Shown in pieces: positions 1 to 64,000 of a DNA stretch of 64,000 nt. Source of the DNA: Candidatus Aceula meridiana (GTDB lineage: Bacteria; Omnitrophota; Gorgyraeia; Zapsychrales; Aceulaceae). The notes below the pieces were generated by a model. It ran no database searches. It was not told where the DNA came from and saw nothing but the letters and a program-made list of their open reading frames with translations. The first letter of the stretch is position 1; every line of letters begins with the position of its first letter. The stretch spans positions 10,957 to 74,956 of the forward strand of contig JAVCDE010000033.1 of assembly GCA_030765185.1 (NCBI GenBank), in the 5' to 3' direction. The translations under genes were made by a program, and so were the position numbers.

Positions 1-386
1 TTAACCAACCACCATTTTTCAATAAATCCTAAATGAATTCCTCTGTTGGGCAATTTCAAAATAGCTTCTCCAACAAACGGAATTATCGAATCGCTTATCG
101 TGGCAATGCCTACCGATCCCGCATAACCAATGACAAGCAAAATCCAAAAATTACATTTACCCTTTATACATTTGCTGTTTATCCGTCCGCACTCATGAAG
201 CTCATAAATAGAAGCAGTAACAAGAGCACTTAAAACAACATGAATAGGATGAAGAACATAGAATATATTATAAGAAATTTCTAAAGGTAAATTTTTGAAA
301 AACATCATAACGATGATGCCTGTAAATGCTCCAAAGAAAGTAAAGGGTGCATGGATTCTCAATTCTTTTAAAATTAATTTAAGCAT
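1..386 (-). CDS. Hypothetical polytopic membrane protein, 5'-partial (runs off the window start)
   Basis: My own minus-strand translation from the ATG at 386 gives a hydrophobic open frame (MLKLILKELRIHAPFTFFGAFTGIIVMMFF...HPIHVVLSALVTASIY...) with no stop before position 1. It sits 43 nt downstream of def. It is missing from the ORF track because it has no stop in the window. Confidence 0.4.
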   Translation of the reverse strand, partial: MLKLILKELRIHAPFTFFGAFTGIIVMMFFKNLPLEISYNIFYVLHPIHVVLSALVTASIYELHECGRINSKCIKGKCNFWILLVIGYAGSVGIATISDSIIPFVGEAILKLPNRGIHLGFIEKWWLV

Positions 387-429
387 CTCTTGCCCCCTTG
401 CAAATAATACTATTTGCCTACACCCTACA

Positions 430-927
430 TCAGGAAATCATTTCTTCTCTCCACTCTCTCTCAGCCTCAAACATCATTCTCTTTTTCAAAGAAAAATAAT
501 CAATAATAAGCTTACCTTCCAAATGGTCAATTTCATGCTGAAGAACCCTTGCCATCAACCCCTTGGCATTTATCTCTTGCGTTTCTCCTTTTTGATTTAA
601 CCCAGTTACAACAATTTCATAACTGCGCGATATTTTTATATAAACTTCTGGAATACTTAAGCACCCCTCCTTCAATGCATCGCTTCCTCTTTTATCAATT
701 ATTTTAGGATTAGCCAAAAATAGCGACCCTTCACCGATATCAGCCACAATAACTTGCTTCTGAATGCCAATTTGCGGACCCGCCAAACCTATGCCATCAA
801 AATGATGCATTATAAACAACATCTGCTGAAATAAATTCTTTTCCCTCTCCGTTATACGATTTACAGGCTGGCATTTTTTTCGCAAAATTATTTCAGGATA
901 TTTCTTAATTTCTAAAATATCCATCAT
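430..927 (-). CDS. def: Peptide deformylase
   Basis: 165 aa with the three canonical PDF motifs: GIGLAGPQIG, EGCLSIP and QHEIDHLEG. An ATGA overlap with the upstream radical SAM gene suggests translational coupling. Confidence 0.9.
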   Translation of the reverse strand: MMDILEIKKYPEIILRKKCQPVNRITEREKNLFQQMLFIMHHFDGIGLAGPQIGIQKQVIVADIGEGSLFLANPKIIDKRGSDALKEGCLSIPEVYIKISRSYEIVVTGLNQKGETQEINAKGLMARVLQHEIDHLEGKLIIDYFSLKKRMMFEAEREWREEMIS

Positions 928-1700
928 CCCTTGCCTCTCCTTTTTAAAGTATCTTTATCGCTAATAGACTTAATTTTATTTTTTTCCGCTTTATACACAG
1001 AAATTGTATTTAACCCATAAAAATAAGATTCTATTTGGTTTAATTCAAGCTCAGACAAAGGCTTTACCTTGCAAGGCCTAAGCGGTGTATTAATTTGAAC
1101 TTCAGAGGGATGAATTTCCCTAACGATTTCAGCAATTTCTTTCGCAGATTTCTTATTATCTTCGATAAACATAATTTGCAGAGCTAATTTTCCTTTATAA
1201 TTTTTCTTAAATTCTTTTATGCCAGAAATAATATGCTTAATCGTGATTGTTTCCAAAGGCCTATTGACTGTGTTAAAAATTCTCTGCGTAGAAGCATCAA
1301 GTTTTGCCATAACAAAATCTGCCGACAGCAAATCTTCTTGGACATCTTTTCTGTGCAACAAAGAAGAATTTGTAATCACGGCGATTTTCTCCCGCCGTAT
1401 TTGCTTTACCGCTTTTATCATTTTTCCCAAATTGCCAGCTAGCGTAGGCTCTCCGGCCCCAGAAAAAGTAATATAATCTATTTTCAAAGGAGGCAATAAA
1501 TCTATTTCTTCAATAATATCTCGACAATCAACAAAGGATTCTCGTTCATTGATTAATAAACTTTTCTTCTGGAGCTGGCAATAGCTGCAATCAAAATTGC
1601 AGACCTTCCTTCCCTTAAAAACAGGATCTACTCCCAAAGATCGGCCTAAACGCCATGACGGGACTGGCCCATAAATATACTTATAATTTTTATCACTCAT
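924..1700 (-). CDS. Radical SAM protein (small Fe-S oxidoreductase type)
   Basis: CNFDCSYC (CxxxCxxC) follows an N-terminal [15 protein letters not shown] motif typical of a small radical SAM family. It is part of the same tightly packed operon as apbC and the MinD-ferredoxin genes. Confidence 0.65.
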
Positions 1701-2520
1701 TTTCTAAACTATTAATAACTCTTTTAACAATATCATCCATACGACATGCTGAAAAATCATTACGGTTAAATTGAACAAAAGGTTTCCCGGCATCACCTTG
1801 CTTCACAATTTGAGAATCTATAGGAATGCGTCCTAAATAAGGAACTTTTAAATCCTCCGCCGCTTTTTCTCCTCCCCCTTGCCCAAATATCTCAATAGAT
1901 TTCTCGCAATGTGGACAAATAAAACCACTCATATTCTCAATAATTCCAAGAACAGGAACGTTAATAAATTTTGCGAATAACACACTTTTTCGAGAATCTA
2001 AAATAGCTACGTCCTGAGGAGTCGTCACAATAATGGCACCGCTTATCTGAGAAATGAGCTGGCAGACACTCAAAGGCTCATCCCCTGTCCCAGGGGGAGA
2101 ATCAATAATTAAATAATCTAAATCTCCCCAATCAACATCACTTAAAAATTGCTCAATCATCTTCATCTTAAGCGGCCCTCTCCAAATAATCGGCTGATCC
2201 TTGTCTTCCATTAACATCGAAATACTCATCGCTTTTAAATTCGGCAACACCAAGCATGGCTGTATTTGTTCATCCAGTGTTGAAATCTTTACATCTTCAA
2301 TTCCTAACATTTTTGCTATATTGGGTCCATGGATATCTACATCTAAAATACCAACACTGTTCCCCTGGCTAGCCAATTCATAGGCAAGATTAACAGCTAC
2401 CGTAGTTTTGCCAACTCCTCCCTTGCCACTCATAACAATAATTTTTTGTTTTATCCGCTGCATTTTCCCTTGAAGGCGTTTTTCTTTAGAAATTTCTTTT
2501 TTTTCATCAACTTTTTGCAT
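1693..2520 (-). CDS. apbC: Mrp/NBP35/ApbC family Fe-S cluster carrier ATPase
   Basis: Deviant Walker [22 protein letters not shown] plus the C-terminal CPHCE...GQGGGE Mrp signature. The ORF-track start at 2691 would overlap the upstream gene by 164 nt and add a Lys-rich low-complexity tail. An internal Met at 2520 (or 2463) is more plausible; which of the two is uncertain. Confidence 0.8.
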
Positions 2521-2527
2521 TTTTTTC

Positions 2528-3397
2528 CTAAATCTTTTGAATTTTTTCCCAAATTTTCTTAAAAGGCTCTGCAACCTCCTTATCAGGGTGCTCAGTGACG
2601 CTTTTGCGCTGCGTAACACAATCAACAATACGTCTATCAAACGGAATTTTTCCGACAACTTCAATTCCATCTTGTTTAGCAAAACTTTCAATTTTTTGCG
2701 CCATGTCGCTATTTAAATCAAACTTATTAATAACGATCTTAACAGGAACCTGAAAATGTTTCGCAACTTTAATGACTCTTTTCGCGTCATGAATTCCTGA
2801 AAGGCTTGGCTCAGTTACCACAATGGCGCAATCCACATCTGACAAAGACGCGATCACCGGACATCCTATCCCCGGAGCGCCATCGGTGACAACCTTCTCA
2901 CTTTTACCTTGGTTGGCAAGTTCTTTGCCCATTTGTTTAACAGTTGATACCAACTTGCCGGAATTTTCTTCGGCAACGCCCAGCTTGGCATGAACAAAAG
3001 GCCCAAATCTCGTCGATGACACAAACCAGTCTCCGGATATATTTTCTTGCATTTCAATCGCGCTGTGCGGGCAAGCTAAGGCACAAAACCCACATCCTTC
3101 GCAGGATATCGGATCAACAACATAAATGCCGTTAAGCTTGTCTTCCGCAATAGCAGAAAACCGGCAAAGCCCTTCGCAAAGGCCGCATGATTTGCATAAA
3201 TCTTTATTAATAACAGCTGTTTTTCCGCTTCGAAATTCATGTTTTTCTTCAACCTGCGGATTTAAAATTAAATGCAAGTTGGCGGCATCAACATCGCAAT
3301 CAGAAAAAACCGCGTTTTTTGCCAATGACGCAAAAGCCGCTGTCAAAACTGTCTTACCTGTCCCACCTTTTCCACTGATAATTAAAATCTGTTTCAT
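2528..3397 (-). CDS. MinD/ParA-family P-loop ATPase with inserted 2x[4Fe-4S] ferredoxin domain (paralog 1)
   Basis: SGKGGTGKT deviant Walker A. Two Cys clusters, [11 protein letters not shown] and [12 protein letters not shown], are inserted in the ATPase fold. The start was moved to [12 protein letters not shown] at 3397, which forms an ATGA stop/start overlap with the upstream paralog. Confidence 0.75.
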
Positions 3398-4233
3398 ACG
3401 GCAACCTTTGGTTGAATTTTTTCCCATAACTCTTTAAAAGCTTGTCGAAAAGAAGGCAGTGCCTCAACAATAAAATCACCCCTAGAATAAACTTCAGCAA
3501 TTTCTTTTTGAAAAGGAATTTTCATCAAAATTTCAATCCCATTTTTCTGACAAAAATCTTCTGTTTCCTGATTACCTAAATCCGATCGATTAATAATAGC
3601 TCCAAAAGGAATATTAAGTTTACGCAAAACCTCAACACTAAGCACAAAATCATTAAGCCCAAACGGTGTTGGCTCCGTCACTAAAATCACAAAATCGCTT
3701 CCCTTAATTGATTCAATAACCGGGCAGCTTGTTCCTGGCGGGGCATCAATAATCGCCACCATATCAGGACGAATATGTTCTTTAACCCTGCGGATAACCG
3801 GCGGCGCCATGGCCTCTCCAATCTTCATCCGCCCGGAGATAACATCGACATGAAGGCTTTCTCCTGTGGTGACAACGCCTATTTCTTGTTTTTCTTCGAC
3901 AATCGCGCCATGCGGACAAAAATACGAACACGCCCCACACCCGTGGCAAAGCTGAGGAAAAACAAGATGTTTTTTTCCAACAACAGCAATCGCGTTATAA
4001 ACACAAACTTCCTGACACTTGCCACACAACTGACATTTAGAAACATCTGCCTTTGGCACAAGCTTAAAAACTTTTTCTTCTTTCTTAATTTGCGGTTTTA
4101 AAAAAAGATGAGCATTAGGCTCTTCGACATCACAATCTAAAAGCTGACATGGAAAATCTAAAGACATCGCGAGGTTAGTCGCGACAAGAGTCTTGCCGGT
4201 CCCTCCTTTACCACTAGCAACGGAAACAATCAT
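3394..4233 (-). CDS. MinD/ParA-family P-loop ATPase with inserted 2x[4Fe-4S] ferredoxin domain (paralog 2)
   Basis: [15 protein letters not shown] Walker A, with CQLCGKCQEVC and CHGCGACSYFCP ferredoxin motifs. Tandem paralog of the gene at 2528..3397. Confidence 0.75.
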   Translation of the reverse strand: MIVSVASGKGGTGKTLVATNLAMSLDFPCQLLDCDVEEPNAHLFLKPQIKKEEKVFKLVPKADVSKCQLCGKCQEVCVYNAIAVVGKKHLVFPQLCHGCGACSYFCPHGAIVEEKQEIGVVTTGESLHVDVISGRMKIGEAMAPPVIRRVKEHIRPDMVAIIDAPPGTSCPVIESIKGSDFVILVTEPTPFGLNDFVLSVEVLRKLNIPFGAIINRSDLGNQETEDFCQKNGIEILMKIPFQKEIAEVYSRGDFIVEALPSFRQAFKELWEKIQPKVAV

Positions 4234-4248
4234 AAAAAACTTTCTCCT

Positions 4249-4854
4249 TTATTTTGCGCTTGCAACAAGCATCTTTTGATGCTTTGTTTCAGAAAACTGT
4301 GTTTGAAAATTCTTCTTATGAAGAAAGTACACCATGGCCTCCCAACAAACATTAAAAAATTTATGCTCACGCCCTTCATTTTTATGAAGACTGTCGATAA
4401 GACGCAAGCCTTCCTGATTAAAATCATTGATGACAATCGTAGCCTTTGGCTTACAAGCACGGATGATCTCTCTTAAAACACTAAACTGATTTTCCATGTG
4501 ATGAAAGCTGTTAACACAAAAAACTATATCAAAAATCCCGTCGCTAAAAGGCATATCAATCGCATCCGCAACCTGAAAATTAACTGCTTCGCTTAAGCCA
4601 AAGTCGGCAAGATTATTTTTAGCAATTTGCTGCTCTTGAGACGAAATATCAATACTTGTAAACTTATAGCCTTTTTGGGCCAAAGCTATTGCAAAATATC
4701 CTTTACCACTGCCGACTTCTAAAATTTTCCCTTTAATCGGCTCAACTTTCTCAATAACAATCGCACGCTCAGCATCAACATCATACCCAAACTTATCATA
4801 AAGAACCTTATGCTTTAAATGCTCTTGTATTGCGTTTGCAGATGCATTAGCCAT
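4249..4854 (-). CDS. Class I SAM-dependent methyltransferase
   Basis: Motif I ILEVGSGKGYFAIALA plus post-I and motif II (DIVFCVNSFHHM). The start was moved to MANASANA at 4854 to remove a 26-nt overlap with the NifX-like gene. Confidence 0.7.
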   Translation of the reverse strand: MANASANAIQEHLKHKVLYDKFGYDVDAERAIVIEKVEPIKGKILEVGSGKGYFAIALAQKGYKFTSIDISSQEQQIAKNNLADFGLSEAVNFQVADAIDMPFSDGIFDIVFCVNSFHHMENQFSVLREIIRACKPKATIVINDFNQEGLRLIDSLHKNEGREHKFFNVCWEAMVYFLHKKNFQTQFSETKHQKMLVASAK

Positions 4855-4855
4855 G

Positions 4856-5218
4856 CTATGCCCCTGACTTAGAATCAACATTAGAACCTTCGGATAAGGT
4901 CATTTCGCCTTTTTTATATTTCTCAACGGCTTCTAAAACAGTGCCTGTTGCTCCTAAACAAAATTTAATACCCGCAGCTTTTAGAGTATCGCTAGCGTTT
5001 GGCCCTATATTTCCTGTCAAAACACACTCAACGCCCTTGTCAGCCATCAGGCGTCCTGACTGGATGCCAACCCCACCGGTTCCTTGAGCATTCACGTTCT
5101 CAATAACCTCAAAATCCAGCGAATCAACATCCACGGCTAAAAAATATTTCGCGCGGCCGAAACGTGGGTCAACAAGTGCTTGTAAATTATCTCCCTGGGC
5201 AGTGACACAAACTTTCAT
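4856..5218 (-). CDS. NifX/NifB-C-terminal-like (dinitrogenase FeMo-cofactor biosynthesis domain) protein
   Basis: 120 aa with the MKVCVTAQGDNL...VDPRFGRAKYFLAVDVD pattern and later GVECVLTGNIGPNA..L...GIK, typical of the small NifX-like/DUF134 fold. Confidence 0.65.
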   Translation of the reverse strand: MKVCVTAQGDNLQALVDPRFGRAKYFLAVDVDSLDFEVIENVNAQGTGGVGIQSGRLMADKGVECVLTGNIGPNASDTLKAAGIKFCLGATGTVLEAVEKYKKGEMTLSEGSNVDSKSGA

Positions 5219-5241
5219 AAGACTATCCTTTTTTTTATTTG

Positions 5242-5625
5242 TTATTCGTGTGCGTGATCACACTCGGTTTTGTCAAGGCCATAGCCTTTACCCGAACGCG
5301 GCTCGCAAGGTTTATCATCGCTTGTTAAATTATTATTTAAAAACTGCGTAACGGCTTCATCGACAGAAACCTCAACACCCAAAATCGGAGTAATTTTCTT
5401 CTCTTCAAAAAGAATGCGCGCCCTCTCGCCCATACCGCCGGCAATAATATGGCTAACACCTCTCTGGCCTAAAAACTCCGGCAAAAAACCAGGATGATGG
5501 CCAGGATTATCAATAACCTCTTTGCTTACGACTTGTCCATCTTTAATATCAACTAAAGTAAAAAATGGGCATCTTCCAAAATGCGCGGATACAAAATCAC
5601 CATCTGTTGAAATGGCTATTTTCAA
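5242..5625 (-). CDS. NifX/NifB-C-terminal-like domain protein (paralog)
   Basis: 127 aa with MKIAISTDGDFVSAHFGRCPFFTLVDIKDG...SHIIAGGMGERA, the same fold family as the neighbour at 4856..5218. Confidence 0.65.
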   Translation of the reverse strand: MKIAISTDGDFVSAHFGRCPFFTLVDIKDGQVVSKEVIDNPGHHPGFLPEFLGQRGVSHIIAGGMGERARILFEEKKITPILGVEVSVDEAVTQFLNNNLTSDDKPCEPRSGKGYGLDKTECDHAHE

Positions 5626-5650
5626 AACAACCTCCTTAAATTAACTATTT

Positions 5651-6025
5651 TTATCCTTTAGACTTTTTTTCAGCTTCTAAATGCTTGATGTCGTGCTGAA
5701 CAACATCCATTTGCTGCTTTAACATTTCAGCTTGCATTTTAAGCGTTTCAAGTTCTTGGCCGGACACTGGTACCTGCTGAGGATATCCTCCTTGCGCTCT
5801 AGCCCCTAATCCTAATCCTCGACCAAACCCCTGGCCTCTTCCTCGGCCTAAGCCCATGCCTAATCCTCGGCCTAAGCCCATGCCTAATCCTCGGCCAAAA
5901 TAAGGTGCTTGTGCAGCTTGAGGGCCGCCTTGAGAATCTTTTGGGTTAGGAACAACACAGTTTCCCATTCCCCATCCTGTCATTGGGCCCACTCCTTGAG
6001 GGCCTCTTCCATCTCGTGCTGGCAT
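5651..6025 (-). CDS. DUF5320-family protein (Gly-rich N-terminus, coiled-coil C-terminus)
   Basis: Starts MPARDGRGPQGVGPMTGWGMGNC, a typical DUF5320 N-terminus, then Gly-rich GRGLGMGLGRG repeats and a C-terminal coiled coil. A strong RBS (AAGGAGG) precedes the ATG at 6025. The ORF-track start at 6070 would overlap fur. Confidence 0.6.
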   Translation of the reverse strand: MPARDGRGPQGVGPMTGWGMGNCVVPNPKDSQGGPQAAQAPYFGRGLGMGLGRGLGMGLGRGRGQGFGRGLGLGARAQGGYPQQVPVSGQELETLKMQAEMLKQQMDVVQHDIKHLEAEKKSKG

Positions 6026-6038
6026 AACATACCTCCTT

Positions 6039-6500
6039 TTATTTAGATTGACATTGACCACAGATACCATAAAAATGAATAATATGGTCCTGAATTTGAA
6101 ACTTATATTTTTTACTTAAGCCTTTTTCAATTTTTGACAAAAATTCTTTTTCAGCATCCATAAAATCCGCGTAATCAATAACTTTTTGGCACTTCTGGCA
6201 AACGAGATGATGATGATGTTCTGCGCCGCTCTCACTCTCAGATAATTCATAATTTGCTTTACCATCTCCAAAATTAAATTTAGACACAGTGCCCATATCT
6301 ACTAAAAGTTCAAGGTTTCGATAGACCGTAGTCAAGCCGATATTAGAATATATCTTATGAACAGAAAAAAAAATATCCTCAGCGCTTAGATGTTTTTTGG
6401 ATTTTGCTAAAACACCTAGGATTAATTCCCGGGGTTTTGTAAACCGGTATCCGCCTCCCTGAAACTTTCCCCTCCAACATTGAGATCCTCGAGTCCTCAT
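6039..6500 (-). CDS. fur: Fur-family metal-responsive transcriptional regulator
   Basis: Winged-helix N-terminus plus HHHHLVCQKCQKV and FYGICGQC metal-site motifs. The start was placed at MRTRGS (6500), which has an AAGGAG RBS. The ORF-track N-terminal extension is hydrophobic and runs across the Fur box. Confidence 0.8.
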   Translation of the reverse strand: MRTRGSQCWRGKFQGGGYRFTKPRELILGVLAKSKKHLSAEDIFFSVHKIYSNIGLTTVYRNLELLVDMGTVSKFNFGDGKANYELSESESGAEHHHHLVCQKCQKVIDYADFMDAEKEFLSKIEKGLSKKYKFQIQDHIIHFYGICGQCQSK

Positions 6501-6517
6501 AAAAATATTCTCCTTAT

Positions 6518-6538
6518 TGATAATGATTGTCATTATCA
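6518..6538 (-). promoter_or_regulatory. Fur box (21-bp palindrome TGATAATGATTGTCATTATCA) just upstream of fur
   Basis: Read directly in the sequence. It matches 17 of 19 positions of the classical Fur-box consensus GATAATGATAATCATTATC and is a near-perfect inverted repeat. It lies 18 nt upstream of the fur start codon. Confidence 0.7.
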
Positions 6539-6603
6539 ATATAGAACATAAAAGGCCATTTGTCAAATAATTTAATTTTGGTAAATAGGGTTTAGGTGAC
6601 TCT

Positions 6604-6728
6604 CAGATGAGCTTAATTTTACGCCCGGAGATTTTCAGGCGCTTTTGAATAAAAAGCACAATCGCCTTTGGATAGAGCTTGTGCTCTAGCTTGTGGATGC
6701 AGACTTCAAGAATTAAAGATATTTTCAA
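6604..6728 (-). pseudogene. Degenerate duplicate of the purN 3' end (remnant fragment)
   Basis: The minus-strand translation LKISLILEVCIHKLEHKLYPKAIVLFIQKRLKISGRKIKLI* matches the C-terminus of the intact purN at 8228..8350 (LKTLESRIHKLEHKLYPKAIQLFSQGRLKIFGRKIILR*). The two have the same length and stop position and about 70% nucleotide identity. The fragment directly abuts the FG-GAP gene stop codon. Confidence 0.6.
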
Positions 6729-6730
6729 AT

Positions 6731-8038
6731 CTATTCAATAGCAGGCTTCTTTTGTACATTATGCTTTTGAATAATATTTTTATATATATAAACTGCTCCA
6801 GAAAATGGACCGCTTGCCCAGTCATGAGGAGCTCCTGCGACAAAATGCTTTTCAGACAAAGAGACAGAAGAACCAAACATATCTCCCGGGAAGTCTGTAG
6901 ATTGTCTTGTTACCTCATGCCAATTTTCAACGTGTCTCGCAAAAATAGATGCTTCCCTAGATCCAACAATAGCATAATTTCCAGAGATAAAAACTGACTG
7001 CCCAAAATTATCATCGCCGCTATTTGGCAAAAATGTCGTCTGCGCTATCCATTCTGTACCGTTTCGCTTATAAATATACGCTGCTCCGTGAGGATTGCCG
7101 CCATTCATTCCAAAGGGCGTGCCAACGATTAAATAATCACCTGAAATAGCGCATCGTAAATGCGTATAGCTATTCCAAAGATCGGTTATCTGTGAATGCA
7201 AAGCCCAAACAGCTGCGCTTCTCTTGTAAATAATCACCTTGTCAACACCACTCGCTACACCTGCCGCAACATAGTCTCCTGAAATAGAAATTGAACTTCC
7301 AAGCACCATGTCCATCGAGCTGCCAGAAAGTAATTTTGCATCTTCACTCCAATTGCCAAGGGCATCTCTTTTAAAAACATAGATAGCTCCATGCCATAGA
7401 TTCTTAGCAGGAGCTCCAACAATCGCGTAATCACCTGAGATCGCAACAGTAGTGCCGAACTCATCGTTTGTCTCTCCATCGCTAGCAAAAAGTTTTGATA
7501 TAAAATTCCAATTTCCAGAGCCATTTCGTTCATATATATATGCGGAACCAGACCTGTAGCCATGGATTCCATCGTCGTGATAAGCCCCAACAATAGCATA
7601 ATCGCCGAAAATCGCGACTGAAGTACCAAACGAATCTCCGTTGCCTCCATCGCAAGGAACAAGTTGCTTAACACAAACCCAACCCGTCCCGCTCTCATGC
7701 TCATAAATACGTGCAGACCCCGAAGAAATCCCAATGATATTATCTTGCGGCGCCCCAACAACAAAATAATCACCAGAAATTGAGACAGAGCAGCCCATCC
7801 TTGAGCCTTGGTCTCCAATAATTTTTGTTTCTGGAAAAACTATCCCAAAAGACCCATCCTTAGAAGGTATTGTTCCAGGTTTAATATTTGGGTTAGTGTT
7901 TCGGGAAAAAGATTTTAGAATGTCGCTGTCGGAAAAATACGTTGAAATTTTAGGAGCCAAAGGGGGCCCTTCACTACATAGCCCGTTTCCAGAAAGCGTA
8001 ATAAAAATAAACACTCCTAAAATAAGAATCTTTTTCAT
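6731..8038 (-). CDS. Secreted FG-GAP repeat protein (predicted 7-bladed beta-propeller)
   Basis: N-terminal signal peptide. Seven recurrences of the FG-x-SV-x-ISGDY-x-VGAP motif (SVSISGDYFVVGAP, SVAIFGDYAIVGAY, TVAISGDYAIVGAP and others), which is the FG-GAP signature. Confidence 0.7.
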   Translation of the reverse strand: MKKILILGVFIFITLSGNGLCSEGPPLAPKISTYFSDSDILKSFSRNTNPNIKPGTIPSKDGSFGIVFPETKIIGDQGSRMGCSVSISGDYFVVGAPQDNIIGISSGSARIYEHESGTGWVCVKQLVPCDGGNGDSFGTSVAIFGDYAIVGAYHDDGIHGYRSGSAYIYERNGSGNWNFISKLFASDGETNDEFGTTVAISGDYAIVGAPAKNLWHGAIYVFKRDALGNWSEDAKLLSGSSMDMVLGSSISISGDYVAAGVASGVDKVIIYKRSAAVWALHSQITDLWNSYTHLRCAISGDYLIVGTPFGMNGGNPHGAAYIYKRNGTEWIAQTTFLPNSGDDNFGQSVFISGNYAIVGSREASIFARHVENWHEVTRQSTDFPGDMFGSSVSLSEKHFVAGAPHDWASGPFSGAVYIYKNIIQKHNVQKKPAIE

Positions 8039-8227
8039 TATATTTTCCTCTCATGATTTTGCGCTATTATTAATTTAAAAACTATTATAAACGTGGGTTC
8101 TCGTTCTATTTTTATTAATAAAAGTATAACATATATTTTATCTCTTGCCCAAAATAGACAAGGTTTAGAGAAAAATCGAACATATCCAAAATATTGGAAC
8201 ACAATGACTTATAAAATTTTAGCTGAT

Positions 8228-8827
8228 TTATCGAAGGATTATTTTCCGCCCAAAAATCTTGAGACGTCCTTGGGAAAAAAGCTGGATGGCTTTTGGGTAA
8301 AGTTTGTGCTCTAGTTTGTGGATTCGGCTCTCAAGTGTTTTGAGGGTATCTTGGGGGCGGATGATGACAGGCTCTTGTAAAATGATAGGCCCATGGTCGA
8401 CTTTCTCGTCAACAAAGTGCACGGTCACGCCAGTAAGCTTTGCTCCATAATCAAAGGCATCTTTAATGGCATGCGCGCCTTTAAATGACGGCAAAAGCGC
8501 AGGATGAATATTAAGGATCTTTCCTTTATAAGCCTTAACAAAATAAGGCGATAAAATGCGCATATATCCGGCCAAGACAATAAAATCAATTTTAAAATCT
8601 TTAAGCTCACGGATAACGGCTTTATCAAAGGCCTCGCGGGTCTTAAATTTCTTTGGGTCAACAACCGTTACCGGAATGCCTGCCTTTAATGCGCGCGTTA
8701 AGACGTAAGCTTTTTTCTTATCAGAAACCACAAGACCAAGCTGTGCTTTAATTTTTTTAGACTTTACGGCAGAAATAATCGCCTGTAAGTTTGTCCCGTT
8801 GCCGCTTGCTAAAACTGCAAATCTCAT
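8228..8827 (-). CDS. purN: Phosphoribosylglycinamide formyltransferase
   Basis: MRFAVLASGNGTNLQAII start, HPALLPSFKG and DxGPII motifs, 199 aa. Confidence 0.9.
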   Translation of the reverse strand: MRFAVLASGNGTNLQAIISAVKSKKIKAQLGLVVSDKKKAYVLTRALKAGIPVTVVDPKKFKTREAFDKAVIRELKDFKIDFIVLAGYMRILSPYFVKAYKGKILNIHPALLPSFKGAHAIKDAFDYGAKLTGVTVHFVDEKVDHGPIILQEPVIIRPQDTLKTLESRIHKLEHKLYPKAIQLFSQGRLKIFGRKIILR

Positions 8828-10110
8828 TTATTTTCTCCGTTAACCGGTAAAAGCTCATTTTGCTTTTTGTATTGTAGCAGTCCAAAGAGCCCAACAAAAG
8901 CAAAAAGACACCCGACCCCGATTAAAATTTTAAAATTCTCGACCTTCAAATTTTCAGAAAGATGCGCGCTTAAAAACATGGCCATAAGAAACCCTAAATG
9001 CATGACGACTTCCAAAGCGCTAAAAACACGCCCTCTCATTTCATCTCGGCTAACCTCATGAACAATGGTGTTCGCTGCAATAAAGACCGGGCCGGTCACA
9101 AGCCCGACGAGAAACGTAAGCGCTGCGGCCACCGGAAGCTGCGCAAAACGATGAAGAATGGTGGCAAATGCCACCATGGATATTCCGCCTAAAATTAAAC
9201 AAACAAAAATCGTTTTAAAACGCGAGGCTTTTTGTCCAAAACGGCCATAGGCAATCGCACTCGTCAGAAGCCCAAGCCCTAAAACAACGGCTAAAATCCC
9301 AAGGTCCCGGGTAACGCTTTGAAGCGATTCCTGGATAAAAACAATAACAACAACATAAATCGCCCCTGCGGCTGCAAACAAAATAAACATCATCGTGGTC
9401 ACAAAACGAATTTCGCGATGCTTAAAAAAATAGACTATCCCCTCTTTAATTTCGTCAAACAGAGACTTCCTTAAAACTGTGATAATCTTTCTTCCTTCCT
9501 CGGCTAACTTGTGCGTATCCACATAAAAATTAATTTTCTGAGTCATCGAAACCACAAGAATTCCTGAAATAAAAAATGTGACTGCATCCCAAATGAAGCC
9601 GCCGCGGGGGCCTGCTTTCTCGACTAAAAGTCCGCCAAAGGCGCAACCAAAAGCAAAAGCCAACATGCCCGTCATTGACACAAGAGAATTCGCCATCAAA
9701 AGCCCTTTTTCGTCAACTAAATCCGGAATAATCGACATCTTGGCCGGAACATAAAAACGGCTTAAACAAAAAATAAGAAAAACAACCGCGTAAATGGGCA
9801 CCATTGATTCCCAATAAATAAAAATAAACGGAATCGTCAAAACCAAAAGACCACGCAGAAAATCGCAGATAAAAAGAGTTTTTCTCCTGTCCCAGCGATC
9901 TACATACGCGCCGGCAATAGGGCCGACTAAAAAAACAGGGATAATCGTAAAAGATAGGAGCTTGGCAAGCCCCACCGTTGAGCCGGGTGTGCGCGCGGCA
10001 ATCAGGCCGATTAAAGCCATTTGGTTGATGCGGTCACCAAATTGAGAGATAATTTGAGCCAACCACAACCTTAAAAAATTTTTATTTTTAAAACTTTCGA
10101 GGACTGACAT
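8824..10110 (-). CDS. MFS transporter
   Basis: 428 aa with 12 predicted TM segments and an MFS-like GDRxxR motif near the N-terminus. ATGA overlap with purN. Confidence 0.7.
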   Translation of the reverse strand: MSVLESFKNKNFLRLWLAQIISQFGDRINQMALIGLIAARTPGSTVGLAKLLSFTIIPVFLVGPIAGAYVDRWDRRKTLFICDFLRGLLVLTIPFIFIYWESMVPIYAVVFLIFCLSRFYVPAKMSIIPDLVDEKGLLMANSLVSMTGMLAFAFGCAFGGLLVEKAGPRGGFIWDAVTFFISGILVVSMTQKINFYVDTHKLAEEGRKIITVLRKSLFDEIKEGIVYFFKHREIRFVTTMMFILFAAAGAIYVVVIVFIQESLQSVTRDLGILAVVLGLGLLTSAIAYGRFGQKASRFKTIFVCLILGGISMVAFATILHRFAQLPVAAALTFLVGLVTGPVFIAANTIVHEVSRDEMRGRVFSALEVVMHLGFLMAMFLSAHLSENLKVENFKILIGVGCLFAFVGLFGLLQYKKQNELLPVNGENK

Positions 10111-10155
10111 ATAAAATTATTTTATCATTTTGTAAAAATTGCGGACATAAAAATT

Positions 10156-11916
10156 CTAGTTATTTTCTAAAAGCTCAAGATCTTCATAGCAGCGATGGGC
10201 CTCTTCTTCCCTGTTAAGGATGCCATACGTTGAACAAAGATTAAAAAGGGCGTTTCTTAAACCGGGATCAAGCGACAAGGCCTTCTTGTATTTGGCGATA
10301 GCTTCCTCGTGTTTATCTGTCTTCGAATACACAACGCCCATGCTGTAAAGAAGCTGAGCATTGTTGGGTTCTTTTAATAAACGCTTTTGATATCCTTCCA
10401 TGACTCGCCGATAGCCCAGTTCACGATTAGAATCAAAAACCGGCCGTAAGTCAGAAGGGTCTTGGACCTTTTCAAGCTCAGCTAAACCCTCCCAGTAGCG
10501 TCCCTGGTCAATTAAACTTGCCCCAAGGCCTATCAAAGAACGCATGTTCTTTTCATCGTAAGAAAGGGCCGCACGAAAATGTTTTTCGGCCTGCTTAAAG
10601 CTTCCAAGCTTTGCATATCGAAATCCTAGAGAAGCATGAATACGGGCATTAAACGGCTGATACCTTAGGGAACGCTTTAGCATCGCTGCCTCGTTTACGG
10701 CATGAAGATTTTGTTCAGCTGTTATCATGCTTAAGAAAATAACCCAACCTAAAAAACAAAGGCGTGAAGCTAAAGGTGAAACGAGTTTTCTTGATGTTAT
10801 CTTCTTGTAGGCCTGACGAAGCCCTAGCACCACAAGTGCCAAAAGCCCCACCGCCGGCATATAGAAAAAATGCTCACTTGCCATAATGTATCCGGCCTGT
10901 GGCCGCAACGGGAAAACCTGAGAAACAGGAAACACCGCAAGTGCTGCAAAGCTCATAAAAAATAATACTCGACGAGAAAACCGCTTATAAAATTTTGCTA
11001 AAACAAATAAGAATCCTCCCCACCCTAACAGAGTCGCCACCGCCTGCACATTGAAAAAACTTCTGAAAACCGGTTGTAGCCGATCCGGGTGTAGATCAAC
11101 AGGGAGAATGAGAATACGGAAATATGTAAAAAGCGCCCGCCAAAAAGTGATAATTCCGAGGAAGAAGTCTTGCGCGGCTAATGTGCTTGGCAGGCGGACA
11201 ATGCCTAAGATTTTGCGCACACTAAGATAAAAAACAACAACACCGGCAAAGCCAACGAGCGGTTTGGACAAGCGAATCAAATTTCTTTTTTGATCTTTGC
11301 AAAAGAAAAAATTGTACGCCAAGAGCACAGCCGGGAGCATAATCGCGGACTCTTTCGATAAAAGTGCTAGGGCAAAACAAAGTACAGCGAGAATGTAATA
11401 GAGCGCCTTCCTCCTTTTTTGAAAAAGAACGTAAAATAAAAACGTGGCTAACTGAAAAAGAGCGCACAACAAAATCGAGCGTCCGGCAATGTTTGAAACA
11501 GCCTCAGTGTGAACCGGGTGCAGCATAAATAAAAAAGCAATCCAGAAAGCAATCATGGAATCTTTTAGAATCAAACTCATCAGGAGAAGAATAATAATGC
11601 TCGTCGCTAAGTGCAGAATAACATTTGTCAGATTAAACGCCACCGGGTTAAGCCCGAAGAAGTGATTCTCGACAGCAAAGCTAAATGTCACTAAAGGACG
11701 GTAATAAGTATTTCTTAAAAAGAATGACTGGGCGAATGCCTTTGACGCATGGTTAAAGTTTCTAACATAAGGGTTTTCTAGAATAGAAAACTGATCATCG
11801 AGGACTTTAAATGAAGATGCCAGCATAAAGGAATAGAGAATAAAACCAACAACTAAAAGGATAATAATCTTAAGGAATAGGCTTGAAGCAATGTAGGAAG
11901 AGAATTTTTTTATCAT
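10156..11916 (-). CDS. Polytopic membrane protein with C-terminal TPR repeats (PMT/TMTC-like GT-C architecture)
   Basis: About 11 N-terminal TM helices are followed by about 200 aa of TPR-like repeats (AEKHFRAALSYDEKN..., EEAIAKYKKALSLDP). Confidence 0.5.
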   Translation of the reverse strand: MIKKFSSYIASSLFLKIIILLVVGFILYSFMLASSFKVLDDQFSILENPYVRNFNHASKAFAQSFFLRNTYYRPLVTFSFAVENHFFGLNPVAFNLTNVILHLATSIIILLLMSLILKDSMIAFWIAFLFMLHPVHTEAVSNIAGRSILLCALFQLATFLFYVLFQKRRKALYYILAVLCFALALLSKESAIMLPAVLLAYNFFFCKDQKRNLIRLSKPLVGFAGVVVFYLSVRKILGIVRLPSTLAAQDFFLGIITFWRALFTYFRILILPVDLHPDRLQPVFRSFFNVQAVATLLGWGGFLFVLAKFYKRFSRRVLFFMSFAALAVFPVSQVFPLRPQAGYIMASEHFFYMPAVGLLALVVLGLRQAYKKITSRKLVSPLASRLCFLGWVIFLSMITAEQNLHAVNEAAMLKRSLRYQPFNARIHASLGFRYAKLGSFKQAEKHFRAALSYDEKNMRSLIGLGASLIDQGRYWEGLAELEKVQDPSDLRPVFDSNRELGYRRVMEGYQKRLLKEPNNAQLLYSMGVVYSKTDKHEEAIAKYKKALSLDPGLRNALFNLCSTYGILNREEEAHRCYEDLELLENN

Positions 11917-12008
11917 AAACGAATAACTTCAGCTTCGCTCGACTAAAATTAAATTAGCTTCGCAGAGCTTCTATTTATCTTTTCTTTAAACAAATTCAGA
12001 TAAATAAG

Positions 12009-12081
12009 AGCCGACGATCGGGATCGAACCGATGACCCCTTCATTACGAATGAAGTGCTCTACCAGCTGAGCTACGTCGGC
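12009..12081 (-). tRNA. tRNA-Thr (anticodon CGU)
   Basis: Cloverleaf folded by hand from the reverse complement: GCCGACG acceptor stem, GCTC/GAGC D-stem, anticodon loop TTCGTAA, T-loop TTCGATC. No encoded CCA. Confidence 0.8.
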
Positions 12082-12154
12082 AAACTTCATTAATCAAATT
12101 TAAAGCCTTTGGCTCACAAAATAACCCTCCTTAAGCTAAGGCTCGGAGGGTTAT

Positions 12155-12261
12155 CCGCTAATGGCGAAGTCCGCCGAAACATCAATGCTCCGACTTCCGG
12201 ATAATCCAAGGGTTCCCGCTTGTTGCGCCACCCCTCTTTTCGCGGGATGGCGCAATAGCGG
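12155..12261 (-). ncRNA. ffs: Small (4.5S-type) SRP RNA
   Basis: The minus-strand RNA contains AUCCGGAAGUCGGAGCA, which resembles the conserved SRP RNA domain IV (..CCGGAAGGAAGCAGC..). The 5' end (CCGCUAUUGCG) and 3' end (CGCCAUUAGCGG) can pair. Length is about 107 nt, between two tRNAs. A 10-bp stem-loop followed by a short T-run (12121..12154) lies downstream. Called by eye only. Confidence 0.55.
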
Positions 12262-12269
12262 ATAAAAAG

Positions 12270-12342
12270 TGCCGAGAGGCGGAATTGAACCGTCGACGCA
12301 AGGCTTTTCAGGCCTTCGCTCTACCAACTGAGCTATCTCGGC
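12270..12342 (-). tRNA. tRNA-Phe (anticodon GAA)
   Basis: Reverse complement is GCCGAGATAGCTCAGTTGGTAGAGCGAAGGCCTGAAAAGCCTT...TTCAATTCCGCCTCTCGGCA. Anticodon loop CTGAAAA, T-loop TTCAATT, with one mismatch in the T-stem. Confidence 0.8.
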
Positions 12343-12521
12343 AATAAACATTTTCTTAATTTTCAGGAAATACCCATTGTAGCAAAGTCTTAAAAGTTGT
12401 CAACCCATTCACCGATTTCCGGGCTTTAACCTGAAAATTGCTTAAAGTAACACTTCGCGGCTTAATTTTTCCTCAAACGTGCCAACCCATTCAGCTATCT
12501 TCAAAGACTTTCATTCAAATG

Positions 12522-12923
12522 CTACTGGATAACGCGATTTTTAACCTTAACCCAGACATCCTGGGCTGTCTTCATGCTAGGAAGCATATTTTTACGCGCC
12601 TTAACACTCATGCGCACCCACGAAGAGGACGCTTGAGATAAGTCTACCCAGACATAAGCACCCGCCACCCTTGCCTCAATTTGTCCGAGCTTGTAGTTTT
12701 TGGTTTGGATGGTTCCCATGATTGAAACAATTTCAACCGCAGCATCCCAAAGGGTATCATATTCAATTTGCGTTTCCCCTTCGACGGTATCTGGGCTTAT
12801 GGCATACCCGCCTAAGGCGCCCAAACCGCCGATAATCGCATAAAAACATCCGCTTAACGAAAACGCTAAAACTAACAACAAAGGTATCATAAAATACAAT
12901 CTTTGATTTTTTCCATTTTTCAT
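12522..12923 (-). CDS. Small lipoprotein (signal peptide + LSGC lipobox), function unknown
   Basis: MKNGKNQRLYFMIPLLLVLAFSLSGC lipobox followed by a soluble domain of about 110 aa. Confidence 0.5.
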   Translation of the reverse strand: MKNGKNQRLYFMIPLLLVLAFSLSGCFYAIIGGLGALGGYAISPDTVEGETQIEYDTLWDAAVEIVSIMGTIQTKNYKLGQIEARVAGAYVWVDLSQASSSWVRMSVKARKNMLPSMKTAQDVWVKVKNRVIQ

Positions 12924-12937
12924 AATTTATGCCCTCC

Positions 12938-14482
12938 TTAAACTTTTTCTTCTTGAGGTTTTTTTTCTATCTGCAAATCTGTCCGCCAAGAACGAGCAGC
13001 TATAAAAAGTGATACAACTAAAGCAACCAAAAGCCAATCTCGGCCAATCAAAATAACAGCTATCCAAGAATAATCGCCATAAGGTTTAGCTGACTCCTTA
13101 ACGATGTCATTAATTAGCAAAATGGCCAAGGCTGAAGGTGTTAAAAAACGAATGCAAAAATCCCACAGCTTACTTAACGTCCATTGAGCGCTGTGATTAA
13201 TGTGCTCACGTAACTTTTGAGATTTTAAAACCCAACCGACTAAAATACATTGTAAAATTCCAATGGTAACAAGCCCATAGTGTGTGATGAAGTGATCAAC
13301 AATATCAATCCAATATATTCCGGCATTAGTCGCAAAAAGCATACTGCCAAAAAATCCTGTGACGCACACCGCTGTTACAATCACACGGCGGGAATAATGA
13401 AACTTATCAATAATGGCCGAGGTAAACGCCTCAATTAAAGAAATCGCACTCGAAAGTCCCGCAATCACAAGTGTGCTAAAAAATAGAACACCAAATATCT
13501 TTGCAAAACCAGGCATCAAGCTAATCGCCTGCGGATAAGTAACAAAAGCCAAACCAATAGATTCTTTAACGACCTCAGAAACAGGCTTTCCTGTTGTCGT
13601 CGCCATATATCCTAAAACACCAAAGACCGCAAATCCCGAAATAAAAGAAAAAAGGCAATTGCCAACGCTAATCGTTAACGCATCCTTAACAATGTTGACC
13701 TTGCGCGGAAGATAAGAAGCATATGTCATCATAATGCCAAAGCCCAATGAAAGCGTAAAAAAGATTTGAGAAAACGCATCAATCCAAATCTGTGGTTTAG
13801 AAAGAAGTGAAAAGTCAGGAGTAAGATATTGCTTAATCCCAACTGAAGCCCCCTTCAAGCTCACACTCCAAAAAACCAAAATAAGAATAAGAACAAACAA
13901 CAAAGGCATAAAAATCTTATTTGCCTTTTCAATGCCTTTTTGAACACCAAAGAAAACAATAACCCAACATAATGTCCAAACCCCAAGCAATGAAGAAACA
14001 ATCGGCGTGCGCACATCACCGATTAAGCCCGGTGCTGCGCTGACCTGGAGATATTCATTAAAAAAAAAGTTGTTAGGGTCCATGCCCCAGGAAAGATTAA
14101 AAGAAAAGAAAACATAGCTTAAACACCACGCAATAATAACCGCATAATAAACCATAATGCCAAACATCGCGCAGTTAACAGACCACCACCCAGCCCATTC
14201 CCAATGACGGTCAACTTTAGCAAAACACATCGGCGTTGAGCCGCGCATCTTGTGCCCTAAGCCTAGCTCCAAGATCATCAACGGAACACCAACGACAAGA
14301 AGAGCAATGCCGTAAGGAATAAGAAAGGCCCCTCCCCCATTTTTATAACAAAGATAGGAAAAGCGCCAAATGTTTCCAAGGCCCACGGCTGAACCTAAAG
14401 CCGCGAAAATAAACCCCATCCGCGACCGCCATTGCGGGCGCGGATGATGAGATTCACTCAATTGTGTTGCCTTGTTCGTCAT
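12938..14482 (-). CDS. Neurotransmitter:sodium symporter (NSS/SNF) family transporter
   Basis: GSAVGLGNIWRFSYLCYKNGGGAFLIPY signature near the N-terminus and 12 predicted TM segments. Confidence 0.85.
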   Translation of the reverse strand: MTNKATQLSESHHPRPQWRSRMGFIFAALGSAVGLGNIWRFSYLCYKNGGGAFLIPYGIALLVVGVPLMILELGLGHKMRGSTPMCFAKVDRHWEWAGWWSVNCAMFGIMVYYAVIIAWCLSYVFFSFNLSWGMDPNNFFFNEYLQVSAAPGLIGDVRTPIVSSLLGVWTLCWVIVFFGVQKGIEKANKIFMPLLFVLILILVFWSVSLKGASVGIKQYLTPDFSLLSKPQIWIDAFSQIFFTLSLGFGIMMTYASYLPRKVNIVKDALTISVGNCLFSFISGFAVFGVLGYMATTTGKPVSEVVKESIGLAFVTYPQAISLMPGFAKIFGVLFFSTLVIAGLSSAISLIEAFTSAIIDKFHYSRRVIVTAVCVTGFFGSMLFATNAGIYWIDIVDHFITHYGLVTIGILQCILVGWVLKSQKLREHINHSAQWTLSKLWDFCIRFLTPSALAILLINDIVKESAKPYGDYSWIAVILIGRDWLLVALVVSLFIAARSWRTDLQIEKKPQEEKV

Positions 14483-14491
14483 AAAATAAAA

Positions 14492-16591
14492 TTATTGCAT
14501 CAATGCATTTTTCAAAATAAAGGCAGCAAAAACAATAGAAACCATACTCATTAATTTAATAAGAATGTTAATGCTCGGACCCGAAGTATCTTTGAAAGGA
14601 TCACCAACTGTATCACCAACAACAGTTGCCTTGTGACAAGCTGAGCCTTTACCTCCTAGGTTTCCTTCTTCAATATATTTCTTGGCGTTGTCCCATGCCC
14701 CACCTGAATTCGCCATCATAACAGCTAGAACAAATCCCGAAGCAGTAGCGCCCATTAAAAGGCCGCCAAGACTATTAACGCCTAAAAGAATACCCACAAC
14801 AATTGGAGTTAAAATCGCAAGCATCGCCGGCAAAATCATTTCTTTAAGCGCTGACTTTGTAACGATATTAACACAACTCGCATAATCCGGTTTTCCTGTT
14901 CCTTCCATGATTCCAGCAATTTCCTTAAATTGGCGACGGACCTCAAAAACAATTTGTCCCGCAGCACGGCCAACCGCACTCATGGTAAGAGCTGAAAAAA
15001 GATATGGCATTGCAACACCGATAAAAAGACCAATTAACACAGGCGGATTCATAAGATTTAAATTGAAATCAAAATCAATCATGCCCGAGGCAGCAACCTC
15101 TAACAAAATCTTTTCTTTAAATGATGCAATAAGCGCAAGCGCTGTAAGAGCTGCTGAACCAATCGCAAAACCTTTTCCAGTTGCAGCGGTTGTATTACCT
15201 AAAGAATCTAAGGCATCTGTTCTTTTGCGAACTTCCGGCTCAAGACCAGCCATCTCGGCGTTTCCGCCGGCATTATCTGCCACAGGCCCGTAGGCATCTG
15301 TTGCCAAAGTAATGCCAAGAGTACTCAACATTCCAACAGCCGCGATACCAATTCCAAATAACCCTCCTAGCCAATAGCTTAAGAAAATAGCCACAGCAAC
15401 AATAAGAACTGGGATAACTGTTGAAAGCATCCCGAGCGAAAGCCCTTCGATAATAACGGTCGCAGGGCCTGTCTCTGAAGCCTTGGCAACTTTCTTGGTA
15501 GGCGAAAAATGAGACGAAGTAAAATACTCTGTAACCAATCCAATCAAAAGGCCAGCAACTAAACCAGTCATAACAGAGAAAGCAACTTTTAAAGGAATTC
15601 CTGGAAACCAATATTTAATCACAACAAAAACTAAAATACCAACTAAGACAGAGGCGATATTAACACCTTTATGCAATGCCTTTAATAAAGTTTTCTGTGT
15701 AGCGTCTTCAGTTGTGCGGACAAAAAACATTCCAGCGAATGACGAAAGAATTCCCATCGCTGCAATAACCATAGGAAGCATCAGCCCTTGCACGCCATAT
15801 CCTGCAGCAACACCTAAGGCAGCGGAAGCGACAATAGAACCAACATAAGACTCAAAAAGGTCTGCTCCCATACCCGCGACATCGCCTACGTTATCACCTA
15901 CGTTATCAGCAATAACCGCCGGATTACGAGGATCGTCTTCCGGAATTCCAGCTTCAACTTTTCCAACTAAATCTGCGCCAACATCAGCAGCTTTTGTAAA
16001 AATTCCTCCACCAACACGGGCAAACAAAGCCAAAAAACTTGCGCCAAGGCCAACCGTCAACATAACGCTTGTAATCGCAACATCCCCGCTTGCGATGCCT
16101 TCAGGCAATGGATGAGAAGAATAAAAACCTCTGAGGAAAAAGTACCAAGCCGTTAAATTCAAAAGGGCAAATCCGACAACAGAAAAACCCATAACCGCTC
16201 CCGAAGAAAATGCCAAACGAAGCCCTCCATTAAGAGAAGTTCGGCAAGCATTGGCTGTTCTGGCCGAAGAGGCGGTGGCGATTTTCATTCCGCAAAAACC
16301 GGATAATCCTGAAAAAAATCCTCCGGTTAAAAAAGCAAACGGAACAAAAATAACTAAATACCCCCTTAGAGATAAAAACAATAAAATGGCAAAAACCGCC
16401 GCAAAGAAAATCGCGACCCATTTATATTGACTTGTCAAATACGCTGAAGCGCCTTCGCGGACAGCCGCGGCAATTTCTTTCATCCGGTCAGTTCCCTCAT
16501 CTTTTTTTAGAATTGAAAAGATAAGGAATACGGCCGTTCCCAATGCAAGAACTGCGGCACCCGGAGCTAAAAAACTAATAAATTGTGACAT
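14492..16591 (-). CDS. hppA: Membrane-bound ion-translocating (H+/Na+) pyrophosphatase
   Basis: 699 aa. Three diagnostic motifs are present: [35 protein letters not shown] and [24 protein letters not shown]. Confidence 0.9.
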
Positions 16592-16817
16592 CTTTCCTCC
16601 TTAGATTTAATGAAGTAATCATTCGTTTTAATGTCCTTTAGTTGGGCTTTTACCGTGTCGGGCTTTTTTAGAGCGCCAACTCAGCTTCCCTCTTCTTTTT
16701 TGCTTACGCATCAAGAACTCCTTTCTAAAATATTCTACGTTTTATATTAATAAAGGTAGCAACGGATGTCTCTGCCTGTAGCGCCATTCGTATATTTTAT
16801 GTACGAATAGCCACAAA

Positions 16818-17825
16818 TTATCTAAGATGATACAAAAATTTCATGCCCATTGCAAAACAAATTAACATTAATATTGTATCCAAACCAAGACCAAATATTG
16901 TTTTTTTCTTAGGACTTTGAATACCAATAATCAAAATGGTTGTTAAAAGGACGCTCACCGCCATAATCAATATATGGGTTGATGAAACCCTCGCAAAAAT
17001 CGGCCCTGATTTATAGAAAATATCACAAATAGCCAAAATCAAAATATTAAAAATGTTGCTGCCCAAAACATTTCCAAAGGCAAGGTCAAAAGCCCCCATC
17101 TTAAGAGCAGAAAGAGAAACTACGATTTCCGGCAGGGATGTAACAAACCCTAAAAAAACTGTTCCGGTAAACGTACGGCCCAATGACGTTGTCTGGGCAA
17201 TATCGTCGCATATCCCGGAAAGCCAAATGCCTCCAACGACAACAACGCTTGCGCTAATCAATAATTTTATTATCGGCTCTTTAGCATCTTTGATCGCTTG
17301 CGCAATAGGCTTTATTTCAACAGAAGGTCTTTCGCCCGAATCAAAGATCGTTTTCACCGATAATATATAAACCAAAACAATCAAAATACTGCCATAGCTG
17401 ACATGACCAAAGCTAAGAACTCCCAAATGCCAAGCTAAAAAAATCTCGATAACAACAATAGACGCTAAGATTCCAAAAAATTCAGCTGAAAAATCATATG
17501 TGCGGCTTGGCTTTACTTGATCTGTTATGGCCCCTTTTCGATAGATAATGTCCATCAAAACAATAATCATTAAATTAAAATTAACGCTCCCGGCAATATT
17601 TCCAACAGCCAAATTAGGCGCCCGGAGCAAAACTGTTGAAGCCAAACTTGCTGCCAACTCAGGAAAAGAGGTGATAAGCCCTAGAAGAATCATCCCAACC
17701 CAGGCTTTACTTAAATTCATTTTTTCGCTTAAGGCATCCGCATAGCGTGTCAGCCTAACGCCTCCGGCAACAACAACGGCTGCGCTTAAAAAAAATTTTA
17801 GCCAAACAATCCAAAGGCTCCCCAT
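16818..17825 (-). CDS. CaCA-family cation:Ca2+ antiporter (YrbG-like)
   Basis: Two alpha-repeats, GNIAGSVNFNLMII and GNVLGSNIFNILIL, plus a central hydrophilic loop. 335 aa. Confidence 0.8.
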   Translation of the reverse strand: MGSLWIVWLKFFLSAAVVVAGGVRLTRYADALSEKMNLSKAWVGMILLGLITSFPELAASLASTVLLRAPNLAVGNIAGSVNFNLMIIVLMDIIYRKGAITDQVKPSRTYDFSAEFFGILASIVVIEIFLAWHLGVLSFGHVSYGSILIVLVYILSVKTIFDSGERPSVEIKPIAQAIKDAKEPIIKLLISASVVVVGGIWLSGICDDIAQTTSLGRTFTGTVFLGFVTSLPEIVVSLSALKMGAFDLAFGNVLGSNIFNILILAICDIFYKSGPIFARVSSTHILIMAVSVLLTTILIIGIQSPKKKTIFGLGLDTILMLICFAMGMKFLYHLR

Positions 17826-17967
17826 AGAAACCCCCTCATCCTTTTTTAATAAATGCCTGACTTATAAAACCAAAGGTGACACGTCAAGTCAACCGCATGA
17901 ATTTATCCTGTGAGTCCCGCGACCAAGCGGGGCAACTAAGGATTTTCCATTTAAACATCTTCAGAAT

Positions 17968-18135
17968 TCAATCGCGAGCCATTGACATCATCGCAAGCCC
18001 AATAATCGCTAAAATGCCTCCGATAACTCCATAGAACAAAGCAACCACATCTTTCCAAAAGATTAAAACAAAACTAATGCCAAAAATGCAGCTTATCAGG
18101 CCAAAAACCCATAACAATATTTTTCTCATTCTCAT
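17968..18135 (-). CDS. Small (55 aa) two-TM membrane protein, hypothetical
   Basis: My own translation gives MRMRKILLWVFGLISCIFGISFVLIFWKDVVALFYGVIGGILAIIGLAMMSMARD. It is below the 60-aa cutoff of the ORF track, lies upstream of the lpxL-like gene, and has no RBS evidence. Confidence 0.3.
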   Translation of the reverse strand: MRMRKILLWVFGLISCIFGISFVLIFWKDVVALFYGVIGGILAIIGLAMMSMARD

Positions 18136-18141
18136 TTGTTT

Positions 18142-19059
18142 TTATTCTCCTGGGCGGCTTTTCCACCGACGATGCATCCAGCCCCACTCATCAGGATATT
18201 TGCGGATATACTTCTCGATAACTTTTGTAATGCGTGAAACATTAATAAAAATAGTGTCCTTCTCATCTTTTCCTTGCTCAAGGTAAAGCGGCTCATCAAT
18301 AATGATTTTATGCGTGTCATCTTTTTGGCGCACAATAAAAATCGGCAAAATAGGCGCTCCGGTGCGCATGGCGAAAACAACAGGACCGGTCGCTGTTGCT
18401 GCTTTTTGTCCAAAAAAATCAACGAAAACACCGCCGCCGCTTCCAAAGTTCTGGTCCAAAGGAATAAACAAAAATTCATTCTTACGTAATGCCTTCAGCG
18501 AATCCGTTACACATTTCTGACGAGGATGGCTATAAAGTGTCTTAAGCCCTAGTTTCGTGCGTAACTGTTGGAAATGTTTTTCAATCTTTTTGTCGCGCGT
18601 CTGGCGAATGATCGCATTCGTTTCGTATCCTTCTTGAGCAAAACGTAAAAGCATCAATGGAAAATTTCCAAAATGAGCACTCACAGCAATGACGCCTTTT
18701 CCCTTAGAAAAAGCCTTATCTAAAACTTCTTTATTTTCAAAAGAAACACGTTCTTTGATCATCTTCGGATGATCCATAAAATAAATAAGCTCGATCATCA
18801 TTTTTCCAACATTCGTGAAACATTTCTTAAAAATCTGCCGAACTTCTTTAGGGCTTTTTTCATCCCCAAAAGCAATTTTTAAACTTTCCGCCGCAATCTT
18901 CTTTTGTTTAACGGTAAATAGAAGACCAATCGTTGTCAAAACACGCGTTAAAAAACTTACCACAGAAAAAGGAAGGCGGGTAAGAACAAAGCTCGTGCCT
19001 CGAAGCCCCCAGCGCGCAATGGCCCTTTTAAAACGTTTTATTCTATCGTTAAGTGTCAT
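18142..19059 (-). CDS. Lysophospholipid/lipid A biosynthesis acyltransferase (LpxL/HtrB family)
   Basis: 305 aa. An N-terminal membrane anchor is followed by an LPLAT-like fold (VSAHFGNFPLM..., FIPLDQN..GGGVFVDFFG, PVVFAMRTGAPILP). Confidence 0.65.
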   Translation of the reverse strand: MTLNDRIKRFKRAIARWGLRGTSFVLTRLPFSVVSFLTRVLTTIGLLFTVKQKKIAAESLKIAFGDEKSPKEVRQIFKKCFTNVGKMMIELIYFMDHPKMIKERVSFENKEVLDKAFSKGKGVIAVSAHFGNFPLMLLRFAQEGYETNAIIRQTRDKKIEKHFQQLRTKLGLKTLYSHPRQKCVTDSLKALRKNEFLFIPLDQNFGSGGGVFVDFFGQKAATATGPVVFAMRTGAPILPIFIVRQKDDTHKIIIDEPLYLEQGKDEKDTIFINVSRITKVIEKYIRKYPDEWGWMHRRWKSRPGE

Positions 19060-19086
19060 CTTGATTGCAGTCTTACGCGAAAAAAC

Positions 19087-19569
19087 TTATCGCTTGTATC
19101 CAAATTTTCTTAAAAGATCTTTGCGCCAAGCAATGTCTTCTTCTTGCTCGACTCCTGTCGGCTTAAGCCCGTCAATAACTCCTAAAATGCCCCGCCCTGT
19201 TCCGTTGTCAGCAATAATCACTTCTAGAGGGTTTGCCGTTGCTGCAAAAATTGAACAAACCTCCTGAACACCTTTAATCTGATTAAGCACGTTAATCGGA
19301 AAACCTTTAAGCATCGCAATCACAAAAATATGCCCAGCCCCAATCGCTAACGCATTGTCGGTTGCTATTTTCTGAAGCTCTGGGGCATTCCCCTCAACGC
19401 GAACTTTGCACGCACCAGATGCCTCACAAAACGCAATCCCAAATTTCATTTCAGGCACAGCACCCACCATAACCTCGTAAAGGTCTTCAATAGTTTTGAC
19501 AAAATGAGACTGACCAATAATAATATTTACATCGTCAGGTTTCTCAACCTGAACAGATTTAATTTCCAC
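19087..19569 (-). CDS. Adenosine-specific kinase family (COG1839) protein
   Basis: MEIKSVQVEKPDDVNIIIGQSHFVKTIEDL... start and overall 160-aa profile typical of this family. Confidence 0.55.
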   Translation of the reverse strand: MEIKSVQVEKPDDVNIIIGQSHFVKTIEDLYEVMVGAVPEMKFGIAFCEASGACKVRVEGNAPELQKIATDNALAIGAGHIFVIAMLKGFPINVLNQIKGVQEVCSIFAATANPLEVIIADNGTGRGILGVIDGLKPTGVEQEEDIAWRKDLLRKFGYKR

Positions 19570-19589
19570 AACCTTCTCCTTAGGAATAT

Positions 19590-20015
19590 CTATGATAGAC
19601 TGTCTGTGTTTTCTAAAACTTCAACAATCTTCGGAATAAGCAAATTCATATCAACAGGCTTTGTGATATGCGCACTGGCCCCCGCTTCCATTTCAGCCTT
19701 AATATCATCCGGAGAATCTTTGGCTGTTAAAAATACAACCGGAATGCCTTTTGTGCGTTCATTGGCCTTTAATCTGGCACAAGCCTCTCGCCCTTTAATT
19801 CCAGGCAAAATAACATCTAAAAGAATCAAATCCACAGGCTCGGTCTCGGCAATATGCAGGCCTCCTTCAGCAGTATTTGCCGATAAAATATTGTACCCTT
19901 TATTTTCAAGGCCTTTCTCAAGCATGCGAATCAATCCTACGTCATCATCGACAACTAAAATGGTTTTTCCCATAACCTCACCCTCCTTTAAATGAGGACG
20001 TAACTTACCGAGCAC
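19590..20015 (-). CDS. Single-domain response regulator (CheY-like receiver)
   Basis: ILVVDDDVGLIRML...DLILLDVILPG...VVFLTAKDS carries the phospho-acceptor Asp, the T and the K. No output domain, and no histidine kinase is nearby. Confidence 0.8.
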   Translation of the reverse strand: MLGKLRPHLKEGEVMGKTILVVDDDVGLIRMLEKGLENKGYNILSANTAEGGLHIAETEPVDLILLDVILPGIKGREACARLKANERTKGIPVVFLTAKDSPDDIKAEMEAGASAHITKPVDMNLLIPKIVEVLENTDSLS

Positions 20016-20139
20016 CTCGCTCGTAAGTTACATGTCCGAATTTATCCCGTTTTTCGCGAAGCGAAAAATCAGGACTGCCTCGCTCTTGCTCAACTGGTCC
20101 CAGCCTTATCTTTTAAGGGCGCGAGACTTCCTTAGCTCC

Positions 20140-21690
20140 TTACACTTTTTTCTTCTGGAGCTTTCGGTAAAAATAAAAAACTACACTTCCTAGTATACTG
20201 CCAAAGCACAGATAAGTAAAAACATCTCCGAATTTTGTATAAAACGTATTCTGATTCACCAAATAAACCTCTTGAGTTAAAAATCCTTTAATATAAGTAT
20301 TCTTTTTATTCTTATCAGATAAAACAGAAAAGACTCTCCCAGCGCTATCCACAAAAGCGCTTACCCCAGTATTGGCTGAACGAACAAGCGGACGTCTGTT
20401 TTCAACAGCGCGAAAAACCGCTGACTGTAAGTGCAAAAAAGGTGCCTTCGTGTCTTGAAACCAATCGTCATTAGTGATATTAACCAAGAGGTTTGTCCCT
20501 CTTTTAGCAAATTCTCGCGCAACTTCAGGAATCGCATCCTCAAAACAAATGAGTGTTGAAAAAAGAAATTCTTTACCCTGCTTTGTCTTAATCGGAAATA
20601 ACGTATACTTCTCCCCTTTTGTAAAATCATCAATAGGCACAATGTGCGATAAAAAAGGAAAAACATGACGCATAGGAATATATTCACCAAAAGGAACAAG
20701 CGTAATTTTGTCATAACGGTCTTTCACTTCACCACTATCTGAAAACAAAAGCGCTGTATTAAAATATTTACCTTGTTCGTATGTAACCAGCCCCACCAAC
20801 GAAGGAATCTGTAAGCGTTTGATGTCTTCTCGTAATTTTTCGAAAAGCTCAGGTTTTTCCCAATAATATCCAGGATAAGATGATTCCGGCCAAATAATAA
20901 GGTCAGGATTATCCATAGAAGCGCGCGCCGCTAAAAAAAGATGATCTTTTAAAATTAAAGACCACCCAGAGGGATGCCAACGTCGCTCATTCGCAATGTT
21001 TGCCTGAATAACACTAATTCGGACTTTAGAGGCCTGAACGTTATCAACACTCTTAAGACGATAAAATCCATAAATTCCAACGTCAACGATCAGCAAAAAT
21101 ATAATAATTGTCGAGAGTGCCAATTTCTGAAAAGCCGCAGAATCTTTCTTCTGCCAGGCTGATACGATTTCTTTTGCCCAAACATTTACCATCACAACCA
21201 AAAAAGAAATTCCATAAACCCCGACGATATCCGCGACCTGAAGAAACAAAAGATTCTTTTGTTGTGAGTGTCCTAAAAGAACTCCACCGAAACCCGTTAA
21301 AAAATGCGACCGGCAAAACTCTAAAACAACCCATAAAGCAGACAATAAAAATATCCTCTGGGTTGCATTTTTTTTCGAGAACCAAAAATACCCAATTCCG
21401 AAAAAACCAAAGAACAGAGCTAAAAACATGACCATCAGAGTCATGCCAAGACCTGTTACAAAAACAAGCCAATAAAGCATTGTCCCGAAGAAAACCAATC
21501 CTGCTAAATAGCCAAGTCCGAAAGAAGCTTTGAGACTTTTTCCATCTAAAGCCAACATCAAAGGCACTAAAGCAATCCAAGCCAAAAACCAAAAATCAGT
21601 TTTAGGAAAGCTAAGCATCAACAAGAAGCTTGAGAGAAAACACAAAAGGTTTTCTTTTGTCAAAGAGCGTTTTAAGACTTTTCTTAACAT
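20140..21690 (-). CDS. lnt: Apolipoprotein N-acyltransferase
   Basis: 516 aa. N-terminal polytopic region plus a C-terminal nitrilase-like domain (CFEDAIPEVAREFAKRGTNLLVNITNDDWF). Confidence 0.85.
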   Translation of the reverse strand: MLRKVLKRSLTKENLLCFLSSFLLMLSFPKTDFWFLAWIALVPLMLALDGKSLKASFGLGYLAGLVFFGTMLYWLVFVTGLGMTLMVMFLALFFGFFGIGYFWFSKKNATQRIFLLSALWVVLEFCRSHFLTGFGGVLLGHSQQKNLLFLQVADIVGVYGISFLVVMVNVWAKEIVSAWQKKDSAAFQKLALSTIIIFLLIVDVGIYGFYRLKSVDNVQASKVRISVIQANIANERRWHPSGWSLILKDHLFLAARASMDNPDLIIWPESSYPGYYWEKPELFEKLREDIKRLQIPSLVGLVTYEQGKYFNTALLFSDSGEVKDRYDKITLVPFGEYIPMRHVFPFLSHIVPIDDFTKGEKYTLFPIKTKQGKEFLFSTLICFEDAIPEVAREFAKRGTNLLVNITNDDWFQDTKAPFLHLQSAVFRAVENRRPLVRSANTGVSAFVDSAGRVFSVLSDKNKKNTYIKGFLTQEVYLVNQNTFYTKFGDVFTYLCFGSILGSVVFYFYRKLQKKKV

Positions 21691-21709
21691 AAATTTATTT
21701 TTTTACTGT

Positions 21710-24703
21710 TTAGCGGCCACAGCACTTCTTATATTTCTTTCCGCTACCACACGGACAAGGATCATTTCGCCCAACTTTTTTCTCTGTTTTCTGTTGCGGG
21801 CGAGGCGCAGATGGACGCCCGAGCTCTGGAGCAGTCCCTGGTCGTGGCGATTGCGGCCTTTTTCCTTCTGGGCCAAGAGATGAGAATTCATTATGAACAA
21901 ACTGCTGCGGAACCGAACGAAAAACACTGCGCCTCTTATCCTGATCGGTAACAGCCTCAACTCTAAAAACAATTCCCACGGCTTCTTGTAAAATTGAACC
22001 ATACATCATCTCGAACATTTCAAAACCTTCACGTCGATATTCGACAACAGGATCACGCTGACCATATTGTCGCCACCCAATACCATCACGCAACTCATCC
22101 ATGGTTCGTAGGTGATCTTTCCACTTGGAATCAATAGTCTGAAGTAAAACAATACGCTCAAGCTCACGCATCTGCTCTGGGCTTAACGCCTTTTCCTTTT
22201 CTTCGTACAAACCTTTTAATTTCTCAAAAAAAAGATCTTCAATCTCAGGCTGCGATAAATCCTTAAGGCTCTCGTCCTCCGGATTAAGATTTAATCCAAA
22301 ATTTGTCTTTAAAAAAATGACCAGACCTTTAATATCCCATTGTGTCTCACCTTCTGCCGTCTGTGTAAAAAGATATTGCGTAACCAGCGTATTTACAACC
22401 AAATCAATAGCTTCAATAATCCGCTCTTTTGTATTCTCTCCATTTAAAACAGACTGACGCAAGCCATAAATTACTTCACGTTGTTTATTCATAACATCAG
22501 CATAATCTAAAAGATGTTTTCGGATTTCAAAGTTGTGCGTCTCAACGCGTTTTTGCGCAATTTCAATAGCACGGGAAATAATCGGATTTTCAATAACCTG
22601 ACCTTCTTCCATGCCCAAAGAATCCATCATGCTCATAATGCGGTCAGAACCAAATAGACGCATTAAGTCATCTTGAAGTGAAACATAAAAACGTGACGAG
22701 CCCGGATCTCCCTGCCGTCCAGAGCGTCCGCGTAGCTGATTGTCAATACGCCTTGATTCATGGCGTTCGGTACCAAGGACATGCAAGCCCCCCGCCTCAA
22801 TAACTTTTGCATGTTCTTCGGCGGTCTGAGCGCGAAATTGTTGCAAAAACTTTTCATAAAGCTCTGGCTGATCAGTCTGCTCATCAGACGATTGCTCTTT
22901 CTCTTGCGTCTTTTGCGCCAAAAGGCTTTTGGCTAAATACTCGGCATTACCGCCTAAAACAATATCAGTTCCACGACCGGCCATATTTGTTGCGATGGTA
23001 ACAGCTTTATAGCGTCCGGCCTGAGCTACGATGTGGGCTTCAAGGTCATGATATTTAGCATTTAAAACCTGATGCTCAACGCCTCGAACTTTAAGAAGCT
23101 GCGATAAATGCTCTGACCTTTCGATTGAAATTGTTCCAACCAAAACCGGTCGGCCCTGGGAATGGAGCTCGGCAATTTCATCAACTACTGCATTAAATTT
23201 CTCACGTTCTGTTTTATAAATACAATCCGGGTAGTTCCTGCGTTGTAAAACTTTGTTCGTCGGCAAAACGACGCAATCCACATCATAGATTTGTTTAAAC
23301 TCTGTCGCTTCGGTGTTCGCGGTTCCTGTCATGCCGGAAAGCTTGTCGTACATGCGGAAAAAATTCTGAAAAGTAACTGTTGCCAGGGTCTGGTTCTCGC
23401 GTTCAATCTTTATTCCTTCGCGTGCCTCAGCCGCCTGGTGAAGGCCATCGGACCAGCGTCTACCTGGCATCATACGGCCTGTAAATTCATCAACAATAAT
23501 TACTTGTCCGTCTCGCACAACATAATCAACATCACGTTTAAAAAACTCTTTAGCCTTTAATGCTTGCAGTACATGATGGCGATATTCTGCCGTGGCTATG
23601 TCATGAAGATTATCAACACCGAACATCTTAGCAGCTTTTTCTTCACCTTGGTCAGTCAGTGAAATCGAGCGTGCTTTTTCATCAGCAACATAATCAAAGC
23701 CTTCGGAAAGATCTTCACCTTTATATTTCGCATCAATTTCTTCGTTCTCGGTAATGCGGCGGCCTTTCATTTGATTGGAAATCTGATTAGCGGTGTAATA
23801 TTTATCTGTGGATTCCTCGGCTGGGCCGGAGATGATCAAAGGTGTTCGCGCCTCATCAACAAGAATACTATCAACCTCATCAATTACGGCAAAAAAACGT
23901 TCACGCTGTACCATCTCCTCTTTAAAATTCACCATGTTATCACGTAAATAATCAAACCCAAATTCATTGTTTGTCCCATAAGTAATATCACATCCGTAGT
24001 CGCCTTTTCTCTCTTGTGGCCGATTATCATGTTGGATAACGCCGATAGTAAGTCCTAAAAATTTATAAACAGGCCCCATCCATGCACTGTCGCGATTAGC
24101 CAAATAATCATTAACCGTAACAACATGGACGCCTTTACCAATAAGTGCGTTTAGATAAACAGGCAAAGTTGCGACAAGAGTTTTTCCCTCGCCAGTTGCC
24201 ATTTCCGCAATGTTACCTTTATGCAAAATCATTCCACCGACAAGCTGAACATCGAAATGACGCAAACCAATCGTTCGCCGGCTGGCCTCGCGCACAACCG
24301 CAAAGGCTTCAGGCAAAATTAAATCTAAAATAGATTGAGTTTGCTTCTTTAGGGTTTCCCTAGCCTTTTCAAGCTGCAGGAGAGCTTCTTCCCGCGATTC
24401 ATGCTGGATGGCTTCCCTGTGAGTTTTTTCAAGCTGTGCAACTTCTTTTTCGCTTAAAGCAAGGGCCTCTTTAATCCTTTGCTTAAAAATTTCTGTTTTC
24501 GCCCGAAGGTCTTGATCGCTCAATTTCATAATGCCTTCTTCTAAACCATTGATTTGCGAAGCAACGGCTGCCATTTTTTTAATCATTCCGACAGACGGCA
24601 AAGGCAAGTCTAAGGGAAAATGGATGTTGACTTTGGGCTCAAGAGCATCGATAAATTTTTGAGCTCGGCGAATAACTGTTTTTCCAATTAAAAAATCTAG
24701 CAA
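21710..24703 (-). CDS. secA: Preprotein translocase ATPase SecA
   Basis: 997 aa with DEAD-motor motifs and the characteristic C-terminal zinc finger CPCGSGKKYKKCCG. Confidence 0.95.
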   Translation of the reverse strand: MLDFLIGKTVIRRAQKFIDALEPKVNIHFPLDLPLPSVGMIKKMAAVASQINGLEEGIMKLSDQDLRAKTEIFKQRIKEALALSEKEVAQLEKTHREAIQHESREEALLQLEKARETLKKQTQSILDLILPEAFAVVREASRRTIGLRHFDVQLVGGMILHKGNIAEMATGEGKTLVATLPVYLNALIGKGVHVVTVNDYLANRDSAWMGPVYKFLGLTIGVIQHDNRPQERKGDYGCDITYGTNNEFGFDYLRDNMVNFKEEMVQRERFFAVIDEVDSILVDEARTPLIISGPAEESTDKYYTANQISNQMKGRRITENEEIDAKYKGEDLSEGFDYVADEKARSISLTDQGEEKAAKMFGVDNLHDIATAEYRHHVLQALKAKEFFKRDVDYVVRDGQVIIVDEFTGRMMPGRRWSDGLHQAAEAREGIKIERENQTLATVTFQNFFRMYDKLSGMTGTANTEATEFKQIYDVDCVVLPTNKVLQRRNYPDCIYKTEREKFNAVVDEIAELHSQGRPVLVGTISIERSEHLSQLLKVRGVEHQVLNAKYHDLEAHIVAQAGRYKAVTIATNMAGRGTDIVLGGNAEYLAKSLLAQKTQEKEQSSDEQTDQPELYEKFLQQFRAQTAEEHAKVIEAGGLHVLGTERHESRRIDNQLRGRSGRQGDPGSSRFYVSLQDDLMRLFGSDRIMSMMDSLGMEEGQVIENPIISRAIEIAQKRVETHNFEIRKHLLDYADVMNKQREVIYGLRQSVLNGENTKERIIEAIDLVVNTLVTQYLFTQTAEGETQWDIKGLVIFLKTNFGLNLNPEDESLKDLSQPEIEDLFFEKLKGLYEEKEKALSPEQMRELERIVLLQTIDSKWKDHLRTMDELRDGIGWRQYGQRDPVVEYRREGFEMFEMMYGSILQEAVGIVFRVEAVTDQDKRRSVFRSVPQQFVHNEFSSLGPEGKRPQSPRPGTAPELGRPSAPRPQQKTEKKVGRNDPCPCGSGKKYKKCCGR

Positions 24704-24757
24704 TTTATTTCCTCTTTTTCTTTTAAACTGTCATATTACTTTTTTTTAAAATTTCTC

Positions 24758-25201
24758 TTAAAATAAATCTTTTGAATTTACATTATACCCAGCTAGCAGC
24801 CACGAATCATCATTTTGAATCAATATAACCGTATCAACAGATTCAGAATCTTGTCGATATGCTTTATACTGAATAGTCATATAGGTTCCGTCAGGAGCAG
24901 AAGAAAGTCTCCATAGCCCTTTTTCTTTACTTTTTACAGGCCCTAACTTATCTACGGTTCCCTTTAAAAATTCTTCAAAAGCTTGAAATTTTATTGCTTG
25001 TCTTAACTTATCATGCGACAAAGTATTATAAATATATGCGACATTCTTATTGTTGTAATGTTCATAAAAAGTTTCAACAAAATTTTCTGCAGCTGGCATT
25101 GCTTTTTTCGCCTTGAAATATCCAAAACCTCCAATAACAATAAAGACTAAAATAATCAATAAAAATACTACACCAAGTCCTATAAAGAATTTCTTCATCA
25201 T
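24758..25201 (-). CDS. Hypothetical membrane-anchored protein
   Basis: N-terminal TM helix followed by a soluble domain of about 110 aa. No recognisable motifs. Confidence 0.4.
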   Translation of the reverse strand: MMKKFFIGLGVVFLLIILVFIVIGGFGYFKAKKAMPAAENFVETFYEHYNNKNVAYIYNTLSHDKLRQAIKFQAFEEFLKGTVDKLGPVKSKEKGLWRLSSAPDGTYMTIQYKAYRQDSESVDTVILIQNDDSWLLAGYNVNSKDLF

Positions 25202-25214
25202 TTATCCTTGTGTA

Positions 25215-26309
25215 TTATTTTTCAGGCCGCATTTTTAAATAGGCCTCGATAAACGGATCAACATCCCCGTCCATAACTTTTTGAACATTGCCCACCTCAA
25301 AATTTGTGCGGTGGTCTTTAATCATGCAATACGGCTGAAAAACATAGGAACGAATTTGGCTTCCCCATTCAATCTTTTGCTTTTCTCCGTATTCCTTAGA
25401 CATCTTTGCATCTTTTTCTTTACGTTTTTTCTCATGAATCCTGGCGCGCAAAACTCTCATCGCGGCTTCTTTGTTCTGCAATTGTGATCGTTCATTCTGA
25501 CATTGAACAACGATTCCTGTCGGAATATGTGTAATTCGTACCGCTGAATCAGTTGTGTTTACACTCTGGCCGCCGGGGCCTGATGAACGAAAAATATCGA
25601 TGCGAAGCTCGTCGGGGTTGATTTCAATCTGAATATCATCTTCAATTTCCGGAATAACATCAAGAGAAACAAACGATGTATGCCGTCTTTTATTAGAATC
25701 AAACGGCGATATGCGAACCAAGCGGTGAACGCCTTTTTCCGACTTTAGAAATCCATATGCCATTTCCCCTTGAATCCGTAAAGTTGCATTCTTAATTCCG
25801 GCTTCTTCTCCGGGAAGAATGTCTAAGGTTTCAACTTTATATTTTTTACTATCTGCCCAGCGCGTATACATGCGCAAAAGCATGCTTGCCCAGTCGCAAG
25901 ACTCTGTTCCTCCGGCACCGGCATTAATGCTTACAAGCGCATTGCTGTGATCGAATTCTCCACCTAAAATAGTCTGAATTTCAACTTGGTCAATTTGACG
26001 GGATAATTTGTTTAAATCAACACTGATTTGTTTCAAAAAAGACTCGTCGTCATCAGAAATTTCAATGAATTCTTTAAGTTCCTGAATTTTGCCTTGGCTT
26101 TCCTCAAACGGCTCAACCATTACCTTCAAAATCTTTAACTCTCTCATAACCTTGTTAGAGCTTTTACTATCATCCCAAAAATTAGCCTCAGCCATCTTTT
26201 CCTGGATAACCTTAATCTGCTCTTTTTTGGCAACAAGGTCAAGAAACCCCCTTAAGTCATTGAGTTTGACCTCAAGAGATTTAATAATTTTGTAAAGATC
26301 ATCTTTCAT
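25215..26309 (-). CDS. prfB: Peptide chain release factor 2 (encoded without the programmed +1 frameshift)
   Basis: SPF tripeptide (RISPFDS) and the GGQ motif (SGPGGQSVNTTDSAVRITH). A continuous 364-aa ORF runs through LRGFLDLVAKKEQ, where many bacteria have the frameshift site. Confidence 0.85.
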   Translation of the reverse strand: MKDDLYKIIKSLEVKLNDLRGFLDLVAKKEQIKVIQEKMAEANFWDDSKSSNKVMRELKILKVMVEPFEESQGKIQELKEFIEISDDDESFLKQISVDLNKLSRQIDQVEIQTILGGEFDHSNALVSINAGAGGTESCDWASMLLRMYTRWADSKKYKVETLDILPGEEAGIKNATLRIQGEMAYGFLKSEKGVHRLVRISPFDSNKRRHTSFVSLDVIPEIEDDIQIEINPDELRIDIFRSSGPGGQSVNTTDSAVRITHIPTGIVVQCQNERSQLQNKEAAMRVLRARIHEKKRKEKDAKMSKEYGEKQKIEWGSQIRSYVFQPYCMIKDHRTNFEVGNVQKVMDGDVDPFIEAYLKMRPEK

Positions 26310-26523
26310 GATTCCTCGAGCCTATTTGGATTCCCTCTCTCAAAGGGATCAACCCTAAAGCCCAAAGGGCTAAGGATTGTTACCTATATATAATAATATT
26401 AATATACTATCAAAAATTAAAATTTATTATAACATAATGCGGAGGAATTACAATTTTTCTTACAAGGGGGCTTAAGAATTTCTAAAAGAGCCAAAACATG
26501 TTGAAAACGTAAGGCTTACAGGG

Positions 26524-27591
26524 TCACCGCATGCCGCTCAGCTCAATATTGAACTCATCTTTGCTATCTGCAGCTTCGCGGGCAGCATCTTCTTCAACAA
26601 GGTCATCTTTAACAAGCTGCACCAATGTTTGTTTAAAAGACTTCATCCCGAAAAGTTTTCCCTCATTAATAAAAGTCTGAATTTCCCTATTGCTCTGTTC
26701 ACGAATAAGACGCGCGATTGTAGGCGTTACAACCATTGACTCATAAGCCGGAACGCGACCATTGCCGTCTTTGCGAGGCAAAAGCCTCAAGGAAATAACC
26801 CCTTTAAGCAAAAGCGAAAGCTGCAAGCTCATCTCCGAATGCAAATGAGGCGGAAAAAAATTAATAATTCTTTCGATAGTTTGAACAGCATTATTAGTAT
26901 GAAATGTTGAGACAACCAAAACACCAAGTTCGGCCGCAGACAATGCCGCGCGCATGGTTGCTTCATCACGAATAGTCCCAATAAACAAAACATCAGGGCT
27001 TTGTTGCGTCACATGGCGTAAAGCTGTTGGATAAGAATGAAAATCAATTCCCATCTCTCTTTGATTAATAATACTTTGTTTGTCTTTAAATAGGAATTCA
27101 ACCGGATCTTCTAAGGTAACAATATGTTTTTCTTCGTTCTCGTTAATATAGTCAATCATGCTGGCGATAGAGGTTGTTTTTCCGTTACCGGCGGCTCCGC
27201 AAGCTAAGACAAGTCCTCTCTGTTGCTGACAAAGCAACTCGCACAACTCTTGAGGAAGATTCAACTCGTCAAAACTTTTTGTTTGATTCTTAACGTAACG
27301 GGCAACCAAGGTTGGCTGTGTCCTCTGCAAAAAGAGATTAATACGAAAGCGCCCCACCCCTGGATGGATATAAATAAAATCAATATCTAGATTCTTCTCA
27401 AAGAAGTCTCTCTGCGTCTTTTCCGCCAACAAAACACTAACAAGCTCCTTCATCTCAATCTCAGAAATTTGCGCATCGTCTAACCGAAAAATTTTCCCGT
27501 CAATACGGGCTCTTGGAGCGGCGTGCGCCCTTAAAAATAAATCCGAGGCCTCTTTTTCAACCATCATTCTAAAATATTTTTGCAGCTTCAT
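26524..27591 (-). CDS. pilT: PilT-family type IV pilus retraction (twitching) ATPase
   Basis: Walker A GAAGNGKTTS, His box and VVSTFHTNNAVQTIERII. 355 aa. Confidence 0.85.
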   Translation of the reverse strand: MKLQKYFRMMVEKEASDLFLRAHAAPRARIDGKIFRLDDAQISEIEMKELVSVLLAEKTQRDFFEKNLDIDFIYIHPGVGRFRINLFLQRTQPTLVARYVKNQTKSFDELNLPQELCELLCQQQRGLVLACGAAGNGKTTSIASMIDYINENEEKHIVTLEDPVEFLFKDKQSIINQREMGIDFHSYPTALRHVTQQSPDVLFIGTIRDEATMRAALSAAELGVLVVSTFHTNNAVQTIERIINFFPPHLHSEMSLQLSLLLKGVISLRLLPRKDGNGRVPAYESMVVTPTIARLIREQSNREIQTFINEGKLFGMKSFKQTLVQLVKDDLVEEDAAREAADSKDEFNIELSGMR

Positions 27592-27662
27592 ATTTTTACT
27601 CCCGTCTGTATAAGATAAAATGTAACATTTTATTTTACCCTAAAATCAAAGATTCCCAATAA

Positions 27663-28007
27663 CTATTTCTTCAAAAATTTCTGAACCGTCTCTTTTTCTA
27701 ATTCTAAAAGGATACGTTTCCGCCTAAGGCCTAAAGCATATCCGCCCAAAGACCCATCGGATCTGATAACTCGATGGCACGGGATAACAACAGGGTAAGG
27801 ATTCTTTTTAAGAGCCTGGCCGACTGCGCGCACAGCCTTTGGGCTTTTAACTTTTTTAGCCACCCAGGCATAAGAACGCGTCTGCCCTAAAGGAATCTGC
27901 GTTATGGCTTTTAAAACACGCCACTGAAAATCTGTAAGCTTTGGTCCTTGGCACGACGAACTTTGAAAATTTGCAGGCGTTGACATTCTATTTCTTCTCA
28001 AAGACAT
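27663..28007 (-). CDS. ogt: Methylated-DNA--protein-cysteine methyltransferase
   Basis: Active-site PCHRV motif (VIPCHRVIRSDGSLGGY) and winged HTH. 114 aa. Its start lies inside the 3' end of uvrC (about 20 nt overlap). Confidence 0.85.
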   Translation of the reverse strand: MSLRRNRMSTPANFQSSSCQGPKLTDFQWRVLKAITQIPLGQTRSYAWVAKKVKSPKAVRAVGQALKKNPYPVVIPCHRVIRSDGSLGGYALGLRRKRILLELEKETVQKFLKK

Positions 28008-29232
28008 CCTTCCCCCTCAATTTGCGATGATAGCTAACAGCAAAACGATGCGCCTCATCACGAATGCGCTGAACAAGCCTTAAGCCTAATGAATCTTTTT
28101 TTAAACTAATCGAGTTTCGCTTTTGAGGCAAAAAAAGTTCTTCGTTTCTTTTAGCAAGAGAAACAACCGGCACTTGAACCTCGAGTTTATCCAATTCAAA
28201 TTTAGCGCTTGAGAGCTGTCCCTTTCCTCCGTCGATTAAAATCAAATCCGGAAAAAGCGCCTTCTCTTTTTTAAGACGCATATACCGACGTCGAACGACT
28301 TCTGCCATCATGCGAAAATCATCAATTCCTTTGGTCTCTCGAATACGAAAACGACGATAATTCTTTTTATCCGGTTTTCCGTTTAAAAATGAGACCATAG
28401 ACCCGACCGCCTGCTGGCCCATAATATTTGAAATATCAAAAGCTTCAATTCTCTCCGGTCGGCGGGAAAGAGACAGCGCGCGTTGGAGCTGTTCAGCCTC
28501 TTTGAAATAATTAACATCAGCCGAACCCGTATACAAAGCACCAATAGCCTGAATTTGATCGCGCACTTTCGCTGCTTTTTCAAATTCTTTCTTTTGAGAA
28601 AATCCCTCCATCTGTTTTCTTAAACCCCGATAGAGGTCGTCTTTGCGTCCTTCTAAAACAAGACAAACGTTGCGGATAATGCAGCGATACTCTTTTTTGC
28701 TAACGTTATTAATGCACGGGGCATCACACAAACCGATATGAAAATCTAAGCATGCTTTTTTAGGAATGATGCGACAGGCGCGAAAATGAAAAATACGCCG
28801 GATAATAACCAAGGCCTCGCGAATTAGTTTGGCATTCACGTACGGTCCAAAAAACTTCGCAATCTTTTGAATTTTCTTCATTCGCGGTCGTACAACCGAT
28901 ACGCGCGAAAAATCTTCTTTTGTGATTTGAATAAAAGGATAGCTCTTATCGTCTTTAAGGTCGATATTGTATTTCGGACGAAACTTCTGGATAAGGCTCG
29001 CTTCTAAAATCAAGGCCTCTGCTTCACTGGCTGTGACGATATAATTGATATCAAAAATTTCTAAAACTAAGGCATCTGTTTTAGGATCGTTTTTGTGTAC
29101 GCGAAAATAACTCTGGACCCTTTTCCGCAAGGACACTGCCTTGCCAATATACAAGACGCGATCCTTCTTGTCTTTCATGAGATAAACACCGCTTGAAAGA
29201 GGAATAGACTTTATGGTTTTCTTGATATCCAT
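27988..29232 (-). CDS. uvrC: Excinuclease ABC subunit C lacking the C-terminal (HhH)2 domain
   Basis: GIY-YIG module (GVYLMKDKKDRVLYIGKAVSLRKRVQSYF), UvrB-interacting region (EKAAKVRDQIQAI) and the RNase-H-like endonuclease domain (LILIDGGKGQL, RDEAHRFA). About 414 aa against about 600 for a canonical UvrC. The start was placed at MDIKK (29232). Confidence 0.75.
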   Translation of the reverse strand: MDIKKTIKSIPLSSGVYLMKDKKDRVLYIGKAVSLRKRVQSYFRVHKNDPKTDALVLEIFDINYIVTASEAEALILEASLIQKFRPKYNIDLKDDKSYPFIQITKEDFSRVSVVRPRMKKIQKIAKFFGPYVNAKLIREALVIIRRIFHFRACRIIPKKACLDFHIGLCDAPCINNVSKKEYRCIIRNVCLVLEGRKDDLYRGLRKQMEGFSQKKEFEKAAKVRDQIQAIGALYTGSADVNYFKEAEQLQRALSLSRRPERIEAFDISNIMGQQAVGSMVSFLNGKPDKKNYRRFRIRETKGIDDFRMMAEVVRRRYMRLKKEKALFPDLILIDGGKGQLSSAKFELDKLEVQVPVVSLAKRNEELFLPQKRNSISLKKDSLGLRLVQRIRDEAHRFAVSYHRKLRGKDVFEKK

Positions 29233-30782
29233 TTTAGGAGATTCTGAGCTTGCTGAATTTTCAAAACAAAACACCCTGTTAAAAAAACAATAGGATTAAT
29301 AACAGCAATGGCAATAAGTTTTAAGATTTCAGATTCTAGAGGAAGAGCTTTCCATGTACTTAAGGCCACCGCCCCCATGAGGGTCGCTGCCAAAAGAATT
29401 TTTAGGCCATAAAGCATAAGCCCTTGGTCAAAACCCTTTAGGCGACGGTTCAAAATAAAAAAAAGCACAACAAAATCAACCGTTGCTGAAATTGAAGAGG
29501 CTAAGGCAATGCCGCCTATTTTAAGCGGCCCCATCAAAATAAGATTTAAAAAGACATTAAGAACCAAACATGCACCGGCAACTTTTGCTGGTGTTGCCGT
29601 ATCCTGCAATGCATGAAAAGACGTTACCATAATTTTAATTCCCGCAAAACAAAACAACCCAAGAGCATAAAACGAAAGTGCCCATGAAGTAATCGACGTT
29701 GAATAAGCGCTAAATTCACCTCGCTCAAATAAAACACGAATAATGGGTGTCGAGAACAAAACAAGAAAAACACTCATCGGCAACATAATAAGCATCAAAC
29801 TTTTTAAAGCAAAAATAAACGTCCGTTTAAATTCCTGCATATCATTGCGCGCCGCAAAAGCCGATAACGTCGGCAATGTTGCCGAAGCCAACGCAATGCC
29901 AAAAAGCCCCATAGGAAATTGTAAAATACGATTAGAATAATAAATCGCAGAAATGCCTCCTAGGCCTACCGCAAACGCAAGCGATGCACAAAAGGTGTCT
30001 ACAAAAACGGTCAGCTGATAAACAGCCGAACCAAATAACCGCGGCAAAAGCAGGCGTCCGACTTTTTTTGCCCCGGGATGATTAAGTGTTTTTGGCAAGC
30101 GGAAACGTACCCCTTTTCTAAAAATAGGAAGCGCCTGGGCCAAAAGCTGTAAAACGCCGCCAACAAGAACGCCGACAGCTAAGAAAAGCACAAGGTCTTT
30201 GCCAAAAGCCACAGCCAAGAGAGCGCTGGCAATAACAGCAATATTCAAAAAACACGGGCCTAAAGCCGGAACAATAAAAGAACGAAACGTATAAAGAATT
30301 CCCATCCCATAGGCTGTTAATCCAATAAAGATTAAATAGGGAAACATCAAACGCGTTAACCGGATGGTTAACGCAAGTTTTTCAGGTTCGACAATAAAAC
30401 CAGGGGCAATAATTCGGACAATTAAAGGAGAAAAAATAATACCTAAAATCGTTAAAAGACTTAAAACCATCAACGCCAATATAAAAACAACGCTTAAAAA
30501 ACGCCATAATTTTAGCTTATCGTCTTGGTGGGCATATTCGGAAATAACAGGGACAACCGAAGAATTCATCGCCCCTTCTCCCACAACATCTCTTAAAAGA
30601 TTGGGAATTCGAAAAGCTACGAAAAAAGCATCCGCCTGAAAAGTTGTTCCTAGAAATTTAGCCAAAATAACATCACGAATAAACCCTAAAACACGTGACC
30701 CAAGAGTCCCTAAAGACAAAACAGATGTCGAGCGGGTTAGGCCGTGGTTTGTATCATGAGTAGAATATTTATTAGTTGACAT
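29211..30782 (-). CDS. murJ: Lipid II flippase MurJ (MviN)
   Basis: 523 aa with 14 predicted TM segments. N-terminal GTLGSRVLGFIRDVILAKFLGTTFQADAFFVAFRIPNLLR is the MurJ signature. Confidence 0.85.
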   Translation of the reverse strand: MSTNKYSTHDTNHGLTRSTSVLSLGTLGSRVLGFIRDVILAKFLGTTFQADAFFVAFRIPNLLRDVVGEGAMNSSVVPVISEYAHQDDKLKLWRFLSVVFILALMVLSLLTILGIIFSPLIVRIIAPGFIVEPEKLALTIRLTRLMFPYLIFIGLTAYGMGILYTFRSFIVPALGPCFLNIAVIASALLAVAFGKDLVLFLAVGVLVGGVLQLLAQALPIFRKGVRFRLPKTLNHPGAKKVGRLLLPRLFGSAVYQLTVFVDTFCASLAFAVGLGGISAIYYSNRILQFPMGLFGIALASATLPTLSAFAARNDMQEFKRTFIFALKSLMLIMLPMSVFLVLFSTPIIRVLFERGEFSAYSTSITSWALSFYALGLFCFAGIKIMVTSFHALQDTATPAKVAGACLVLNVFLNLILMGPLKIGGIALASSISATVDFVVLFFILNRRLKGFDQGLMLYGLKILLAATLMGAVALSTWKALPLESEILKLIAIAVINPIVFLTGCFVLKIQQAQNLLKWISRKP

Positions 30783-30831
30783 CGTAAGCTCTCTTTGCTA
30801 TATTATGTCCCTTAAGAAAGGAATTACTTTT

Positions 30832-31095
30832 ATGCCACAAAGACGTTCAGGCATCCAAGAATTACGTTTAAGCAGAAAAAAACACCTGCACAATCTGGAT
30901 ATTAAAACAGCCCTCAAGAAAACGGTCAAAAAGTTTCGCTTAGCTGTTGAATCCAAAGATGCGAAAGAGGCCAAAACCCTTCTGGCTACTGTCTTTAAGA
31001 AAATTGATAAAGCAGCCAAGCGTAATCTCTTAAACGATAATACTGCCTCCCGAAGAAAATCTTCTTTTAGCAAGCTCTTAAAGAACATAGCTTAA
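30832..31095 (+). CDS. rpsT: 30S ribosomal protein S20
   Basis: MPQRRSGIQELRLSRKKHLHNLDIKTALKK..., basic and alpha-helical, 87 aa. AAGAAAGGAA RBS. It is the only clearly plus-strand conserved gene in the window. Confidence 0.8.
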   Translation: MPQRRSGIQELRLSRKKHLHNLDIKTALKKTVKKFRLAVESKDAKEAKTLLATVFKKIDKAAKRNLLNDNTASRRKSSFSKLLKNIA

Positions 31096-31720
31096 TCACT
31101 AAAACCTCAAGTGTATAATCAGAACGCAGACGGCTTCGCTTAATGTTAAAGTCTGCCTCTCGAAGGTCTAAAAGACCCTGCTTAAAATTCTCTGAAGATA
31201 GGCGAGGCCTATTCTTTTTCCACTCCCACAAAATACCTCCCATTAGTTGCAAAGGATAAGTTCCATCATCTAAAAGCTGCGCAAGTGTTTTTAAGGCATC
31301 TATTTTTTTATTCTTTGAAATCGCCCTTGTTAAATCAAAAACTCCAAGCTTTCGCTCATCTTCAAAATGAAGAACTTTAATCTGTTTTGCAAATTTCTTT
31401 TTAAGAGCCCCTCCGGCCTTCGCCGTCTCGGCATCTAAAATAATAACAAGAAAGTCCTTAACATCATCGATAATCAATGCGATAAGATTTTTATTTTCTA
31501 TTGTTAATTTATCTGCCTGTCGGATGATAACAAGCCTTTTTTTGGAAAGACTAGGCAAGGTAATAAGAGATTTCTTTAGAGTTGCGTTGTCTAATTTTGG
31601 ACCATGGAGAGTTTGACAATCGAAGGAAACAGCTTCGCGAGAAGGAAAAATTTTAGCCTTAATTTCAGCAATCTTTTTTTCTTTAATCTGATTATCTAAT
31701 CCACAGAGAAGATAAATCAT
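31067..31720 (-). CDS. holA: DNA polymerase III delta-subunit-like protein (short HolA)
   Basis: N-terminal IYLLCGLD motif and a C-terminal helical domain (...TLEVLVIKLCSL) resemble HolA domains I and III. It lies next to an LptE-like gene, as in the conserved leuS-lptE-holA synteny, but is only 217 aa. Confidence 0.45.
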   Translation of the reverse strand: MIYLLCGLDNQIKEKKIAEIKAKIFPSREAVSFDCQTLHGPKLDNATLKKSLITLPSLSKKRLVIIRQADKLTIENKNLIALIIDDVKDFLVIILDAETAKAGGALKKKFAKQIKVLHFEDERKLGVFDLTRAISKNKKIDALKTLAQLLDDGTYPLQLMGGILWEWKKNRPRLSSENFKQGLLDLREADFNIKRSRLRSDYTLEVLVIKLCSLRAC

Positions 31721-31725
31721 TTAAT

Positions 31726-32265
31726 CTACCAATCTTCAATAGTGCGATCAACGATGCGCTTGGCAAGGTCTTTAATAGCTTCATCAATAGCGGCGCCTTC
31801 AGATTTAGCATTTGAGCCTGTTAAGAAATATGTCGCATCTCCAGAAAAATTCGGCTCAACCCAGACGTTTTCCTCTTCTACAGAATCAAAAAGAACAAGT
31901 GAAACAGTAATGCGAATACGGTATTCTTCAGCATCATCGTTATCGTCACGACGCAAAACATCGCGCTGATAATTCAGCAATTTTCCTTTAAGAATAAGGT
32001 CCGCATTTCCCTCTTTAGCAATTTTAAGGTTTCCATCAAAAATAAAACGGTTAGTTACCGCATTGGAAACTTTGACCTCCATTAAGGGAATGTAAAGACT
32101 TTTTTGCCTCCGCTCAGAACTATAATCTACGGTATTCTCGATCGGAGCAACATAAATTGTGTCTTTAGAGCTGAGATAGGGTGAAAGTGTGCGAACTGAA
32201 TAGCCGCATCCAGATACTGTCACTAGTAAGAAAAAGGAGATAATCCCAAAAAAGACTTTTTTCAT
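31726..32265 (-). CDS. LptE-like outer-membrane lipoprotein
   Basis: Lipobox VSGCGY, about 160-aa beta-rich body, and a position immediately upstream of the holA-like gene. Confidence 0.4.
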   Translation of the reverse strand: MKKVFFGIISFFLLVTVSGCGYSVRTLSPYLSSKDTIYVAPIENTVDYSSERRQKSLYIPLMEVKVSNAVTNRFIFDGNLKIAKEGNADLILKGKLLNYQRDVLRRDDNDDAEEYRIRITVSLVLFDSVEEENVWVEPNFSGDATYFLTGSNAKSEGAAIDEAIKDLAKRIVDRTIEDW

Positions 32266-33257
32266 TTCTTTTCTTTTTGAATTTTCTTATCAATATTCGA
32301 AATTTCTTTTGAAGCTTTTTCTGCCCAGGAACTGCCCGGATAACTATCAACAACGCCGGCGTAATAAATTCTTGCCGCCTCATATTTCTTTTGCTTTTGA
32401 TAAAATTTGCCAATAAGAAAATTATTTTCTGCTTCTTTTTCCTGCAAAAGAGAAATTTCTTCTTTAGCCTTTTTAGAAAGCTCCGCGTCAGGATAAACAG
32501 CAACAAATTCTTCAAATTCTTCAACGGCAGAACGCGTAATCTTCTGATCGTATTCAGCTCCAGCGGAGCGGGCAGCATCAACCACAGCAATTTGATATTT
32601 AGCGGGCTTAACCCATTCGCTATCAGGATAATCATTAATAACTTTATCAAGCTCATCGCGGGCCTCTTGATACATTCTCTTTTCCATCAAATAAAGGCCG
32701 ATTTTATATTGAGATACAGCCGCATACTGGCCGTAAGGAGCATTCTTGATAACAGTGCGGAAAACATCAATTACGTCGTATTCTGCACCGATAATGGTTT
32801 GAACAACTTTATTTTTCTCAGGATGTTTGAGAAGCTTCTCGCCAATTTTATACTGACGCTCAACAACTTCAGGAGCAAGATCACTAAAAGGATACTTTGC
32901 GATAATTTTTTGATATGCCTCAAAAGCCTTATGCTGCTGGTCGAGGCCTTCACGGCATTCCCCGATATAAAGCTGAGCTTTAGGGGCCTCACGGGATTTC
33001 GGGTAATGTTTAATGAGCTTTTGAAACTCATTCATAGCCTTCTTATATTCCTTTTGATCAAGAAGCTCTTTTCCAAATTCAAGCTGTTCTTGCGGGGTAT
33101 CTTTGACTGCATATTTCGGATTAACCCACTTATTTGTTTCTGGAGTCCACATCCAAAAAGCGGAGGCCTCGGATGTGCCTAATATAAGTATACTAAGAAT
33201 TATAATAATTATTCTTTTCATGTCGTTCAATGTAGCATAGTTGACTATAAATGTCAA
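32262..33257 (-). CDS. Secreted TPR-repeat protein (BamD/YbgF-like)
   Basis: Signal peptide plus at least 6 TPR-like repeats (YKKAMNEFQKLIKHYPKS, AFEAYQKIIAKYPFSD, ARDELDKVINDYPDSE, YEAARIYYAGVVDSYPGSSWA). Confidence 0.55.
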   Translation of the reverse strand: MTFIVNYATLNDMKRIIIIILSILILGTSEASAFWMWTPETNKWVNPKYAVKDTPQEQLEFGKELLDQKEYKKAMNEFQKLIKHYPKSREAPKAQLYIGECREGLDQQHKAFEAYQKIIAKYPFSDLAPEVVERQYKIGEKLLKHPEKNKVVQTIIGAEYDVIDVFRTVIKNAPYGQYAAVSQYKIGLYLMEKRMYQEARDELDKVINDYPDSEWVKPAKYQIAVVDAARSAGAEYDQKITRSAVEEFEEFVAVYPDAELSKKAKEEISLLQEKEAENNFLIGKFYQKQKKYEAARIYYAGVVDSYPGSSWAEKASKEISNIDKKIQKEKK

Positions 33258-33287
33258 ATGAGGTCTAACAATTCAAGAATCTTTTAC

Positions 33288-33968
33288 CTATATAATAGAA
33301 AAAATCACTTTCACTCCAAAGGCCACAAGAATAAGTCCGCAAATTACCTGAAAAATAAACTTTATTTTGTCATTCTTGGAGAAAATATCTGAAAATTTCC
33401 CCGAAAACATAATTAGAAGAATAATAGGAGAAAAGACTGTTCCCAGGCCAAAAACAAGTGTTAGAAAAATCGCTTGTAGCGGATTTTGCGCAATCAAAAT
33501 AATATAATTAAGAATTCCTAAAAGTGGCAAGCACGGTGAAAGCCCCACCAAAAAACCTAAAACTCCCACATTGCGTACATGCCCAAAATTCACAAGAGCG
33601 CATAGTTTTCCAAATCTCTTATAACCAGGCATGAGGGTTGTTGCGCCAATCAAAACAATAAAAATGCCTAAGACAAGATAAATAATTTGCGAATAAGCTG
33701 CCAGCGTCTCTGTTGCTATCAGATTTGTGATGCCGGCGCATACGAGGCCTAAAAGACCGTACGCCAAAAGTTTAAATAAAGAAAAGACGGCATATGACGC
33801 GATTGATTTTCGCAAGCTGGCCTTTTGCGCAATTGTATAGCTGATGAGAACAGGCGCGCAAAAACTTAAACACGGGCCTGATCCTAAAATGAGCCCTGCG
33901 GTAAATAAATAATATAGATTTTCTTTCATATCTTGTGTAGGATAATATAAAAATAAAAGGATGTCCAT
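33288..33968 (-). CDS. Polytopic membrane protein with two conserved Cys motifs (DsbD/CcdA-like transmembrane fold?)
   Basis: GSGPCLSFCAPVL in TM1 and GLSPCLPLLG in a later TM helix, which is reminiscent of the CcdA/DsbD_2 SPC-LP motif. Six TM segments. Confidence 0.35.
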   Translation of the reverse strand: MDILLFLYYPTQDMKENLYYLFTAGLILGSGPCLSFCAPVLISYTIAQKASLRKSIASYAVFSLFKLLAYGLLGLVCAGITNLIATETLAAYSQIIYLVLGIFIVLIGATTLMPGYKRFGKLCALVNFGHVRNVGVLGFLVGLSPCLPLLGILNYIILIAQNPLQAIFLTLVFGLGTVFSPIILLIMFSGKFSDIFSKNDKIKFIFQVICGLILVAFGVKVIFSII

Positions 33969-36039
33969 GATAAGATTTGTTGCCCTCGGATTTATTAGCG
34001 CACTTTTTCAGCTTGTCCTTTTGAGAGAATTTACCTTCTCGATTGCCAAGAATGAACTCTCTCTTGTCGTTGCCATCGGCGTCTGGCTAATTGTCTGCTC
34101 CCTCGGAGGTTTAATAAGCCTTAAAAAAAGATTTTTCAAAACAAGCCTGCTCCCTAGCCTTTTAACACTTTTCTTTTGTTTTAGCGTTTTAGGGATTCAT
34201 CTTGCCAAAAGCGTTATCAGCCTAAACTATTACGAAAGCTCCTCTCTTTTATTTGCTCTTATCTGTGCAATTCTTTTTATCGCCCCGCAAGGCTTTCTTG
34301 TTGGTCATGCCTTTGGAAGCCTTTGCCATGTTTCGTTGAAAACTAAAAAGAATACAGAAAGGCGTTCGGCGCAATTTTTTAGCCTTGAAGCCTTAGGAAT
34401 TTTCTTAGGTGGCATTACTTTTACCTTCTTGTTGTCTCGTTATACCAATCCTTTTGTTTTTGCTTTTTGGCCTTTGATTTTCATCCCTTTAGAAAAATGC
34501 AAACGCACCAAAATGGCAATAACTATTTTTATTGGAATTTTGAGCTCCATGTTCTTTTTCTCCTACCCGACTATCTTAAAAAAAGAATTTAATGACGCTC
34601 GCATCTTGGCTGTTCAAGGCAATCCATATGGACCTGTTATTCTTGCAGAAAAAAACGCTGTTATAAGCCTATACATCAACGGGTCTCTGGCGCAAACTAG
34701 CGAGGATAAAGCATTTGAAGAAGAATTTGTCCACACAGCCTTTTCTTCTATAAAAAAACACGAAGATATTCTTCTCATCGGAAGATTTGCGCAAGGCTAT
34801 ATTGAAGAGATTCAAAAATATTCTGTTAAGCAAATAAAATCTGTTTGGGTTAATCCTGCCAAAACAGATATTCCTGCCATAGCCAACGACCCTGTGCGGT
34901 ATCTTCAAAGAACAAGCGAGAAATACGACTTAATTTTAATGAATATTCCGCCACCTTCAAGCCTATCGCTGAATCGTTTCTTTACGTCAGAGTTCTTTCT
35001 CCTTGTCAAAGACCGTCTTTCAGAAGGCGGGGTTTTCTGCTTCTCGATTCCTTCCAGGCGTGATATTTTGAGCCCAGCTTTTCGAAATTTTGATAGCAGC
35101 ATTATCAATACCTTAAATAAAATCTTCCCTCATTATCTTGCAATTCCCTCAGACCATATGATGATTTTAGCGCGAAAATACGAGCCCCTAGATTCTTCCC
35201 TTCTCCTTGAGAATTTTAAAGCTCACAACAAAAAAACATCCTTTTTTACTTTTTACCACTTAAAAGACAACCTTGATTCGTCACGAATAAACTTTATTGA
35301 AGATTCCTTCGGTCCCAAACCTAATCTCAATAAGAATTTTAAACCCTTCGGTTTTCTTAACTATCTGATCCTTGAACAAAAAAAGTTTTATCCGAGGCTT
35401 TCCGTTAACATAGGGGCCTTGCAAGAAATAATTCCTATAGGTTTTGTCCTCGCCATCTTATTAATAAGCTTAATAAGTGTCTTTTTCAAAAAAACCAATA
35501 CTCTCCTGCACGCTGGATGCTTAGGATTTTTATCCATTGCGGCCTCGTTGACAATTTATATTAGTTTTCAAATTATCTCAGGTGCTCTCTTCTGGAAGTT
35601 GGGGCTTTTGATGGGAATTTTTATGGCAGGATTGAGTTTGTCGAGTTATCTACAAAGTGTCCACATGAAAAGAATTTGTCCAAGCCAAAAACAACTTAGT
35701 CTTCTTTATCTCTTATGGCTAGGTGTTTTTGGGATTCTTCTTTTTACGATTAAGTCATACCTCTTAATTCCTGAAATTGAATGGGCCTTACTTGTCCTCT
35801 CTTTTCTTTCTGGAGGCTTAACAGGATTAGGATATCCTCTTTTAATTACAATGCTTGCAGACGAAAATAAAGGATTAGAAAAAATTCCTGTCTCGATTTA
35901 TGCAGCAGATCTCATCGGCGCATTCTTAGGAACCGCTTGTTTTTCCGTCTTCTTTATTCCGTTCTTAGGGGTAAGCACTTCAATTGTCTTGGCAGGAGCT
36001 TTAATTATGATTTTTGGCCTTAAGAGCTTATTCCGCTAA
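33961..36039 (+). CDS. Fused polytopic membrane domain / spermidine synthase-like aminopropyltransferase
   Basis: 692 aa. The central soluble region has an aminopropyltransferase-like fold (YDLILMNIPPPSS...FFTSEFFLLVKDRLSEGGVF) flanked by many TM helices. Its start overlaps the divergent gene by 8 nt, and its TAA stop overlaps the stop of the convergent radical SAM gene. Confidence 0.5.
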   Translation: MSMIRFVALGFISALFQLVLLREFTFSIAKNELSLVVAIGVWLIVCSLGGLISLKKRFFKTSLLPSLLTLFFCFSVLGIHLAKSVISLNYYESSSLLFALICAILFIAPQGFLVGHAFGSLCHVSLKTKKNTERRSAQFFSLEALGIFLGGITFTFLLSRYTNPFVFAFWPLIFIPLEKCKRTKMAITIFIGILSSMFFFSYPTILKKEFNDARILAVQGNPYGPVILAEKNAVISLYINGSLAQTSEDKAFEEEFVHTAFSSIKKHEDILLIGRFAQGYIEEIQKYSVKQIKSVWVNPAKTDIPAIANDPVRYLQRTSEKYDLILMNIPPPSSLSLNRFFTSEFFLLVKDRLSEGGVFCFSIPSRRDILSPAFRNFDSSIINTLNKIFPHYLAIPSDHMMILARKYEPLDSSLLLENFKAHNKKTSFFTFYHLKDNLDSSRINFIEDSFGPKPNLNKNFKPFGFLNYLILEQKKFYPRLSVNIGALQEIIPIGFVLAILLISLISVFFKKTNTLLHAGCLGFLSIAASLTIYISFQIISGALFWKLGLLMGIFMAGLSLSSYLQSVHMKRICPSQKQLSLLYLLWLGVFGILLFTIKSYLLIPEIEWALLVLSFLSGGLTGLGYPLLITMLADENKGLEKIPVSIYAADLIGAFLGTACFSVFFIPFLGVSTSIVLAGALIMIFGLKSLFR

Positions 36040-37184
36040 TCCCACACACCTGGGACAGCGTATCCGCAGAACCTACATTTTCCATTGACAATATTATTCT
36101 CTAAAAGGTTATAGCCAATGCGTTTTAAAAGTATTTTACCGCAAACAGGACAAATTGTCTGTTCTCCGGTTTGCTGCGGAATATTGCCAAGATAAATAAA
36201 CTGCAGGCCTTCTTCTTCGGCCACTCGCTGCGCCATCATCAAACTTGAAATTGGCGTCGGCGATAAATTAGCCAGCTTGTATAGAGGAAAGAATCGCGAA
36301 AAATGAATTGGCGTCTCTTTCCCCAAATTTTCTTTGACCCATCGGCAAAGTTTTCGCACCTCTTTTTCGCTGTCATTTACACCTGGGATTAAAAGGTTCG
36401 TAATCTCAACCCAAACACCTTCTTCTTTTAAAATCTTTAACGTTCGTAAAACAGTCTCCAGGCCCCCGTTTGTAAAAGTCGTATAAAACTTTTCGCTGAA
36501 TCCTTTGAGGTCAATGTTAGCAGCCTTGATATACGGAGCGATCTGACGAAGAGGCTCTTCGTTGATGTATCCCGCTGAATGCATGACGCAATCAATCCCT
36601 GCCGCTTTTGCCTCTTTAGCAACAGCAAGCATATATTCGAAAAAAATAGTAGGCTCGGTATACGTGAATGCTATGGTCTTGCATCCGGTGGCTTTGGTGC
36701 GCGCGATAATTTCCTTGGGAGGTACAAATTCAACATCAACTTTTTCTGCATCAGCTTGAGAAATTTCCCAGTTTTGGCAAAACTTACATCGCAGATTACA
36801 TCCAGCCGTTGCAATAGAAAAAGACCTTGTCCCCGGGTAAACATGAGCTAAGGGTTTCTTCTCAATCGGATCAGCGTGTAGAGCAACCGGACGGCCATAC
36901 GTCAGAGCATAGAGGGTACCGTTAATATTCTTACGGGCTCGACAAAACCCTGTCTCGCCTTTCTTTAAAACACATCGATGCGGACAAAGCTTACATGCGA
37001 CAACCTTATTGCCTAAGCTTTCCCAGAAAGACGCTCTCTTTAAGTTGACCTCTTGTGATTGCTGTTGCGTCTTTGTTTGCAGGCTTTCTTTTTTAAATTG
37101 TTGCGCGACCAAAATTGTCACCGCAACAGCAGAACAAAGAATTAAAACAAAAACTTTTGATAATATTTTTTTAGAATACTTCAT
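36036..37184 (-). CDS. AmmeMemoRadiSam-type (PflA-like) radical SAM enzyme with N-terminal TM anchor and C-terminal zinc ribbon
   Basis: Auxiliary Cys cluster CKLCPHRCVLKKGETGFC followed by GCNLRCKFCQNWEIS (CxxxCxxC). N-terminal hydrophobic helix, and an extra CPVCGK...CRFCGY ribbon at the C-terminus. Confidence 0.6.
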   Translation of the reverse strand: MKYSKKILSKVFVLILCSAVAVTILVAQQFKKESLQTKTQQQSQEVNLKRASFWESLGNKVVACKLCPHRCVLKKGETGFCRARKNINGTLYALTYGRPVALHADPIEKKPLAHVYPGTRSFSIATAGCNLRCKFCQNWEISQADAEKVDVEFVPPKEIIARTKATGCKTIAFTYTEPTIFFEYMLAVAKEAKAAGIDCVMHSAGYINEEPLRQIAPYIKAANIDLKGFSEKFYTTFTNGGLETVLRTLKILKEEGVWVEITNLLIPGVNDSEKEVRKLCRWVKENLGKETPIHFSRFFPLYKLANLSPTPISSLMMAQRVAEEEGLQFIYLGNIPQQTGEQTICPVCGKILLKRIGYNLLENNIVNGKCRFCGYAVPGVWD

Positions 37185-37187
37185 CTT

Positions 37188-37799
37188 CTAATCCATCCGC
37201 TTAAGTACATAATCTAAGATAACATCAGCCTGCTTAGCAGCAGCAATATTAACCCGTGCTGATAACGGCGGCGCGTCATTGCTGTCTGATTTTAAATCAC
37301 CAATGAGAAAAAATTTCTCTTTAATTTGATGAACCTTAATCTCATCACTATTTCCGACACCGGACAATCCAGATGCTGAAACAATAAATTTATCTGTCTC
37401 TAAGAAAGCTTCAGTGAGCAGGCTTTTGTATTCCGCACGGTCAAAAGCCTCAGCAACTACACCACAATCATTAAACAATTCTCTGATGTTTTCTCTTTCA
37501 ATTCTTTGAGTCAAAGCCGTTATTCCAACATTAGGATTAATGCGCTCCAAATTCTCTTTTAAGACCTCGACTTTATTTCTTCCTATTTGGTCGTAAAAAT
37601 AAAACTGCCTGTTTAGGTTTGAGAATTCAACCTTATCAAAATCTACGATACAAAATTTCTTAAAACCCATACGTGTTAAATTGAAAGCGCAGTTAGACCC
37701 TAGCCCTCCAGCCCCGGCAATGCCGATTTTGACCGACTGAACTTTATCAAAATTTTCTTTGCCAAGAATTCGACAGAGCTCTTGTTCGAATAAATTCAT
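37188..37799 (-). CDS. thiF: ThiF/MoeB-family sulfur-carrier adenylyltransferase
   Basis: GIAGAGGLGSNCAFNLTRMGFKKFCIVDFDKVEFSNLNRQ Rossmann/ATP motif. The start was set at MNLFEQ (37799), which makes a TAATG stop/start overlap with thiH. Confidence 0.75.
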   Translation of the reverse strand: MNLFEQELCRILGKENFDKVQSVKIGIAGAGGLGSNCAFNLTRMGFKKFCIVDFDKVEFSNLNRQFYFYDQIGRNKVEVLKENLERINPNVGITALTQRIERENIRELFNDCGVVAEAFDRAEYKSLLTEAFLETDKFIVSASGLSGVGNSDEIKVHQIKEKFFLIGDLKSDSNDAPPLSARVNIAAAKQADVILDYVLKRMD

Positions 37800-38908
37800 T
37801 ACACCGGCATCCAATCTTTTAAGACAGGCTGATATCCTTTTGACAAAAGCCATTGTTTAATTTCAACAACATTGCGCGTATCATTAATTTCAAACTGCGG
37901 CAAATGGCTATCCTTCTCTTGCGCCGTATGGCCTCCAACCTCAGTCGTAGAGCCAGCTGACATGCGCGTAACACCTAATCCTAACAAATTTTCTCGAAGC
38001 TGCGCGCTCTCTCGTGTCGACAAAGCAATACCCAATCGCGGCAAGAAAATGCGCAAAGCCAAAATAATTTGAACAATGTGGCTGTCTTTGACTATACACG
38101 CTGGCTGAAAATCCGAACCCATAGGCCGAAGCCGTGGCAGCGAAATACCGATATCCGCATCAAAGAATTTATCCTGTAAATACCGCGCGTGCAAACCCAG
38201 CAAAAAAACTTCTTTGCGCCATGGCTCAAGTCCTAGCAAAACTCCAATATTAACCGAACGCATCTTTTGTCTTGCGGCGCGTTCGGGTGCATCCAAGCGA
38301 AACTCATAATCTGTTTTAGGACCCTTAAGATGGACTTGCTCGTACGCTGCGCGATCATAAACTTCCTGATAAAGCGTTAAGCCATCAACGCCCTCATCAA
38401 TAAGCTCCTTATATTCTTCTTCCCTTAAAGCATAAATTTCGATAGATATCGACGAAAAATATTCCCGTAGAACTTTTAGACAATCCTTGATATAGCTTAA
38501 AGGGCTGTGCGCCCTTGAGCCTCCGGTTAAAATAAGAATATGACGTAAGCCTTGGGACGCGATAAACGCGGCTTCTTTGCGCAACTCATCTAAGCTTAAT
38601 TTTTTTCGAGCAATTTTATTGTTGCAATTAAAACCACAATAAACACATTCATTTTCACAATAATTCGAAAGGTATAGAGGCGTGTAAAGCTGAATGGTTT
38701 TGCCGAAATGCTGAAGAGTTGTTTGATGCGCACGCTGTGCCATATTCTCTAGAAATCCTTCAGCCTTTGGCGAAAGCAGCGATAAAAATTGGCTGGAAGA
38801 TAACCTTCTTGCCTGCAGAGCTCTTTTAATATCATCATTCGTTAGGCGACTTAAAAAAGCTTCACTGTCAAAATTTTGGTACTTTTGATATGTTTGATAA
38901 AAACTCAT
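37799..38908 (-). CDS. thiH: 2-iminoacetate synthase (tyrosine lyase) ThiH, radical SAM
   Basis: CENECVYCGFN radical SAM motif and the BioB/ThiH-like barrel. 369 aa, in a thi operon context. Confidence 0.85.
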   Translation of the reverse strand: MSFYQTYQKYQNFDSEAFLSRLTNDDIKRALQARRLSSSQFLSLLSPKAEGFLENMAQRAHQTTLQHFGKTIQLYTPLYLSNYCENECVYCGFNCNNKIARKKLSLDELRKEAAFIASQGLRHILILTGGSRAHSPLSYIKDCLKVLREYFSSISIEIYALREEEYKELIDEGVDGLTLYQEVYDRAAYEQVHLKGPKTDYEFRLDAPERAARQKMRSVNIGVLLGLEPWRKEVFLLGLHARYLQDKFFDADIGISLPRLRPMGSDFQPACIVKDSHIVQIILALRIFLPRLGIALSTRESAQLRENLLGLGVTRMSAGSTTEVGGHTAQEKDSHLPQFEINDTRNVVEIKQWLLSKGYQPVLKDWMPV

Positions 38909-38942
38909 AATTTTTTCTCATAGCCTTTTGGTGAGATTTTGA

Positions 38943-39055
38943 GACGAATTGGACACTTGCGTCCCTGAGCCAAAAGACCTCGCTAAAAGGTTTCGTTCTT
39001 GATAGGGCTTTTGGTAAAAACTTGAGGCAAATTGGGCCTGCCCTTGAGACGAAAG
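38943..39055. repeat. Two tandem copies of a ~40-nt repeat (TTGAGnCGAAtTGG-hairpin-CCCTTGAGnCGAAaG) in the thiG-thiH spacer
   Basis: Seen directly in the sequence: gagacgaattggacacttgcgtccctgagccaaaag at 38945.. and gaggcaaattgggcctgcccttgagacgaaag at 39017... A third copy lies at 44698..44740. Confidence 0.6.
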
Positions 39056-39078
39056 TTTTGCCAAAAACCCCTGCTATT

Positions 39079-39858
39079 TTATTTCTTTTCGTCTCGCAAA
39101 AAACCAGTTAAGGGCGATGACGCGTTCGCTTTATCTGATACTGGACCTAATCCTGCTCGATAAGCCAATCGGCCGGCTTCTACTGCTTTACGAAAAGCTT
39201 TTGCCATGGAAACAGGATCTTGAGCAATTGCGATGGCCGTATTAACTAAGACAGCTGCGCACCCCATCTCCATACATTGAGCGGCCTGTGAAGGGCTTCC
39301 GATGCCGGCATCGACAATAACCGGAACCTTAATTTCGTCGACCATAATACGAACGAGTTCTTTTGTCTTTACCCCTCGATTGCTTCCAATCGGCGAGCCT
39401 AAAGGCATCACAGCGGCTGCCCCGGCATCAACAAGGCGTTTAGCAACCATTAAGTCAGGATTCATATACGGTAAAACAATAAAATCTTCTTTGGCTAAAA
39501 TTTCAGTGGCCTTAAGCGTTTCAATGTTATCCGGCAATAAATATTTATTATCCGCAATCACTTCGATCTTAATCCAATTACCGCATCCGGCAGCTTTTGC
39601 CAGGCGCGCAATGCGCACCGCCTCTGCCGCGTCGCGTGCCCCAGATGTGTTGGGCATCAAAATACAACTCTTTGGAATATAATCAAGAATATTTTCATCA
39701 GCTGATTCTTTATCAACCCGGCGAAGTGCCACTGTTACAATAGCGGCCCCAACAACTTCTAGCACTTCTTTAATAACGCCTTTCTGCGGAAATTTTCCCG
39801 TGCCGATAAGCAAGCGGCTTTCAATTTTTTGACCTGCAATCTCTAAAAAATCACTCAT
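39079..39858 (-). CDS. thiG: Thiazole synthase
   Basis: [23 protein letters not shown] start and a TIM barrel of 259 aa. Confidence 0.9.
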
Positions 39859-39860
39859 TA

Positions 39861-40061
39861 CTATCCTCCCCCGACAAAACTAATAATTTCAATAGAATCT
39901 TTTTCACTTACAAGAGTTGCGCCCCACTTTTCCTTTGAAACAATAGTTGCGTTATGTTCAATAACAATTTTATTACTCTCAAGCCCTCTTTGATTAACAA
40001 GCTCTAAAAGATTGGTTTGTTGTTCTATCTCTTCACTCTTTCCGTTAATTTTTATTTCCAT
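39861..40061 (-). CDS. thiS: Sulfur carrier protein ThiS
   Basis: 66 aa, ubiquitin-like, ending in GG (..ISFVGGG). Confidence 0.85.
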
Positions 40062-40065
40062 AAAA

Positions 40066-40704
40066 TTATTCCCCGTATTGACTAATTCTTTCCTTTAATA
40101 ATTTGGTGCTTGCGCAAATGTCTTCCGCCTGAACAATCGCGCGGATTACCGCAATATTCTTTGCCCCTTGATTTAAAAGACTTTCCACATTACCTAAATC
40201 TATTCCTCCAATAAAAATAACCGGCTTTTGGGCCGCGTCGACAACAGCAGGCACCTCGCTATCACCGAGATGATAATCCTTTGTCTTTGTTACAAAAATC
40301 GGGCCGAAGGCAACATAATCACAATCGCTTTCTTGCGCCTCGTCAAATTGTTCAAAAGAATGCGTCGAGATGCCGATAATTTTTTCCTCTCCTAAAACAG
40401 CACGAGCTTCTTCAAGCGAACATTCCTTGAGGTCTTCCTGACCTAAATGCACGCCATCAGCATCAACGTCTTGAGCTAAATAAGGATCGTCATTAACAAT
40501 AAAAATAACTCCAGACTCTTTACAAAGCGCTGAAAGTTTTCCTCCTAAATCCAAAAGTTCTTCGTAGGACTTGCCCTTCTCGCGCATCTGCACAATATCA
40601 ACGCCGCCAGCAATCGCCTGACGCACGACATCAATCGTAGAACAAGAAAGATTGTATTCTTCGCCGGTAACAAGATAAAGACTATGGTCTTGAATAAATT
40701 TCAT
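40066..40704 (-). CDS. thiE: Thiamine-phosphate synthase
   Basis: 212 aa with HSLYLVTGEE... and GVDIVQMREK motifs. First gene downstream of the TPP riboswitch. Confidence 0.85.
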   Translation of the reverse strand: MKFIQDHSLYLVTGEEYNLSCSTIDVVRQAIAGGVDIVQMREKGKSYEELLDLGGKLSALCKESGVIFIVNDDPYLAQDVDADGVHLGQEDLKECSLEEARAVLGEEKIIGISTHSFEQFDEAQESDCDYVAFGPIFVTKTKDYHLGDSEVPAVVDAAQKPVIFIGGIDLGNVESLLNQGAKNIAVIRAIVQAEDICASTKLLKERISQYGE

Positions 40705-40714
40705 ATTTTTTCAT

Positions 40715-40748
40715 AAATTAAAAATGGCCGCTCCAGCTTTGGAGTGGC
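40715..40748 (-). terminator. Intrinsic terminator hairpin (riboswitch expression platform) before thiE
   Basis: On the minus strand the RNA reads GGCCACUCCA-AAGC-UGGAGCGGCC, followed by AUUUUUAAUUUAU directly before the thiE AUG. Confidence 0.6.
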
Positions 40749-40759
40749 CCTTATAATTC

Positions 40760-40858
40760 CGCTTGGATACTCCCTCCGCTGGCATTATCCAGATCAGGTC
40801 ACGGGTCTTCTGCCAACAGCAGTGTTCTCAGGAGCGTTACGCGCCCTCCCCGGTTTTA
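40760..40858 (-). ncRNA. TPP (THI-box) riboswitch aptamer
   Basis: The minus-strand RNA contains GGGGAGGGCGCG...CUGAGA...ACCCGUGACCUGAUCUGGAUAAUGCCAGCGGAGGGA, which matches the conserved CUGAGA and CCUGAUCUGGAUAAUGCCAGCG.AGGGA cores of the TPP riboswitch. It lies upstream of thiE-S-G-H-F. Confidence 0.85.
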
Positions 40859-40865
40859 TAATGAT

Positions 40866-40930
40866 ATCCCTAAGCCCTTCAGGCTTCGGGATGACCAGTC
40901 GGAAAATGTAAAGAAATTATCCGACTGGTC
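40866..40930 (-). terminator. Two abutting stem-loops downstream of comEC (putative terminator)
   Basis: A perfect 11-bp stem gaccagtcgga...tccgactggtc at 40893..40930, and a 10-bp stem (one G-U pair) atccctaagc...gcttcgggat at 40866..40892. Confidence 0.4.
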
Positions 40931-40956
40931 AATTTAACCACACATTCTGTTTTCTG

Positions 40957-42486
40957 TCAATGAGAGATCTTACGATGCAAACGTGTTAAAAAAAGAAAAA
41001 TAGCGCAAACAATCAAATAATAAGCCCATATAAAATAAGCAGGAATTTGCGGTAAAGCAAACGATGCTCCTGGAACCTTGCTAAACAAATAAACTACAGC
41101 TGTCATCATATTTAATGAAACCTCTAAGCAAACCGCAAAAGCAAAAGCCACAAAGGGTAAAAAAGCTCCGGCAAAAAGCAAGCCTAACCCTAGAGCCACA
41201 ACAACTGAAATACACGGAATCACAAAAAGATTTGCAAAAATTGTGACCGGAGAAATTGTCTGAAAATAATACGCAATTAAGCCTGCAACGCCGAGCCAGG
41301 CCGCCAAGGAAACGCTTAAGGCCTGTAAAATTCTTTTTGAAAATCTTGGCAGATCTTTCTTTTGAATCACCATGTTTTTGATGGGCGGATAAAACAAAAT
41401 AATAAAAAACACGCTAACAAATGAAAGTTGAAATCCAACGTCAAAGAGCGTCAAAGGGTTAAAAAATAAAATTAAAAGTGCTGCTAAGCAAAGCGAATTA
41501 ATCAGGTCGGTTTCCTTCTCGATCAAAAGACTCGATAAAAATACTGTTGCCATGACCGTTGATCGCACCACCGATGGCCGTGCTCCTGTTAAAAACGCAT
41601 AAAAGATTAAAATTAAAATCGTTAAGAATACTCTCGATTTTTGGCCTATCGGCAGCAGCTTTAAAAACAAAAAGATTAAGAATGCCACGATGCCGACGTG
41701 CAGCCCGCTAATCGCCAAAATATGCGCTGTTCCCGTTACTACAAAAAGCTCTCGGATATGTTTAGGAATTTGATAGCGGTCGCCTAAAATAATTGCCTGC
41801 ATCAAGGCAGATTCATTAGGCGTCAAATTCTCGTCAAAGATATTTTTCGCCCGATTTTTAAGATGAATGGCAAATGCTTTTAAAGGATTGCCTTTATTTT
41901 GCTCAAGAATTTCTAGAAGTCCTTGCTTTTTAACACTTAAAATATTACGAATACCTTTTCGTTCTAAATAATCTCGATAAGAAAACCGATTATCAGTCTT
42001 AAAATTAAACGCTTTATAAAGCTTCCCCTCAAGACGAAGAACATCGCCGTAAGCAATGTCTCTCTCACCAAAGACGTGGACAAGAATCCTTCCCTTCTTG
42101 TTCCGCCACCCCCACTTAGTTTTTAAACGATTAACCTCAAAGACAAAACTCATCTTTTTTGTTTTGTAAAAAAGCCTCTCTTCAATATCTGAAACAACAA
42201 CACCTTCAATCGCAGCCGTCTTCCCCTTGTAGAATCTTGCAACCTTTGAAATATCCTGCTTGGACAATATCTGAACATTCTTTAAAAGCAGCGCTCCCAA
42301 AAATAAAAACGCAAATAAAATAAAAATTGTTGAAACACCTCTCCTCTTAAAGAAAATAAGGCTCGCCAGTAGAATCACTCCTGCTGCAGAGGCAATCACG
42401 GCAAAAGATACTTGAAAATAAGATTGAAGAATAATTCCTAAAATAAAAAAAGCTACAATGCTAATAAGGGGCCTGCGGGATTTCAT
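40957..42486 (-). CDS. comEC: DNA internalization competence protein ComEC/Rec2 (no C-terminal metallo-beta-lactamase domain)
   Basis: 509 aa with N-terminal TM helices, a DUF4131-like OB region, and the competence domain LFVVTGTAHILAISGLHVGIVAF. Confidence 0.8.
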   Translation of the reverse strand: MKSRRPLISIVAFFILGIILQSYFQVSFAVIASAAGVILLASLIFFKRRGVSTIFILFAFLFLGALLLKNVQILSKQDISKVARFYKGKTAAIEGVVVSDIEERLFYKTKKMSFVFEVNRLKTKWGWRNKKGRILVHVFGERDIAYGDVLRLEGKLYKAFNFKTDNRFSYRDYLERKGIRNILSVKKQGLLEILEQNKGNPLKAFAIHLKNRAKNIFDENLTPNESALMQAIILGDRYQIPKHIRELFVVTGTAHILAISGLHVGIVAFLIFLFLKLLPIGQKSRVFLTILILIFYAFLTGARPSVVRSTVMATVFLSSLLIEKETDLINSLCLAALLILFFNPLTLFDVGFQLSFVSVFFIILFYPPIKNMVIQKKDLPRFSKRILQALSVSLAAWLGVAGLIAYYFQTISPVTIFANLFVIPCISVVVALGLGLLFAGAFLPFVAFAFAVCLEVSLNMMTAVVYLFSKVPGASFALPQIPAYFIWAYYLIVCAIFLFLTRLHRKISH

Positions 42487-42887
42487 GGAGAGATCTTTAA
42501 ATATTTAACAATTGTTTTATAGGTGGCAGAGCCGATACCCTCGACATCCTGAAGCTCTTGAAGGCTTTTAAATCCTTCCTTCTCGTTGCGATAAAAAATA
42601 ATTCTTTGAGCTGTTACCGGCCCAATGCGAGGAATTTTGACAAGGTCTTCTTGGCTTGCCTGGTTAATATCAATCTTACGATATATATGATCACTCTCTA
42701 AAACATTAACCATGTTCTTAATCTGAGGATTTGTTTTAAAAAGATAGTTTAAACAAGCACCTACGACAATAATCGCCGCCAAGCTAATGAGAACCGTGCG
42801 CTCTTCTTTGGTAAAATGAAACATCATGCAACAAGCTCCAATAACCAAGATACAAAACCCAAACAAATTCCAATAATCAGAAATCAA
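42483..42887 (-). CDS. comEA: ComEA-like DNA receptor (TM anchor + tandem HhH)
   Basis: DINQASQEDLVKIPRIGPVTAQRIIFYR...LQDVEGIGSATYKTIVKYL is the (HhH)2 signature. ATGA overlap with comEC. Confidence 0.8.
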   Translation of the reverse strand: MISDYWNLFGFCILVIGACCMMFHFTKEERTVLISLAAIIVVGACLNYLFKTNPQIKNMVNVLESDHIYRKIDINQASQEDLVKIPRIGPVTAQRIIFYRNEKEGFKSLQELQDVEGIGSATYKTIVKYLKISP

Positions 42888-42968
42888 TATTTTAAACGGA
42901 CAAAATTTATTGAATCTTGGTTGTTGATTATTTCTTGATTATTGTTTTTTGGTGTTTAGTTATTTACG

Positions 42969-44651
42969 TTATATTTTCCCAAACAAATTTAACTGCGTAT
43001 CTTCTTTTTTCTTGCGCGGTAAATCCGCGCCTTCCTCATAACGTTTTAAAGTCTCTTCAATATCCGATAAAAACCTCGAAGGCTTAGGCACATAGACCCT
43101 TCCAAAAGCCATGCGTTTTTGCGTATTTAAAAGATAAAGCCTTTGCTTGGCCCGTGTCATCCCTACGTAAAAAAGCCTTCTTTCTTCTTCGACATCAATG
43201 CAATCCCCTTTTCCTTTAAACGGAATAAGGCCTTCCTCGCATCCAATAATAAAAACAACGGGAAACTCCAGGCCCTTGGCGCAGTGAAGCGTCATTAAAG
43301 ATACTTTTTCAACATTTTGATCGAGTGTGTCATTTTCGCGTTCTAAAAATAAATTATCAAAAAATTCCTGGCGGCTTTTCGCTTTTTGCACAAGCTCCAC
43401 CATTTTTAAAAAACAGTCTCTTCCTGTTTCTTGGTGCCGGGCTTTAAGGTCGCTGACAATCAGCGTTACAGGTTTCCGCGTGTCTTTTCGAATGTCTTCA
43501 AGGAAATCGGCAACTTCTTTTTCTTCATAAAAAAGTTTATCTCCCGAGGCCTGATGCGGAATTCCACTACGTTCAAAAGCTTCCTGCAAAACTTTTTGCT
43601 GTGCATTCGTCCGGTACAAGACCGCGATATCTCCAAAAGTAAAATCTCCGTGGTCGTCAACCGCAACACGCTTGGAGTCCTGGGAAAACATGCTCGTTCC
43701 CCCAACTAATTTCTCAATCTGGTGAACAACATATTCCGACTCTGCCTTTTCACTTGGCACGCAATGGACAATGAGATCTCCGTGGCCTGAAAACTTAGCC
43801 TCAAGGGCCGGAACGCCTAATATGCGGCCTTTTTTCGAAATTTGGCCCGAGGCTTTTAGAAGGTGACTGGCCGAGCGATAATTTTCACTCAGCTCTATCT
43901 TTTCCGAGCCCGGGAAATCCGCGGCAAACCCTTCAAAAAACTTTACATTGCTCCCGCGGAATCCATAAATAGACTGCTGGGGGTCGCCAATGGCAGTGAC
44001 TCCGGTTTGTTTAGCGGCAAGGAGTAAAAGAAGCTTGTGCTGGGCCTCATTAATATCCTGGTATTCATCGACAAAAATATCACTATAGGTTTCCTGCATT
44101 TTTTCTAAAAGGGTTTTATCAGCTTCTAAAAGAAAAACCGTTTCAAGCAAAATATCATCAAAATCTATTAATTTCTGTTTTCTTAGCTCTTCGTTATAGG
44201 AGGTGACTTCTGAATGCGTTTCCTTTAAAGCGCAAGATTTCGTTCGCCCAATATCCTCTAGTTTTTGTTTGCGTTCGCGCTCGGGTAAATGTGGCCAAAG
44301 AGATTTAGAAACTTCTTTAACTTGAACAGATGTTGCAATGCGGTAGTCTTTAAGGGAAGAATACCGCCTTAAAATTCCAAGACAAAATTTATGGAATGTC
44401 GCCACCTCAACATCTTCAACGGACTCGCTAATATATTTTGTAAGACGCTCGCGCATTTCTTGCGCGGCTTTGTTGGTAAATGTAATGGCCAAGACATAGG
44501 CTGTCCCTTTTTGTTCATGGGCAATGCGAGCAATTCGACGGGTCAGTGTATGGGTTTTTCCTGTGCCGGGTCCGGCAATAATCAAGAGATGGCGGGCTTG
44601 GGATTTAACAGCCTGCCATTGTTTTTCGTTAAGGTCAGAGGGTTTTTGCAT
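42969..44651 (-). CDS. UvrD/PcrA/Rep-family superfamily-1 DNA helicase (compact, 560 aa)
   Basis: N-terminal LNEKQWQAVKSQARHLLIIAGPGTGKTHTL (motif I), DEYQD-like FVDEYQDIN (motif II), and the C-terminal VGMTRAKQRLYL motif VI. Confidence 0.8.
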   Translation of the reverse strand: MQKPSDLNEKQWQAVKSQARHLLIIAGPGTGKTHTLTRRIARIAHEQKGTAYVLAITFTNKAAQEMRERLTKYISESVEDVEVATFHKFCLGILRRYSSLKDYRIATSVQVKEVSKSLWPHLPERERKQKLEDIGRTKSCALKETHSEVTSYNEELRKQKLIDFDDILLETVFLLEADKTLLEKMQETYSDIFVDEYQDINEAQHKLLLLLAAKQTGVTAIGDPQQSIYGFRGSNVKFFEGFAADFPGSEKIELSENYRSASHLLKASGQISKKGRILGVPALEAKFSGHGDLIVHCVPSEKAESEYVVHQIEKLVGGTSMFSQDSKRVAVDDHGDFTFGDIAVLYRTNAQQKVLQEAFERSGIPHQASGDKLFYEEKEVADFLEDIRKDTRKPVTLIVSDLKARHQETGRDCFLKMVELVQKAKSRQEFFDNLFLERENDTLDQNVEKVSLMTLHCAKGLEFPVVFIIGCEEGLIPFKGKGDCIDVEEERRLFYVGMTRAKQRLYLLNTQKRMAFGRVYVPKPSRFLSDIEETLKRYEEGADLPRKKKEDTQLNLFGKI

Positions 44652-44697
44652 TTTAAAAGCTATAAGGCTTTAACTCTTAATTCTTGATTAATTAATA

Positions 44698-44740
44698 TTA
44701 AGATTCTTAAGGCGAATTGGGCTTAGCCCTTGAGCCGAAG
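44698..44740. repeat. Third copy of the ~40-nt TTGAGnCGAA-hairpin repeat in the uvrD-like/endoQ intergenic region
   Basis: aaggcgaattgggcttagcccttgagccgaagggtc is near-identical in pattern to the copies at 38943..39055. Confidence 0.55.
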
Positions 44741-44766
44741 GGTCTTAATATTAATTTTGATACTTA

Positions 44767-46056
44767 TTAAAACAATGTCATTTGTTTAGTAAGCGATTCC
44801 CTTTCGCTCTTTGTAAAAAGCTTTACTTTTCCATATTCGCCGTCGTAACCTGGGGCGATTTGCAGCTTTCCTTCACGCATACGCTTTATACCTTCGGCTA
44901 CCACATCACCGGCAATGGCTTTAATATCTTCAATTGGTGCGTCACGCAAGATATGAAGCTCGTTTCCTAACTTTTGCAAAAGATGATAAAAAACTTCCTG
45001 CACAGCTTTTGAGGCCGGGCCAAAACCTTTAGCCTCAGAAACAACCTCAGCTAAAGGCACAAGGCTGTAAAAAGGCCGCGCGCGCTTACCCTTTTCACCT
45101 TCTTTGCGGTCAGCCAATTCTTCAACACGTGACATGACACCAACAGTCACAGGCTTTCCGCAAGCTGGGCAAAGACCTTTATTTTTAATTGTCTCCTTAG
45201 GCGTTAGCCTTACTTTGCAATCGCGATGGCCATCGTAATGATACTTTCCTTCTTCTGGAAAAAATTCAAGCGTGCCTGTGAGTCCTTTATCTTTTGGATC
45301 AGACAAAGCATTGTACATGCCATCATAAGAAAATTCTGTATCAAAAATATTTGCCTCACGTCCTAATTTTGATGCTGAATGCGCATCAGAATTTGAAATT
45401 AAAACGCAGCTGTCGAGCTGACTTAAACGCCAATTCATTAAAGGGTCAGATGATAACCCAGTTTCTAAGGCAAAAATGTGTTTAGTCAGATCACCGAAGC
45501 AATCTTCAATTCTGTCAAATCCACTCTTTGATCCTAAAAGCGCGAACCACGGCGTCCAAATATGCGCAGGAACTAAAAAAGATTTTGGATTAGATTCTAA
45601 AACGATTTCAAGCAAATTGCGTGAATCCAGCCCTAAAATCGGACGACCATCAGAATGAATGTTTCCAATTTTACCAAGCTTGGTTTGAATTTTTTCAGCA
45701 GTTTTGACGTCCGGTGCAAAAACAATATTATGAATTTTGCGCACCTTATCTAACTTTTTATAAATACTTGAGATCTCAACAGACAAAACAAAACGTACAT
45801 CTTGTCTGCATCCCTTAGGAATTTGCGCGTCAACAGCCTTGGCGTATTTGCTTTTAAGCTTATAAAACCCAGGCTCTGCGGCTTCTAACTTTTCTTTAAA
45901 TTCTTTAAGCCACGCCGGATGCACAAAGTCTCCGCTACCGATAACCTGAATGCCTTTTAATTGCGCCCAGAGATAAAGTGCTTCAAAATCTAATGCTTTG
46001 CTTGTCGCACGGGAATATTTGGAATGGATATGTAGGTCAGCGTAAAATTTTGCCAT
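44767..46056 (-). CDS. endoQ: Endonuclease Q-like PHP-domain nuclease (TIGR00375 family)
   Basis: 429 aa. N-terminal PHP motif YADLHIHSKYSRA, then DGRPILGLD, PAHIWTPW, SNSDAHS, LGREANIF, a Zn ribbon CPACGKPVTVGV, PLAEVV and a C-terminal APGYDGEYGKV. This is the same order of motifs as in archaeal EndoQ. Confidence 0.7.
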   Translation of the reverse strand: MAKFYADLHIHSKYSRATSKALDFEALYLWAQLKGIQVIGSGDFVHPAWLKEFKEKLEAAEPGFYKLKSKYAKAVDAQIPKGCRQDVRFVLSVEISSIYKKLDKVRKIHNIVFAPDVKTAEKIQTKLGKIGNIHSDGRPILGLDSRNLLEIVLESNPKSFLVPAHIWTPWFALLGSKSGFDRIEDCFGDLTKHIFALETGLSSDPLMNWRLSQLDSCVLISNSDAHSASKLGREANIFDTEFSYDGMYNALSDPKDKGLTGTLEFFPEEGKYHYDGHRDCKVRLTPKETIKNKGLCPACGKPVTVGVMSRVEELADRKEGEKGKRARPFYSLVPLAEVVSEAKGFGPASKAVQEVFYHLLQKLGNELHILRDAPIEDIKAIAGDVVAEGIKRMREGKLQIAPGYDGEYGKVKLFTKSERESLTKQMTLF

Positions 46057-48533
46057 TAAACAACAATGTTAACAATTTTATTGGGAATAATGATAAACCT
46101 TTTGATAGGTTTATCAGCAATGTACTCTTTGACTTTGTCATCCACCAAAATAACTTCTTTTAACTCTTCTTCGCTTAAGTCAACCGGCATTTGGAATTTG
46201 GCGCGCAGCTTGCCATTTATTTGGACCACAATCTGAACCTCATCTAAAACAAGCATGCTTTCATCACAGGCAGGCCAGGCGACATCGCTAATGGTTTTAT
46301 CTTTTTTTCCTAACATTTTCCAAAGCTCTTCGCAGAGATGCGGGGTCATTGGCGCTAACAACATAATCACAGTTTCAATAGTCTTGTTTATGGCCGTTTG
46401 GCTTACAGCCTTAGCGCCCTGTTTTCCCTTAAGATGCTTATCAACAGAGTTTAAAAGCACCATGATACTGCTAATAGCGGTATTAAATTTAAATCCTTTT
46501 TCGATATCATCGGTAAATTTCTTTATCGCAACATTCCGGTCATGCTCTAAATCTTTATCGCTTTCGGCTGGTGCGTCATCTTTAACGTCTTTTTGATATT
46601 TTGTTTCAGCTAAATTCCACACACGAGATAAAAATCGCCAAGAGCCTTCGATGGCGTTGTCGTTCCATTCCAGCTGATCTTCAGGTGGGGCAGCAAACAA
46701 AATAAAAAGCCTTAGCGCATCCGCGCCATATTTTCCAATCACAGCATCCGGGTCAACAGTGTTACCTTTTGACTTTGACATGACCTCGCCGTCTTTTAAA
46801 ACCATCCCTTGAGTCAAAAGACGCGTAAATGGTTCTTCGAATTTAACAAGCTTAAGATCATTTAAGAATTTTGTAAAAAATCGTGAATACAAAAGATGTA
46901 AAATCGCGTGCTCAATACCGCCAATATATTGGTCAACCGGCATCCAGGTGGCCGCGTCTTTTGTATCGAAAATTTCTTTATCATTATGCGCTGAAATATA
47001 ACGCAAATAATACCAGGATGAATCAAAGAATGTTGCCATAGTGTCGGTCTCTCGCTGCGCTGCCTTACCACACTTAGGGCATTTGACATTAACAAATTCT
47101 TTGCACTTAGCTAAAGGACTTCCTCCTTCACCTGTAATTTTGATATCTTCAGGCAATTCAACAGGCAGCTCTTTTTCAGGAACAGGGACAACGCCGCAGG
47201 CGTCACAATAAATTACAGGAATAGGTGTCCCCCAATAACGCTGACGGGAAATCAGCCAATCACGCAATCGCCAATGGATAACTTTTTTACCAATTTCTTC
47301 CGCCTCCATCCAATCCGCGATTTCTTCTAAAGACTCGACATTTCCAATCCCGTTAAATTGGGCTGAATTGATAAGCGCGCCTTCGTCTTCAAAGGCTTCT
47401 TTTAAATCGTCAGCGCTAATGTCAGGCCGCTTCGGATCCTTGATGACAATACGCATTGGCAATTTATGTTCTTTTGCAAATAAAAAGTCACGCTGATCAT
47501 GCGTCGGCACAGCCATAATCGCACCGGTCCCATATTCCATTAAAACATAATCCGCAATCCAGATTGGCATACGCTCATTGTTAACTGGATTAATCGCGTA
47601 AAGGCCGGTAAATATTCCTTCTTTCTTTAATCCTCCCGCAACACGGTCGGTCTTACTAACATGACTTATTTTCTCAACAAATTGCGCGACAGCTTTTTCT
47701 TCTTTTGTGCCAGCAACCAATTTTTCAACTAAGGGATGTTCCGGCGCTAAAACAACATACGTCGCGCCAAAAATTGTATCTTGTCGGGTTGTAAAAACAG
47801 GCAAAGCCTCTTTTGTCTTTTCAACCTTAAAATAAATCTCAACACCATAGCTTTTGCCAATCCAATTCTTCTGCATAGTTTTAACGCGCTCTGGCCAATG
47901 CTTTAAAGTTTCTAGATCTTCGAGGAGTCTTTCAGAATAGTCTGTAATTTTAAGATACCACTGATTAAGATCTTTTTGCTTAACTTCAGTTTTGCAGCGC
48001 CAGCATTCGCCCTGGATAACTTCTTCATTGGCAAGCGTGGTTTCACAACTTGGACACCAGTTGACTGCTGAGGCTTTTTTGTATGCCAAGCCCTTTTCGA
48101 TCATCTTTAAAAAGATCCACTGATTCCATTTATAGTATTCTTTGTCGCAGGTGGCGATTTCGCGATCCCAATCATATGAAAATCCCATCTTCTCAAACTC
48201 TTGGTGCATTTCGTCAATACAGCGGTGGGTCCACTTAGCGGGATCGGTTTTGTGTTTAATGGCGGCATTCTCGGCAGGTTGACCAAAAGCATCGTAACCA
48301 ATCGGATGCAAAACTTCAAAACCCTGCATTTTTTTGAAACGGGCAATCACATCAGCAATGGTATAGTTGCGCACATGACCCATGTGAATTTTTCCCGATG
48401 GATAGGGAAACATTTCCAAAACATAATATTTGGGCTTTTTTGTGCTGCTGTCAGCGGCAAAAGTTTTGCTTTTCCTCCAAAACTCCTGCCACTTGGCTTC
48501 AAGCTTTTTGATGGTATCAATTGTGTATGACAT
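46056..48533 (-). CDS. leuS: Leucine--tRNA ligase
   Basis: 825 aa with HMGH ([15 protein letters not shown]) and KMSKS (VMSKSKGN) motifs and a CP1 editing domain. Confidence 0.95.
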
Positions 48534-48730
48534 AGAGAATGTATTTTATATAAATATTAGTAGTAAGGGAAGGAAAAAGATTAACTGATGACATATTTTA
48601 CAGAACGACAGTGAACGTAAAATATCTGCCCAAATTTATCCAGCTTGCGCTGGATAAATGGCTGTAACTTTTGTAGACATTGATCCTGGCTGACTTGGGT
48701 CAGGATTTCCTTAATTAGATTATGCCAATA

Positions 48731-48764
48731 AAATAGGGCCCTCAGATTCTGCGGGCCCTATTTT
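48731..48764 (-). terminator. Intrinsic terminator after the pmp3-like gene (in the leuS leader)
   Basis: An 11-bp GC-rich stem aaatagggccc...gggccctattt. The minus-strand RNA then continues with UAUUUUAUU. Confidence 0.55.
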
Positions 48765-48787
48765 CAGAACAACTCTTAAAAAACTTC

Positions 48788-48955
48788 TTATGCTTTTTTA
48801 TCCGTTAAAACTAGCCAAAGCGCATGAATTATTCCTGGAACGCCTAAGCAAAGGGTCGCGACAATGTTAATCCAGAAATGAGTTGAAACGCCTACTTGCA
48901 TGTAAGCTGCTACAGGTGGTAAAAAAATAGACAGAATGATTTTTAAAATTGGCAT
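48788..48955 (-). CDS. Pmp3/YqaE (UPF0057) family small proteolipid membrane protein
   Basis: My own translation: MPILKIILSIFLPPVAAYMQVGVSTHFWINIVATLCLGVPGIIHALWLVLTDKKA. The family signature ..LPPLAV..G....FWINI..T..GY.PGIIHA is present. 55 aa, below the ORF-track cutoff. Confidence 0.7.
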   Translation of the reverse strand: MPILKIILSIFLPPVAAYMQVGVSTHFWINIVATLCLGVPGIIHALWLVLTDKKA

Positions 48956-48996
48956 TCTCTCCTCCTTTTTTTGTTTTCTTCGGTTAAAAATATTTT

Positions 48997-49467
48997 CTAA
49001 ACAGCGATTTGCGAATCCTTGCGGTCAATCGTCACTTCAGGTATTTCGCCTGTTTTGTCGACTGTAATGGTGTGGTAATTGGTGTCTGTCTTAAAGTAGT
49101 CTATTCCGCGTTCAATATATTGCTCATCAATCTTTTTAGGAGCAAAAAACTTTCGGCAGACTTGTCTTGCAACTTCAAGGTCAAAAGCCTTACAGCAATA
49201 AACATCGACAGAAATATAATTCTTTGGCGTGAGAGTGTGAATAACGATGGAACTTTCGATCAAAGGTGCCCAGCCAGAAAGGCCGGCTTTATCAGGAAAA
49301 CGTGTAGCATCGCTTCGGAAAATATTCGGCGGGGCCTGCTTTTCCATGCCGAGATCATCGACAATTTCATCTAAGAACTGATAGCAAGCCGAAAGGTCGT
49401 CGCAAACACCTTCCTTGCAATCATAAAGGTCTAGTAATAATTGGTATCCAAAAACTTGGTTGGTCAT
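48997..49467 (-). CDS. speH: S-adenosylmethionine decarboxylase proenzyme (small SpeH/class-1b type)
   Basis: GYQLLLDLYDC and ESSIVIHTLTP (with the self-processing Ser) motifs. 156 aa. Confidence 0.7.
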   Translation of the reverse strand: MTNQVFGYQLLLDLYDCKEGVCDDLSACYQFLDEIVDDLGMEKQAPPNIFRSDATRFPDKAGLSGWAPLIESSIVIHTLTPKNYISVDVYCCKAFDLEVARQVCRKFFAPKKIDEQYIERGIDYFKTDTNYHTITVDKTGEIPEVTIDRKDSQIAV

Positions 49468-49560
49468 TTTTCGGCACGTTCCTTTTGTTATTAGTAGTAT
49501 TCTTATACTATAAAAACATGATAAAAAGCAAGAAAAAAATACCTAAATGCAAAAGTAAGG

Positions 49561-49758
49561 CTAAAAAATCGTTAGCAAGATAAAACTAAAAATAACCGCA
49601 AAAATGACAAAAAACCAAACAACCTTTGAGCTAGAATATTTAACTCTCCCTAAAAACCCTTTCCCTGCCCTCTGAAGACTTTCTCCGCAAAAATGACATA
49701 ATAGCGCATCTTCATCAGAAATAACCATGCCGCAATGTGGGCATTGATACTCAGCCAT
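49561..49758 (-). CDS. Small zinc-ribbon protein with C-terminal TM helix
   Basis: CPHCG...CHFCG zinc ribbon followed by a hydrophobic tail. 65 aa. Overlaps the downstream gene start by 8 nt. Confidence 0.4.
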   Translation of the reverse strand: MAEYQCPHCGMVISDEDALLCHFCGESLQRAGKGFLGRVKYSSSKVVWFFVIFAVIFSFILLTIF

Positions 49759-50479
49759 GACGTTTCTCCTTTTTTCTTGCGAGAAAAATTACCAAAATCA
49801 AAGTGACGATTAAATAAGCAAAACTTAAAACAAAAACAAGCGTATTTTGCGTTAAATAATCAACCATCACCTGAGGATTCTTAAAAACAGCCTTCCCTAC
49901 GCCGCTTAAAACAAATTGAATCCAAAAAATCCTTACAGGGGAGCCAAGAATAACAAGTATTAAATATTTGCGAAACGGAATTTTTGTGAGGCCTACGCCC
50001 AAATCCAAAAACCGGAAAGGAACAATCGGAAAAGCCCGAAAAACAAAAATGCTCCAAAATCCCGAGCGTGCAATTTTCTCATCAATTTTAACAAAGCTCC
50101 CTTTAAGCCGACTTTGGATAAAATCACGGCCAAGCTTGCGGCTTAGATGAAAAAGAATAAAGGCATTTATAATCTCTGCAACCCAAATTAAAAATGTGCT
50201 TAAATACGCTCCAAAAACAACAGCCCCGACAATCTTAAAAAGGTCTTTGGCCAGCCATGCCACAAATGTCACGCCGACATAAAGTCCGATAAAAATAATG
50301 CTTGATAGTCCCGTCGGTAAACTCTTTAGAAATCCCTCATAGTCAAAATCAGTAATCTTAAGGATTTGCCCTGCTTGCCAAAATAAAACAAGCAAGAGGA
50401 TAAAAATGACAAATTTAATCTGAGGGGAAAATTTAGTATTCTGCATTCTTAAAATATTGCGCATCCTGTAATAGCTCAA
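49751..50479 (-). CDS. TVP38/TMEM64 (DedA-like) family membrane protein
   Basis: 242 aa with 5-6 TM segments. The GAVVFGAYLSTFLIWVAEIINAFILFHLSRKLGRDF core is typical of the DedA/TVP38 family. Confidence 0.55.
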   Translation of the reverse strand: MSYYRMRNILRMQNTKFSPQIKFVIFILLLVLFWQAGQILKITDFDYEGFLKSLPTGLSSIIFIGLYVGVTFVAWLAKDLFKIVGAVVFGAYLSTFLIWVAEIINAFILFHLSRKLGRDFIQSRLKGSFVKIDEKIARSGFWSIFVFRAFPIVPFRFLDLGVGLTKIPFRKYLILVILGSPVRIFWIQFVLSGVGKAVFKNPQVMVDYLTQNTLVFVLSFAYLIVTLILVIFLARKKEKRHG

Positions 50480-51869
50480 AGAATTGAGGATATTGAGACT
50501 GTTTCATTTTAACATACTGCAAGAAGTTCTGCTCTGTTTTATCACGCGTCCAAAGAACTTTTTCTCTTAAATCTCCTCTTAGCAAGAAAGAGGCATAATA
50601 ACTCATCGGTTGCATAACAGGATACAATTTTCTCAGTCTTATTTCTTTGTCTTCTAGAAAAATCGGCCTCTTTCCATCTTTCTGAAAATAATCATCCACC
50701 GCAGATTCCATCTGAAGACCGAGATCATAAAGGCTTTGCTTCTCTTTTGTTTGCTTAAGCAGAGCTTGATGTTGATAAAAAATATGTACCCCGGCAAAAA
50801 GGACAAGGACAGGAATTAATATTTTCTTTTTTCGATTAAAAAAAGAAAGCCATTCTTGGCTCTGCACAATAGATCCAAAAATCAAACAAACAATCGCCGC
50901 TATTCCGAAAGAAGGATAAAACGCATACCGCGGCGAATAAAGAAGCCTTAGCCCCCATTTACCTCGGCCAAAATAAACAAAAAGGAAATTGCCGACAATC
51001 CATAAAACAAAAAAAACGACAATCTTAAAATTTATCTTTTTTCTTTGAACAAATGCCATTAAAAAGAAAAAAACAATCAAAAACCAAGACAGATCGTGAT
51101 AAGAAGTCAACCGCGGCAAAGTATAAACCCAAATGGCTTTACCCGTCAACAGCACAGCTCCTAATAAATTTTCTAAAGGATTGGAAATAACCGAAATAGC
51201 CTTAGTTTCGACAAGAAAAAGAACAGCGCTTAAAACCCAAACTACTGAAGGCCCGATAATTGTTCTTTTCCAGCTCTTGTCTTCAAGGCATAAAATCGTA
51301 AAAAAAATAACCCATCCCCCTGTCAGAATTCCCATTGCCGAAAACAGCGGCGCTACAAAAACACACGCCATAACAAAGAAATGCCATAATGATTTCTTTG
51401 TTTGTTGATATTTTATCAAACTATAAAATGCAAAAAGAATAACCGGAAGACAAAACGTTGAGTGAGAAAAGACTGTCTCTAAGCATCTCGTGTAGCCCAT
51501 TGACCAAAGTACAAAAATACCGGCAAGAATGCCCGCCGCTTTAGAACGTGCCAGATGTTCAATAAGCTTCATAAAAATCCATCCTGACAGAAAAAAAGCC
51601 GCGATTGAAAGAACATGATAAATAAAAGGATTAACCCAAGACAGTTTAAAGCAAACAAGATAAATAAGACTGAAAAGCGGAATAAAATGTCCGTCTCCAG
51701 GCCGCATAAGATATCCAAAAAAATCTTTTATCCCATCAGCGCGAGAAATAAAATAAAAGTTATCAATATCATCTAAAGAATAAGACCACTCCAAAATTGG
51801 AATAATAATAAGGAAGGAAAAAAAAAGAACTAAAAAATAGGGATTTTTTAAAATAAATAAAACTTTCAA
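50433..51869 (-). CDS. Polytopic membrane protein, GT-C-like (possible glycosyl/arabinosyl-transferase fold)
   Basis: 478 aa with about 11 TM segments and an acidic loop (YSLDDIDNFY) after TM1, as seen in GT-C enzymes. No firm family assignment. Confidence 0.35.
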   Translation of the reverse strand: MKVLFILKNPYFLVLFFSFLIIIPILEWSYSLDDIDNFYFISRADGIKDFFGYLMRPGDGHFIPLFSLIYLVCFKLSWVNPFIYHVLSIAAFFLSGWIFMKLIEHLARSKAAGILAGIFVLWSMGYTRCLETVFSHSTFCLPVILFAFYSLIKYQQTKKSLWHFFVMACVFVAPLFSAMGILTGGWVIFFTILCLEDKSWKRTIIGPSVVWVLSAVLFLVETKAISVISNPLENLLGAVLLTGKAIWVYTLPRLTSYHDLSWFLIVFFFLMAFVQRKKINFKIVVFFVLWIVGNFLFVYFGRGKWGLRLLYSPRYAFYPSFGIAAIVCLIFGSIVQSQEWLSFFNRKKKILIPVLVLFAGVHIFYQHQALLKQTKEKQSLYDLGLQMESAVDDYFQKDGKRPIFLEDKEIRLRKLYPVMQPMSYYASFLLRGDLREKVLWTRDKTEQNFLQYVKMKQSQYPQFFELLQDAQYFKNAEY

Positions 51870-51885
51870 TTTAAAAGGATGTTTT

Positions 51886-53784
51886 TTAATTAAGAGAAGA
51901 AATATTCTTCTTTAAATAAACCATCAAGATTGAAATCGCAGATGGCGTCACGCCCGAAATGCGGTGGGCCTGGCCTAATGTCGTCGGAGTAAAACGCTTG
52001 AGTTTCTGCTGAATTTCCATCGAAAGGCCCGGAACACTCGTGTAATCCAAATTTAAAGGAATTTTAATATATTCAAGATATTTAAACCTCTCGATGTTCT
52101 TTCGCTGCTGCTGAATAAACCCTTCATATTTAAGCTCGTATTCAACCTGATCAATAATTTCTTTAGGAAGATTTTTTAAATTTCCGTTAAAAGGCGCGAT
52201 CATTTGATACGAGATACCCGGCCGTTTTAAAATATTGCTTAAAGCTGTCACGTTTCTGAGGGGAGCGCTTTGTTGCGCGCACAAGACCTCATCAATCTCT
52301 TTACAAGGCGCAATGCGCACCTTTTTCAAATGATCAATTTCTTCCTGGATAACAGCATATTTCTTCTTAACTTCTTCATAATCTTCTTTTGTCATCAAGC
52401 CAAACTGATAAGAATATTCACACATACGCCTGTCCGCGTTATCTTCACGAACAACAAGCCTATGCTCAACGCGCGAAGTAAACATGCGATAAGGCTCTTC
52501 AGTTCCCTTGGTAATTAAATCATCAATTAAAACGCCAATATACGCCTCCTCCCGCCCTAAAACAAAAGGCTCTTTTTCTTTAACTTTTAACGCCGCGTTA
52601 ATGCCAGCGACAAGCCCTTGAGCCGCGGCTTCTTCGTAGCCAGTCGTTCCATTAATTTGCCCAGCACAAAAAAAGCCTTTGATTTTCTTAGTCTCTAAAA
52701 AAGGTGTCAGTTGCGTTGAGTCAATAACATCATGCTCAATAGAATATCCATATCTCACAATCTTAGCCTTTTCAAGACCCTTGATAGAATGAACAAACTT
52801 TTCCTGAACCTTTTCCGGAAGGCCAGTAGAAATTCCATTAGGATAATAAAGATCATCATCTAATCCTTCTGGCTCCAAGAAAACTTGGTGCGTATCCTTA
52901 GCAGAAAATTTTACTAATTTATCCTCGATTGACGGACAATAACGGACACCCGTTGATTGAATTTTCCCGGAATACATAGGAGAAAGGTGCATATTCGCGC
53001 GAATAATGTCATGTGTCTTTTTATTCGTTGTTGTAATATAGCACGGTAAAAGTTTCTGTGTTTTTGGAACTTCTTTTGTAGAAAATGAAAAAGGCATAGG
53101 AGTTTCGTCAGAATCTTGACGTGTCATTTTAGAAAAATCGATACTTTTGCCATCAATGCGCGCAGGAGTTCCAGTCTTAAAACTCATCAGATCAAACCCA
53201 AGACTTTGAAGATTATTTGCAAGGCAAGTTGAATTTGATTCATTAATGCGGCCTGAAGGAAACGTCTTAGGTCCGATATGAATTTTGCCATTTAAGAAAG
53301 TTCCCGGCGTTAAAACAACTGTCTTGCAATAAACAATTTCGCCTTCTTCTGTGCGGATACCATAAACTTTAGATTTCTTCACAAGAATTTCTACCACCTT
53401 ACCTTGCTTAAAAGTAAGATTCTCTTGTTGCGCAGAAACTACCTTTTGCATATAAATTCGATACTTCTTTCTATCTGATTGGCATCGTGATGAATGCACA
53501 GCTTGACCTTTAGAAGCATTTAAGCGTCGAAACTGAATAGCGGTTTTATCAGCCGCTTTTCCCATTTCTCCTCCTAAGGCATCAATCTCTTTAACCAATT
53601 GCCCTTTGCCTACGCCTCCGATAGCCGGATTGCAACTCATCTCGCCGACGGTTTCAAAAGTAAGATTAATCATCATCGTTTTTAGGCCCATGCGGCTTGC
53701 GACTAAGGCTGCCTCGCAGCCCGCATGACCACCACCTATGACAATGCAATCATATACGCTTTTGCGCTTAAAAAATTGAATCAT
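51886..53784 (-). CDS. mnmG: tRNA uridine-5-carboxymethylaminomethyl synthesis enzyme MnmG (GidA)
   Basis: 632 aa. FAD motif DCIVIGGGHAGCEAA, and strong similarity in the C-terminal region (SISILMVYLKK). Confidence 0.95.
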   Translation of the reverse strand: MIQFFKRKSVYDCIVIGGGHAGCEAALVASRMGLKTMMINLTFETVGEMSCNPAIGGVGKGQLVKEIDALGGEMGKAADKTAIQFRRLNASKGQAVHSSRCQSDRKKYRIYMQKVVSAQQENLTFKQGKVVEILVKKSKVYGIRTEEGEIVYCKTVVLTPGTFLNGKIHIGPKTFPSGRINESNSTCLANNLQSLGFDLMSFKTGTPARIDGKSIDFSKMTRQDSDETPMPFSFSTKEVPKTQKLLPCYITTTNKKTHDIIRANMHLSPMYSGKIQSTGVRYCPSIEDKLVKFSAKDTHQVFLEPEGLDDDLYYPNGISTGLPEKVQEKFVHSIKGLEKAKIVRYGYSIEHDVIDSTQLTPFLETKKIKGFFCAGQINGTTGYEEAAAQGLVAGINAALKVKEKEPFVLGREEAYIGVLIDDLITKGTEEPYRMFTSRVEHRLVVREDNADRRMCEYSYQFGLMTKEDYEEVKKKYAVIQEEIDHLKKVRIAPCKEIDEVLCAQQSAPLRNVTALSNILKRPGISYQMIAPFNGNLKNLPKEIIDQVEYELKYEGFIQQQRKNIERFKYLEYIKIPLNLDYTSVPGLSMEIQQKLKRFTPTTLGQAHRISGVTPSAISILMVYLKKNISSLN

Positions 53785-53788
53785 AAAG

Positions 53789-53941
53789 TTATTTCTTTGG
53801 ATTTTCCTTAATAGAAAAGTAACTATTGATGACTGTCAAAACCAACAAAATTCCTACTAAGATGTTTAAATCAGGATATTGAAATCCCTGGAAGGTAATC
53901 ACTAAAACTCCAATAACCGTCAAAGTCCACAATGAATACAT
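53789..53941 (-). CDS. Small (50 aa) hydrophobic ORF, hypothetical
   Basis: My own translation: MYSLWTLTVIGVLVITFQGFQYPDLNILVGILLVLTVINSYFSIKENPKK. Two TM segments, immediately upstream of mnmG. No RBS evidence. Confidence 0.25.
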   Translation of the reverse strand: MYSLWTLTVIGVLVITFQGFQYPDLNILVGILLVLTVINSYFSIKENPKK

Positions 53942-54100
53942 TATAAGCGTGACAAATCTTCCCACCCTTTTTCCTCCATATTTTCAAAATAAAGAATTTT
54001 AAACGATCTTAAATGAAATCCTTCAAGAATTGCCTATAAGGATAGCGCCTAAATAAAAGATTGTCAACAGTCTCTTGGGTGTACAAAAAAGGAATGGAAT

Positions 54101-55114
54101 TTAATCCGAGGCAGGTGACGCGCAGGATTCGCGCGTAATAAGCTCTGGCTCTAAAAGAATCTTAACAGCAGAATGTTTGCGTCCTGCGACGATCGCATTA
54201 AGATTGCGGACAGCTTCTTCAGCCATTTTAAAGAGTGGCTGATGAACAGTCGTAAGGCTGATAGAGCCATAGAGGCCTGCAGGGTTATCGTCAAATCCAA
54301 CAACAGAAAGGTCTCTAGGGACCTTAAGGCCATTTTCAATAGCCACGTTAATGATCTCAAGGGCCATATCGTCACTGGCGGCAAAAATAGCCGTTGGGCG
54401 GTCTTTTTTAGGAAGAGCTAAAAACTTCTCAAGGGCAAGCCTCGCGCAGCGACGGGAATAATCACCTTCATAAATATATTTATCATTGATTCCAATCTTA
54501 CTTTTTTTAAAAATATTTTTATACCCTTCTAGACGGTGCATCCCGCTTTGCGTCTGAAGGCTTCCGGTTACGATTGCAATTTTTTGATGCCCTAGTCCAA
54601 CTAAATACTCTGTAGCAATTTCACCACCCTTGACATTGTCCACTGCAATGTAGTTAACGTCTAAATCGTCAACGATATTGTTCACAACCATGCAAGAAAT
54701 ATTCTCAGTCAACGCAGATTCAATTTGCTTTCGATTCTCAATAATATCTGCGAAAATAACACCGCCGACATTGGTTGTGTTTAATGGATTAAGTCCATTG
54801 GTAATATGAAAAACTAAGTCAATCTTTAAAGTTTCACAGGCGTGGCCCACTCCGCGGATTAATTCCATCGCATAAAATGAATGAAAAACACCCGGATAAC
54901 CCGGCATCACAAGCCCAACTGCCGTGCTTAGTCCCCTTGCTAGCCGCTGAGCGCTAACATTAGGCTTGAAATGTAAATGGGCAATGGCTTCTTCGACTTT
55001 TTCGCGATTTTTCTTAGAAACGGTAGAAACATTATTAATTACGCGCGAAACAGTTGTAATGGATACCCTTGCGCGCTTAGCGACATCCTCGATGCTTAGG
55101 TTTCTTTTTGTCAC
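54101..55114 (-). CDS. LacI-family transcriptional regulator
   Basis: N-terminal HTH SIEDVAKRARVSITTVSRVINN plus a periplasmic-binding-protein-like sugar-binding core. 337 aa. Confidence 0.85.
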   Translation of the reverse strand: MTKRNLSIEDVAKRARVSITTVSRVINNVSTVSKKNREKVEEAIAHLHFKPNVSAQRLARGLSTAVGLVMPGYPGVFHSFYAMELIRGVGHACETLKIDLVFHITNGLNPLNTTNVGGVIFADIIENRKQIESALTENISCMVVNNIVDDLDVNYIAVDNVKGGEIATEYLVGLGHQKIAIVTGSLQTQSGMHRLEGYKNIFKKSKIGINDKYIYEGDYSRRCARLALEKFLALPKKDRPTAIFAASDDMALEIINVAIENGLKVPRDLSVVGFDDNPAGLYGSISLTTVHQPLFKMAEEAVRNLNAIVAGRKHSAVKILLEPELITRESCASPASD

Positions 55115-55120
55115 AGTTTT

Positions 55121-56395
55121 TTATTTAATAATGTCGCCCGTTTGAAGCGGCATGGATTGTTGTTTGATATCTGCGGCAGAGATATCTTTGCGAACTTGGA
55201 TAACTTCTAACTCGCCGATATACTGTGAGCCGCGATAAACGCTGAAGGTGTCACCAATATTTGCACCAGAAGTCTCCCCGATGTCGATAATAACAAAATT
55301 ATTTTCTTGATTGATGTTGATAATTGAGCCTGCAGACTCAAAGGATGCTACAGGAGTTGTCTCCATAGGCTCAGAAGAAGGCATGTCGATTGCGCTGTTA
55401 CCGTTAACAACGATAGGCGGTAAGATAATTTCTTGGGATTGTGATCCGTTAAGTTTTCGGTCGATGTCGCGTCTAATGTCAGAAACCTCATCGATGCGGC
55501 TTTGTACAATCATTTCTGTTTCATCGAGTTTTTTTTCAATCTTATTCTTATCGCTCTGCAGCCTGGAAACACTCCTCTCTAAAATCACTTTAAGCGCTCC
55601 CAGCTGTTTGACCTGGGAGCGCAGTGATAAATTTTCATCTTTGATCTTTCCTAGATGCTCGTCTATAAACTGTTTATTATTCTTCTCACGTACTAAGTCT
55701 ACCGAAAGATTATCAATCATCTCTTGTGTACGTTTTGCTTTTTGTTCAATTTCGTCTCTCTCGTTCTTTAGATAACTAACTTCTAACCCTAAGTCGGTAT
55801 TTTCTTTCTTGAGCTCTTCAATCTCGATTGAGCTCTCAGCCAATTCATTTTCTAAATCTCCAACGCGTAAGCTCAATTCAGCTTTTTCTTGTAAAACATC
55901 AGCCCAATAGCTTTCAAGTTCTTTATCTGGTTCTTGGTCGACAGTCTGAGAAATCACAACAGGCGCAGCCTTTTGTATTGGTTTCTCTTGAAGCTTGGCA
56001 ATAGCATCATCTCTCTCTGTTTGAACTTCCTTATAACGATTTTTCCATTCATCTTTTGCTGCAGTTGCTTTTTCAATCTTATTGTTCATTTCAGCAATAC
56101 GATCTTGAAAAGCCTCAACTTGCCCAGTAAGCTCATCAACTTGATCCTCTAAATCTTCTTTAAAAGCAACAGCCTCCTCTGCTCTTTTAGACAACTCGTC
56201 TTTTTCTTGAGCCAAGGCCTCGGACTGCTTTTGACTCTGAATCAATTTCTTTTTTTGCTCGGACAATTCTGTCGTTATTTTTGCGTTGGCTTCGTCTAGT
56301 TCGGTCTTTTGGCTTAACGTCGAAAGAGCAATCCCAACACTCACAAGTAAAAGCAGAGCTAAAATAATAATAATCTGCTTAGCAACTTTTGACAT
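55121..56395 (-). CDS. Membrane-anchored long coiled-coil protein with small C-terminal beta domain
   Basis: TM helix, then about 300 aa of heptad-rich E/K/Q sequence, then C-terminal IIDIGETSGANIGDTFSVYRGSQYIGELEVIQV. It ends 6 nt upstream of the LacI-family gene. Confidence 0.4.
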   Translation of the reverse strand: MSKVAKQIIIILALLLLVSVGIALSTLSQKTELDEANAKITTELSEQKKKLIQSQKQSEALAQEKDELSKRAEEAVAFKEDLEDQVDELTGQVEAFQDRIAEMNNKIEKATAAKDEWKNRYKEVQTERDDAIAKLQEKPIQKAAPVVISQTVDQEPDKELESYWADVLQEKAELSLRVGDLENELAESSIEIEELKKENTDLGLEVSYLKNERDEIEQKAKRTQEMIDNLSVDLVREKNNKQFIDEHLGKIKDENLSLRSQVKQLGALKVILERSVSRLQSDKNKIEKKLDETEMIVQSRIDEVSDIRRDIDRKLNGSQSQEIILPPIVVNGNSAIDMPSSEPMETTPVASFESAGSIININQENNFVIIDIGETSGANIGDTFSVYRGSQYIGELEVIQVRKDISAADIKQQSMPLQTGDIIK

Positions 56396-56611
56396 AATTC
56401 CTCACTTGTTAAATAAATTCATTTTAAATACTGATATAATTTTATGTTATTCTTAATATATCAAAGAGTTAGATACAAAACAAGAAAAAGTATATTTTTT
56501 ATTATATTAATAAAAAAATAATTACTAACCCTGCGAATGCGGTGTTATTTCGTACAACGATTTACCCTCACCAGCGCTCCGTAAATTATACCCTTAATAA
56601 CTTAATAAAAT

Positions 56612-56641
56612 AAAGAGGGCTAGAAATTTCCAGCCCTCTTT
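56612..56641 (-). terminator. Intrinsic terminator after the lipoprotein gene
   Basis: A 10-bp stem aaagagggct...agccctcttt. The minus-strand RNA is then followed by AUUUUAUU. Confidence 0.55.
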
Positions 56642-56665
56642 ATAGAATAATACTTGCTCTGCTCT

Positions 56666-57310
56666 TTATTCGTATCTTATGTCGTCTAAATAAAAAGTAC
56701 AGCTCTCTGGGTTAACATCAACGTTAGTAGACCATGAGAACCCTCCGCTGACATATGTTAGATCTTTACCTCTTAGATCAATAGAATACTCTTTCCATTC
56801 ATTTGTCAAAATGACGGGCCCGATAAAAGCTGAATCGGTATCCGGATAGTCTCCCGTAACCCCACCCATTTTAATCTCTTCAATTCTCTCGCCGCCTTTT
56901 TCGCCTTTGGCCCAAAAAGTTAGCTTCGTTGCGCCATTGAGATTATAGCCACCTTTTCGGCTTCCCCAATTATGCGCGGGATTCTGCCAATAAATTCCGG
57001 CCCAGCGTGCACTTTCTCTTGAGCATTCAACATCGTAAATAACCTTGATACATGTCCTTTCCGAATGACAACTTTCCTGCCAACGGTCATTAAAATCGAG
57101 GCACTGTCCGTCGGGCATAAATCCCGATGGGATATAGTGATTGTCTCTGGACCCAATATTTGTATAAATAGGAAACGCCTTAAACTGAGTTTCTTCTTGT
57201 TGGTTGGAAGATGATTGATTTTCTTGATTGGATTTCTGCATGCACCCTGCAAAAATAACAAAAAGAACGCAGAGCCCCACCAGCCCTTTTTTCATTTGAT
57301 CCCCTTTCAA
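56666..57310 (-). CDS. Lipoprotein with Cys-rich putative carbohydrate-binding domain
   Basis: Lipobox FAGC. Five further Cys, and an aromatic-rich beta-sandwich-like C-terminus (WAGIYWQNPAHNWG...TFYLDDIRYE). It sits inside the sugar-utilisation locus. Confidence 0.4.
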   Translation of the reverse strand: MKGDQMKKGLVGLCVLFVIFAGCMQKSNQENQSSSNQQEETQFKAFPIYTNIGSRDNHYIPSGFMPDGQCLDFNDRWQESCHSERTCIKVIYDVECSRESARWAGIYWQNPAHNWGSRKGGYNLNGATKLTFWAKGEKGGERIEEIKMGGVTGDYPDTDSAFIGPVILTNEWKEYSIDLRGKDLTYVSGGFSWSTNVDVNPESCTFYLDDIRYE

Positions 57311-57369
57311 ATCCTTAGAATTTTAGCGGTTATAAGAAAAGAGTCCCCGTGAACATAAAAGAGGGACTG

Positions 57370-57396
57370 GTGTCCGCTGCTAGTGGCAGCGGACAC
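57370..57396 (-). terminator. Intrinsic terminator after the triple-repeat gene
   Basis: A perfect 11-bp stem gtgtccgctgc-tagt-ggcagcggacac. The minus-strand RNA is then followed by ..CCCUCUUUUAUG. Confidence 0.55.
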
Positions 57397-57401
57397 TCGA
57401 A

Positions 57402-58649
57402 TTACATTTCGTCTAGTTCTTGCACTCTTTGCTCAGCAGCTTGAGCCGGTTTCCAAAACCAGCCGTTTGCATCCCAGCATTGTGCATAAAAATATTCATT
57501 CATAACTTTGTTGAATGCTTTTTTAGCCTCAGGGACCATACCAGCTTTTTTATAAGCTTCGCCTTGAATAAAATAACATGTTCCGACATCATTTAAAGCC
57601 CAATAAGAAAAAATTTCTTCATTGGTTTCCCACGCATATTCCGTAAGAGAGGCCTGCATCTCTTTAGCTTTTTCTTCATAAATCTTAAGACATTTATTGG
57701 TATATGTTAAGACGAGATCTAAATCATCTTTATTTAACGCTTCCCATGCCTTTGTTGTTAAAGTTGCTGAAGAAGAATCGCCAAAATCAACATCAACTCC
57801 GGATTCGATAGCGTCAAGTTTTTCTTGCGCAGCTTCTGCCGGCTTCCAGAACCATCCGCCATTATCCCAACATTGTCCATAGGTGTATTCATCAACTAGT
57901 TTCTGATAAGTCTCTTTAGTTTCATCCATCATATCAGCCTTGCGATAGGCTTCAGCCTGAACAAAAAGAGAGGTCGCCACATCGTTTAAGGCCCACATCT
58001 TGAAAATTTCTTCCTTTTCTCCTTCAACATAGCCTTCTAGAGATGCCTGCATCTCTTTGGCTTTCTCGCTATATAGATCTAAACATTTGTTCACGTAGGT
58101 AGAAACAAGATCTACATCACCAGCATTTAATGCTTCCCAAGCTTTTGTGGTAAGCGTTGCTGAAGAAGAATCACCAAAATCAACATCAATTCCCGCCTCA
58201 ATCGCATCTAATCTTTCTTGCGCAGCTTCTGCCGGCTTCCAAAACCATCCGCCAACATCCCATGTTTGACCATAGGTATATTCATCAACTAATTTCTGAT
58301 AAGTCTCCTTGGCTTCATCCATCATGTTGGCTTTGCGATAGGCCTCAGCTTGAATAAAAAGGCAAGTGGCCACATCATTTAAGGCCCACATTTTAAAAAT
58401 ATCATCTTTTTCCCCTTCAACATAACCCTCTAGAGATGCCTGCATTTTTTTTGCTTGTGCGCCATAAAGTTCAATACACTTATTTGTGTATGCTAAAACA
58501 GCCTCAATATCACCTGAATTCAAGGCATCCCATCCCTTTGTTGCTAGCGTAACAGAACGATAATCGCCAAAATTATACGCGCTGGCAATCATGGGACTCG
58601 CAAGCCCAATTCCAAGCACAAGCAAAGCAGTAATTAAAACTCTTTTCAT
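57402..58649 (-). CDS. Secreted protein made of three tandem copies of a ~131-aa helical domain (ALNDVAT / WD-GW-WKPAEAAQE motifs)
   Basis: Signal peptide, then three units of about 131 aa, each containing TLTTKAWEALN..., FKMWALNDVAT, YTYGQ.WD.GGWFWKPAEAAQE.LDAIE and DVDFGDSSSA. The DNA units are 393 bp long with about 85% identity. Confidence 0.7.
   Translation of the reverse strand: MKRVLITALLVLGIGLASPMIASAYNFGDYRSVTLATKGWDALNSGDIEAVLAYTNKCIELYGAQAKKMQASLEGYVEGEKDDIFKMWALNDVATCLFIQAEAYRKANMMDEAKETYQKLVDEYTYGQTWDVGGWFWKPAEAAQERLDAIEAGIDVDFGDSSSATLTTKAWEALNAGDVDLVSTYVNKCLDLYSEKAKEMQASLEGYVEGEKEEIFKMWALNDVATSLFVQAEAYRKADMMDETKETYQKLVDEYTYGQCWDNGGWFWKPAEAAQEKLDAIESGVDVDFGDSSSATLTTKAWEALNKDDLDLVLTYTNKCLKIYEEKAKEMQASLTEYAWETNEEIFSYWALNDVGTCYFIQGEAYKKAGMVPEAKKAFNKVMNEYFYAQCWDANGWFWKPAQAAEQRVQELDEM
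57441..58620. repeat. 3 x 393-bp in-frame tandem DNA repeat within the CDS
   Basis: The anchor sequence gccggcttccaraaccatccgcc recurs at 57838 and 58231, and in diverged form at 57445. The period is 393 bp. Confidence 0.75.
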
Positions 58650-58767
58650 TTTCCTACCTCCCTTTATCTTGTTTGATTAATTGATTAATATTTATTATTC
58701 TCCATTTGCCATGAATTGTAAGTATAGCATGCTTATCGACCTTTTGCCGAGAATTTAAAAAGTCCTG

Positions 58768-61089
58768 TTACGGATTCCAAACTCCCTGATAATAGTAATA
58801 AGCCTTGCGTAATTGCCTCATAAATGGACTAAAACTACCATTTCCTTGCCCTGTGATCCCAAACCACTCTTCATACATATATCCATCTGGAAAAGGCCCC
58901 TGAGCCCCAGCTGTTTTATCATGAAAACAAGGCTCATAATTCTTCCACCATTCATCAATCCACTCGAAAATAACCCCACCTAGCGCATTGCCAACACCAT
59001 CTTTTGTCCCTGAGGCATTAAACATAATATCGTCCCAGGCCCCTTTGTGGTAATCAGCCTGAGCCTGTTCAGCATCTTCACGCTCAAGAAAATTTGCATA
59101 AGCCGGACATCCATATTCTGTAATAAAAGCCGGTTTTCCGGTGGCATCGAAAACCTGCTCCCAAAATGACCCGAACCCATAATCCCCGCGATAGGCATTT
59201 GCCGTAAAAATATCCACATTGGGACAATTTTCAGCAAAAACATCTAAAAATAAACTGTCCCCATTGCACATCGCAACAGGCCGAGTATTATCAATAGTTT
59301 TGATCATTCGGGCAACTTCATCAACAAACTGATAGTAAGCTGCTGGTTTTTTGTCAGCATTACACCCTAGGCCATAATTGTTTTCATTACCTAAAAGCCA
59401 CATCAAAACAAATGGCTCATCTTTAAATTCTTCAACCATGGCACGTACAGATGCCAGCATGTTTTTCTTATGCTCAAGATTTTCGTAATCTGTTCCTTCA
59501 AACCATGTCGCTCCTGAACCCAAGGCATACTTTCCTAAAAAATCACTCATAATCGTCATGATGCCATAATTTTCATAAAGATCACGCAATACTTCTTTAG
59601 TTGGATTGTTAGGCTGTTTATAAACACGGATGGTATTGACACCCATTTCTTTTAAAAGCTGAAAATCTCCAACAACCGGTTCATCTGGATCTTTGTCGTT
59701 ATTAAAATTCTTATCGATCCAGGAGTCATACGGCCCATCAGGCTTGCCGTTATTATTAGTGTCTTCAAGCATCCAGTCTTCCATGGTGCCTTTATCCGGG
59801 CTCTGGCAAACTTTTGTAGATTGGTAGGTTATTGCCTGAATCATAAACGGCTTGCCGTCGACCTGAAGCTGCCAATGTCCTGTTTTAGAATCCTGGACCA
59901 ATTTTACCTTTTCGCCGCCAATGACCTGACTTGGATTTTTGATAAGCTTTTGAGAAGAAGGCTTGTTAAAATATTTCCTAAATTTTTCTTTAACTTTATC
60001 AATCCAAGTTTTTTTGGCGAGCGTACCCGGCCAGGTAATGACAACATCGTTAAAAATGTCGTTATCAAAACCATTGATAACTTGAATCCTTGCGCCTTCA
60101 TATTTTAGATCAAGCTCGGGATGAATATTCACTAAATGTCTAATTTTTGCAATAGCTGCCTGAGCCGGATACCATGGTGTATTCCAATAAGTTTTCCCAA
60201 CAGCTTTAGGAAAATGAACTTGAATAACGCGGTAGCATTTCAAAGCTTCATAGAGCATGTCAGCTTTCTCAAAAAGAAGTCCTAAATAAAAAAGTTTTAC
60301 GCCTTGAGGCTCTGAGGCCATCGCCCATTTATAAAATGCTACCTCAAGGTCGTCGGTGTGGACATAGTCCCAATGACTACCTTGAAGACGCCCTTCTTTT
60401 TTTAGTTGACGATAAAGCGGATCTTTTAAAACACCGGATGTGTTTGGATAAATGCCTTCGCCAATCGCTTTCATCAAGCCTGCCGGGTCATCCATTTTAT
60501 AAACATAATCTTTGGTGCCGACGTTTAAAAAACGTCCATATTCCTTATAATCTATAATATCTTCGGTCCCCGGCGTGTGCAATTTTGGCATCGTTTTTTG
60601 ACCACGGTCCACTTGCTCAACCTGAGTTTCCTCGTAACGCCCTTCAAGCTTATCTAAACTTGCCTGACTTTTTTCAGCAATCGACCAATACCATCCTCGA
60701 GGATCCCACGTTTGAGACCATGGAAAATCATCGACAATAGTGTGAAAAATTTCTTTAGCCCTATCCATTTCTCCAAGGTACATTAAGGATTCCGCATAAA
60801 TAAAATTACAGGTGGCAACGTCATTTAATGCAAAATAATCATCCTCTGTTCCTTTAGCTGGAAAATCACTCAATAAAGCCTGCTGCGCTAAGGCCTCATC
60901 CTTATAATTTTTAATGCATTCTTTGGCTAGGCGTTCAACCTCCTCAAAATTATTGCTTGATGATGCCTCCCAAGCCTTACGCACATACTCGTTAGAAGGC
61001 GAAACTTCTGCCTGCGCATTTGTGCAAATAAAATAAAATCCAAAAAATAAAATTGTTCCCAAAATGACTTTAAATAATTGTTTTTTCAT
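58768..61089 (-). CDS. Secreted clan GH-A (TIM-barrel) glycoside hydrolase with N-terminal copy of the 131-aa repeat domain
   Basis: 773 aa. Signal peptide. The N-terminal about 150 aa carry YFALNDVATCNFIYAE...QTWDPRGWYWSIAEKSQASLDKLE, which is homologous to the repeats of the neighbouring gene. Candidate acid/base in MWLLGNENNYG (NE motif) and candidate nucleophile in FITEYGCP (TEYG motif), as in GH2/GH5-type enzymes. Confidence 0.65.
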   Translation of the reverse strand: MKKQLFKVILGTILFFGFYFICTNAQAEVSPSNEYVRKAWEASSSNNFEEVERLAKECIKNYKDEALAQQALLSDFPAKGTEDDYFALNDVATCNFIYAESLMYLGEMDRAKEIFHTIVDDFPWSQTWDPRGWYWSIAEKSQASLDKLEGRYEETQVEQVDRGQKTMPKLHTPGTEDIIDYKEYGRFLNVGTKDYVYKMDDPAGLMKAIGEGIYPNTSGVLKDPLYRQLKKEGRLQGSHWDYVHTDDLEVAFYKWAMASEPQGVKLFYLGLLFEKADMLYEALKCYRVIQVHFPKAVGKTYWNTPWYPAQAAIAKIRHLVNIHPELDLKYEGARIQVINGFDNDIFNDVVITWPGTLAKKTWIDKVKEKFRKYFNKPSSQKLIKNPSQVIGGEKVKLVQDSKTGHWQLQVDGKPFMIQAITYQSTKVCQSPDKGTMEDWMLEDTNNNGKPDGPYDSWIDKNFNNDKDPDEPVVGDFQLLKEMGVNTIRVYKQPNNPTKEVLRDLYENYGIMTIMSDFLGKYALGSGATWFEGTDYENLEHKKNMLASVRAMVEEFKDEPFVLMWLLGNENNYGLGCNADKKPAAYYQFVDEVARMIKTIDNTRPVAMCNGDSLFLDVFAENCPNVDIFTANAYRGDYGFGSFWEQVFDATGKPAFITEYGCPAYANFLEREDAEQAQADYHKGAWDDIMFNASGTKDGVGNALGGVIFEWIDEWWKNYEPCFHDKTAGAQGPFPDGYMYEEWFGITGQGNGSFSPFMRQLRKAYYYYQGVWNP

Positions 61090-61928
61090 CCGGCAATAGC
61101 TCCTGCTGATAGACCTTTAATAATGTGTTTTTGCATAAACAAGTAGACTAAAATGACCGGTAATGCCGTAATAGACAAACCTGCCATCAAAAGCGGATAG
61201 TCCGTGCTATGCGACCCTTGGAAAACCATCAACCCCCTTTGTAAAGGCATCAGGTTTTTATCGTTTAAAAGAAGTGTTGCTAAAATATATTCATTCCAAA
61301 CATTCAGCGTGTTAAAAATAACAATAACCGCAATCGCGGGCCTTGCCAAAGGCAACGCCACGTGACGCCAAATGCCCAACTTCGAACATCCATCCATGCG
61401 CGCGGCATCTTCTAAGGCCGGCGACATTTTGTCAAAAAATGTTTTAAGAATGTAGATGCTTAGAGAAAGGCCTACATTAATCATGCAAAGAATATATCCG
61501 ATGCGCGTATTCGCCAAATGAAGCTTGTTCATCAAAACATAGAGCGGAACGAAACTTCCCGGCAAGGGAATCATCATAGCAGCTAAAAACATATAAAAGA
61601 AAAAATTCTTCCCCGGAAAATCTAGACGAGAAAACGCATAAGCCGCCAAAGAAGCAACCATCACAATACCAAAAACAACGCTAACAGTGTAAATCACGCT
61701 GTTGATAAAATACATTCCAAAGCCACCTTTAGTCCACGCTAGATAAAAATTCTCAAAATGAATACTCGCCGGAATAAGGGCCTTATCAACAAACACTGTT
61801 TCATTAGTCATTAACGCTGAACGAAACATCCAGATAAGGGGAAAAAGACATGTTATGGCAACAGCCATCAAAAGCGTATGCAAAAATATCGATTGAATGA
61901 CACTTTTTGCTTTAAAGCGATTTAGCAT
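61086..61928 (-). CDS. Carbohydrate ABC transporter permease (MalG-like)
   Basis: 280 aa with 6 TM segments and an EAA-like loop (LEDAARMDGCSKLGIWRHVALPLARP). ATGA overlap with the GH gene. Confidence 0.85.
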   Translation of the reverse strand: MLNRFKAKSVIQSIFLHTLLMAVAITCLFPLIWMFRSALMTNETVFVDKALIPASIHFENFYLAWTKGGFGMYFINSVIYTVSVVFGIVMVASLAAYAFSRLDFPGKNFFFYMFLAAMMIPLPGSFVPLYVLMNKLHLANTRIGYILCMINVGLSLSIYILKTFFDKMSPALEDAARMDGCSKLGIWRHVALPLARPAIAVIVIFNTLNVWNEYILATLLLNDKNLMPLQRGLMVFQGSHSTDYPLLMAGLSITALPVILVYLFMQKHIIKGLSAGAIAG

Positions 61929-61938
61929 AAACTTGTCC

Positions 61939-62874
61939 CTACCTTGCCTCGTCTTGTTTAAATCTTTTTGAAATTTTGTTTAACGTAAATGAGCTAACAA
62001 TCAAAATAAAACCAAAAACAATGCCCTGTGCACAAGCATAACCAAAACGGCTTAACCCTGTCATGGAAAGTAAAATGCGCGTAACCGGGACTTCTGTGTG
62101 ATACACTAGCCCTTGTCCCACCATCGAAAGCACAAGAACAAAAACCTGCATTGAACCTAAAATCGTCAAAATCATCACCATAAGAAATACCGGAACCATC
62201 ATCGGAATCGTGATGTCTTTAAGCGTGCGAAATGGCCCTGCTCCGTCAACGCGGGCAGCCTCATAAAGTTGCCGGTCTATGGTTTGCAGCCCGGCAAGCA
62301 TAATGATAAATCCCCAGCCAAAGCCTTTCCAGCTATGAACCAAGGCAATACACGTCAAAGCGGTCTTAGGGTCAGAGAGCCAATTATGCACCAAATGATT
62401 CAAATGAGCTTTTGTCAAAAAAAAGTTTAAAAGCCCTATAGGCTCGCCCGATTGAATTCCAGAGTGCAAAATCCACTGCCAGATTAAACCAACAACAACT
62501 TCGGATAAAACCGGCGGTAGATAAAAAACAACACGATAAAATTTACGTGCGCGGATATCACGATCGCAGGACAGCGCCAAACCAAAGGCCAAAGCGTTTT
62601 GAAAGATCAGAGCAATCAAGGTAATGTAGCCGGCATGCCACATCGAAGTCCACCACACCTTGTCTTGCATAATTTCTTTAAAATTACCAAGCCCTATAAA
62701 TGTACGGGTCAAACCTATTCCATCCCATTCGTGAAAAGATAAGTTAAGAATTTCATAAAAAGGATAAATATAAAAAACAGCAAAAATAGCAACAGCAGGA
62801 AAGATAAAAAGATAATTCTCTGCGGTGCCTTTAAACTCTAAAAAAGAAAACCTTTTTGCTTTTGTTTCAGCCAT
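61939..62874 (-). CDS. Carbohydrate ABC transporter permease (MalF-like)
   Basis: 311 aa. EAA motif YEAARVDGAGPFRTLKDITIPMM. Confidence 0.85.
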   Translation of the reverse strand: MAETKAKRFSFLEFKGTAENYLFIFPAVAIFAVFYIYPFYEILNLSFHEWDGIGLTRTFIGLGNFKEIMQDKVWWTSMWHAGYITLIALIFQNALAFGLALSCDRDIRARKFYRVVFYLPPVLSEVVVGLIWQWILHSGIQSGEPIGLLNFFLTKAHLNHLVHNWLSDPKTALTCIALVHSWKGFGWGFIIMLAGLQTIDRQLYEAARVDGAGPFRTLKDITIPMMVPVFLMVMILTILGSMQVFVLVLSMVGQGLVYHTEVPVTRILLSMTGLSRFGYACAQGIVFGFILIVSSFTLNKISKRFKQDEAR

Positions 62875-64000
62875 TATCTTCGGTTTTTTGCTCTTTCGAG
62901 TTGACGAATTTTTATCCTCTGAACTTCTTCTGCCGCCTGTTCAGGACTTCTCTCCCCTATACTTATAGACTGTATTTCTTTGCCAAAAGTTTCAGTCACA
63001 AGAGGATCTTCATTATATTTCCAGGTGGATGGATGCGTTATATCATCCATTGCAGACGCAAACTGGGAAAGAATTTCCGGAATCGAAGACAACGCATGTC
63101 GATTAGATGGCAAATTTTTTGTCTCCGCCGATAAAAAGACCTGTTGCCTTTCTGAAGTGAGCCATTTCAAGAAATCAATCGCTTTATCTTTTTTCTTCGA
63201 AGAATTATTGACCATAAACGAAGATCCGGCTGCACCCCAAATTCTCATCGGAAGATTAGGGTTAACTTTTGGCGGAAGCATCGCACCATATTCAAGGTCT
63301 GGATTCATGCCATTGTAAACATTGACACACCAGGAACCATTAAAAGCAAATGCCGCACGCTCGAGGGCAAAATCTTGTTCGGCATATTTGTTGTTTTTGG
63401 TTACAATACCCTTAAAAAGCGCGTCGCTATCCCGTAGTCTTTCAAAAATTCTAAAAACCTCGACCCAATCATTATCTGTGTAAGGAACTTCTCCACGATA
63501 AGTTGCCATGATTTTTTCTTCGCCCATGATATTAAAAGCGTAATTTGAGGCAAAACAATCAAGTAGCCACAGCTCGCCCCATCCAGAGATCAAACCGTCA
63601 ACACCAATACGACGTAAAGCATGAATGTCTTCAATAAATTCATCAAATGTTCTTGGCGGCCTTCCAATACCAGCTTTTTTCAAAAGCTTCTCGTTATAAA
63701 GCATTTGAATATTCATAACATCAATCGGAACTCCATAAATGCCCGGCTTAACACTGTATATGTTTCCTTCTTCAAACCGATTTACATTAAGAGCCTTGGC
63801 AAACAAGCTCTTTTCCCAGATCCCTTCATTTTTCTGAAACTCCTCTGTCAAGTCGGCAACAAATCCGCTTTTAACAAAAACGGCAAATTTTTCTTTTTCT
63901 TTTAGAATTCCATAGATATCAGGAAGGACACGGGCTTGGGCTGCGGCAATGATTTTTTGTGAATACGCATCTGAAGGGGCATAAAGTTCAAATTTAACTT
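62874..64000 (-). CDS. ABC transporter sugar-binding protein, 5'-partial (continues beyond the window end)
   Basis: The frame stays open from 62874 to the window edge (my translation: ..VKFELYAPSDAYSQKIIAAAQARVLPDIYGILKEKEKFAVFVKSGFVADLTEEFQKNEGIWEKS..). The ORF-track 'M' at 63851 is an internal TTG codon, not the real start. The fold is that of a family-1 solute-binding protein. Confidence 0.7.
   Translation of the reverse strand, partial: VKFELYAPSDAYSQKIIAAAQARVLPDIYGILKEKEKFAVFVKSGFVADLTEEFQKNEGIWEKSLFAKALNVNRFEEGNIYSVKPGIYGVPIDVMNIQMLYNEKLLKKAGIGRPPRTFDEFIEDIHALRRIGVDGLISGWGELWLLDCFASNYAFNIMGEEKIMATYRGEVPYTDNDWVEVFRIFERLRDSDALFKGIVTKNNKYAEQDFALERAAFAFNGSWCVNVYNGMNPDLEYGAMLPPKVNPNLPMRIWGAAGSSFMVNNSSKKKDKAIDFLKWLTSERQQVFLSAETKNLPSNRHALSSIPEILSQFASAMDDITHPSTWKYNEDPLVTETFGKEIQSISIGERSPEQAAEEVQRIKIRQLERAKNRR

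Follow-up and report, generated by a model that had tools for sequence, protein, structure and literature searches.

The locus analysed here, from an uncultured Omnitrophota bacterium, raises the question of which system is encoded by a close-packed set of genes that opens with fur, and whether that system answers to iron. Within the window, by which the whole analysed stretch of 64,000 nucleotides is meant, the minus strand from 6500 to 430 carries fur, a DUF5320 gene, two NifX-like genes, a SAM methyltransferase gene, the genes of the MinD-type ferredoxin ATPases A and B, and those of Mrp, a radical SAM enzyme and peptide deformylase (Table 1). All these ORFs are present at the positions claimed in the initial annotation, which had counted nine genes from fur to def; the number is ten. 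After correction of the starts of DUF5320 (ATG 6025), NifX1 (TTG 5625), the methyltransferase (ATG 4854), ATPase B (ATG 3397) and Mrp (ATG 2520), the spacers in gene order are 13, 25, 23, 1, 15, −4, 7, −8 and −4 nt, and this range of −8 to 25 nt agrees with the ATGA overlaps and the longest spacer of about 25 nt described before. None of the operon spacers contains a terminator-like site. Since 51 of the 53 ORFs of at least 110 aa in the window lie on the minus strand, co-orientation alone is uninformative and the evidence for an operon is the tight spacing. The ten genes appear to form a real, tightly packed operon, presumably read as a single transcript. Def had been taken as the last gene of the run, which in fact continues with an eleventh ORF starting at 386, 43 nt past def, with no terminator between the two.

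Table 1. Features of the fur-headed locus, in order of transcription (positions in the window).
Feature	Positions	Strand	Match or remark
Sigma70-type promoter, TTGACA (6566..6561), 17-nt spacer, TATATT (6543..6538)	6538..6566	-	11/12 matches
Predicted Fur box GATAATGACAATCATTATC	6519..6537	-	18/19 match to the 19-bp consensus
fur, 153 aa, first gene	6039..6500	-	PF01475, 108 bits
DUF5320 protein, 124 aa	5651..6025	-	PF17253, 57 bits
NifX-like 1 (NifX1), 127 aa	5242..5625	-	PF02579 Nitro_FeMo-Co, 73 bits
NifX-like 2 (NifX2), 120 aa	4856..5218	-	PF02579 Nitro_FeMo-Co, 81 bits
Class-I SAM-dependent methyltransferase, 201 aa	4249..4854	-	Methyltransf_11/25/31
MinD-type ATPase A, 2x[4Fe-4S] ferredoxin insert, Orp3/Orp4 type	3394..4233	-	CbiA/ParA P-loop family
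MinD-type ATPase B, 2x[4Fe-4S] ferredoxin insert, Orp3/Orp4 type; start overlaps stop of A (ATGA)	2528..3397	-	CbiA/ParA P-loop family
Mrp/ApbC/NBP35-type Fe-S carrier ATPase, 275 aa, GKGGVGKT and CPHC	1693..2520	-	PF10609 Mrp/NUBPL ParA, 331 bits
Radical SAM enzyme, 258 aa, CNFDCSYC motif, function unassigned	924..1700	-	PF04055 Radical_SAM, 53 bits
def, peptide deformylase, 165 aa; ATGA overlap with radical SAM gene	430..927	-	TIGR00079, 140 bits (cut-off 104)
Start of eleventh same-strand gene, membrane-like, His/Cys-rich	1..386	-	exits the window

Pfam and NCBIfam profile matches agree with the protein families first proposed. NifX1 matches the MrpORP model NF041136 (98.6 bits, model positions 265-365) and its conserved residues H15, C19, H43, C107, C122 and H124 make up the HFGxC, HxPG and CDH motifs described earlier (PMC6345978). 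Judged by these matches, NifX1 corresponds, as a separate protein, to the C-terminal Di-Nase domain of MrpORP/Orp9, and it resembles Orp5-type proteins too. NifX2 finds its best PDB match in 2WFB, the orange protein (ORP) of D. gigas (E 2.9e-19), with 40-45% identity as estimated by eye from the alignment, and among the window proteins it best matches what lies at the ORP gene position in about 80 Desulfobacterota loci; on these alignments it is a homologue of the orange protein (Orp8). The D. gigas protein binds a non-covalent [S2MoS2CuS2MoS2] cluster, and the degree of identity might be read as a sign that the operon handles Mo, W or Cu thiometallates, its orange-protein homologue holding a Mo-Cu-S type cluster for detoxification or cofactor supply. 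The weak best NCBIfam matches of the radical SAM enzyme, MoaA and a tungsten-cofactor maturase, point the same way, but their scores (about 50 bits against cut-offs of 284-380) are generic to radical SAM cores. The operon contains neither Mo/W transport nor molybdopterin genes, its regulator and box belong to the iron (Fur) type, ModE-like or CsoR-like control being absent, and the Mo-Cu cluster may not be a physiological ligand of ORP, all of which makes thiometallate handling very unlikely.

Both ATPases carry two CxxCxxCxxxC motifs, a deviant Walker A and a conserved Cys seven residues past the switch-II Asp, a spacing matched in NifH, and the order A to B is kept in Omnitrophota, Clostridia and Desulfobacterota loci. 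Fold searches leave a MinD-like role undistinguished from NifH-, CooC- or Mrp-like ones. Genuine MinD identity was rejected, the scores against MinD families (55-62 bits) lying far under the cut-offs (202-213), and this counts also against a cell-division or positioning system, the function originally suggested for the ORP complex of D. vulgaris, in which MinD-like ATPases would act through membrane-targeting helices and the linkage to Fur would be incidental. Loss of orp expression in D. vulgaris does produce morphological defects, MrpORP is found at the pole and the structure model has a long C-terminal helix (260-278); however, neither minC nor minE lies nearby, every partner gene encodes a metal-cluster protein and the conservation of control by Fur indicates metal physiology, so that a division system is highly improbable here.

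Mrp aligns with the MrpORP model over positions 1-254 with 374.7 bits, under the family cut-off of 450, and its PDB matches are Cfd1, ApbC and AF_226 (E 1e-59 to 1e-63); it is a clear member of the Mrp/ApbC/Nbp35-Cfd1 carriers. By its gene content the operon is an Omnitrophota variant of the partly studied, anaerobe-specific ORP complex cluster. The initial annotation, which called the genes uncharacterised, overlooked this homology of the core to the Desulfovibrio cluster. Loci of Omnitrophota, Clostridia and Desulfobacterota share this gene set. In most of the 80 Desulfobacterota loci, ORP is followed in order by ATPase A, ATPase B and a NifX1-like gene, and the extended set (DUF5320, Mrp, radical SAM, two NifX, two ATPases and methyltransferase) recurs in one Clostridia contig and, minus the methyltransferase, in one Desulfobacterota locus (L034). 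A gene order not kept in related genomes had been named among the findings that would speak against the earlier reading; the order is kept across genomes, and such strong conservation of the gene set leaves that reading unrefuted on its own terms.

The cluster of D. vulgaris Hildenborough, also an anaerobe, is made up of orp3-orp4-orp5 and orp7-orp8-orp9 with OrpR. Common to both are an orange-protein homologue (NifX2, Orp8), two adjacent paralogous MinD-type ATPases with two [4Fe-4S] motifs each (Orp3, Orp4), a small Cys/His-bearing Di-Nase protein (NifX1; Orp5 and the C-terminal domain of Orp9) and an Mrp/NBP35 carrier with CxxC (Mrp; the N-terminal domain of Orp9). In Desulfovibrio, Orp3, Orp4 and Orp8 co-purify and MrpORP passes Fe-S clusters to apo-Orp3-Orp4-Orp8 in vitro (PMC6345978); the physiological role is unsettled there, and a cell-division phenotype has been reported. 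The D. vulgaris genes form two divergent operons under sigma54/OrpR/IHF control, whereas here one collinear operon follows a Fur box and a sigma70-type promoter, and the operon strand yielded no sigma54 site. The Desulfovibrio MrpORP is a fusion, the halves of which are here separate genes, Mrp and NifX1, located five genes apart. DUF5320, the SAM methyltransferase, the radical SAM enzyme, def and the membrane protein are additional to the D. vulgaris set; no DUF134 protein appeared in the Pfam search of the ten window proteins, and in Bilophila that domain is fused to the ORP domain in one ORF.

The NifX-type carrier domains and the dimeric deviant-Walker-A ATPases of the NifH fold class recall nitrogenase cofactor maturation (NifB, NifX/NafY, NifH). 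A 2x[4Fe-4S] ferredoxin domain is inserted in the ATPases of the operon but not in NifH, and the radical SAM enzyme, with a single conserved Cys outside the SAM cluster, cannot hold the K-clusters of NifB. The statement that the genes belong to no ISC, SUF or NIF pathway holds. Of the claim that nifHDK is missing from the window, the nifH part stands, as tblastn found no nifH-like gene; the search covered nifH only. The proposal of a complete scaffold, carrier and insertase module was an inference that finds no support.

The regulator is Fur-like, its best NCBIfam match being Bacillus-type Fur (131 bits) and the HHHH motif, both CxxC pairs and the His/Glu metal-site columns being kept relative to E. 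coli and B. subtilis Fur; PerR and Zur identities were discarded on their lower scores (78 and 34 bits) and on these columns. Its strong sigma70-type promoter, TTGACA-17-TATATT, is the best promoter match across 1..8300, and the Fur box GATAATGACAATCATTATC directly adjoins the −10. The near-consensus box noted earlier is confirmed in its match and in its distance, ending 18 nt ahead of the fur ATG at 6500, and it is the only site with three mismatches or fewer in the 64 kb (its own being one), where none is expected by chance (100 shuffles). The box recurs at an identical offset in two relatives (L002 and L003), each with one mismatch of its own, and among seven aligned upstream regions the −35 (TTGACA), the −10 (TATA) and the box core are invariant while the spacers have diverged. 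Of 46 loci with a related fur gene, 30 have a box-like site upstream of it, against one of 33 control stretches. In metagenomic loci where Fur is at least 43% identical, ORP-type genes lie within 3 kb downstream in 28 of 37 cases, compared with two of 18 for more distant Furs, and the order FUR-DUF5320-NifX-NifX-...-ATPase-ATPase is found in L002, L003, L005, L087, L088 and L090.

Predicted iron control of the operon is well supported by this comparative evidence; the response itself and its direction are predictions from sequence. A different arrangement, in which fur alone would be autoregulated and internal promoters would drive the rest, the packing being a product of single-strand orientation and genome compaction, could draw on the 51 of 53 minus-strand ORFs, on the 240-nt gap that follows fur in L003, and on the position of Mrp-radical SAM-def apart from the ORP block in L005, L089 and L090. 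The probability of such separate units is slight, given the 13-nt spacer between fur and DUF5320, the lack of any spacer above 25 nt or with a terminator-like site, and the ORP-type genes after 28 of 37 related fur genes. Furthermore, in L005 and L088 a second Fur box is located between fur and DUF5320, directly before DUF5320, and hence the downstream genes would be Fur targets even where fur is set apart. As in the E. coli suf operon, a Fur box at the promoter of Fe-S handling genes predicts derepression on iron shortage; unlike in suf, no SufBCD, SufS or SufE homologues are present and fur itself heads the operon. Fur and its box at the operon head tie the poorly understood ORP system to iron supply, and it is this regulation, a Fur-headed version, that looks new.

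The DUF5320 protein begins with an MPxxDGxGPxGxGPMTGxGxGxC motif, followed by a Gly/Arg-rich cationic stretch and a C-terminal predicted coiled coil (a heptad-like repeat in the homologue alignment, judged by eye); no relatives were found in the PDB, nor any literature on the family. Its gene stands directly before the NifX pair in all Omnitrophota loci seen. This pairing evokes IssA of P. furiosus, which joins a NifX-like (IPR003731) domain to a cationic, aromatic tail rich in glycine, for which a role in wrapping thioferrate has been proposed (PMC5524996). In an IssA-type Fe-S store or buffer, the NifX-like domains would nucleate an anionic thioferrate-like polymer, DUF5320 would act as a polycationic tail in trans, and the ATPases and Mrp would mobilise the store. 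DUF5320 homologues share the tail composition, including Gly, Arg and aromatic residues, after their conserved Cys-containing N-motif, and iron-handling genes neighbour the cluster in relatives (EncFtn-like in L090, rubrerythrin and peroxiredoxin in L002). However, the likeness to the tail is one of composition only, the cationic segment resides on a separate protein with its own N-motif and coiled coil, and neither NifX1 nor NifX2 has a tail like that of IssA. Production of IssA goes with abundant iron and sulfide (PMC5524996), and the implied iron repression of the operon is the opposite: a box over the transcription start is normally a sign that iron-loaded Fur represses, whereas a storage protein should be produced at plentiful iron. 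Storage of this type is therefore unlikely.

The reading that we consider the probable one, with confidence somewhat above even, is that of an Omnitrophota ORP cluster expressed as one unit from a sigma70-type promoter with its start region under a Fur box and fur as first gene, and serving ATP-driven trafficking of Fe-S or metal-sulfur clusters that would be derepressed at low iron. With sufficient Fe(II), holo-Fur on the box would throttle the operon; because fur lies inside it, the repression would be self-limiting and a basal level would persist, which would be important for the essential def. When iron falls the operon would be derepressed. For the flow of clusters, which like the physiological target we infer, the Mrp dimer would hold a bridging [4Fe-4S] cluster on its CxxC motif and hand clusters to the ferredoxin inserts of the two ATPases, in the manner of MrpORP with Orp3/Orp4 in vitro. 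The ATPase pair, most likely a heterodimer, would draw on ATP binding and hydrolysis and on its low-potential clusters to load, reduce or pass on a metal-sulfur species, whose carriers would be NifX1, with its Cys and His residues, and the orange-protein homologue. DUF5320, the methyltransferase and the radical SAM enzyme would be conserved accessories; the methyltransferase, which has no NCBIfam match over cut-off, occupies the same position in L002, L003, L088, L089 and L090.

Fur repression is awkward for an operon that includes an essential def, unless it is partial or an internal promoter is present. There may be one upstream of Mrp, because Mrp-radical SAM-def is separately conserved (L005). 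The def translation shows the GIGLAGPQ, EGCLS and HEIDH motifs, and tblastn of the window found neither fmt nor a second def. Its placement, considered unusual in the initial annotation, is shared by three other related loci, where def is kept in the same same-strand cluster downstream of ORP-type genes; the adjacency of radical SAM gene and def recurs in L005 and L089. The triad, several genes away from the ORP block in L005, L089 and L090, is a separately conserved block that is here joined directly to it. The eleventh gene, whose product has no Pfam match, has homologues of 66-69% identity in two loci: about 3.1 kb downstream of fur in L102, where the listed coordinates do not fix its exact place among the cluster genes, and just after def and a Zn-ribbon gene in L090.

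From fur to def the minus strand carries ten ORFs in tandem. By Pfam and NCBIfam they were assigned, in this order, to FUR, DUF5320, two Nitro_FeMo-Co (NifX-like) proteins (NifX1 and NifX2), a class-I SAM methyltransferase, two CbiA/ParA P-loop ATPases (A and B), an Mrp/NUBPL-type ParA protein (Mrp), a radical SAM enzyme and a peptide deformylase. An ATPase and the radical SAM enzyme have 100% identical counterparts in the MAG Candidatus Aceula meridiana, encoded on a contig of 186,988 bp; this member of the phylum Candidatus Omnitrophota is absent from the Ace Lake paper. With the most plausible starts the genes are separated by 13, 25, 23, 1, 15, −4, 7, −8 and −4 nt; Shine-Dalgarno-like sequences precede the chosen starts, and in the methyltransferase, whose length was checked here, the chosen start gives 201 aa, as against 201-206 aa in the homologues. 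Co-orientation of the genes carries no weight, because 51 of the 53 ORFs of at least 110 aa in the window (1..64000) are on the minus strand, and it is their packing that constitutes the evidence. This strand bias is extreme, as on one replichore, and the GC skew is negative all through 1..10000. The terminator-like sites found in a scan all fall within coding sequence and, 12 in all, do not clearly outnumber those expected from shuffles (7.2 ± 3.1). The 5' boundary of the operon is set by the promoter and a gap of 164 nt; a candidate terminator in the stretch from the FG-GAP gene to the fur promoter was rejected, its folding being no better than that of shuffles (z −1.2). The initial annotation had described an operon-like run of these families with a Fur box 18 nt before fur, which is borne out by the ORF calls, by Pfam and NCBIfam, and by a box matching at 18 of 19 positions. 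It had counted nine genes, where ten ORFs are found, and had ended the operon at def, 43 nt downstream of which an eleventh ORF begins and then leaves the window. The product of the eleventh gene is membrane-like, carries the His/Cys motifs HPIH and HECGRINSKCIKGKC and had no Pfam match; its homologues, 66-69% identical, occur in two related loci, after def and a Zn-ribbon gene in L090 and about 3.1 kb downstream of fur in L102.

The predicted Fur box is located directly after the -10 element of TTGACA-17-TATATT, the best promoter match in the region, and it is the only site in the 64 kb of the window with three or fewer mismatches to the 19-bp Fur consensus, none being expected from 100 shuffles. 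A 19-bp match overlapping the core promoter/transcription start is the arrangement of a Fur-regulated promoter. The boxes of the related loci L002 (GATAATGAAAATCATTATC) and L003 (GGTAATGATAATCATTATC) likewise end 18 nt before the fur ATG, each abutting a TTGACA-17-TATAxT promoter, and when seven upstream regions were aligned, the core of the box, the -35 and the -10 proved invariant and the spacers differed. A second Fur-box-like site (4 mismatches) is present between fur and DUF5320 in loci L005 and L088, which suggests that the downstream genes are direct Fur targets even with fur set apart. The tight spacing and this second site speak against the alternative that the ten genes do not form one regulated unit, for which there is otherwise some support. 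A metagenome scan with an alignment of Omnitrophota Furs returned at least 80 loci. Where Fur was at least 43% identical and at least 1 kb of downstream sequence was present, a DUF5320, NifX or ATPase gene followed within 3 kb on the same strand in 28 of 37 loci, and by the same count the more distant Furs had ORP-type genes (those of the Desulfovibrio orange protein complex) downstream in 2 of 18. In 30 of 46 loci the 150 nt preceding fur contained a site with at most four mismatches to the Fur consensus, compared with 1 of 33 control stretches taken 1 kb further up.

Positions of features in the window and in related loci
Feature	Locus	Position	Strand	Remark
Operon, fur to def	window	6500..430	minus	ten genes
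Promoter match	window	6566..6538	minus	TTGACA-17-TATATT
Predicted Fur box	window	6537..6519	minus	GATAATGACAATCATTATC
Gly/Arg-rich part of DUF5320	window	5830..5900	minus	near-tandem DNA repeat ggcatgggcttaggccgaggattaggcatgggcttaggccgagga
ATPase A gene	window	3394..4233	minus	
Eleventh ORF	window	1..386	minus	leaves the window
Gene for FG-GAP_2 protein	window	6731..8038	minus	six repeats
SNF-family sodium symporter gene	window	12938..14482		
H+-translocating pyrophosphatase gene	window	14492..16591		
Fur-like site in mnmG (GidA)	window	52842..52860		4 mismatches
Second Fur-box-like site	L005	5401..5419		4 mismatches
Second Fur-box-like site	L088	4313..4331		4 mismatches
def, called as two fragments	L089	9777..10390		103 and 74 aa

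The regulator scored 131 bits with the Bacillus-type Fur model, 89 with E. coli-type Fur, 78 with PerR and 34 with Zur, all below the equivalog cut-offs. Like E. coli and B. subtilis Fur it retains the H37/E85/H139 columns, the HHHH motif and the two CxxC pairs, as a cognate Fur-type regulator with intact metal sites would. Judged from its sequence, it is Fur-like. Fur-specific half-site rules concern G/C positions in the 7-1-7 half-sites; a PerR or Zur reading was put aside in view of the model scores together with the box sequence, which has G/C at the Fur-specific positions. A further Fur-like site, inside the mnmG coding sequence, was taken as chance. In the literature searched, an incomplete collection, ORP-type genes were nowhere found described as being under Fur control, and nothing relevant came up on Fur with NifX-like or MinD proteins or on Omnitrophota with Fur.

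The description of the orange protein reportedly dates back more than 20 years, and that of the ORP complex to 2011; both cell division and Fe-S protein maturation have been proposed as the cellular role of ORP. In Desulfovibrio, Orp3 and Orp4 are paralogous ATPases with two [4Fe-4S] ferredoxin motifs each, Orp5 is homologous to a small [2Fe-2S] protein, Orp8 is the orange protein, which binds a Mo-Cu-S cluster non-covalently, and Orp9 is a fusion of Mrp and Di-Nase (PMC6345978). The decisive lead among the NCBIfam models was NF041136 (iron-sulfur cluster carrier protein MrpORP), matched by Mrp at positions 1-254 (374.7 bits, below the cut-off of 450) and by NifX1 at positions 265-365 (98.6 bits). 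The nearest solved relative of NifX2 is 2WFB, the D. gigas orange protein (E 2.9e-19), and at the ORP position of nearly all of at least 80 Desulfobacterota loci the best-matching window protein is NifX2 and not NifX1; consisting of a single PF02579 domain, NifX2 is an orthologue of the orange protein (Orp8/D. gigas ORP). NifX1 bears the motifs HFGxC, HxPGxxP and a C-terminal CDH (alignment A4). The ATPases, an adjacent paralogous pair of MinD type as are Orp3 and Orp4, each contain GKGGTGKT and two CxxCxxCxxxC motifs indicative of [4Fe-4S] clusters, and all of 32 homologues retain the eight ferredoxin cysteines. From NF041136, 2WFB, the NifX1 motifs and the Orp3/Orp4 features, the operon core is therefore an ORP-type cluster, which was missed in the initial annotation, where the gene set was called uncharacterised. 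The Mo-Cu-S cluster of Orp8 is relevant to the alternative that the system handles Mo/W/Cu thiometallates, which finds some support. Three more cysteines are invariant in the 32 homologues of ATPase A (alignment A2), C34 in LDCD, C170 in DAPPGTSCP and C228, and may make up one more site for a metal or cluster at the interface of the dimer.

Mrp itself matches PF10609 with 331 bits and the ApbC model with 239 bits, below its cut-off of 348, and the Cfd1/ApbC structures with E values of 1e-59 to 1e-63, and its translation contains GKGGVGKT and CPHC. Having the deviant Walker A, the CxxC and the family-level similarity of Mrp/ApbC/NBP35 carriers, it is by these sequence features a bona fide Mrp/ApbC carrier. 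The deformylase reached 140.4 bits with TIGR00079 (cut-off 103.95) and has the GIGLAGPQ, EGCLS and HEIDH motifs of peptide deformylases.

The window system is largely homologous to the ORP complex cluster and appears to work like it, but three tested ORP features are lacking, and it is therefore a variant, not a plain member, of the ORP cluster. First, Mrp and NifX1 are encoded by separate, non-adjacent genes, and not by an Mrp/NBP35-Di-Nase fusion such as Orp9. Second, a DUF134 gene next to the orange protein gene, which we take to be Orp7, is absent, as none of the ten window proteins matched PF02001; DUF134 is present in a Bilophila locus (L061, in the same ORF as the ORP domain) and in a Clostridia locus (L086). 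Third, the orp operons of D. vulgaris depend on sigma54, IHF and the redox-sensing OrpR, whereas the window operon has a sigma70-type promoter and a Fur box: a search for the sigma54 -24/-12 pattern gave nothing on the minus strand of 430..6730 and, over the whole window, no more sites than chance would give, and no gene for an enhancer-binding protein is found among the ten.

For the alternative of a role in cell division there is some support; the two ATPases, however, scored 24-62 bits with minD_arch and minD_bact, against cut-offs of 202-213, and their neighbours are metal-cluster proteins instead of minC/minE, so that the genuine MinD identity allowed for in the initial annotation is not supported. 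In the fold search MinD, HypB-type Mrp, ApbC, BchL and NifH came out no more than 2 Z units apart, and the fold is therefore no guide to the role of the ATPases. The system is not ISC, SUF or NIF. NIF maturation would call for nifHDK or nifEN and for a NifB bearing K-cluster ligands; a tblastn search of the window gave no match for nifH, and the radical SAM enzyme has a single conserved Cys besides those of the SAM cluster, too few for K-clusters, in agreement with the earlier view that a nitrogenase role is unlikely. Neither fmt nor a further def turned up in the same search.

The neighbourhood search proposed in the initial annotation showed that the gene set recurs in Desulfobacterota, Clostridia and Omnitrophota-type loci. 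At least 80 Desulfobacterota loci were fetched with the D. gigas ORP sequence, and the ten window proteins were mapped on them by tblastn. Most of them have the ORP gene (best match NifX2) followed by ATPase A, ATPase B and a NifX1-like gene; Mrp is also present in L019, L029, L047 and L082, among others, Mrp with the radical SAM gene in L027 and L072, and both with DUF5320 in L034. In one Clostridia contig the gene order is two DUF5320 genes, Mrp, the radical SAM gene, NifX, DUF134, NifX, two ATPases, the methyltransferase and an ARMT1-like gene. The order FUR, DUF5320, NifX, NifX, methyltransferase or small ferredoxin, ATPase, ATPase is found in the Omnitrophota-type loci L002, L003, L005, L087, L088 and L090. 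In L005, L089 and L090 the cluster continues on the same strand as far as def and the gene for the 258-aa radical SAM enzyme, which in L005 and L089 is immediately preceded by Mrp. The window has the most compact version, Mrp, the radical SAM gene and def being joined directly to ATPase B. In L089 def is split, through either a frameshift/pseudogene or an assembly error. Omnitrophota-type loci usually go on with DsrE-like, DUF364, TauE, DUF169, ARMT1-like (DUF89) and Lactamase_B genes, a downstream set seen in L002, L003, L087, L088, L089 and L090, which also have thioredoxin and DnaJ-like genes and a pyridine-nucleotide disulfide oxidoreductase between the two ATPases. An EncFtn-like gene is found in addition in L090, and in L002 a peroxiredoxin gene separates the two NifX genes. 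The compact version of the window lacks all of the downstream set, the EncFtn-like gene and the peroxiredoxin.

DUF5320 shows an invariant N-terminal motif with one Cys, a cationic stretch rich in Gly and Arg (and aromatic residues) and a heptad-like C-terminal segment, read as a predicted coiled coil; no solved relative and no relevant literature were found for it. The Gly/Arg-rich part is coded by a near-tandem DNA repeat whose length is highly variable among homologues (proteins of 87-162 aa). IssA is a thioferrate storage protein built on a NifX-like domain with a tail (PMC5524996). Its long cationic Gly/aromatic tail is absent from NifX1 and NifX2, and a tail-like segment is found on the neighbouring DUF5320. 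The resemblance of DUF5320 to the IssA tail is one of composition only, a lead and not a result; to this extent the alternative of an IssA-like Fe-S store has some support. The radical SAM enzyme had no PDB match by single sequence or profile. Its fold search placed NifB first by a small margin, and therefore the enzyme is not called NifB-like in function.

Gene content, Orp homology, operon-like packing, promoter with Fur box, and the conservation of all these are directly established. Taken together, they are read with somewhat better than even confidence as a Fur-throttled ORP-type operon for ATP-driven metal-sulfur cluster hand-over. The IssA-like store, thiometallate handling, a cell-division role and the lack of a single regulated unit are each a poorer fit to the geometry of the Fur box, to the partner genes or to the conservation. 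In the Fur-throttled operon, holo-Fur on the transcription start region would throttle expression when iron is sufficient, and iron shortage would derepress it. Because fur is the first gene, repression would be self-limiting, so that a basal supply of the essential deformylase would be kept. In Desulfovibrio, Mrp-type proteins hold a bridging [4Fe-4S] cluster and are able to load Orp3/Orp4, and Orp3, Orp4 and Orp8 co-purify; the physical Orp complex and the Fe-S transfer from Mrp to the ATPases are known only for D. vulgaris (PMC6345978). By analogy, Mrp would feed clusters to the ATPase pair, and the ATPases, by means of ATP and low-potential clusters, would load or hand over metal-sulfur species borne by the two NifX-like proteins. 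The extended conserved set comprises DUF5320, the two NifX-like carriers, the two ferredoxin-bearing ATPases of NifH/MinD class, Mrp, the radical SAM enzyme and the SAM methyltransferase. It is unlikely, if conceivable, that this set, with the radical SAM enzyme as a NifB-like minimal one, forms a distinct and widespread ATP-driven pathway of anaerobes for the assembly and trafficking of Fe-S or modified metal-sulfur cofactors, on a par with ISC, SUF and NIF and turned on at iron shortage in Omnitrophota, with DUF5320 as polycationic partner of anionic Fe-S species.

Fe-S biogenesis in strict anaerobes is poorly known. Fur regulators that make up a whole clade and are encoded mostly on contigs of Omnitrophota type head ORP-type clusters behind a conserved Fur box, and this is an independent, regulation-based clue that the system serves the iron/Fe-S economy rather than cell division. 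The observation is well supported; its apparently new part is the predicted Fur control of ORP-type genes, the core being already known from the ORP cluster. Its main value lies in this regulatory clue to ORP function and in a sharper list of conserved partners. The larger gene set across three phyla includes DUF5320, Mrp, the 258-aa radical SAM family, the methyltransferase and the membrane protein, all of them concrete candidates for the biochemistry of Fe-S biogenesis in strict anaerobes. Deformylase is an Fe(II) enzyme, and the fact that def keeps its place in the cluster offers one more lead.

The gene immediately upstream of the fur promoter codes for a secreted-looking protein with six FG-GAP_2 repeats, and an FG-GAP_2 gene at the same position in L002 makes this neighbour syntenic. 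The genes for an H+-translocating pyrophosphatase and an SNF-family sodium symporter also lie near, and are unrelated to the operon.

Follow-up and report, generated by a model that had tools for sequence, protein, structure and literature searches.

Elements that occupy the 3′ ends of genes

In Escherichia coli K-12, the e14 element, like phage 21, resides in icd and leaves a C-terminal pseudogene, icdC (PMC13626634, citing Hill et al. 1989, PMC210168). As described in that account, a housekeeping protein gene carries the insert in its 3′ terminus and goes on working with a substitute end that the element supplies, and the native end survives, displaced, as a fragment beyond the insert; most differences between the copies are synonymous or conservative, and chimeric genes arise when the copies recombine. 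In each of these respects e14 resembles an insert at purN, as interpreted below, in Candidatus Aceula meridiana (Omnitrophota), which is contained in the 64,000-nt stretch of DNA analyzed here (the window). The two differ in scale and equipment: e14, a prophage remnant of 15 kb by that description, encodes an integrase and can be excised on SOS induction, whereas the purN insert consists of a 1.3-kb single gene and promoter, lacks a recombinase and resides in an uncultured host. The window accordingly shares with e14/icd the repeat, the intact target gene and the synonymous differences, but not the integrase.

A second parallel is provided by the CIMEs at the fda 3′ end of Streptococcus thermophilus (ICESt1/ICESt3 family), which display tandem accretion (PMC5704250, citing Pavlovic et al. 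2004 and Bellanger et al. 2011). As presented there, CIMEs are flanked by attL and attR in the 3′ terminus of a protein gene and carry neither integrase nor transfer genes, a pattern repeated in the purN insert with its attL-like and attR-like junctions, and successive integrations at a gene-end att site give tandem arrays, as in the two cassettes and three tails of a relative, L081; tandem accretion is seen in L081 and not in the window itself. The streptococcal elements have known cognate integrase-bearing ICEs and att repeats of tens of bp, in contrast to the purN repeats, which comprise 70–125 nt of coding sequence at 72–91% identity and for which the surveys described below found no integrase-bearing partner.

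Tycheposon-built islands at Prochlorococcus tRNA genes (bioRxiv 10.1101/2020.12.28.424599) likewise occur in a small streamlined genome and arise through repeated integration at one site, newer arrivals pushing older ones outward, with partial target-gene copies and cargo outlasting the mobility genes. Unlike the purN inserts, they target tRNA genes, and intact elements carry tyrosine recombinases of demonstrated activity. Integron cassettes share with the purN inserts a single-gene, mostly recombinase-less format and stacking at one site with copies of the recombination site in between, but the purN insert lacks IntI, attI and attC-like imperfect palindromes, its repeat is a coding 3′ end, and it carries its own promoter. 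No integrase was found in the window, and the repeated tail has no notable secondary structure; the likeness to integrons is one of functional analogy only.

The purN–fur interval and its repeat

The purN gene, the FG-GAP gene, the purN-tail relic and fur all lie on the minus strand of the window. The intact purN (8228..8827) encodes a 199-residue protein that matches Pfam Formyl_trans_N (PF00551) over the entire profile (positions 1–181 of 181; 217.8 bits, 1.2e-64). A protein named for Ca. Aceula meridiana matches this product at 100% identity, the annotated homologues of the product are named phosphoribosylglycinamide formyltransferase, and its tail resembles other Omnitrophota PurN tails; by orthology, the product is assigned as full-length PurN, the GAR transformylase. 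An exact-sequence look-up of the PurN and FG-GAP proteins of the window matched no record. The TPR-PMT and MFS genes upstream of purN form part of a conserved flank. The DNA uptake genes ComEA and ComEC are also present within the window.

The last 40 codons and stop of purN (8228..8350, minus strand) constitute the left copy of a direct repeat, hereafter the live tail, and form an attL-like junction, as defined by repeat search and alignment. A 189-bp spacer follows (8039..8227, minus strand), containing a predicted FG-GAP promoter and ribosome-binding site; the promoter scan places a promoter-like site, TGGGCA-17-TATACT, at 8151..8123. The FG-GAP-proximal ~55–100 nt of the spacer, TATACT included, align with the spacer upstream of the L081 FG-GAP gene (z 4.3), and the distal part is not alignable with it. 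The preliminary description had called this spacer markedly AT-rich, and at 24.9% GC it is indeed AT-rich without being exceptional, as 21 intergenic regions of the window have 34 ± 8% GC and four besides the spacer have at most 27%.

The single gene of the insert (6731..8038, minus strand) encodes a 435-residue protein with six FG-GAP_2 repeats (PF14312, 1.2e-58; 195.6 bits against a cutoff of 23), the internal repeats of the gene being spaced 156–297 nt apart, and a hydrophobic signal-like segment at the N-terminus. Orthologues occur in L081 (73%) and L085 (60%), while other homologues, spread over many phyla, are at most 46% identical (most 32–43%); in L085, the orthologue is followed by a GH26-like gene, and the relic is absent. 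The atypical codon usage or GC3 for which a check had been proposed was not found, the composition of the gene being ordinary (GC 0.418; GC3 0.320 against 0.363 ± 0.040 for the window; codon-usage distance 0.112 against a mean of 0.154).

Beyond the FG-GAP gene lies the relic (6603..6728, minus strand), a 41-codon frame that forms the right repeat copy and an attR-like junction. It opens with TTG two bases past the FG-GAP stop, its own stop is in register with that of purN, and no indel occurs between IHK and the stop. The relic stop lies 37 nt from the −35 box of the fur promoter (6519..6566, minus strand; TTGACA at 6566–6561, TATATT at 6543–6538; 11/12 match in the promoter scan), which contains GATAATGACAATCATTATC at 6537–6519; we take this to be a Fur box from the consensus of E. 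coli Fur. The promoter/Fur box segment is kept in L081 at 9553–9600. The right-hand flank begins with fur itself (6039..6500, minus strand; Pfam FUR 2.6e-31), whose operon also contains DUF5320, two NifX-like genes, a methyltransferase and two CbiA/MinD-like Fe-S ATPases.

Alignment of the two tails bears out the duplicated, diverged purN 3′ end reported after the FG-GAP gene. The repeat search returns 8241–8335 against 6616–6710 (repeat D2; 95 nt, 72%, spacing 1625), and the local nucleotide alignment gives 63/84 or 75% (8241–8323 against 6616–6698), so that the earlier estimate of about 70% identity was right. At the protein level, 27 of 35 residues are identical in ungapped register and 26 of 32 by tblastn (E 6e-12 within the window); a six-frame comparison of the 64 kb yielded no third tail copy, the runner-up match reaching 10/35, and Pfam gives no match for the relic alone. 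Within the 13-codon core IHKLEHKLYPKAI, the live tail and relic differ by seven synonymous and no non-synonymous changes, and over 34 codons pS is 0.83 and pN 0.16. Across all tail-copy pairs pN/pS is 0.2–0.3 with mostly synonymous differences, as expected if the copies once were real purN ends. Between the repeat copies lies a single gene that has its own promoter, and purN retains its full length. Over the FG-GAP end, the relic and fur, the window matches L179, an 858-bp assembly obtained independently from a different sample, at 99.9% identity.

Related loci, cassette age and the tail mosaic

The purN gene and the fur operon bracket an interval that is variable in content in every relative seen. 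The flanks of this interval are conserved in L081, L177 and Ca. A. lacicola, and the fur operon follows it in L081, L175/L176 and L177, with no relic seen 5′ of fur in L175–L178. The gene directly 3′ of purN varies even among near relatives, and 58 Pfam families occupy this position across 123 loci. An empty site, with purN directly beside fur, had been anticipated in relatives and was found in none of about 175 purN or fur loci, the search covering 80 genome loci, 80 metagenome loci and contigs carrying the closest homologues of PurN and Fur.

The closest counterpart is L081, with a PurN 82% identical and an FG-GAP–relic–fur layout like that of the window. In L081/L082 the order is purN (tail c1), radical-SAM/SPASM, methyltransferase, YfhO, tail copy c2, spacer, FG-GAP, tail copy c3 and fur, and this tandem array of two cassettes and three tails was found in four assemblies from different samples; c3 (9323–9448 of L081) is the positional orthologue of the window relic. 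In a distant Omnitrophota contig, L144, an insert occupies the same purN position, the order being purN, a nucleotidyltransferase, HEPN, a truncated HTH_17 and a purN-tail relic, with a repeat of 98 nt at 91% identity that includes a 59-nt perfect block. The segment from LYP to the stop is common to all four relics, whereas the left boundaries vary, from DTLK in c3 to about EARIHK in L144 and LY in c2. The truncated HTH_17 beside the L144 relic, of excisionase-type fold and scoring 26.8 bits, below the cutoff of 27, is the sole hint of an ICE/IME origin of these inserts.

No integrase, excisionase or transposase was detected in or beside the three inserts (window, L081, L144), and Pfam matched no recombinase, excisionase, transposase or transfer gene among about 50 ORFs of the window. 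Among the first genes 3′ of purN in the 123 loci, the best 25 of the 58 families contain no integrase, and neither 180 loci nor IMG/VR yielded an integrase-bearing occupant of the purN-tail site. A crude regular expression for the tyrosine-recombinase box, applied to 1.74 Mb of purN neighborhoods, gave one truncated match, 6 kb from purN. A protein-pattern scan of IMG/VR viruses for a purN-tail attP found nothing; a degenerate-DNA search of IMG/VR gave three candidate contigs, which were rejected, two being chance, out-of-frame matches at an ORF 3′ end and one a full purN.

Comparison of the window with L081 reveals that the FG-GAP gene is about half as diverged as its surroundings. Identity at four-fold sites is 100/148 in the FG-GAP gene (0.68, K about 0.42) and 377/782 in ten flanking genes (0.48, K about 0.87; Fisher p=1.5e-5), the value is even along the whole gene, and codon bias offers no explanation. 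From this difference, the FG-GAP cassette is younger than the backbone by sequence divergence, an age argument that rests on one gene pair because the cassette with its relic was seen in only two lineages. The adjoining purN and fur show the backbone value, which places the exchange breakpoints within the two tail-bearing stretches of ~300 nt and ~230 nt.

The tails themselves are composite. The quartet site patterns comprise seven genome-wise patterns in the 5′ half, six cross-wise patterns in the 3′ half and three position-wise patterns, and the 3′ half of the window live tail (..FGRKIILR*) groups with the L081 relics c2 and c3 and not with the L081 live tail. By these site patterns, the copies form a mosaic too short for each half to be assigned to host or element. 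The live tail and relic of the window are the most diverged tail pair (69–72%). The window relic and c3 are more conserved (pN/pS 0.31, Fisher p 1.5e-4) than expected for a neutral scar as old as both lineages, an excess that requires the additional assumption of late, separate arrivals or of gene conversion. The relic is slightly closer than the live tail to the two nearest PurN tails (17/24 and 17/24 against 16/24 and 14/24) and to the L166 tail (73.5% against 68%), neither difference being significant. The tails of the nearest relatives' purN genes are truncated or replaced, and because of this truncation the body-versus-tail correlation is uninformative on which copy is native. The live tail may have arrived together with the cassette, and the relic may be the displaced earlier purN end.

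These comparisons bear on the proposal that the locus is an insertion footprint, which is upheld by the conserved flanks, the tandem L081 array, the independent L144 insertion and the lower divergence of the FG-GAP gene; the variable interval and the younger cassette likewise favor the suggestion that the FG-GAP gene was acquired as an accessory gene in the space between purN and the fur operon. Co-divergence of both copies in relatives had been named as the pattern of an ancient fixed feature. That idea holds in part, since L081 shares the FG-GAP gene, relic and fur and the arrangement is neither private nor recent, but the copies are mosaic and the cassette is younger.

Origin and significance of the insert

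Repeated recombination events in this Omnitrophota lineage have probably used the last ~40 codons of purN as their attachment site. On this reading, incoming DNA carrying a purN-tail homologue, a promoter and the FG-GAP gene would have integrated by one reciprocal crossover within the purN tail. The incoming tail would have become the working purN 3′ end (8228–8350), keeping purN intact, and the earlier tail would have been displaced to the far side of the insert (6603–6728), still beside the fur promoter, which is the place expected of a displaced native purN end. The FG-GAP unit would today be an integrase-less cargo cassette between two tail copies, with the relic being in all likelihood a scar and not a gene. 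Further insertions at the purN tail would stack cassettes as in L081, each bringing a new tail and displacing the old one, and recombination among the copies would shuffle and homogenize them. We infer a circular intermediate and a single crossover, for which the enzyme could be either RecA, in a Campbell-type exchange across about 100 bp of homology, or a site-specific recombinase supplied in trans.

It is conceivable, though unlikely, that the purN tail serves as an integrase-independent platform for cassette exchange. Cassettes of one gene, equipped with a promoter and a working purN tail of their own, would then pass between related Omnitrophota through recombination in the tail of roughly 100 nt, the copies alternating between live and relic positions, so that selection on purN would keep the relics fit to code. 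Such a platform would account for the relic pN/pS of 0.31, the swap of tail types between the window and L081, the younger cassette and the lack of a recombinase.

Several other origins were weighed against the attachment-site reading. A single ancient insertion, inherited vertically in the window lineage and L081 and later immobile, with conversion from the live tail keeping the relics coding-like and the low synonymous divergence of the FG-GAP gene being gene-specific, would fit the collinearity of FG-GAP, relic and fur in a single blastn alignment of the window with L081, the identical right junction (FG-GAP stop to relic start) in both, the synonymous-site states shared by both full tails of each genome at codons 11–15, and the 32 identical, conversion-like nucleotides of c2 and c3 in L081. 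We regard this history as fairly improbable, given that the four-fold identity of the FG-GAP gene is raised uniformly (0.68 against 0.48, p 1.5e-5) with no explanation in codon composition, that the window copies, as the most diverged pair, give no evident sign of conversion, and that the cross-wise grouping of the 3′ halves requires lineage exchange or a tail swap. Local duplication without a circular intermediate could have occurred by unequal crossing-over, by slippage or by homology-facilitated illegitimate recombination during transformation, in which linear foreign DNA anchored in purN would be joined 5′ of the recipient's own tail. The lack of a recombinase in the inserts and their surroundings, the presence of ComEA and ComEC and the relic left boundaries that differ per event (c3, L144, c2) speak for such a route, but three separate insertions with unrelated cargo have relics that all span at least LYP to the native stop, a regularity unexpected from illegitimate joins. 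Moreover, homology-facilitated illegitimate recombination normally deletes recipient DNA and does not duplicate it, and a local duplication appears distinctly improbable.

The chance that the 41-codon frame is functional, whether as a re-initiated small protein or as a cis element for FG-GAP termination or fur control, seems slight. The frame is open from a TTG two bases past the FG-GAP stop, is free of internal stops and indels while the adjoining non-coding DNA is unalignable, and shows the low pN/pS noted above between the window and L081 relics. Against this, a Shine-Dalgarno sequence is absent and an in-frame TGA lies just upstream in the window; in L081 the sole start of the homologue is a TTG 99 nt upstream, within FG-GAP, c3 stops at a different position and c2 lacks the 5′ half; L175–L178 have no relic upstream of fur; and the frame has no Rfam match, an unremarkable fold (z −1.8) and no predicted terminator. 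That the sequence is a MAG might suggest mis-assembly, but this and a chance match both have negligible probability in view of the 27/35 identities against 10/35 for the runner-up (E 6e-12), the near-identical independent assembly over the junction (L179, 99.9%) and the homologous arrangement in four assemblies of the relative.

The principle of such insertions is already known from e14 in icd and from the CIMEs, whereas the purN target and the phylum are new. With the purN tail read as an attachment site, purN becomes one more of the few protein genes known to receive foreign DNA at their 3′ ends, and the locus offers a concrete hotspot and a likely route for the gain and swap of accessory genes in small-genome, uncultured Omnitrophota, the cargo comprising a predicted secreted FG-GAP propeller in the window and a glycosylation-type cassette and a toxin-antitoxin pair in relatives. 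For annotation, the 41-codon ORF is best labeled a purN remnant and not a gene, and purN-tail repeats are usable to delimit islands in Omnitrophota MAGs. If it is true that the cassettes move without a recombinase of their own, they would represent a simple natural gene-exchange system built on coding sequence.

The duplicated purN tail beside fur

Every gene around the FG-GAP/purN site lies on the minus strand, which also holds 53 of the 55 long ORFs of the window (1-64000), a stretch from an Omnitrophota MAG, Candidatus Aceula meridiana, sourced from Ace Lake, Antarctica (PMC8542988). Proteins named for this MAG match its FG-GAP and PurN products at 100% identity. A TPR/PMT_2 membrane protein gene (10156-11916; Pfam TPR repeat families and PMT_2) and an MFS transporter gene (8824-10110; MFS_1 and MFS_3) lead into purN (8228-8827), which matches the full Formyl_trans_N profile (1.2e-64). 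A 189-bp spacer (8039-8227) separates purN from an FG-GAP_2 repeat gene (6731-8038; PF14312, 1.2e-58, six repeats), and two bases past the FG-GAP stop begins a 41-codon frame, the relic (6603-6728). The fur promoter (TTGACA, 6566-6561; TATATT, 6543-6538), a near-consensus Fur box (6537-6519) and fur itself (6039-6500; Pfam FUR) follow, and downstream of fur runs an operon with DUF5320, two NifX-like genes, a methyltransferase and two CbiA/MinD-type Fe-S ATPases. The tRNA-Thr and tRNA-Phe genes at 12008-12342 have no adjoining island.

The relic aligns with the live purN tail (8228-8350) at 75% nucleotide identity over 84 nt in local alignment and 72% over 95 nt with a repeat tool, so that the duplicated, diverged purN 3' end proposed in the preliminary description is real. 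At the protein level 27 of 35 residues are identical in ungapped register (tblastn 26/32, E 6e-12 inside the window), while the best unrelated six-frame match across the 64 kb reaches 10/35, which excludes chance similarity; the same six-frame comparison finds no third purN-tail copy in the window. The two tails show no indels from IHK to the stop, their stops fall in identical register, and the core IHKLEHKLYPKAI carries seven synonymous and no non-synonymous differences. Together, these features identify the frame as a copy of the purN tail. Mis-assembly is excluded by an 858-bp sequence assembled independently from a different sample, 99.9% identical over the FG-GAP end, relic and fur, and by the recurrence of the arrangement in relatives L081-L084. 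Readings of the relic as a small gene and as an RNA element or terminator are rejected: it has no Shine-Dalgarno sequence, an in-frame stop just upstream in the window and no corresponding start in L081, and it matches no Rfam family, folds unremarkably and is not called as a terminator.

The spacer, previously singled out as AT-rich, is indeed low in GC (24.9%) but remains inside the local intergenic spread (34 +/- 8%). Between 430 and 14482, GC3 shows a step at the purN tail: the upstream genes (purN, MFS, TPR-PMT, SNF transporter) have values of 0.39-0.47, and those downstream, from FG-GAP through the fur operon as far as 430, have 0.29-0.37. Of the neighbouring genes, DUF5320 (5651-6025, minus strand) deviates most in codon usage; it encodes a glycine-rich tandem motif with GLGMGLGRG repeated. 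Upstream of fur (6519-6566, minus strand), a strong sigma-70-like promoter lies under the overlapping near-consensus Fur box GATAATGACAATCATTATC; because both are kept in L081 (9553-9600), fur is predicted to be autoregulated.

Insertions between purN and fur in related genomes

The nearest other lineage, comprising four assemblies (L081-L084), is collinear with the window (PurN 82%, MFS 92%, FG-GAP 73% and Fur 78% identical) and has the same order of FG-GAP, relic and fur, so the event is neither recent nor private to this genome. Between purN and FG-GAP, L081 contains about 4.3 kb extra, encoding a radical-SAM/SPASM protein, a methyltransferase and a YfhO-family membrane protein. Just after this block lies a third, 5'-truncated purN-tail copy (c2, 7700-7773), giving the order purN with its live tail (c1), cassette 2 (the extra block), c2, spacer, FG-GAP, the relic next to fur (c3) and fur (L081:3556-9450, JGI Ga0127405_1000018). 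Copies c2 and c3 have 32 identical nt in common, and c1 matches c3 over 109 nt at 83% identity. The L081 fur operon has an AhpC/peroxiredoxin gene between its two NifX-like genes (L081:10850-11542) that the window lacks (between 5218 and 5242), so the region differs by a second small indel as well.

Searching 162 further Omnitrophota purN loci, each for copies of its own purN tail, yields one more case in a distant lineage (L144; PurN 60%). Here purN is followed by a nucleotidyltransferase (Polbeta/NTP_transf_2) and HEPN pair and then by HTH_17, truncated and merging into a purN-tail relic (L144:10400-12100, JGI Ga0315279_10000037); the repeat is 98 nt long at 91% identity and includes a 59-nt perfect block. 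This insertion is independent of that in the window and L081. Thus, three unrelated cargos occupy the same purN position (FG-GAP of the window and L081, cassette 2 of L081, and that of L144), each bounded by a tail copy spanning at least LYP to the stop.

Synteny of TPR-PMT, MFS and purN extends to many Omnitrophota, and L081, GCA_028693815.1 (L177) and Ca. Aceula lacicola (L008/L097 plus L175/L176) all have the fur operon downstream of purN. The interval between purN and fur measures 1.7 kb in the window (FG-GAP cassette), 6 kb in L081 (two cassettes), 5.7 kb in L177 (peptidase M16, cytidine deaminase, GH26, Na/H exchanger) and about 14 kb in Ca. A. lacicola (including an RND efflux system). 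The gene immediately after purN changes almost every time among the nearest PurN homologues, and in a set of 123 loci it falls into 58 Pfam families. The purN-fur interval is a hotspot between conserved flanks. No purN directly beside fur, as had been anticipated for relatives, was found among the purN/fur loci examined; the position of the relic, 37 nt from the fur promoter, nevertheless implies that the two genes would have been adjacent in the ancestor.

On a further contig (L085:1-1931, ENA ERZ27316143 k141_180914), an FG-GAP orthologue (60% identity) lies 81 nt upstream of a GH26-like gene, a type that sits inside the purN-fur interval in other relatives; the contig ends before the FG-GAP left flank and carries no purN relic. 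The Ca. Aceula lacicola MAG has two TPR-PMT/MFS/purN loci (L008 and L012, contigs JAVCCC010000005 and JAVCCC010000056), whose PurN proteins are 72% and 70% identical to that of the window, reflecting a genuine duplication or else a mixed bin.

Age of the cassette and mosaicism of the tail copies

At four-fold degenerate sites compared between the window and L081, FG-GAP is identical at 100 of 148 positions (0.68; JC distance about 0.42) versus 377 of 782 (0.48; about 0.87) for ten flanking orthologues (Fisher p 1.5e-5), and the excess is evenly distributed along the gene. Codon composition predicts similar identities for FG-GAP (0.36) and the others (0.30-0.37), so codon bias does not cause the difference, and purN body and fur, which adjoin the cassette, have the backbone-level value. 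It follows that the FG-GAP cassettes share a more recent ancestor than their genomes do, and that the exchange breakpoints lie inside the short stretches carrying the tail copies. At the protein level FG-GAP (6731-8038 against L081:8001-9314) is only 73% identical, a value undercut by 3 of the 10 flanking orthologues (methyltransferase 53%, DUF5320 64%, one CbiA paralogue 69%). Low protein identity with low synonymous divergence indicates fast protein-level evolution, as expected where diversifying or relaxed selection acts on a surface or secreted protein. The atypical codon usage or GC3 expected of an acquired gene is not seen; GC, GC3 and codon usage of FG-GAP are ordinary for the window, which fits a donor from the same group.

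The tail copies diverge as coding sequence. In every pairing of the four full-length tails pN/pS is 0.2-0.3 and synonymous sites are nearly saturated, and the window relic differs from its positional orthologue in L081 at 16/79 non-synonymous versus 15/23 synonymous sites (Fisher p 1.5e-4). Since the non-coding DNA beside the relics is unalignable between window and L081, this coding-type divergence means that the relics are not old neutral scars; either they were displaced well after the lineage split or recombination with live tails refreshes them. The copies form a mosaic of site patterns: seven sites group by genome (codons 4-20), three group by position, and six (codons 16-40) pair the window live tail with the L081 relic and vice versa. 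In the 3' half, the window live tail (..FGRKIILR*) resembles L081 c2 and c3, while the window relic (..SGRKIKLI*) resembles the L081 live tail and outgroup L166 (..QGRKIKL*), a pattern that weakly and not significantly suggests that the relic may be the older, native purN end. The coding-like conservation and swapping of the copies form the remaining loose end of the insertion account. Among the closest relatives (homologues P0122-P0240; L008, L012, L167, L170), PurN tails are often truncated, replaced or unrelated just past EHKLYPxxI, which explains the negative correlation between body and tail identity (rho -0.62); the canonical ..LKIxGRKVKI tail persists in more distant Omnitrophota.

Proposed route of integration and known counterparts

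The insertion footprint first read from the purN duplication, possibly Campbell-type, is supported and extended by the L081 tandem array, the independent L144 case and the younger FG-GAP cassette. A single reciprocal crossover inside the purN tail offers the simplest account of the integration. Specifically, an incoming molecule would carry a purN-tail homologue plus cargo, its tail would become the live purN end while the old tail is displaced, and repeated integrations of the same kind would build tandem arrays. No recombinase is found in or near any insert (window, L081, L144) or among about 50 window ORFs, a crude tyrosine-recombinase motif scan over 1.74 Mb gives one truncated match far from purN, and virus collections searched for the site or element return nothing; an excisionase-type module is hinted at only by the truncated HTH_17 next to the L144 relic. 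Uptake of related DNA followed by RecA-driven recombination on tail homology is a live alternative, because the window encodes ComEA and ComEC. Its DNA-uptake genes, for ComEC (Competence domain and DUF4131), a ComEA-like HHH_3 protein and a T2SSE/PilT-like ATPase, map to 40957-42887 and 26524-27591 on the minus strand of the hotspot contig.

The proposed crossover within the purN tail follows the same logic as e14 in icd with its icdC remnant (PMC13626634), as CIMEs and tandem accretion at fda in streptococci once mobility genes are lost (PMC5704250), and as Tycheposon-built islands in Prochlorococcus (bioRxiv 10.1101/2020.12.28.424599). The purN case belongs to a known kind, in which attachment sites at gene ends leave displaced relics and att-flanked cassettes lack an integrase; to the extent of a limited literature search, what is new is purN as the target gene and a phylum from which no such case had been described.

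Follow-up and report, generated by a model that had tools for sequence, protein, structure and literature searches.

An exported three-unit TPR array beside a GH158-like hydrolase in an Omnitrophota locus probably serving beta-1,3-glucan use

Introduction

The window analyzed here, a stretch of 64,000 nucleotides from Candidatus Aceula meridiana (Omnitrophota), contains a gene coding for a 415-aa protein in which a unit of 131 residues occurs three times, and next to it a glycoside hydrolase gene. This raises the questions of which fold the unit has, how old the repeat is and what such a protein may do beside a hydrolase. A sequence-only reading of the window had proposed a novel helical domain, present as a recent triplication in the first protein and once in the second. 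The features of the locus are listed in Table 1.

Table 1. Features of the locus in the window, with the basis of each assignment.
Feature	Position	Strand	Basis
LacI-family regulator, end of locus	54101..55114	(-)	sequence scans, locus survey
424-aa protein: N-terminal membrane anchor, long coiled coil, small C-terminal domain; conserved locus member	55121..56395	(-)	sequence scans, locus survey
Terminator-like hairpin, strong: 15-bp stem, then T-rich tail, after lipoprotein gene	56610..56643	(-)	
Predicted lipoprotein, 209 aa, no family assigned	56666..57295	(-)	Pfam/NCBIfam scans, locus survey
Exported TPR-array protein gene, 415 aa, three 131-aa units	57402..58649	(-)	ORF list, Pfam, AF2 model
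Unit 3 (u3), aa 291-415, C-terminal type (C-type), orthologue of the second unit in common two-unit proteins	57405..57779	(-)	unit tree
Unit 2 (u2), aa 160-290, chimera from 393-bp unequal crossover	57780..58172	(-)	repeat finder, unit tree, chimera test
Unit 1 (u1), aa 29-159, N-type: two TPR motifs, Trp-rich beta-hairpin, capping helix, DVDFG linker	58173..58565	(-)	alignment, Pfam, HMM, AF2 model
Predicted Sec signal peptide of array protein, aa 1-24 (MKRVLITALLVLGIGLASPMIASA, followed by YNFGD)	58578..58649	(-)	sequence reading
Exported clan GH-A hydrolase gene, 773 aa, GH158-like	58768..61089	(-)	ORF list, Pfam, PDB sequence and fold matches
Catalytic (beta/alpha)8 barrel of hydrolase, aa ~470-773	58771..59682	(-)	Pfam, homologue alignment, fold and motif matches
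Partial second unit in hydrolase, aa 225-322: second TPR motif, hairpin, cap	60124..60417	(-)	BLASTP, HMM (E about 1e-4), model
Complete TPR unit at hydrolase N-terminus, aa 30-150	60640..61002	(-)	BLASTP, HMM, model
Two ABC sugar-transporter permease genes (61086-61928 and 61939-62874)	61086..62874	(-)	ORF list, locus survey
ABC solute-binding protein gene, cut by window end	62874..64000	(-)	reading frame

Results

The product of the array gene is identical to an NCBI entry of Ca. Aceula meridiana named "tetratricopeptide repeat protein". Its description as a signal peptide followed by three in-frame copies of one unit was confirmed, and the period of 393 bp was recovered by TRF and the repeat finder alike. 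With E-values of 1e-73 to 1e-81 for the single units, the HMM matches lie far beyond chance. The predicted signal peptide ends with ASA before a tyrosine and has no lipobox cysteine (signal peptides and lipoboxes were assigned by eye); in the AF2 model this segment forms a helix (residues 2-16) with low pLDDT. The sequence blocks of the unit, which had been called invariant, do vary, as unit 1 has KGWDALN and unit 3 has FSYWALNDVGT and YAQCWDANGWFWKPAQAAEQ.

The array protein scores above the Pfam gathering cutoffs for TPR_6 (PF13174; 59.9 bits, cutoff 26.3; three stretches, one per unit), TPR_2 (PF07719; 32.6, cutoff 27) and TPR_1 (28.1, cutoff 27.8). The sequence-only reading had pointed to AlphaFold as a way to identify the domain, and the confident AF2 model (pLDDT 92.2) matches TPR proteins only. 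The model is nearly all helical, with five helices and a hairpin per unit (13/24/(5)/19/14 residues, then the hairpin, then a 13-residue helix), and the top 50 Foldseek matches in the PDB are all TPR-type helical-repeat proteins. A profile of the unit matches CTPR3, KLC and CpoB via two separate stretches (positions 14-43 and 60-90), and the predicted structure comprises two adjacent helix-pair motifs with a capping helix. In the NCBI and JGI annotation the family is already named TPR, and the label of a novel domain is not supported. Among the known families to which the unit might have been mapped, TPR is largely the right one; no CBM family was found in the Pfam scan of the array protein at E<=1 and no SLH match in Pfam or NCBIfam. 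The Pfam scan also gave no SusD family match, and the neighbors of the array gene are ABC transporter genes, without a SusC partner.

Each unit is built from a (D/N)FGD(Y/S)xS linker, two TPR helix pairs, a Trp-rich hairpin (Q-x-W-D-x-x-G-W-F-W-K-P) and a capping helix. The first helix pair is shortened and carries a W-x-x-L motif, and the second is of the TPR_6 type. The invariant family-specific residues (W, N, D, Q, and G) are located in the ALND and WDxxGWxW blocks. The conserved tryptophans may be exposed or may merely pack the hairpin onto the helices. Only the Trp-rich hairpin (WDxxGWFWKP) and the (D/N)FGD linker are specific for the family. As modeled, the unit elaborates the TPR fold in a lineage-specific (Omnitrophota) way and is no new fold. 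It shares with TPR domains like those of CpoB/YbgF and CTPR3 the antiparallel helix pairs scoring over the Pfam cutoffs, the C-terminal cap and the organization in modules of two to three motifs, and with CpoB the periplasmic export, which is predicted from the signal of the array protein. In contrast to these domains, the module of the array has only two motifs, in the first of which helix A is shortened and helix B is long. It contains the conserved beta-hairpin between motif 2 and the cap and is associated with carbohydrate-active enzymes. Instead of building one continuous superhelix (global TM-scores to TPR superhelices are low, 0.14-0.36), the modules are strung like separate beads on the conserved (D/N)FGD linker.

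The units are more diverged than the DNA identity of about 85% given by the sequence-only reading. Over whole units, u1 and u2 are 78% identical in nucleotides and 77% in amino acids, u1 and u3 63 and 52%, and u2 and u3 65 and 60%; values near the earlier figure are confined to the u1/u2 core (83% nucleotide identity in the C-terminal two thirds, 84% in the best core of TRF). The dS amounts to 1.15 for u1/u2 and exceeds 2.2 in comparisons with u3, which, together with the ancient and family-wide pair of N-type and C-type units, contradicts a recent triplication. The longest identical runs between units are 28, 17, and 11 nt, the 28-nt run being in register; near-identical copies and long identical tracts, as expected of a young, recombination-prone repeat, were thus not found. 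A dN/dS of ~0.1 among the units indicates purifying selection. Of the proposed instability in copy number, it can be retained that the number has changed over evolutionary time in the family, but present-day slippage or recombination should be infrequent, since the longest identical run is only 28 nt.

Two units, one N-type and one C-type, were found in 76 of 80 species, and the congener Ca. Aceula lacicola also has a two-unit array. This is the ancestral and usual state. Unit 2 of the array studied here is similar to unit 3 over its first ~22-45 codons and to unit 1 thereafter. The middle unit consists of a C-type head and an N-type body and originates from one 393-bp unequal crossover between an N-type and a C-type unit. 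Both halves of the chimera show a dS of about 1.2-1.5; the crossover is old, and purifying selection has retained its product (dN/dS about 0.1). Several lineages have given rise to three-unit forms. An assembly artefact, named by the sequence-only reading as a possible source of the repeat, is excluded by the divergence of the copies, by the purifying selection acting on them and by three-unit orthologues in independent assemblies.

In the whole family, 1,466 clusters carry one to six units each, many of them being single-unit, stand-alone exported proteins. Its fusion partners are PF11790 and GH72-like glycoside hydrolases, GT2 synthase-like domains and chitobiase C-terminal domains; a Ser/Thr kinase and an RHS protein likewise carry the unit. 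The unit is always extracytoplasmic, with the orders kinase-TM-units and TM-units-3TM-GT2 and with signal peptides in the other proteins.

The start of the adjacent hydrolase gene overlaps the stop of a permease gene. The complete unit at its N-terminus is 35% identical to unit 2 (BLASTP E=1e-21, HMM E=3e-25), which bears out that the same unit heads this clan GH-A enzyme. The earlier count of one copy is correct for the complete unit, while the partial second one (E about 1e-4) had been overlooked; two unit matches were obtained in 86 of 120 hydrolase homologues. The catalytic part is matched by the Glyco_hydro_2_C TIM barrel (E=4.5e-14). In 66 homologues, N568, E569, and E658 do not vary, and the invariant GNE (E569) and TEYG (E658) motifs align with the GNE and TE(F/W)G motifs of GH158, so that the barrel and both catalytic glutamates (NE and TE motifs) of this family are present. 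GH158 is also the best match in the PDB by sequence (phmmer E=9e-11, profile E=3e-15, ~21% identity, core barrel only) and by fold (Foldseek E=6e-13, TM 0.58 on the target), with GH2 and GH72 close behind. The enzyme is a GH158-like retaining clan GH-A hydrolase. For a possible endo-beta-1,3-glucanase activity, the laminaribiose phosphorylase-like GH94 gene of syntenic genomes provides context. Compared to BuGH158 (6PAL) and GH158(Pro) (9ORO/9P26), it shares the clan GH-A barrel and the GNE and TE(F/W/Y)G motifs, but only about 21% identity, and it has an extra N-terminal region of ~450 residues (TPR unit, insert, partial unit, beta-sandwich, D/N-rich loop), which the solved GH158 chains of ~400 residues do not have. 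TPR is not mentioned in the GH158 literature searched.

The locus has the order GH94 laminaribiose phosphorylase, ABC solute-binding protein, two permeases, TPR-hydrolase, TPR array, lipoprotein, coiled-coil protein, and LacI regulator, and is kept in at least 70 Omnitrophota species. With its ABC permease and solute-binding protein genes it corresponds to the sugar-uptake operon that had been recognized from the sequence. Among 80 species-representative loci, 73 have the hydrolase directly upstream of the array and 74 have the lipoprotein directly downstream; 65 contain the coiled-coil protein, 60 contain LacI, and 34 have GH94 within the flank. The syntenic GH94 product matches the laminaribiose phosphorylase 6GGY over its full length (E=4e-267); for Ca. 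Aceula meridiana we infer a GH94 gene outside the window from synteny in other genomes. The frame of the solute-binding protein gene is open up to the window end; the gene is therefore cut by the window, and a frameshift was ruled out.

Downstream of the array gene, no partner is kept as faithfully as the lipoprotein. The latter has about 1,330 homologues and no Pfam or PDB match, and a family profile for the 214-aa lipoprotein gave no match in the PDB even at E<=10. A Pfam scan of 31 members resulted in a single sub-threshold match to CBM30 (E=0.004), and there is a weak NCBIfam match to "choice-of-anchor J" (E=0.0045); from these matches, the lipoprotein is possibly CBM-like. The hairpin downstream of its gene likely marks the end of the transcription unit holding the array gene. 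In a distant locus (L003), the array-lipoprotein pair is kept without an adjacent hydrolase, and the 499-aa and 197-aa partners in this cassette have no Pfam or PDB match. Neither the unit nor the operon is described in the literature searched on Omnitrophota glycan enzymes and GH158.

Discussion

The explanation that we favor as a whole, with a probability of roughly 0.6, is that of an exported TPR array with two ancestral units and an old crossover chimera, which belongs to a beta-1,3-glucan locus and acts as an extracytoplasmic binding module. The locus probably serves beta-1,3-glucan use, an assignment based on a hydrolase that is ~21% identical to GH158 and on the GH94 gene in syntenic genomes. 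The hydrolase would release beta-1,3-gluco-oligosaccharides, which the products of the locus would import and phosphorolyse, and the TPR module would bind without catalysis outside the cytoplasm. It may hold the beta-glucan chain directly via its conserved Trp/Asn/Asp/Gln cluster, or it may bring the hydrolase, the array, the lipoprotein, and the anchor together in a single envelope complex; the number of units would set the valency. A role of this kind, in beta-glucan binding or complex tethering, is plausible from the extracytoplasmic site of the unit and its repeated fusion to carbohydrate-active enzymes.

A new fold or a new CBM-type helical domain, unrelated to known families, could be argued from the fact that Pfam covers no more than about 29 residues of each 131-residue unit, from the hairpin and linker, which have no match among PDB sequences, and from the lack of a dedicated Pfam family in the precomputed lists. 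The TPR HMMs over curated cutoffs, the two TPR motifs per unit in the profile, the uniformly TPR-type fold matches and the public name refute it at the level of the fold, and it is very unlikely. Even less credit can be given to a recent unstable repeat or a mis-assembly, with young units expanding and contracting by slippage. It would be in line with the 393-bp period, the one to six units across the family and the three-unit forms in several lineages, but is refuted for the array gene (57402-58649, minus strand) by the divergence of the units (dS 1.15 to >2), the short in-register identity, the purifying selection, the N-type/C-type split common to the whole family and the three-unit orthologues in independent assemblies.

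What the module binds is less certain. Direct binding of glycan, judged from sequence, is our tentative preference, held at somewhat less than even odds. The classical ligands of TPR domains are peptides or proteins rather than glycans. Further points against glycan binding are the missing CBM similarity of the unit, the solute-binding protein and possibly CBM-like lipoprotein which the locus already has, and the kinase and RHS fusions, by which the unit extends beyond carbohydrate enzymes. These fusions, which are not carbohydrate-related, agree with a pure protein-protein scaffold, in which the array tethers the unit-bearing hydrolase, the lipoprotein and the coiled-coil protein beside the ABC importer and has no contact with glycan. 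The canonical TPR fold, the presence of the same unit on two adjacent gene products, the strict conservation of the array, lipoprotein and coiled-coil genes together and the array-lipoprotein pair in L003 fit such a scaffold as well. Nevertheless, we regard it as rather unlikely, as the unit was repeatedly fused to carbohydrate-active domains of at least four kinds, catalytic or accessory, and occurs in many single-unit, stand-alone exported proteins, and its invariant Trp/Asn/Asp/Gln set seems to resemble a sugar site more than a peptide groove.

Glycan binding by the TPR module would have analogies in known systems. SusD uses a TPR scaffold. The beta(1,3)-glucan utilisation loci of Bacteroides encode the SusD-like SGBP-A, SGBP-B and also a GH158 (PMC7157763). 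The array resembles SGBP-A and SGBP-B as a non-catalytic exported protein beside a GH158-type gene in a regulated locus, but this is a functional analogy only: it has no SusD similarity in sequence or Pfam and a Sec signal instead of a lipoprotein signal, and its partners are an ABC importer and a GH94 phosphorylase, whereas those of the SGBPs are a SusC TonB-dependent transporter and a GH3. In the exopolysaccharide export machines PgaA, PelB, BcsC, and AlgK, periplasmic TPR modules occur alongside polysaccharide-processing hydrolases, and some TPR domains of this type are reported to bind the polymer. These are long continuous superhelices fused to outer-membrane beta-barrels and encoded in biosynthetic operons, unlike the discrete modules of the array, whose locus is catabolic (importer and phosphorylase). 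A farther-reaching proposal, which we consider unlikely as a whole, is that the module represents a new beta-glucan-specific, TPR-based carbohydrate-binding module, which together with the lipoprotein and the coiled-coil protein would form an Omnitrophota-specific glycan-capture apparatus. This would be a non-Bacteroidota counterpart of SusD/SGBP, feeding the ABC importer and the laminaribiose phosphorylase, with a valency tuned by recurrent unequal crossover.

As a new domain the unit matters little, since it is a TPR variant already labeled as such in public annotation. It does define a large (about 1,500 clusters), solely extracytoplasmic TPR sub-family with a conserved Trp-rich hairpin, which recurs together with glycan-active enzymes, and its array offers a clean example of growth in repeat number, with a chimeric middle unit, an unequal crossover between diverged repeats and occurrence in several lineages. 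The operon is very strongly conserved in Omnitrophota, is probably for beta-1,3-glucan and is apparently undescribed. Two of its core genes have no assigned function, in a phylum from which hardly any member is in culture and whose physiology is little known. The unit family is a concrete candidate for a helical glycan-binding module that is not a beta-sandwich.

The Repeat Unit Is a TPR Module

The ORF calls returned both minus-strand reading frames described by the sequence-only reading, that of the 415-aa array protein and that of the 773-aa hydrolase, with identical coordinates. The proposed architecture, a signal peptide followed by three copies of one unit that recurs on the adjacent hydrolase, was correct. 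A 393-bp period within the array gene was found by both Tandem Repeats Finder (TRF) and a repeat finder, and the N-terminal hydrophobic segment, ending at ASA before YNFGD, was read by eye as a predicted Sec signal peptide. The positions of the features are listed in the table.

Features of the array locus in the window
Feature	Size	Position	Strand	Source or remark
Array ORF	415 aa	57402-58649	-	ORF call
Unit u1		aa 29-159 of array protein		in-frame; translation of array gene
Unit u2		aa 160-290 of array protein		in-frame; translation of array gene
Unit u3		aa 291-415 of array protein		in-frame; translation of array gene
Hydrolase ORF	773 aa	58768-61089	-	ORF call
Asp/Asn-rich loop EDTNNNGKPDGPYDSWIDKNFNNDKDPDEP		59680-59827	-	hydrolase aa ~421-470
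Second permease gene		61086-61928		stop codon overlaps hydrolase start at 61086-61089
Hairpin GTGTCCGCTGC-CACTA-GCAGCGGACAC	11-bp stem	57370-57396	-	6 nt past array stop codon
Predicted lipoprotein	209 aa	56666-57295	-	lipobox ...FAGC
Coiled-coil protein	424 aa	55121-56395	-	N-terminal membrane anchor, ~300-residue coiled coil

The unit had been taken for a novel domain, but Pfam, fold and profile matches all place it in a known family, TPR, which the sequence-only reading itself had listed among the outcomes that would speak against novelty. TPR_6 matches every unit with a total of 59.9 bits (curated cutoff 26.3), and TPR_2 and TPR_1 likewise score above their Pfam cutoffs in the array protein. 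The identical protein is already deposited at NCBI as a tetratricopeptide repeat protein, with more than 1,200 relatives named alike; Ca. Aceula is an Omnitrophota genus of the PVC group. An AlphaFold2 model, calculated with 64 homologues as input, is confident, at a pLDDT of 92.2. Each modelled unit consists of helices of about 13, 24, (5), 19, and 14 residues, a short beta-hairpin at WDxGGWFWKP and a 13-residue capping helix. The top 50 Foldseek hits in the PDB were exclusively helical-repeat proteins of the TPR type, like the consensus protein CTPR8, kinesin light chain (KLC), P58IPK, and OGT. The three modules form separate beads instead of a single superhelix, which keeps the global TM-scores low. 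A unit profile built from 27 sequences matches CTPR3, KLC, and CpoB via two separate stretches, positions 14-43 and 60-90, and therefore each unit comprises two TPR motifs. In our reading of the alignment, the W-E-A-L-N block is the canonical W4-L7-(G8) signature. The unit thus has the fold of the TPR superfamily, and tests for CBM, SLH, and SusD membership were negative.

Three elements of the unit are covered by no solved structure or Pfam model: a Trp-rich hairpin (Q100-x-W102-D103-x-x-G106-W107-x-W109-K-P, unit numbering), the ALND block that opens the third helix, and a (D/N)FGD(Y/S)xS linker, which is conserved ahead of every unit including the mature N-terminus. They set the unit apart as a TPR sub-family of its own, without making it a new fold.

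Origin and Age of the Three Units

The sequence-only reading had proposed a recent triplication with a unit identity of ~85%. Units u1 and u2 share 77% of their amino acids and 78% of their nucleotides, u1 and u3 52% and 63%, and u2 and u3 60% and 65%; the proposed value is approached only in the C-terminal two thirds of u1/u2 (83% of nucleotides; 84% in the TRF core). Sequence blocks regarded as invariant are conserved yet variable, as in KGWDALN of u1 and FSYWALNDVGT of u3. The dS is ~1.2-1.5 for both halves of u2 and 1.15 over the whole of u1/u2, which is comparable to the 1.6 between u1 and its Ca. A. lacicola orthologue. The dN/dS between units is ~0.1 and their longest identical run is 28 nt. 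By these values, the triplication is not recent. Copy-number change, as predicted, does recur in the evolution of the family, but present-day instability is unlikely with such old and diverged units. The same divergence rules out an assembly artefact as the source of the repeat.

Two units are the common state. Among the best 120 homologues, 98 carry two, 12 three, 8 four, and 2 five units, and of the arrays from 80 species-representative genomes, 76 have two units and only 2 three; the array of the congener Ca. A. lacicola has two. In the unit tree, the split between N-type and C-terminal-type units holds family-wide, so the basic duplication is ancient.

The middle unit combines both types. 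At the first 21 sites where u1 and u3 differ, u2 agrees with u3 at 14 and with u1 at 4, whereas at the later ones it agrees with u1 at 77 and with u3 at 19. In the protein, u2 shares 82% of residues 1-45 with u3 and 88% of residues 46-120 with u1, and the offset register is the same in repeat-finder family D1. Judged by these sites, u2 is a chimera of a u3-like head and a u1-like body. This is the expected outcome of one unequal crossover between an N-type and a C-type unit of a two-unit gene, which is equivalent to a 393-bp tandem duplication across the unit boundary. The pattern of a head like the last and a body like the first unit recurs in 10 of 11 three-unit homologues; in the tree these cluster according to lineage, which points to gene conversion or to several separate events.

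The TPR-Hydrolase

The hydrolase carries the N-terminal unit copy that had been described (aa 30-150, 35% identity, BLASTP E=1e-21), together with an overlooked partial second copy (aa 225-322, E about 1e-4), which was found in 86 of 120 homologues. The motifs GNE (E569) and TEYG (E658) are invariant. The closest matches in sequence and fold are GH158 endo-beta-1,3-glucanases, at an identity of only about 21% (phmmer E=9e-11; family profile E=3e-15; Foldseek to structures 9P26 and 6PAL E=6e-13), followed by GH2 and GH72. At this identity the hydrolase is a candidate member of GH158.

Between the beta-sandwich and the barrel lies an Asp/Asn-rich loop that is modelled without secondary structure and in which many D/N/G/P positions are invariant among 66 homologues. 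It may be similar to calcium-binding loops of the D-x-D type.

A Conserved Locus in Omnitrophota

The order of genes hardly varies among 80 Omnitrophota loci: [GH94]-solute-binding protein-permease-permease-TPR-hydrolase-TPR array-lipoprotein-coiled-coil protein-LacI-MnmG. The hydrolase is located immediately upstream of the array in 73 loci and the lipoprotein immediately downstream in 74; the coiled-coil protein is present in 65 and LacI in 60. GH94, found inside the 10-kb flank in 34, is known from syntenic loci of other genomes and would fall past the window end in Ca. A. meridiana. The GH94 protein of one such locus aligns over its full length to laminaribiose phosphorylase 6GGY (E=4e-267).

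The overlap between the second permease gene and the hydrolase gene suggests a translational coupling of the exported enzyme to the transporter genes. The array gene has the ribosome-binding site GGGAGG, and the lipoprotein gene is followed by the only strong terminator-like hairpin on the minus strand of the window. These features fit a single transcription unit that begins with the transporter genes and ends with the lipoprotein gene. The perfect, GC-rich hairpin behind the array gene has a T-run ~10 nt further on and received no terminator call in a consensus scan; it may serve to separate the expression levels of array and lipoprotein, as a partial terminator or by stabilising mRNA.

The locus component harder to recognise than the TPR unit is the lipoprotein. 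Its ~1,330 homologues are all named hypothetical, and no match was found in Pfam or, family profile included, in the PDB. It has five further conserved cysteines beyond the lipobox and the C-terminus FYLDDIRYE, and some homologues (~330-375 aa) are tandem double copies. The coiled-coil protein, kept 3' of the lipoprotein gene and 39% identical in the array locus L001, has at its C-terminus a small conserved domain (NFVIIDIGETSG...GDIIK); searches gave nothing beyond weak matches of the coiled-coil type, e.g., SMC.

In a distant locus with a five-unit array (L003:1872-14683), two paralogous cassettes each consist of a TPR array and, behind it, a lipoprotein homologue of ~225 aa, a protein of ~480-499 aa, and one of ~196 aa. 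Two LacI genes flank the cassettes, which adjoin type IV pilus / T2SS-like genes; Pfam and PDB gave no match for the 499-aa and 197-aa proteins.

Some Omnitrophota possess a second, orphan two-unit array gene off the operon (loci L031, L046, and L050; e.g., isolates nzgw300 and nzgw301), with none of the profiled partner genes within 10 kb. An array protein and a TPR-hydrolase (P0042/P0240) lie on one 3,513-bp contig labelled 'Candidatus Bathyarchaeia archaeon' at NCBI, and many array loci are labelled 'uncultured Planctomycetales'. As the synteny is specific to Omnitrophota, these are probably binning or labelling errors.

Likely Role of the Unit

A profile search across 1.84 billion representative proteins revealed 1,466 clusters whose members carry one to six units, among them many exported single-unit proteins of 145-230 aa. 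In longer proteins, the fusion partners are a glycosyl-hydrolase core (PF11790), a GH72-like hydrolase that also has Ig-like domains, a cellulose-synthase-like GT2 transferase, a chitobiase C-terminal domain, a Ser/Thr kinase, and an RHS protein. The arrangements kinase-TM-units and TM-units-three TM-GT2, and the signal peptides of the others, form a uniform topology, and the unit is therefore always extracytoplasmic.

Taken with the fusion partners and the operon, the family-specific invariant residues (Trp, Asn, Asp, Gln, and Gly) make a ligand-binding accessory module the best reading of the unit. The binding role that the sequence-only reading had suggested is thus plausible, as is the sugar-uptake context. 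Direct binding of beta-glucan is favoured over a scaffold, with a probability of about 0.4, and the unit would then correspond in function to the SGBPs found with GH158 in the 1,3-glucan loci of Bacteroides (PMC7157763). The classical role of TPRs would instead be to dock hydrolase, lipoprotein, and coiled-coil anchor into a single complex. This is a serious alternative, though somewhat less probable, and what argues for it is that the pair of array and lipoprotein is retained (34% identity, E=3e-41) in L003 with no hydrolase nearby.

For the whole locus, beta-1,3-glucan utilisation is a coherent reading inferred from its genes: the exported GH158-like enzyme would cleave the glucan, the ABC system would take up the oligosaccharides, and GH94 would phosphorolyse laminaribiose, all under LacI regulation. 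A literature search found no paper describing the module or the operon. With its two TPR motifs and its Trp-hairpin, the unit forms a discrete module that is confined to Omnitrophota and a few neighbouring lineages. This variant of the known TPR fold lies in a conserved, apparently undescribed locus that probably serves glucan utilisation.
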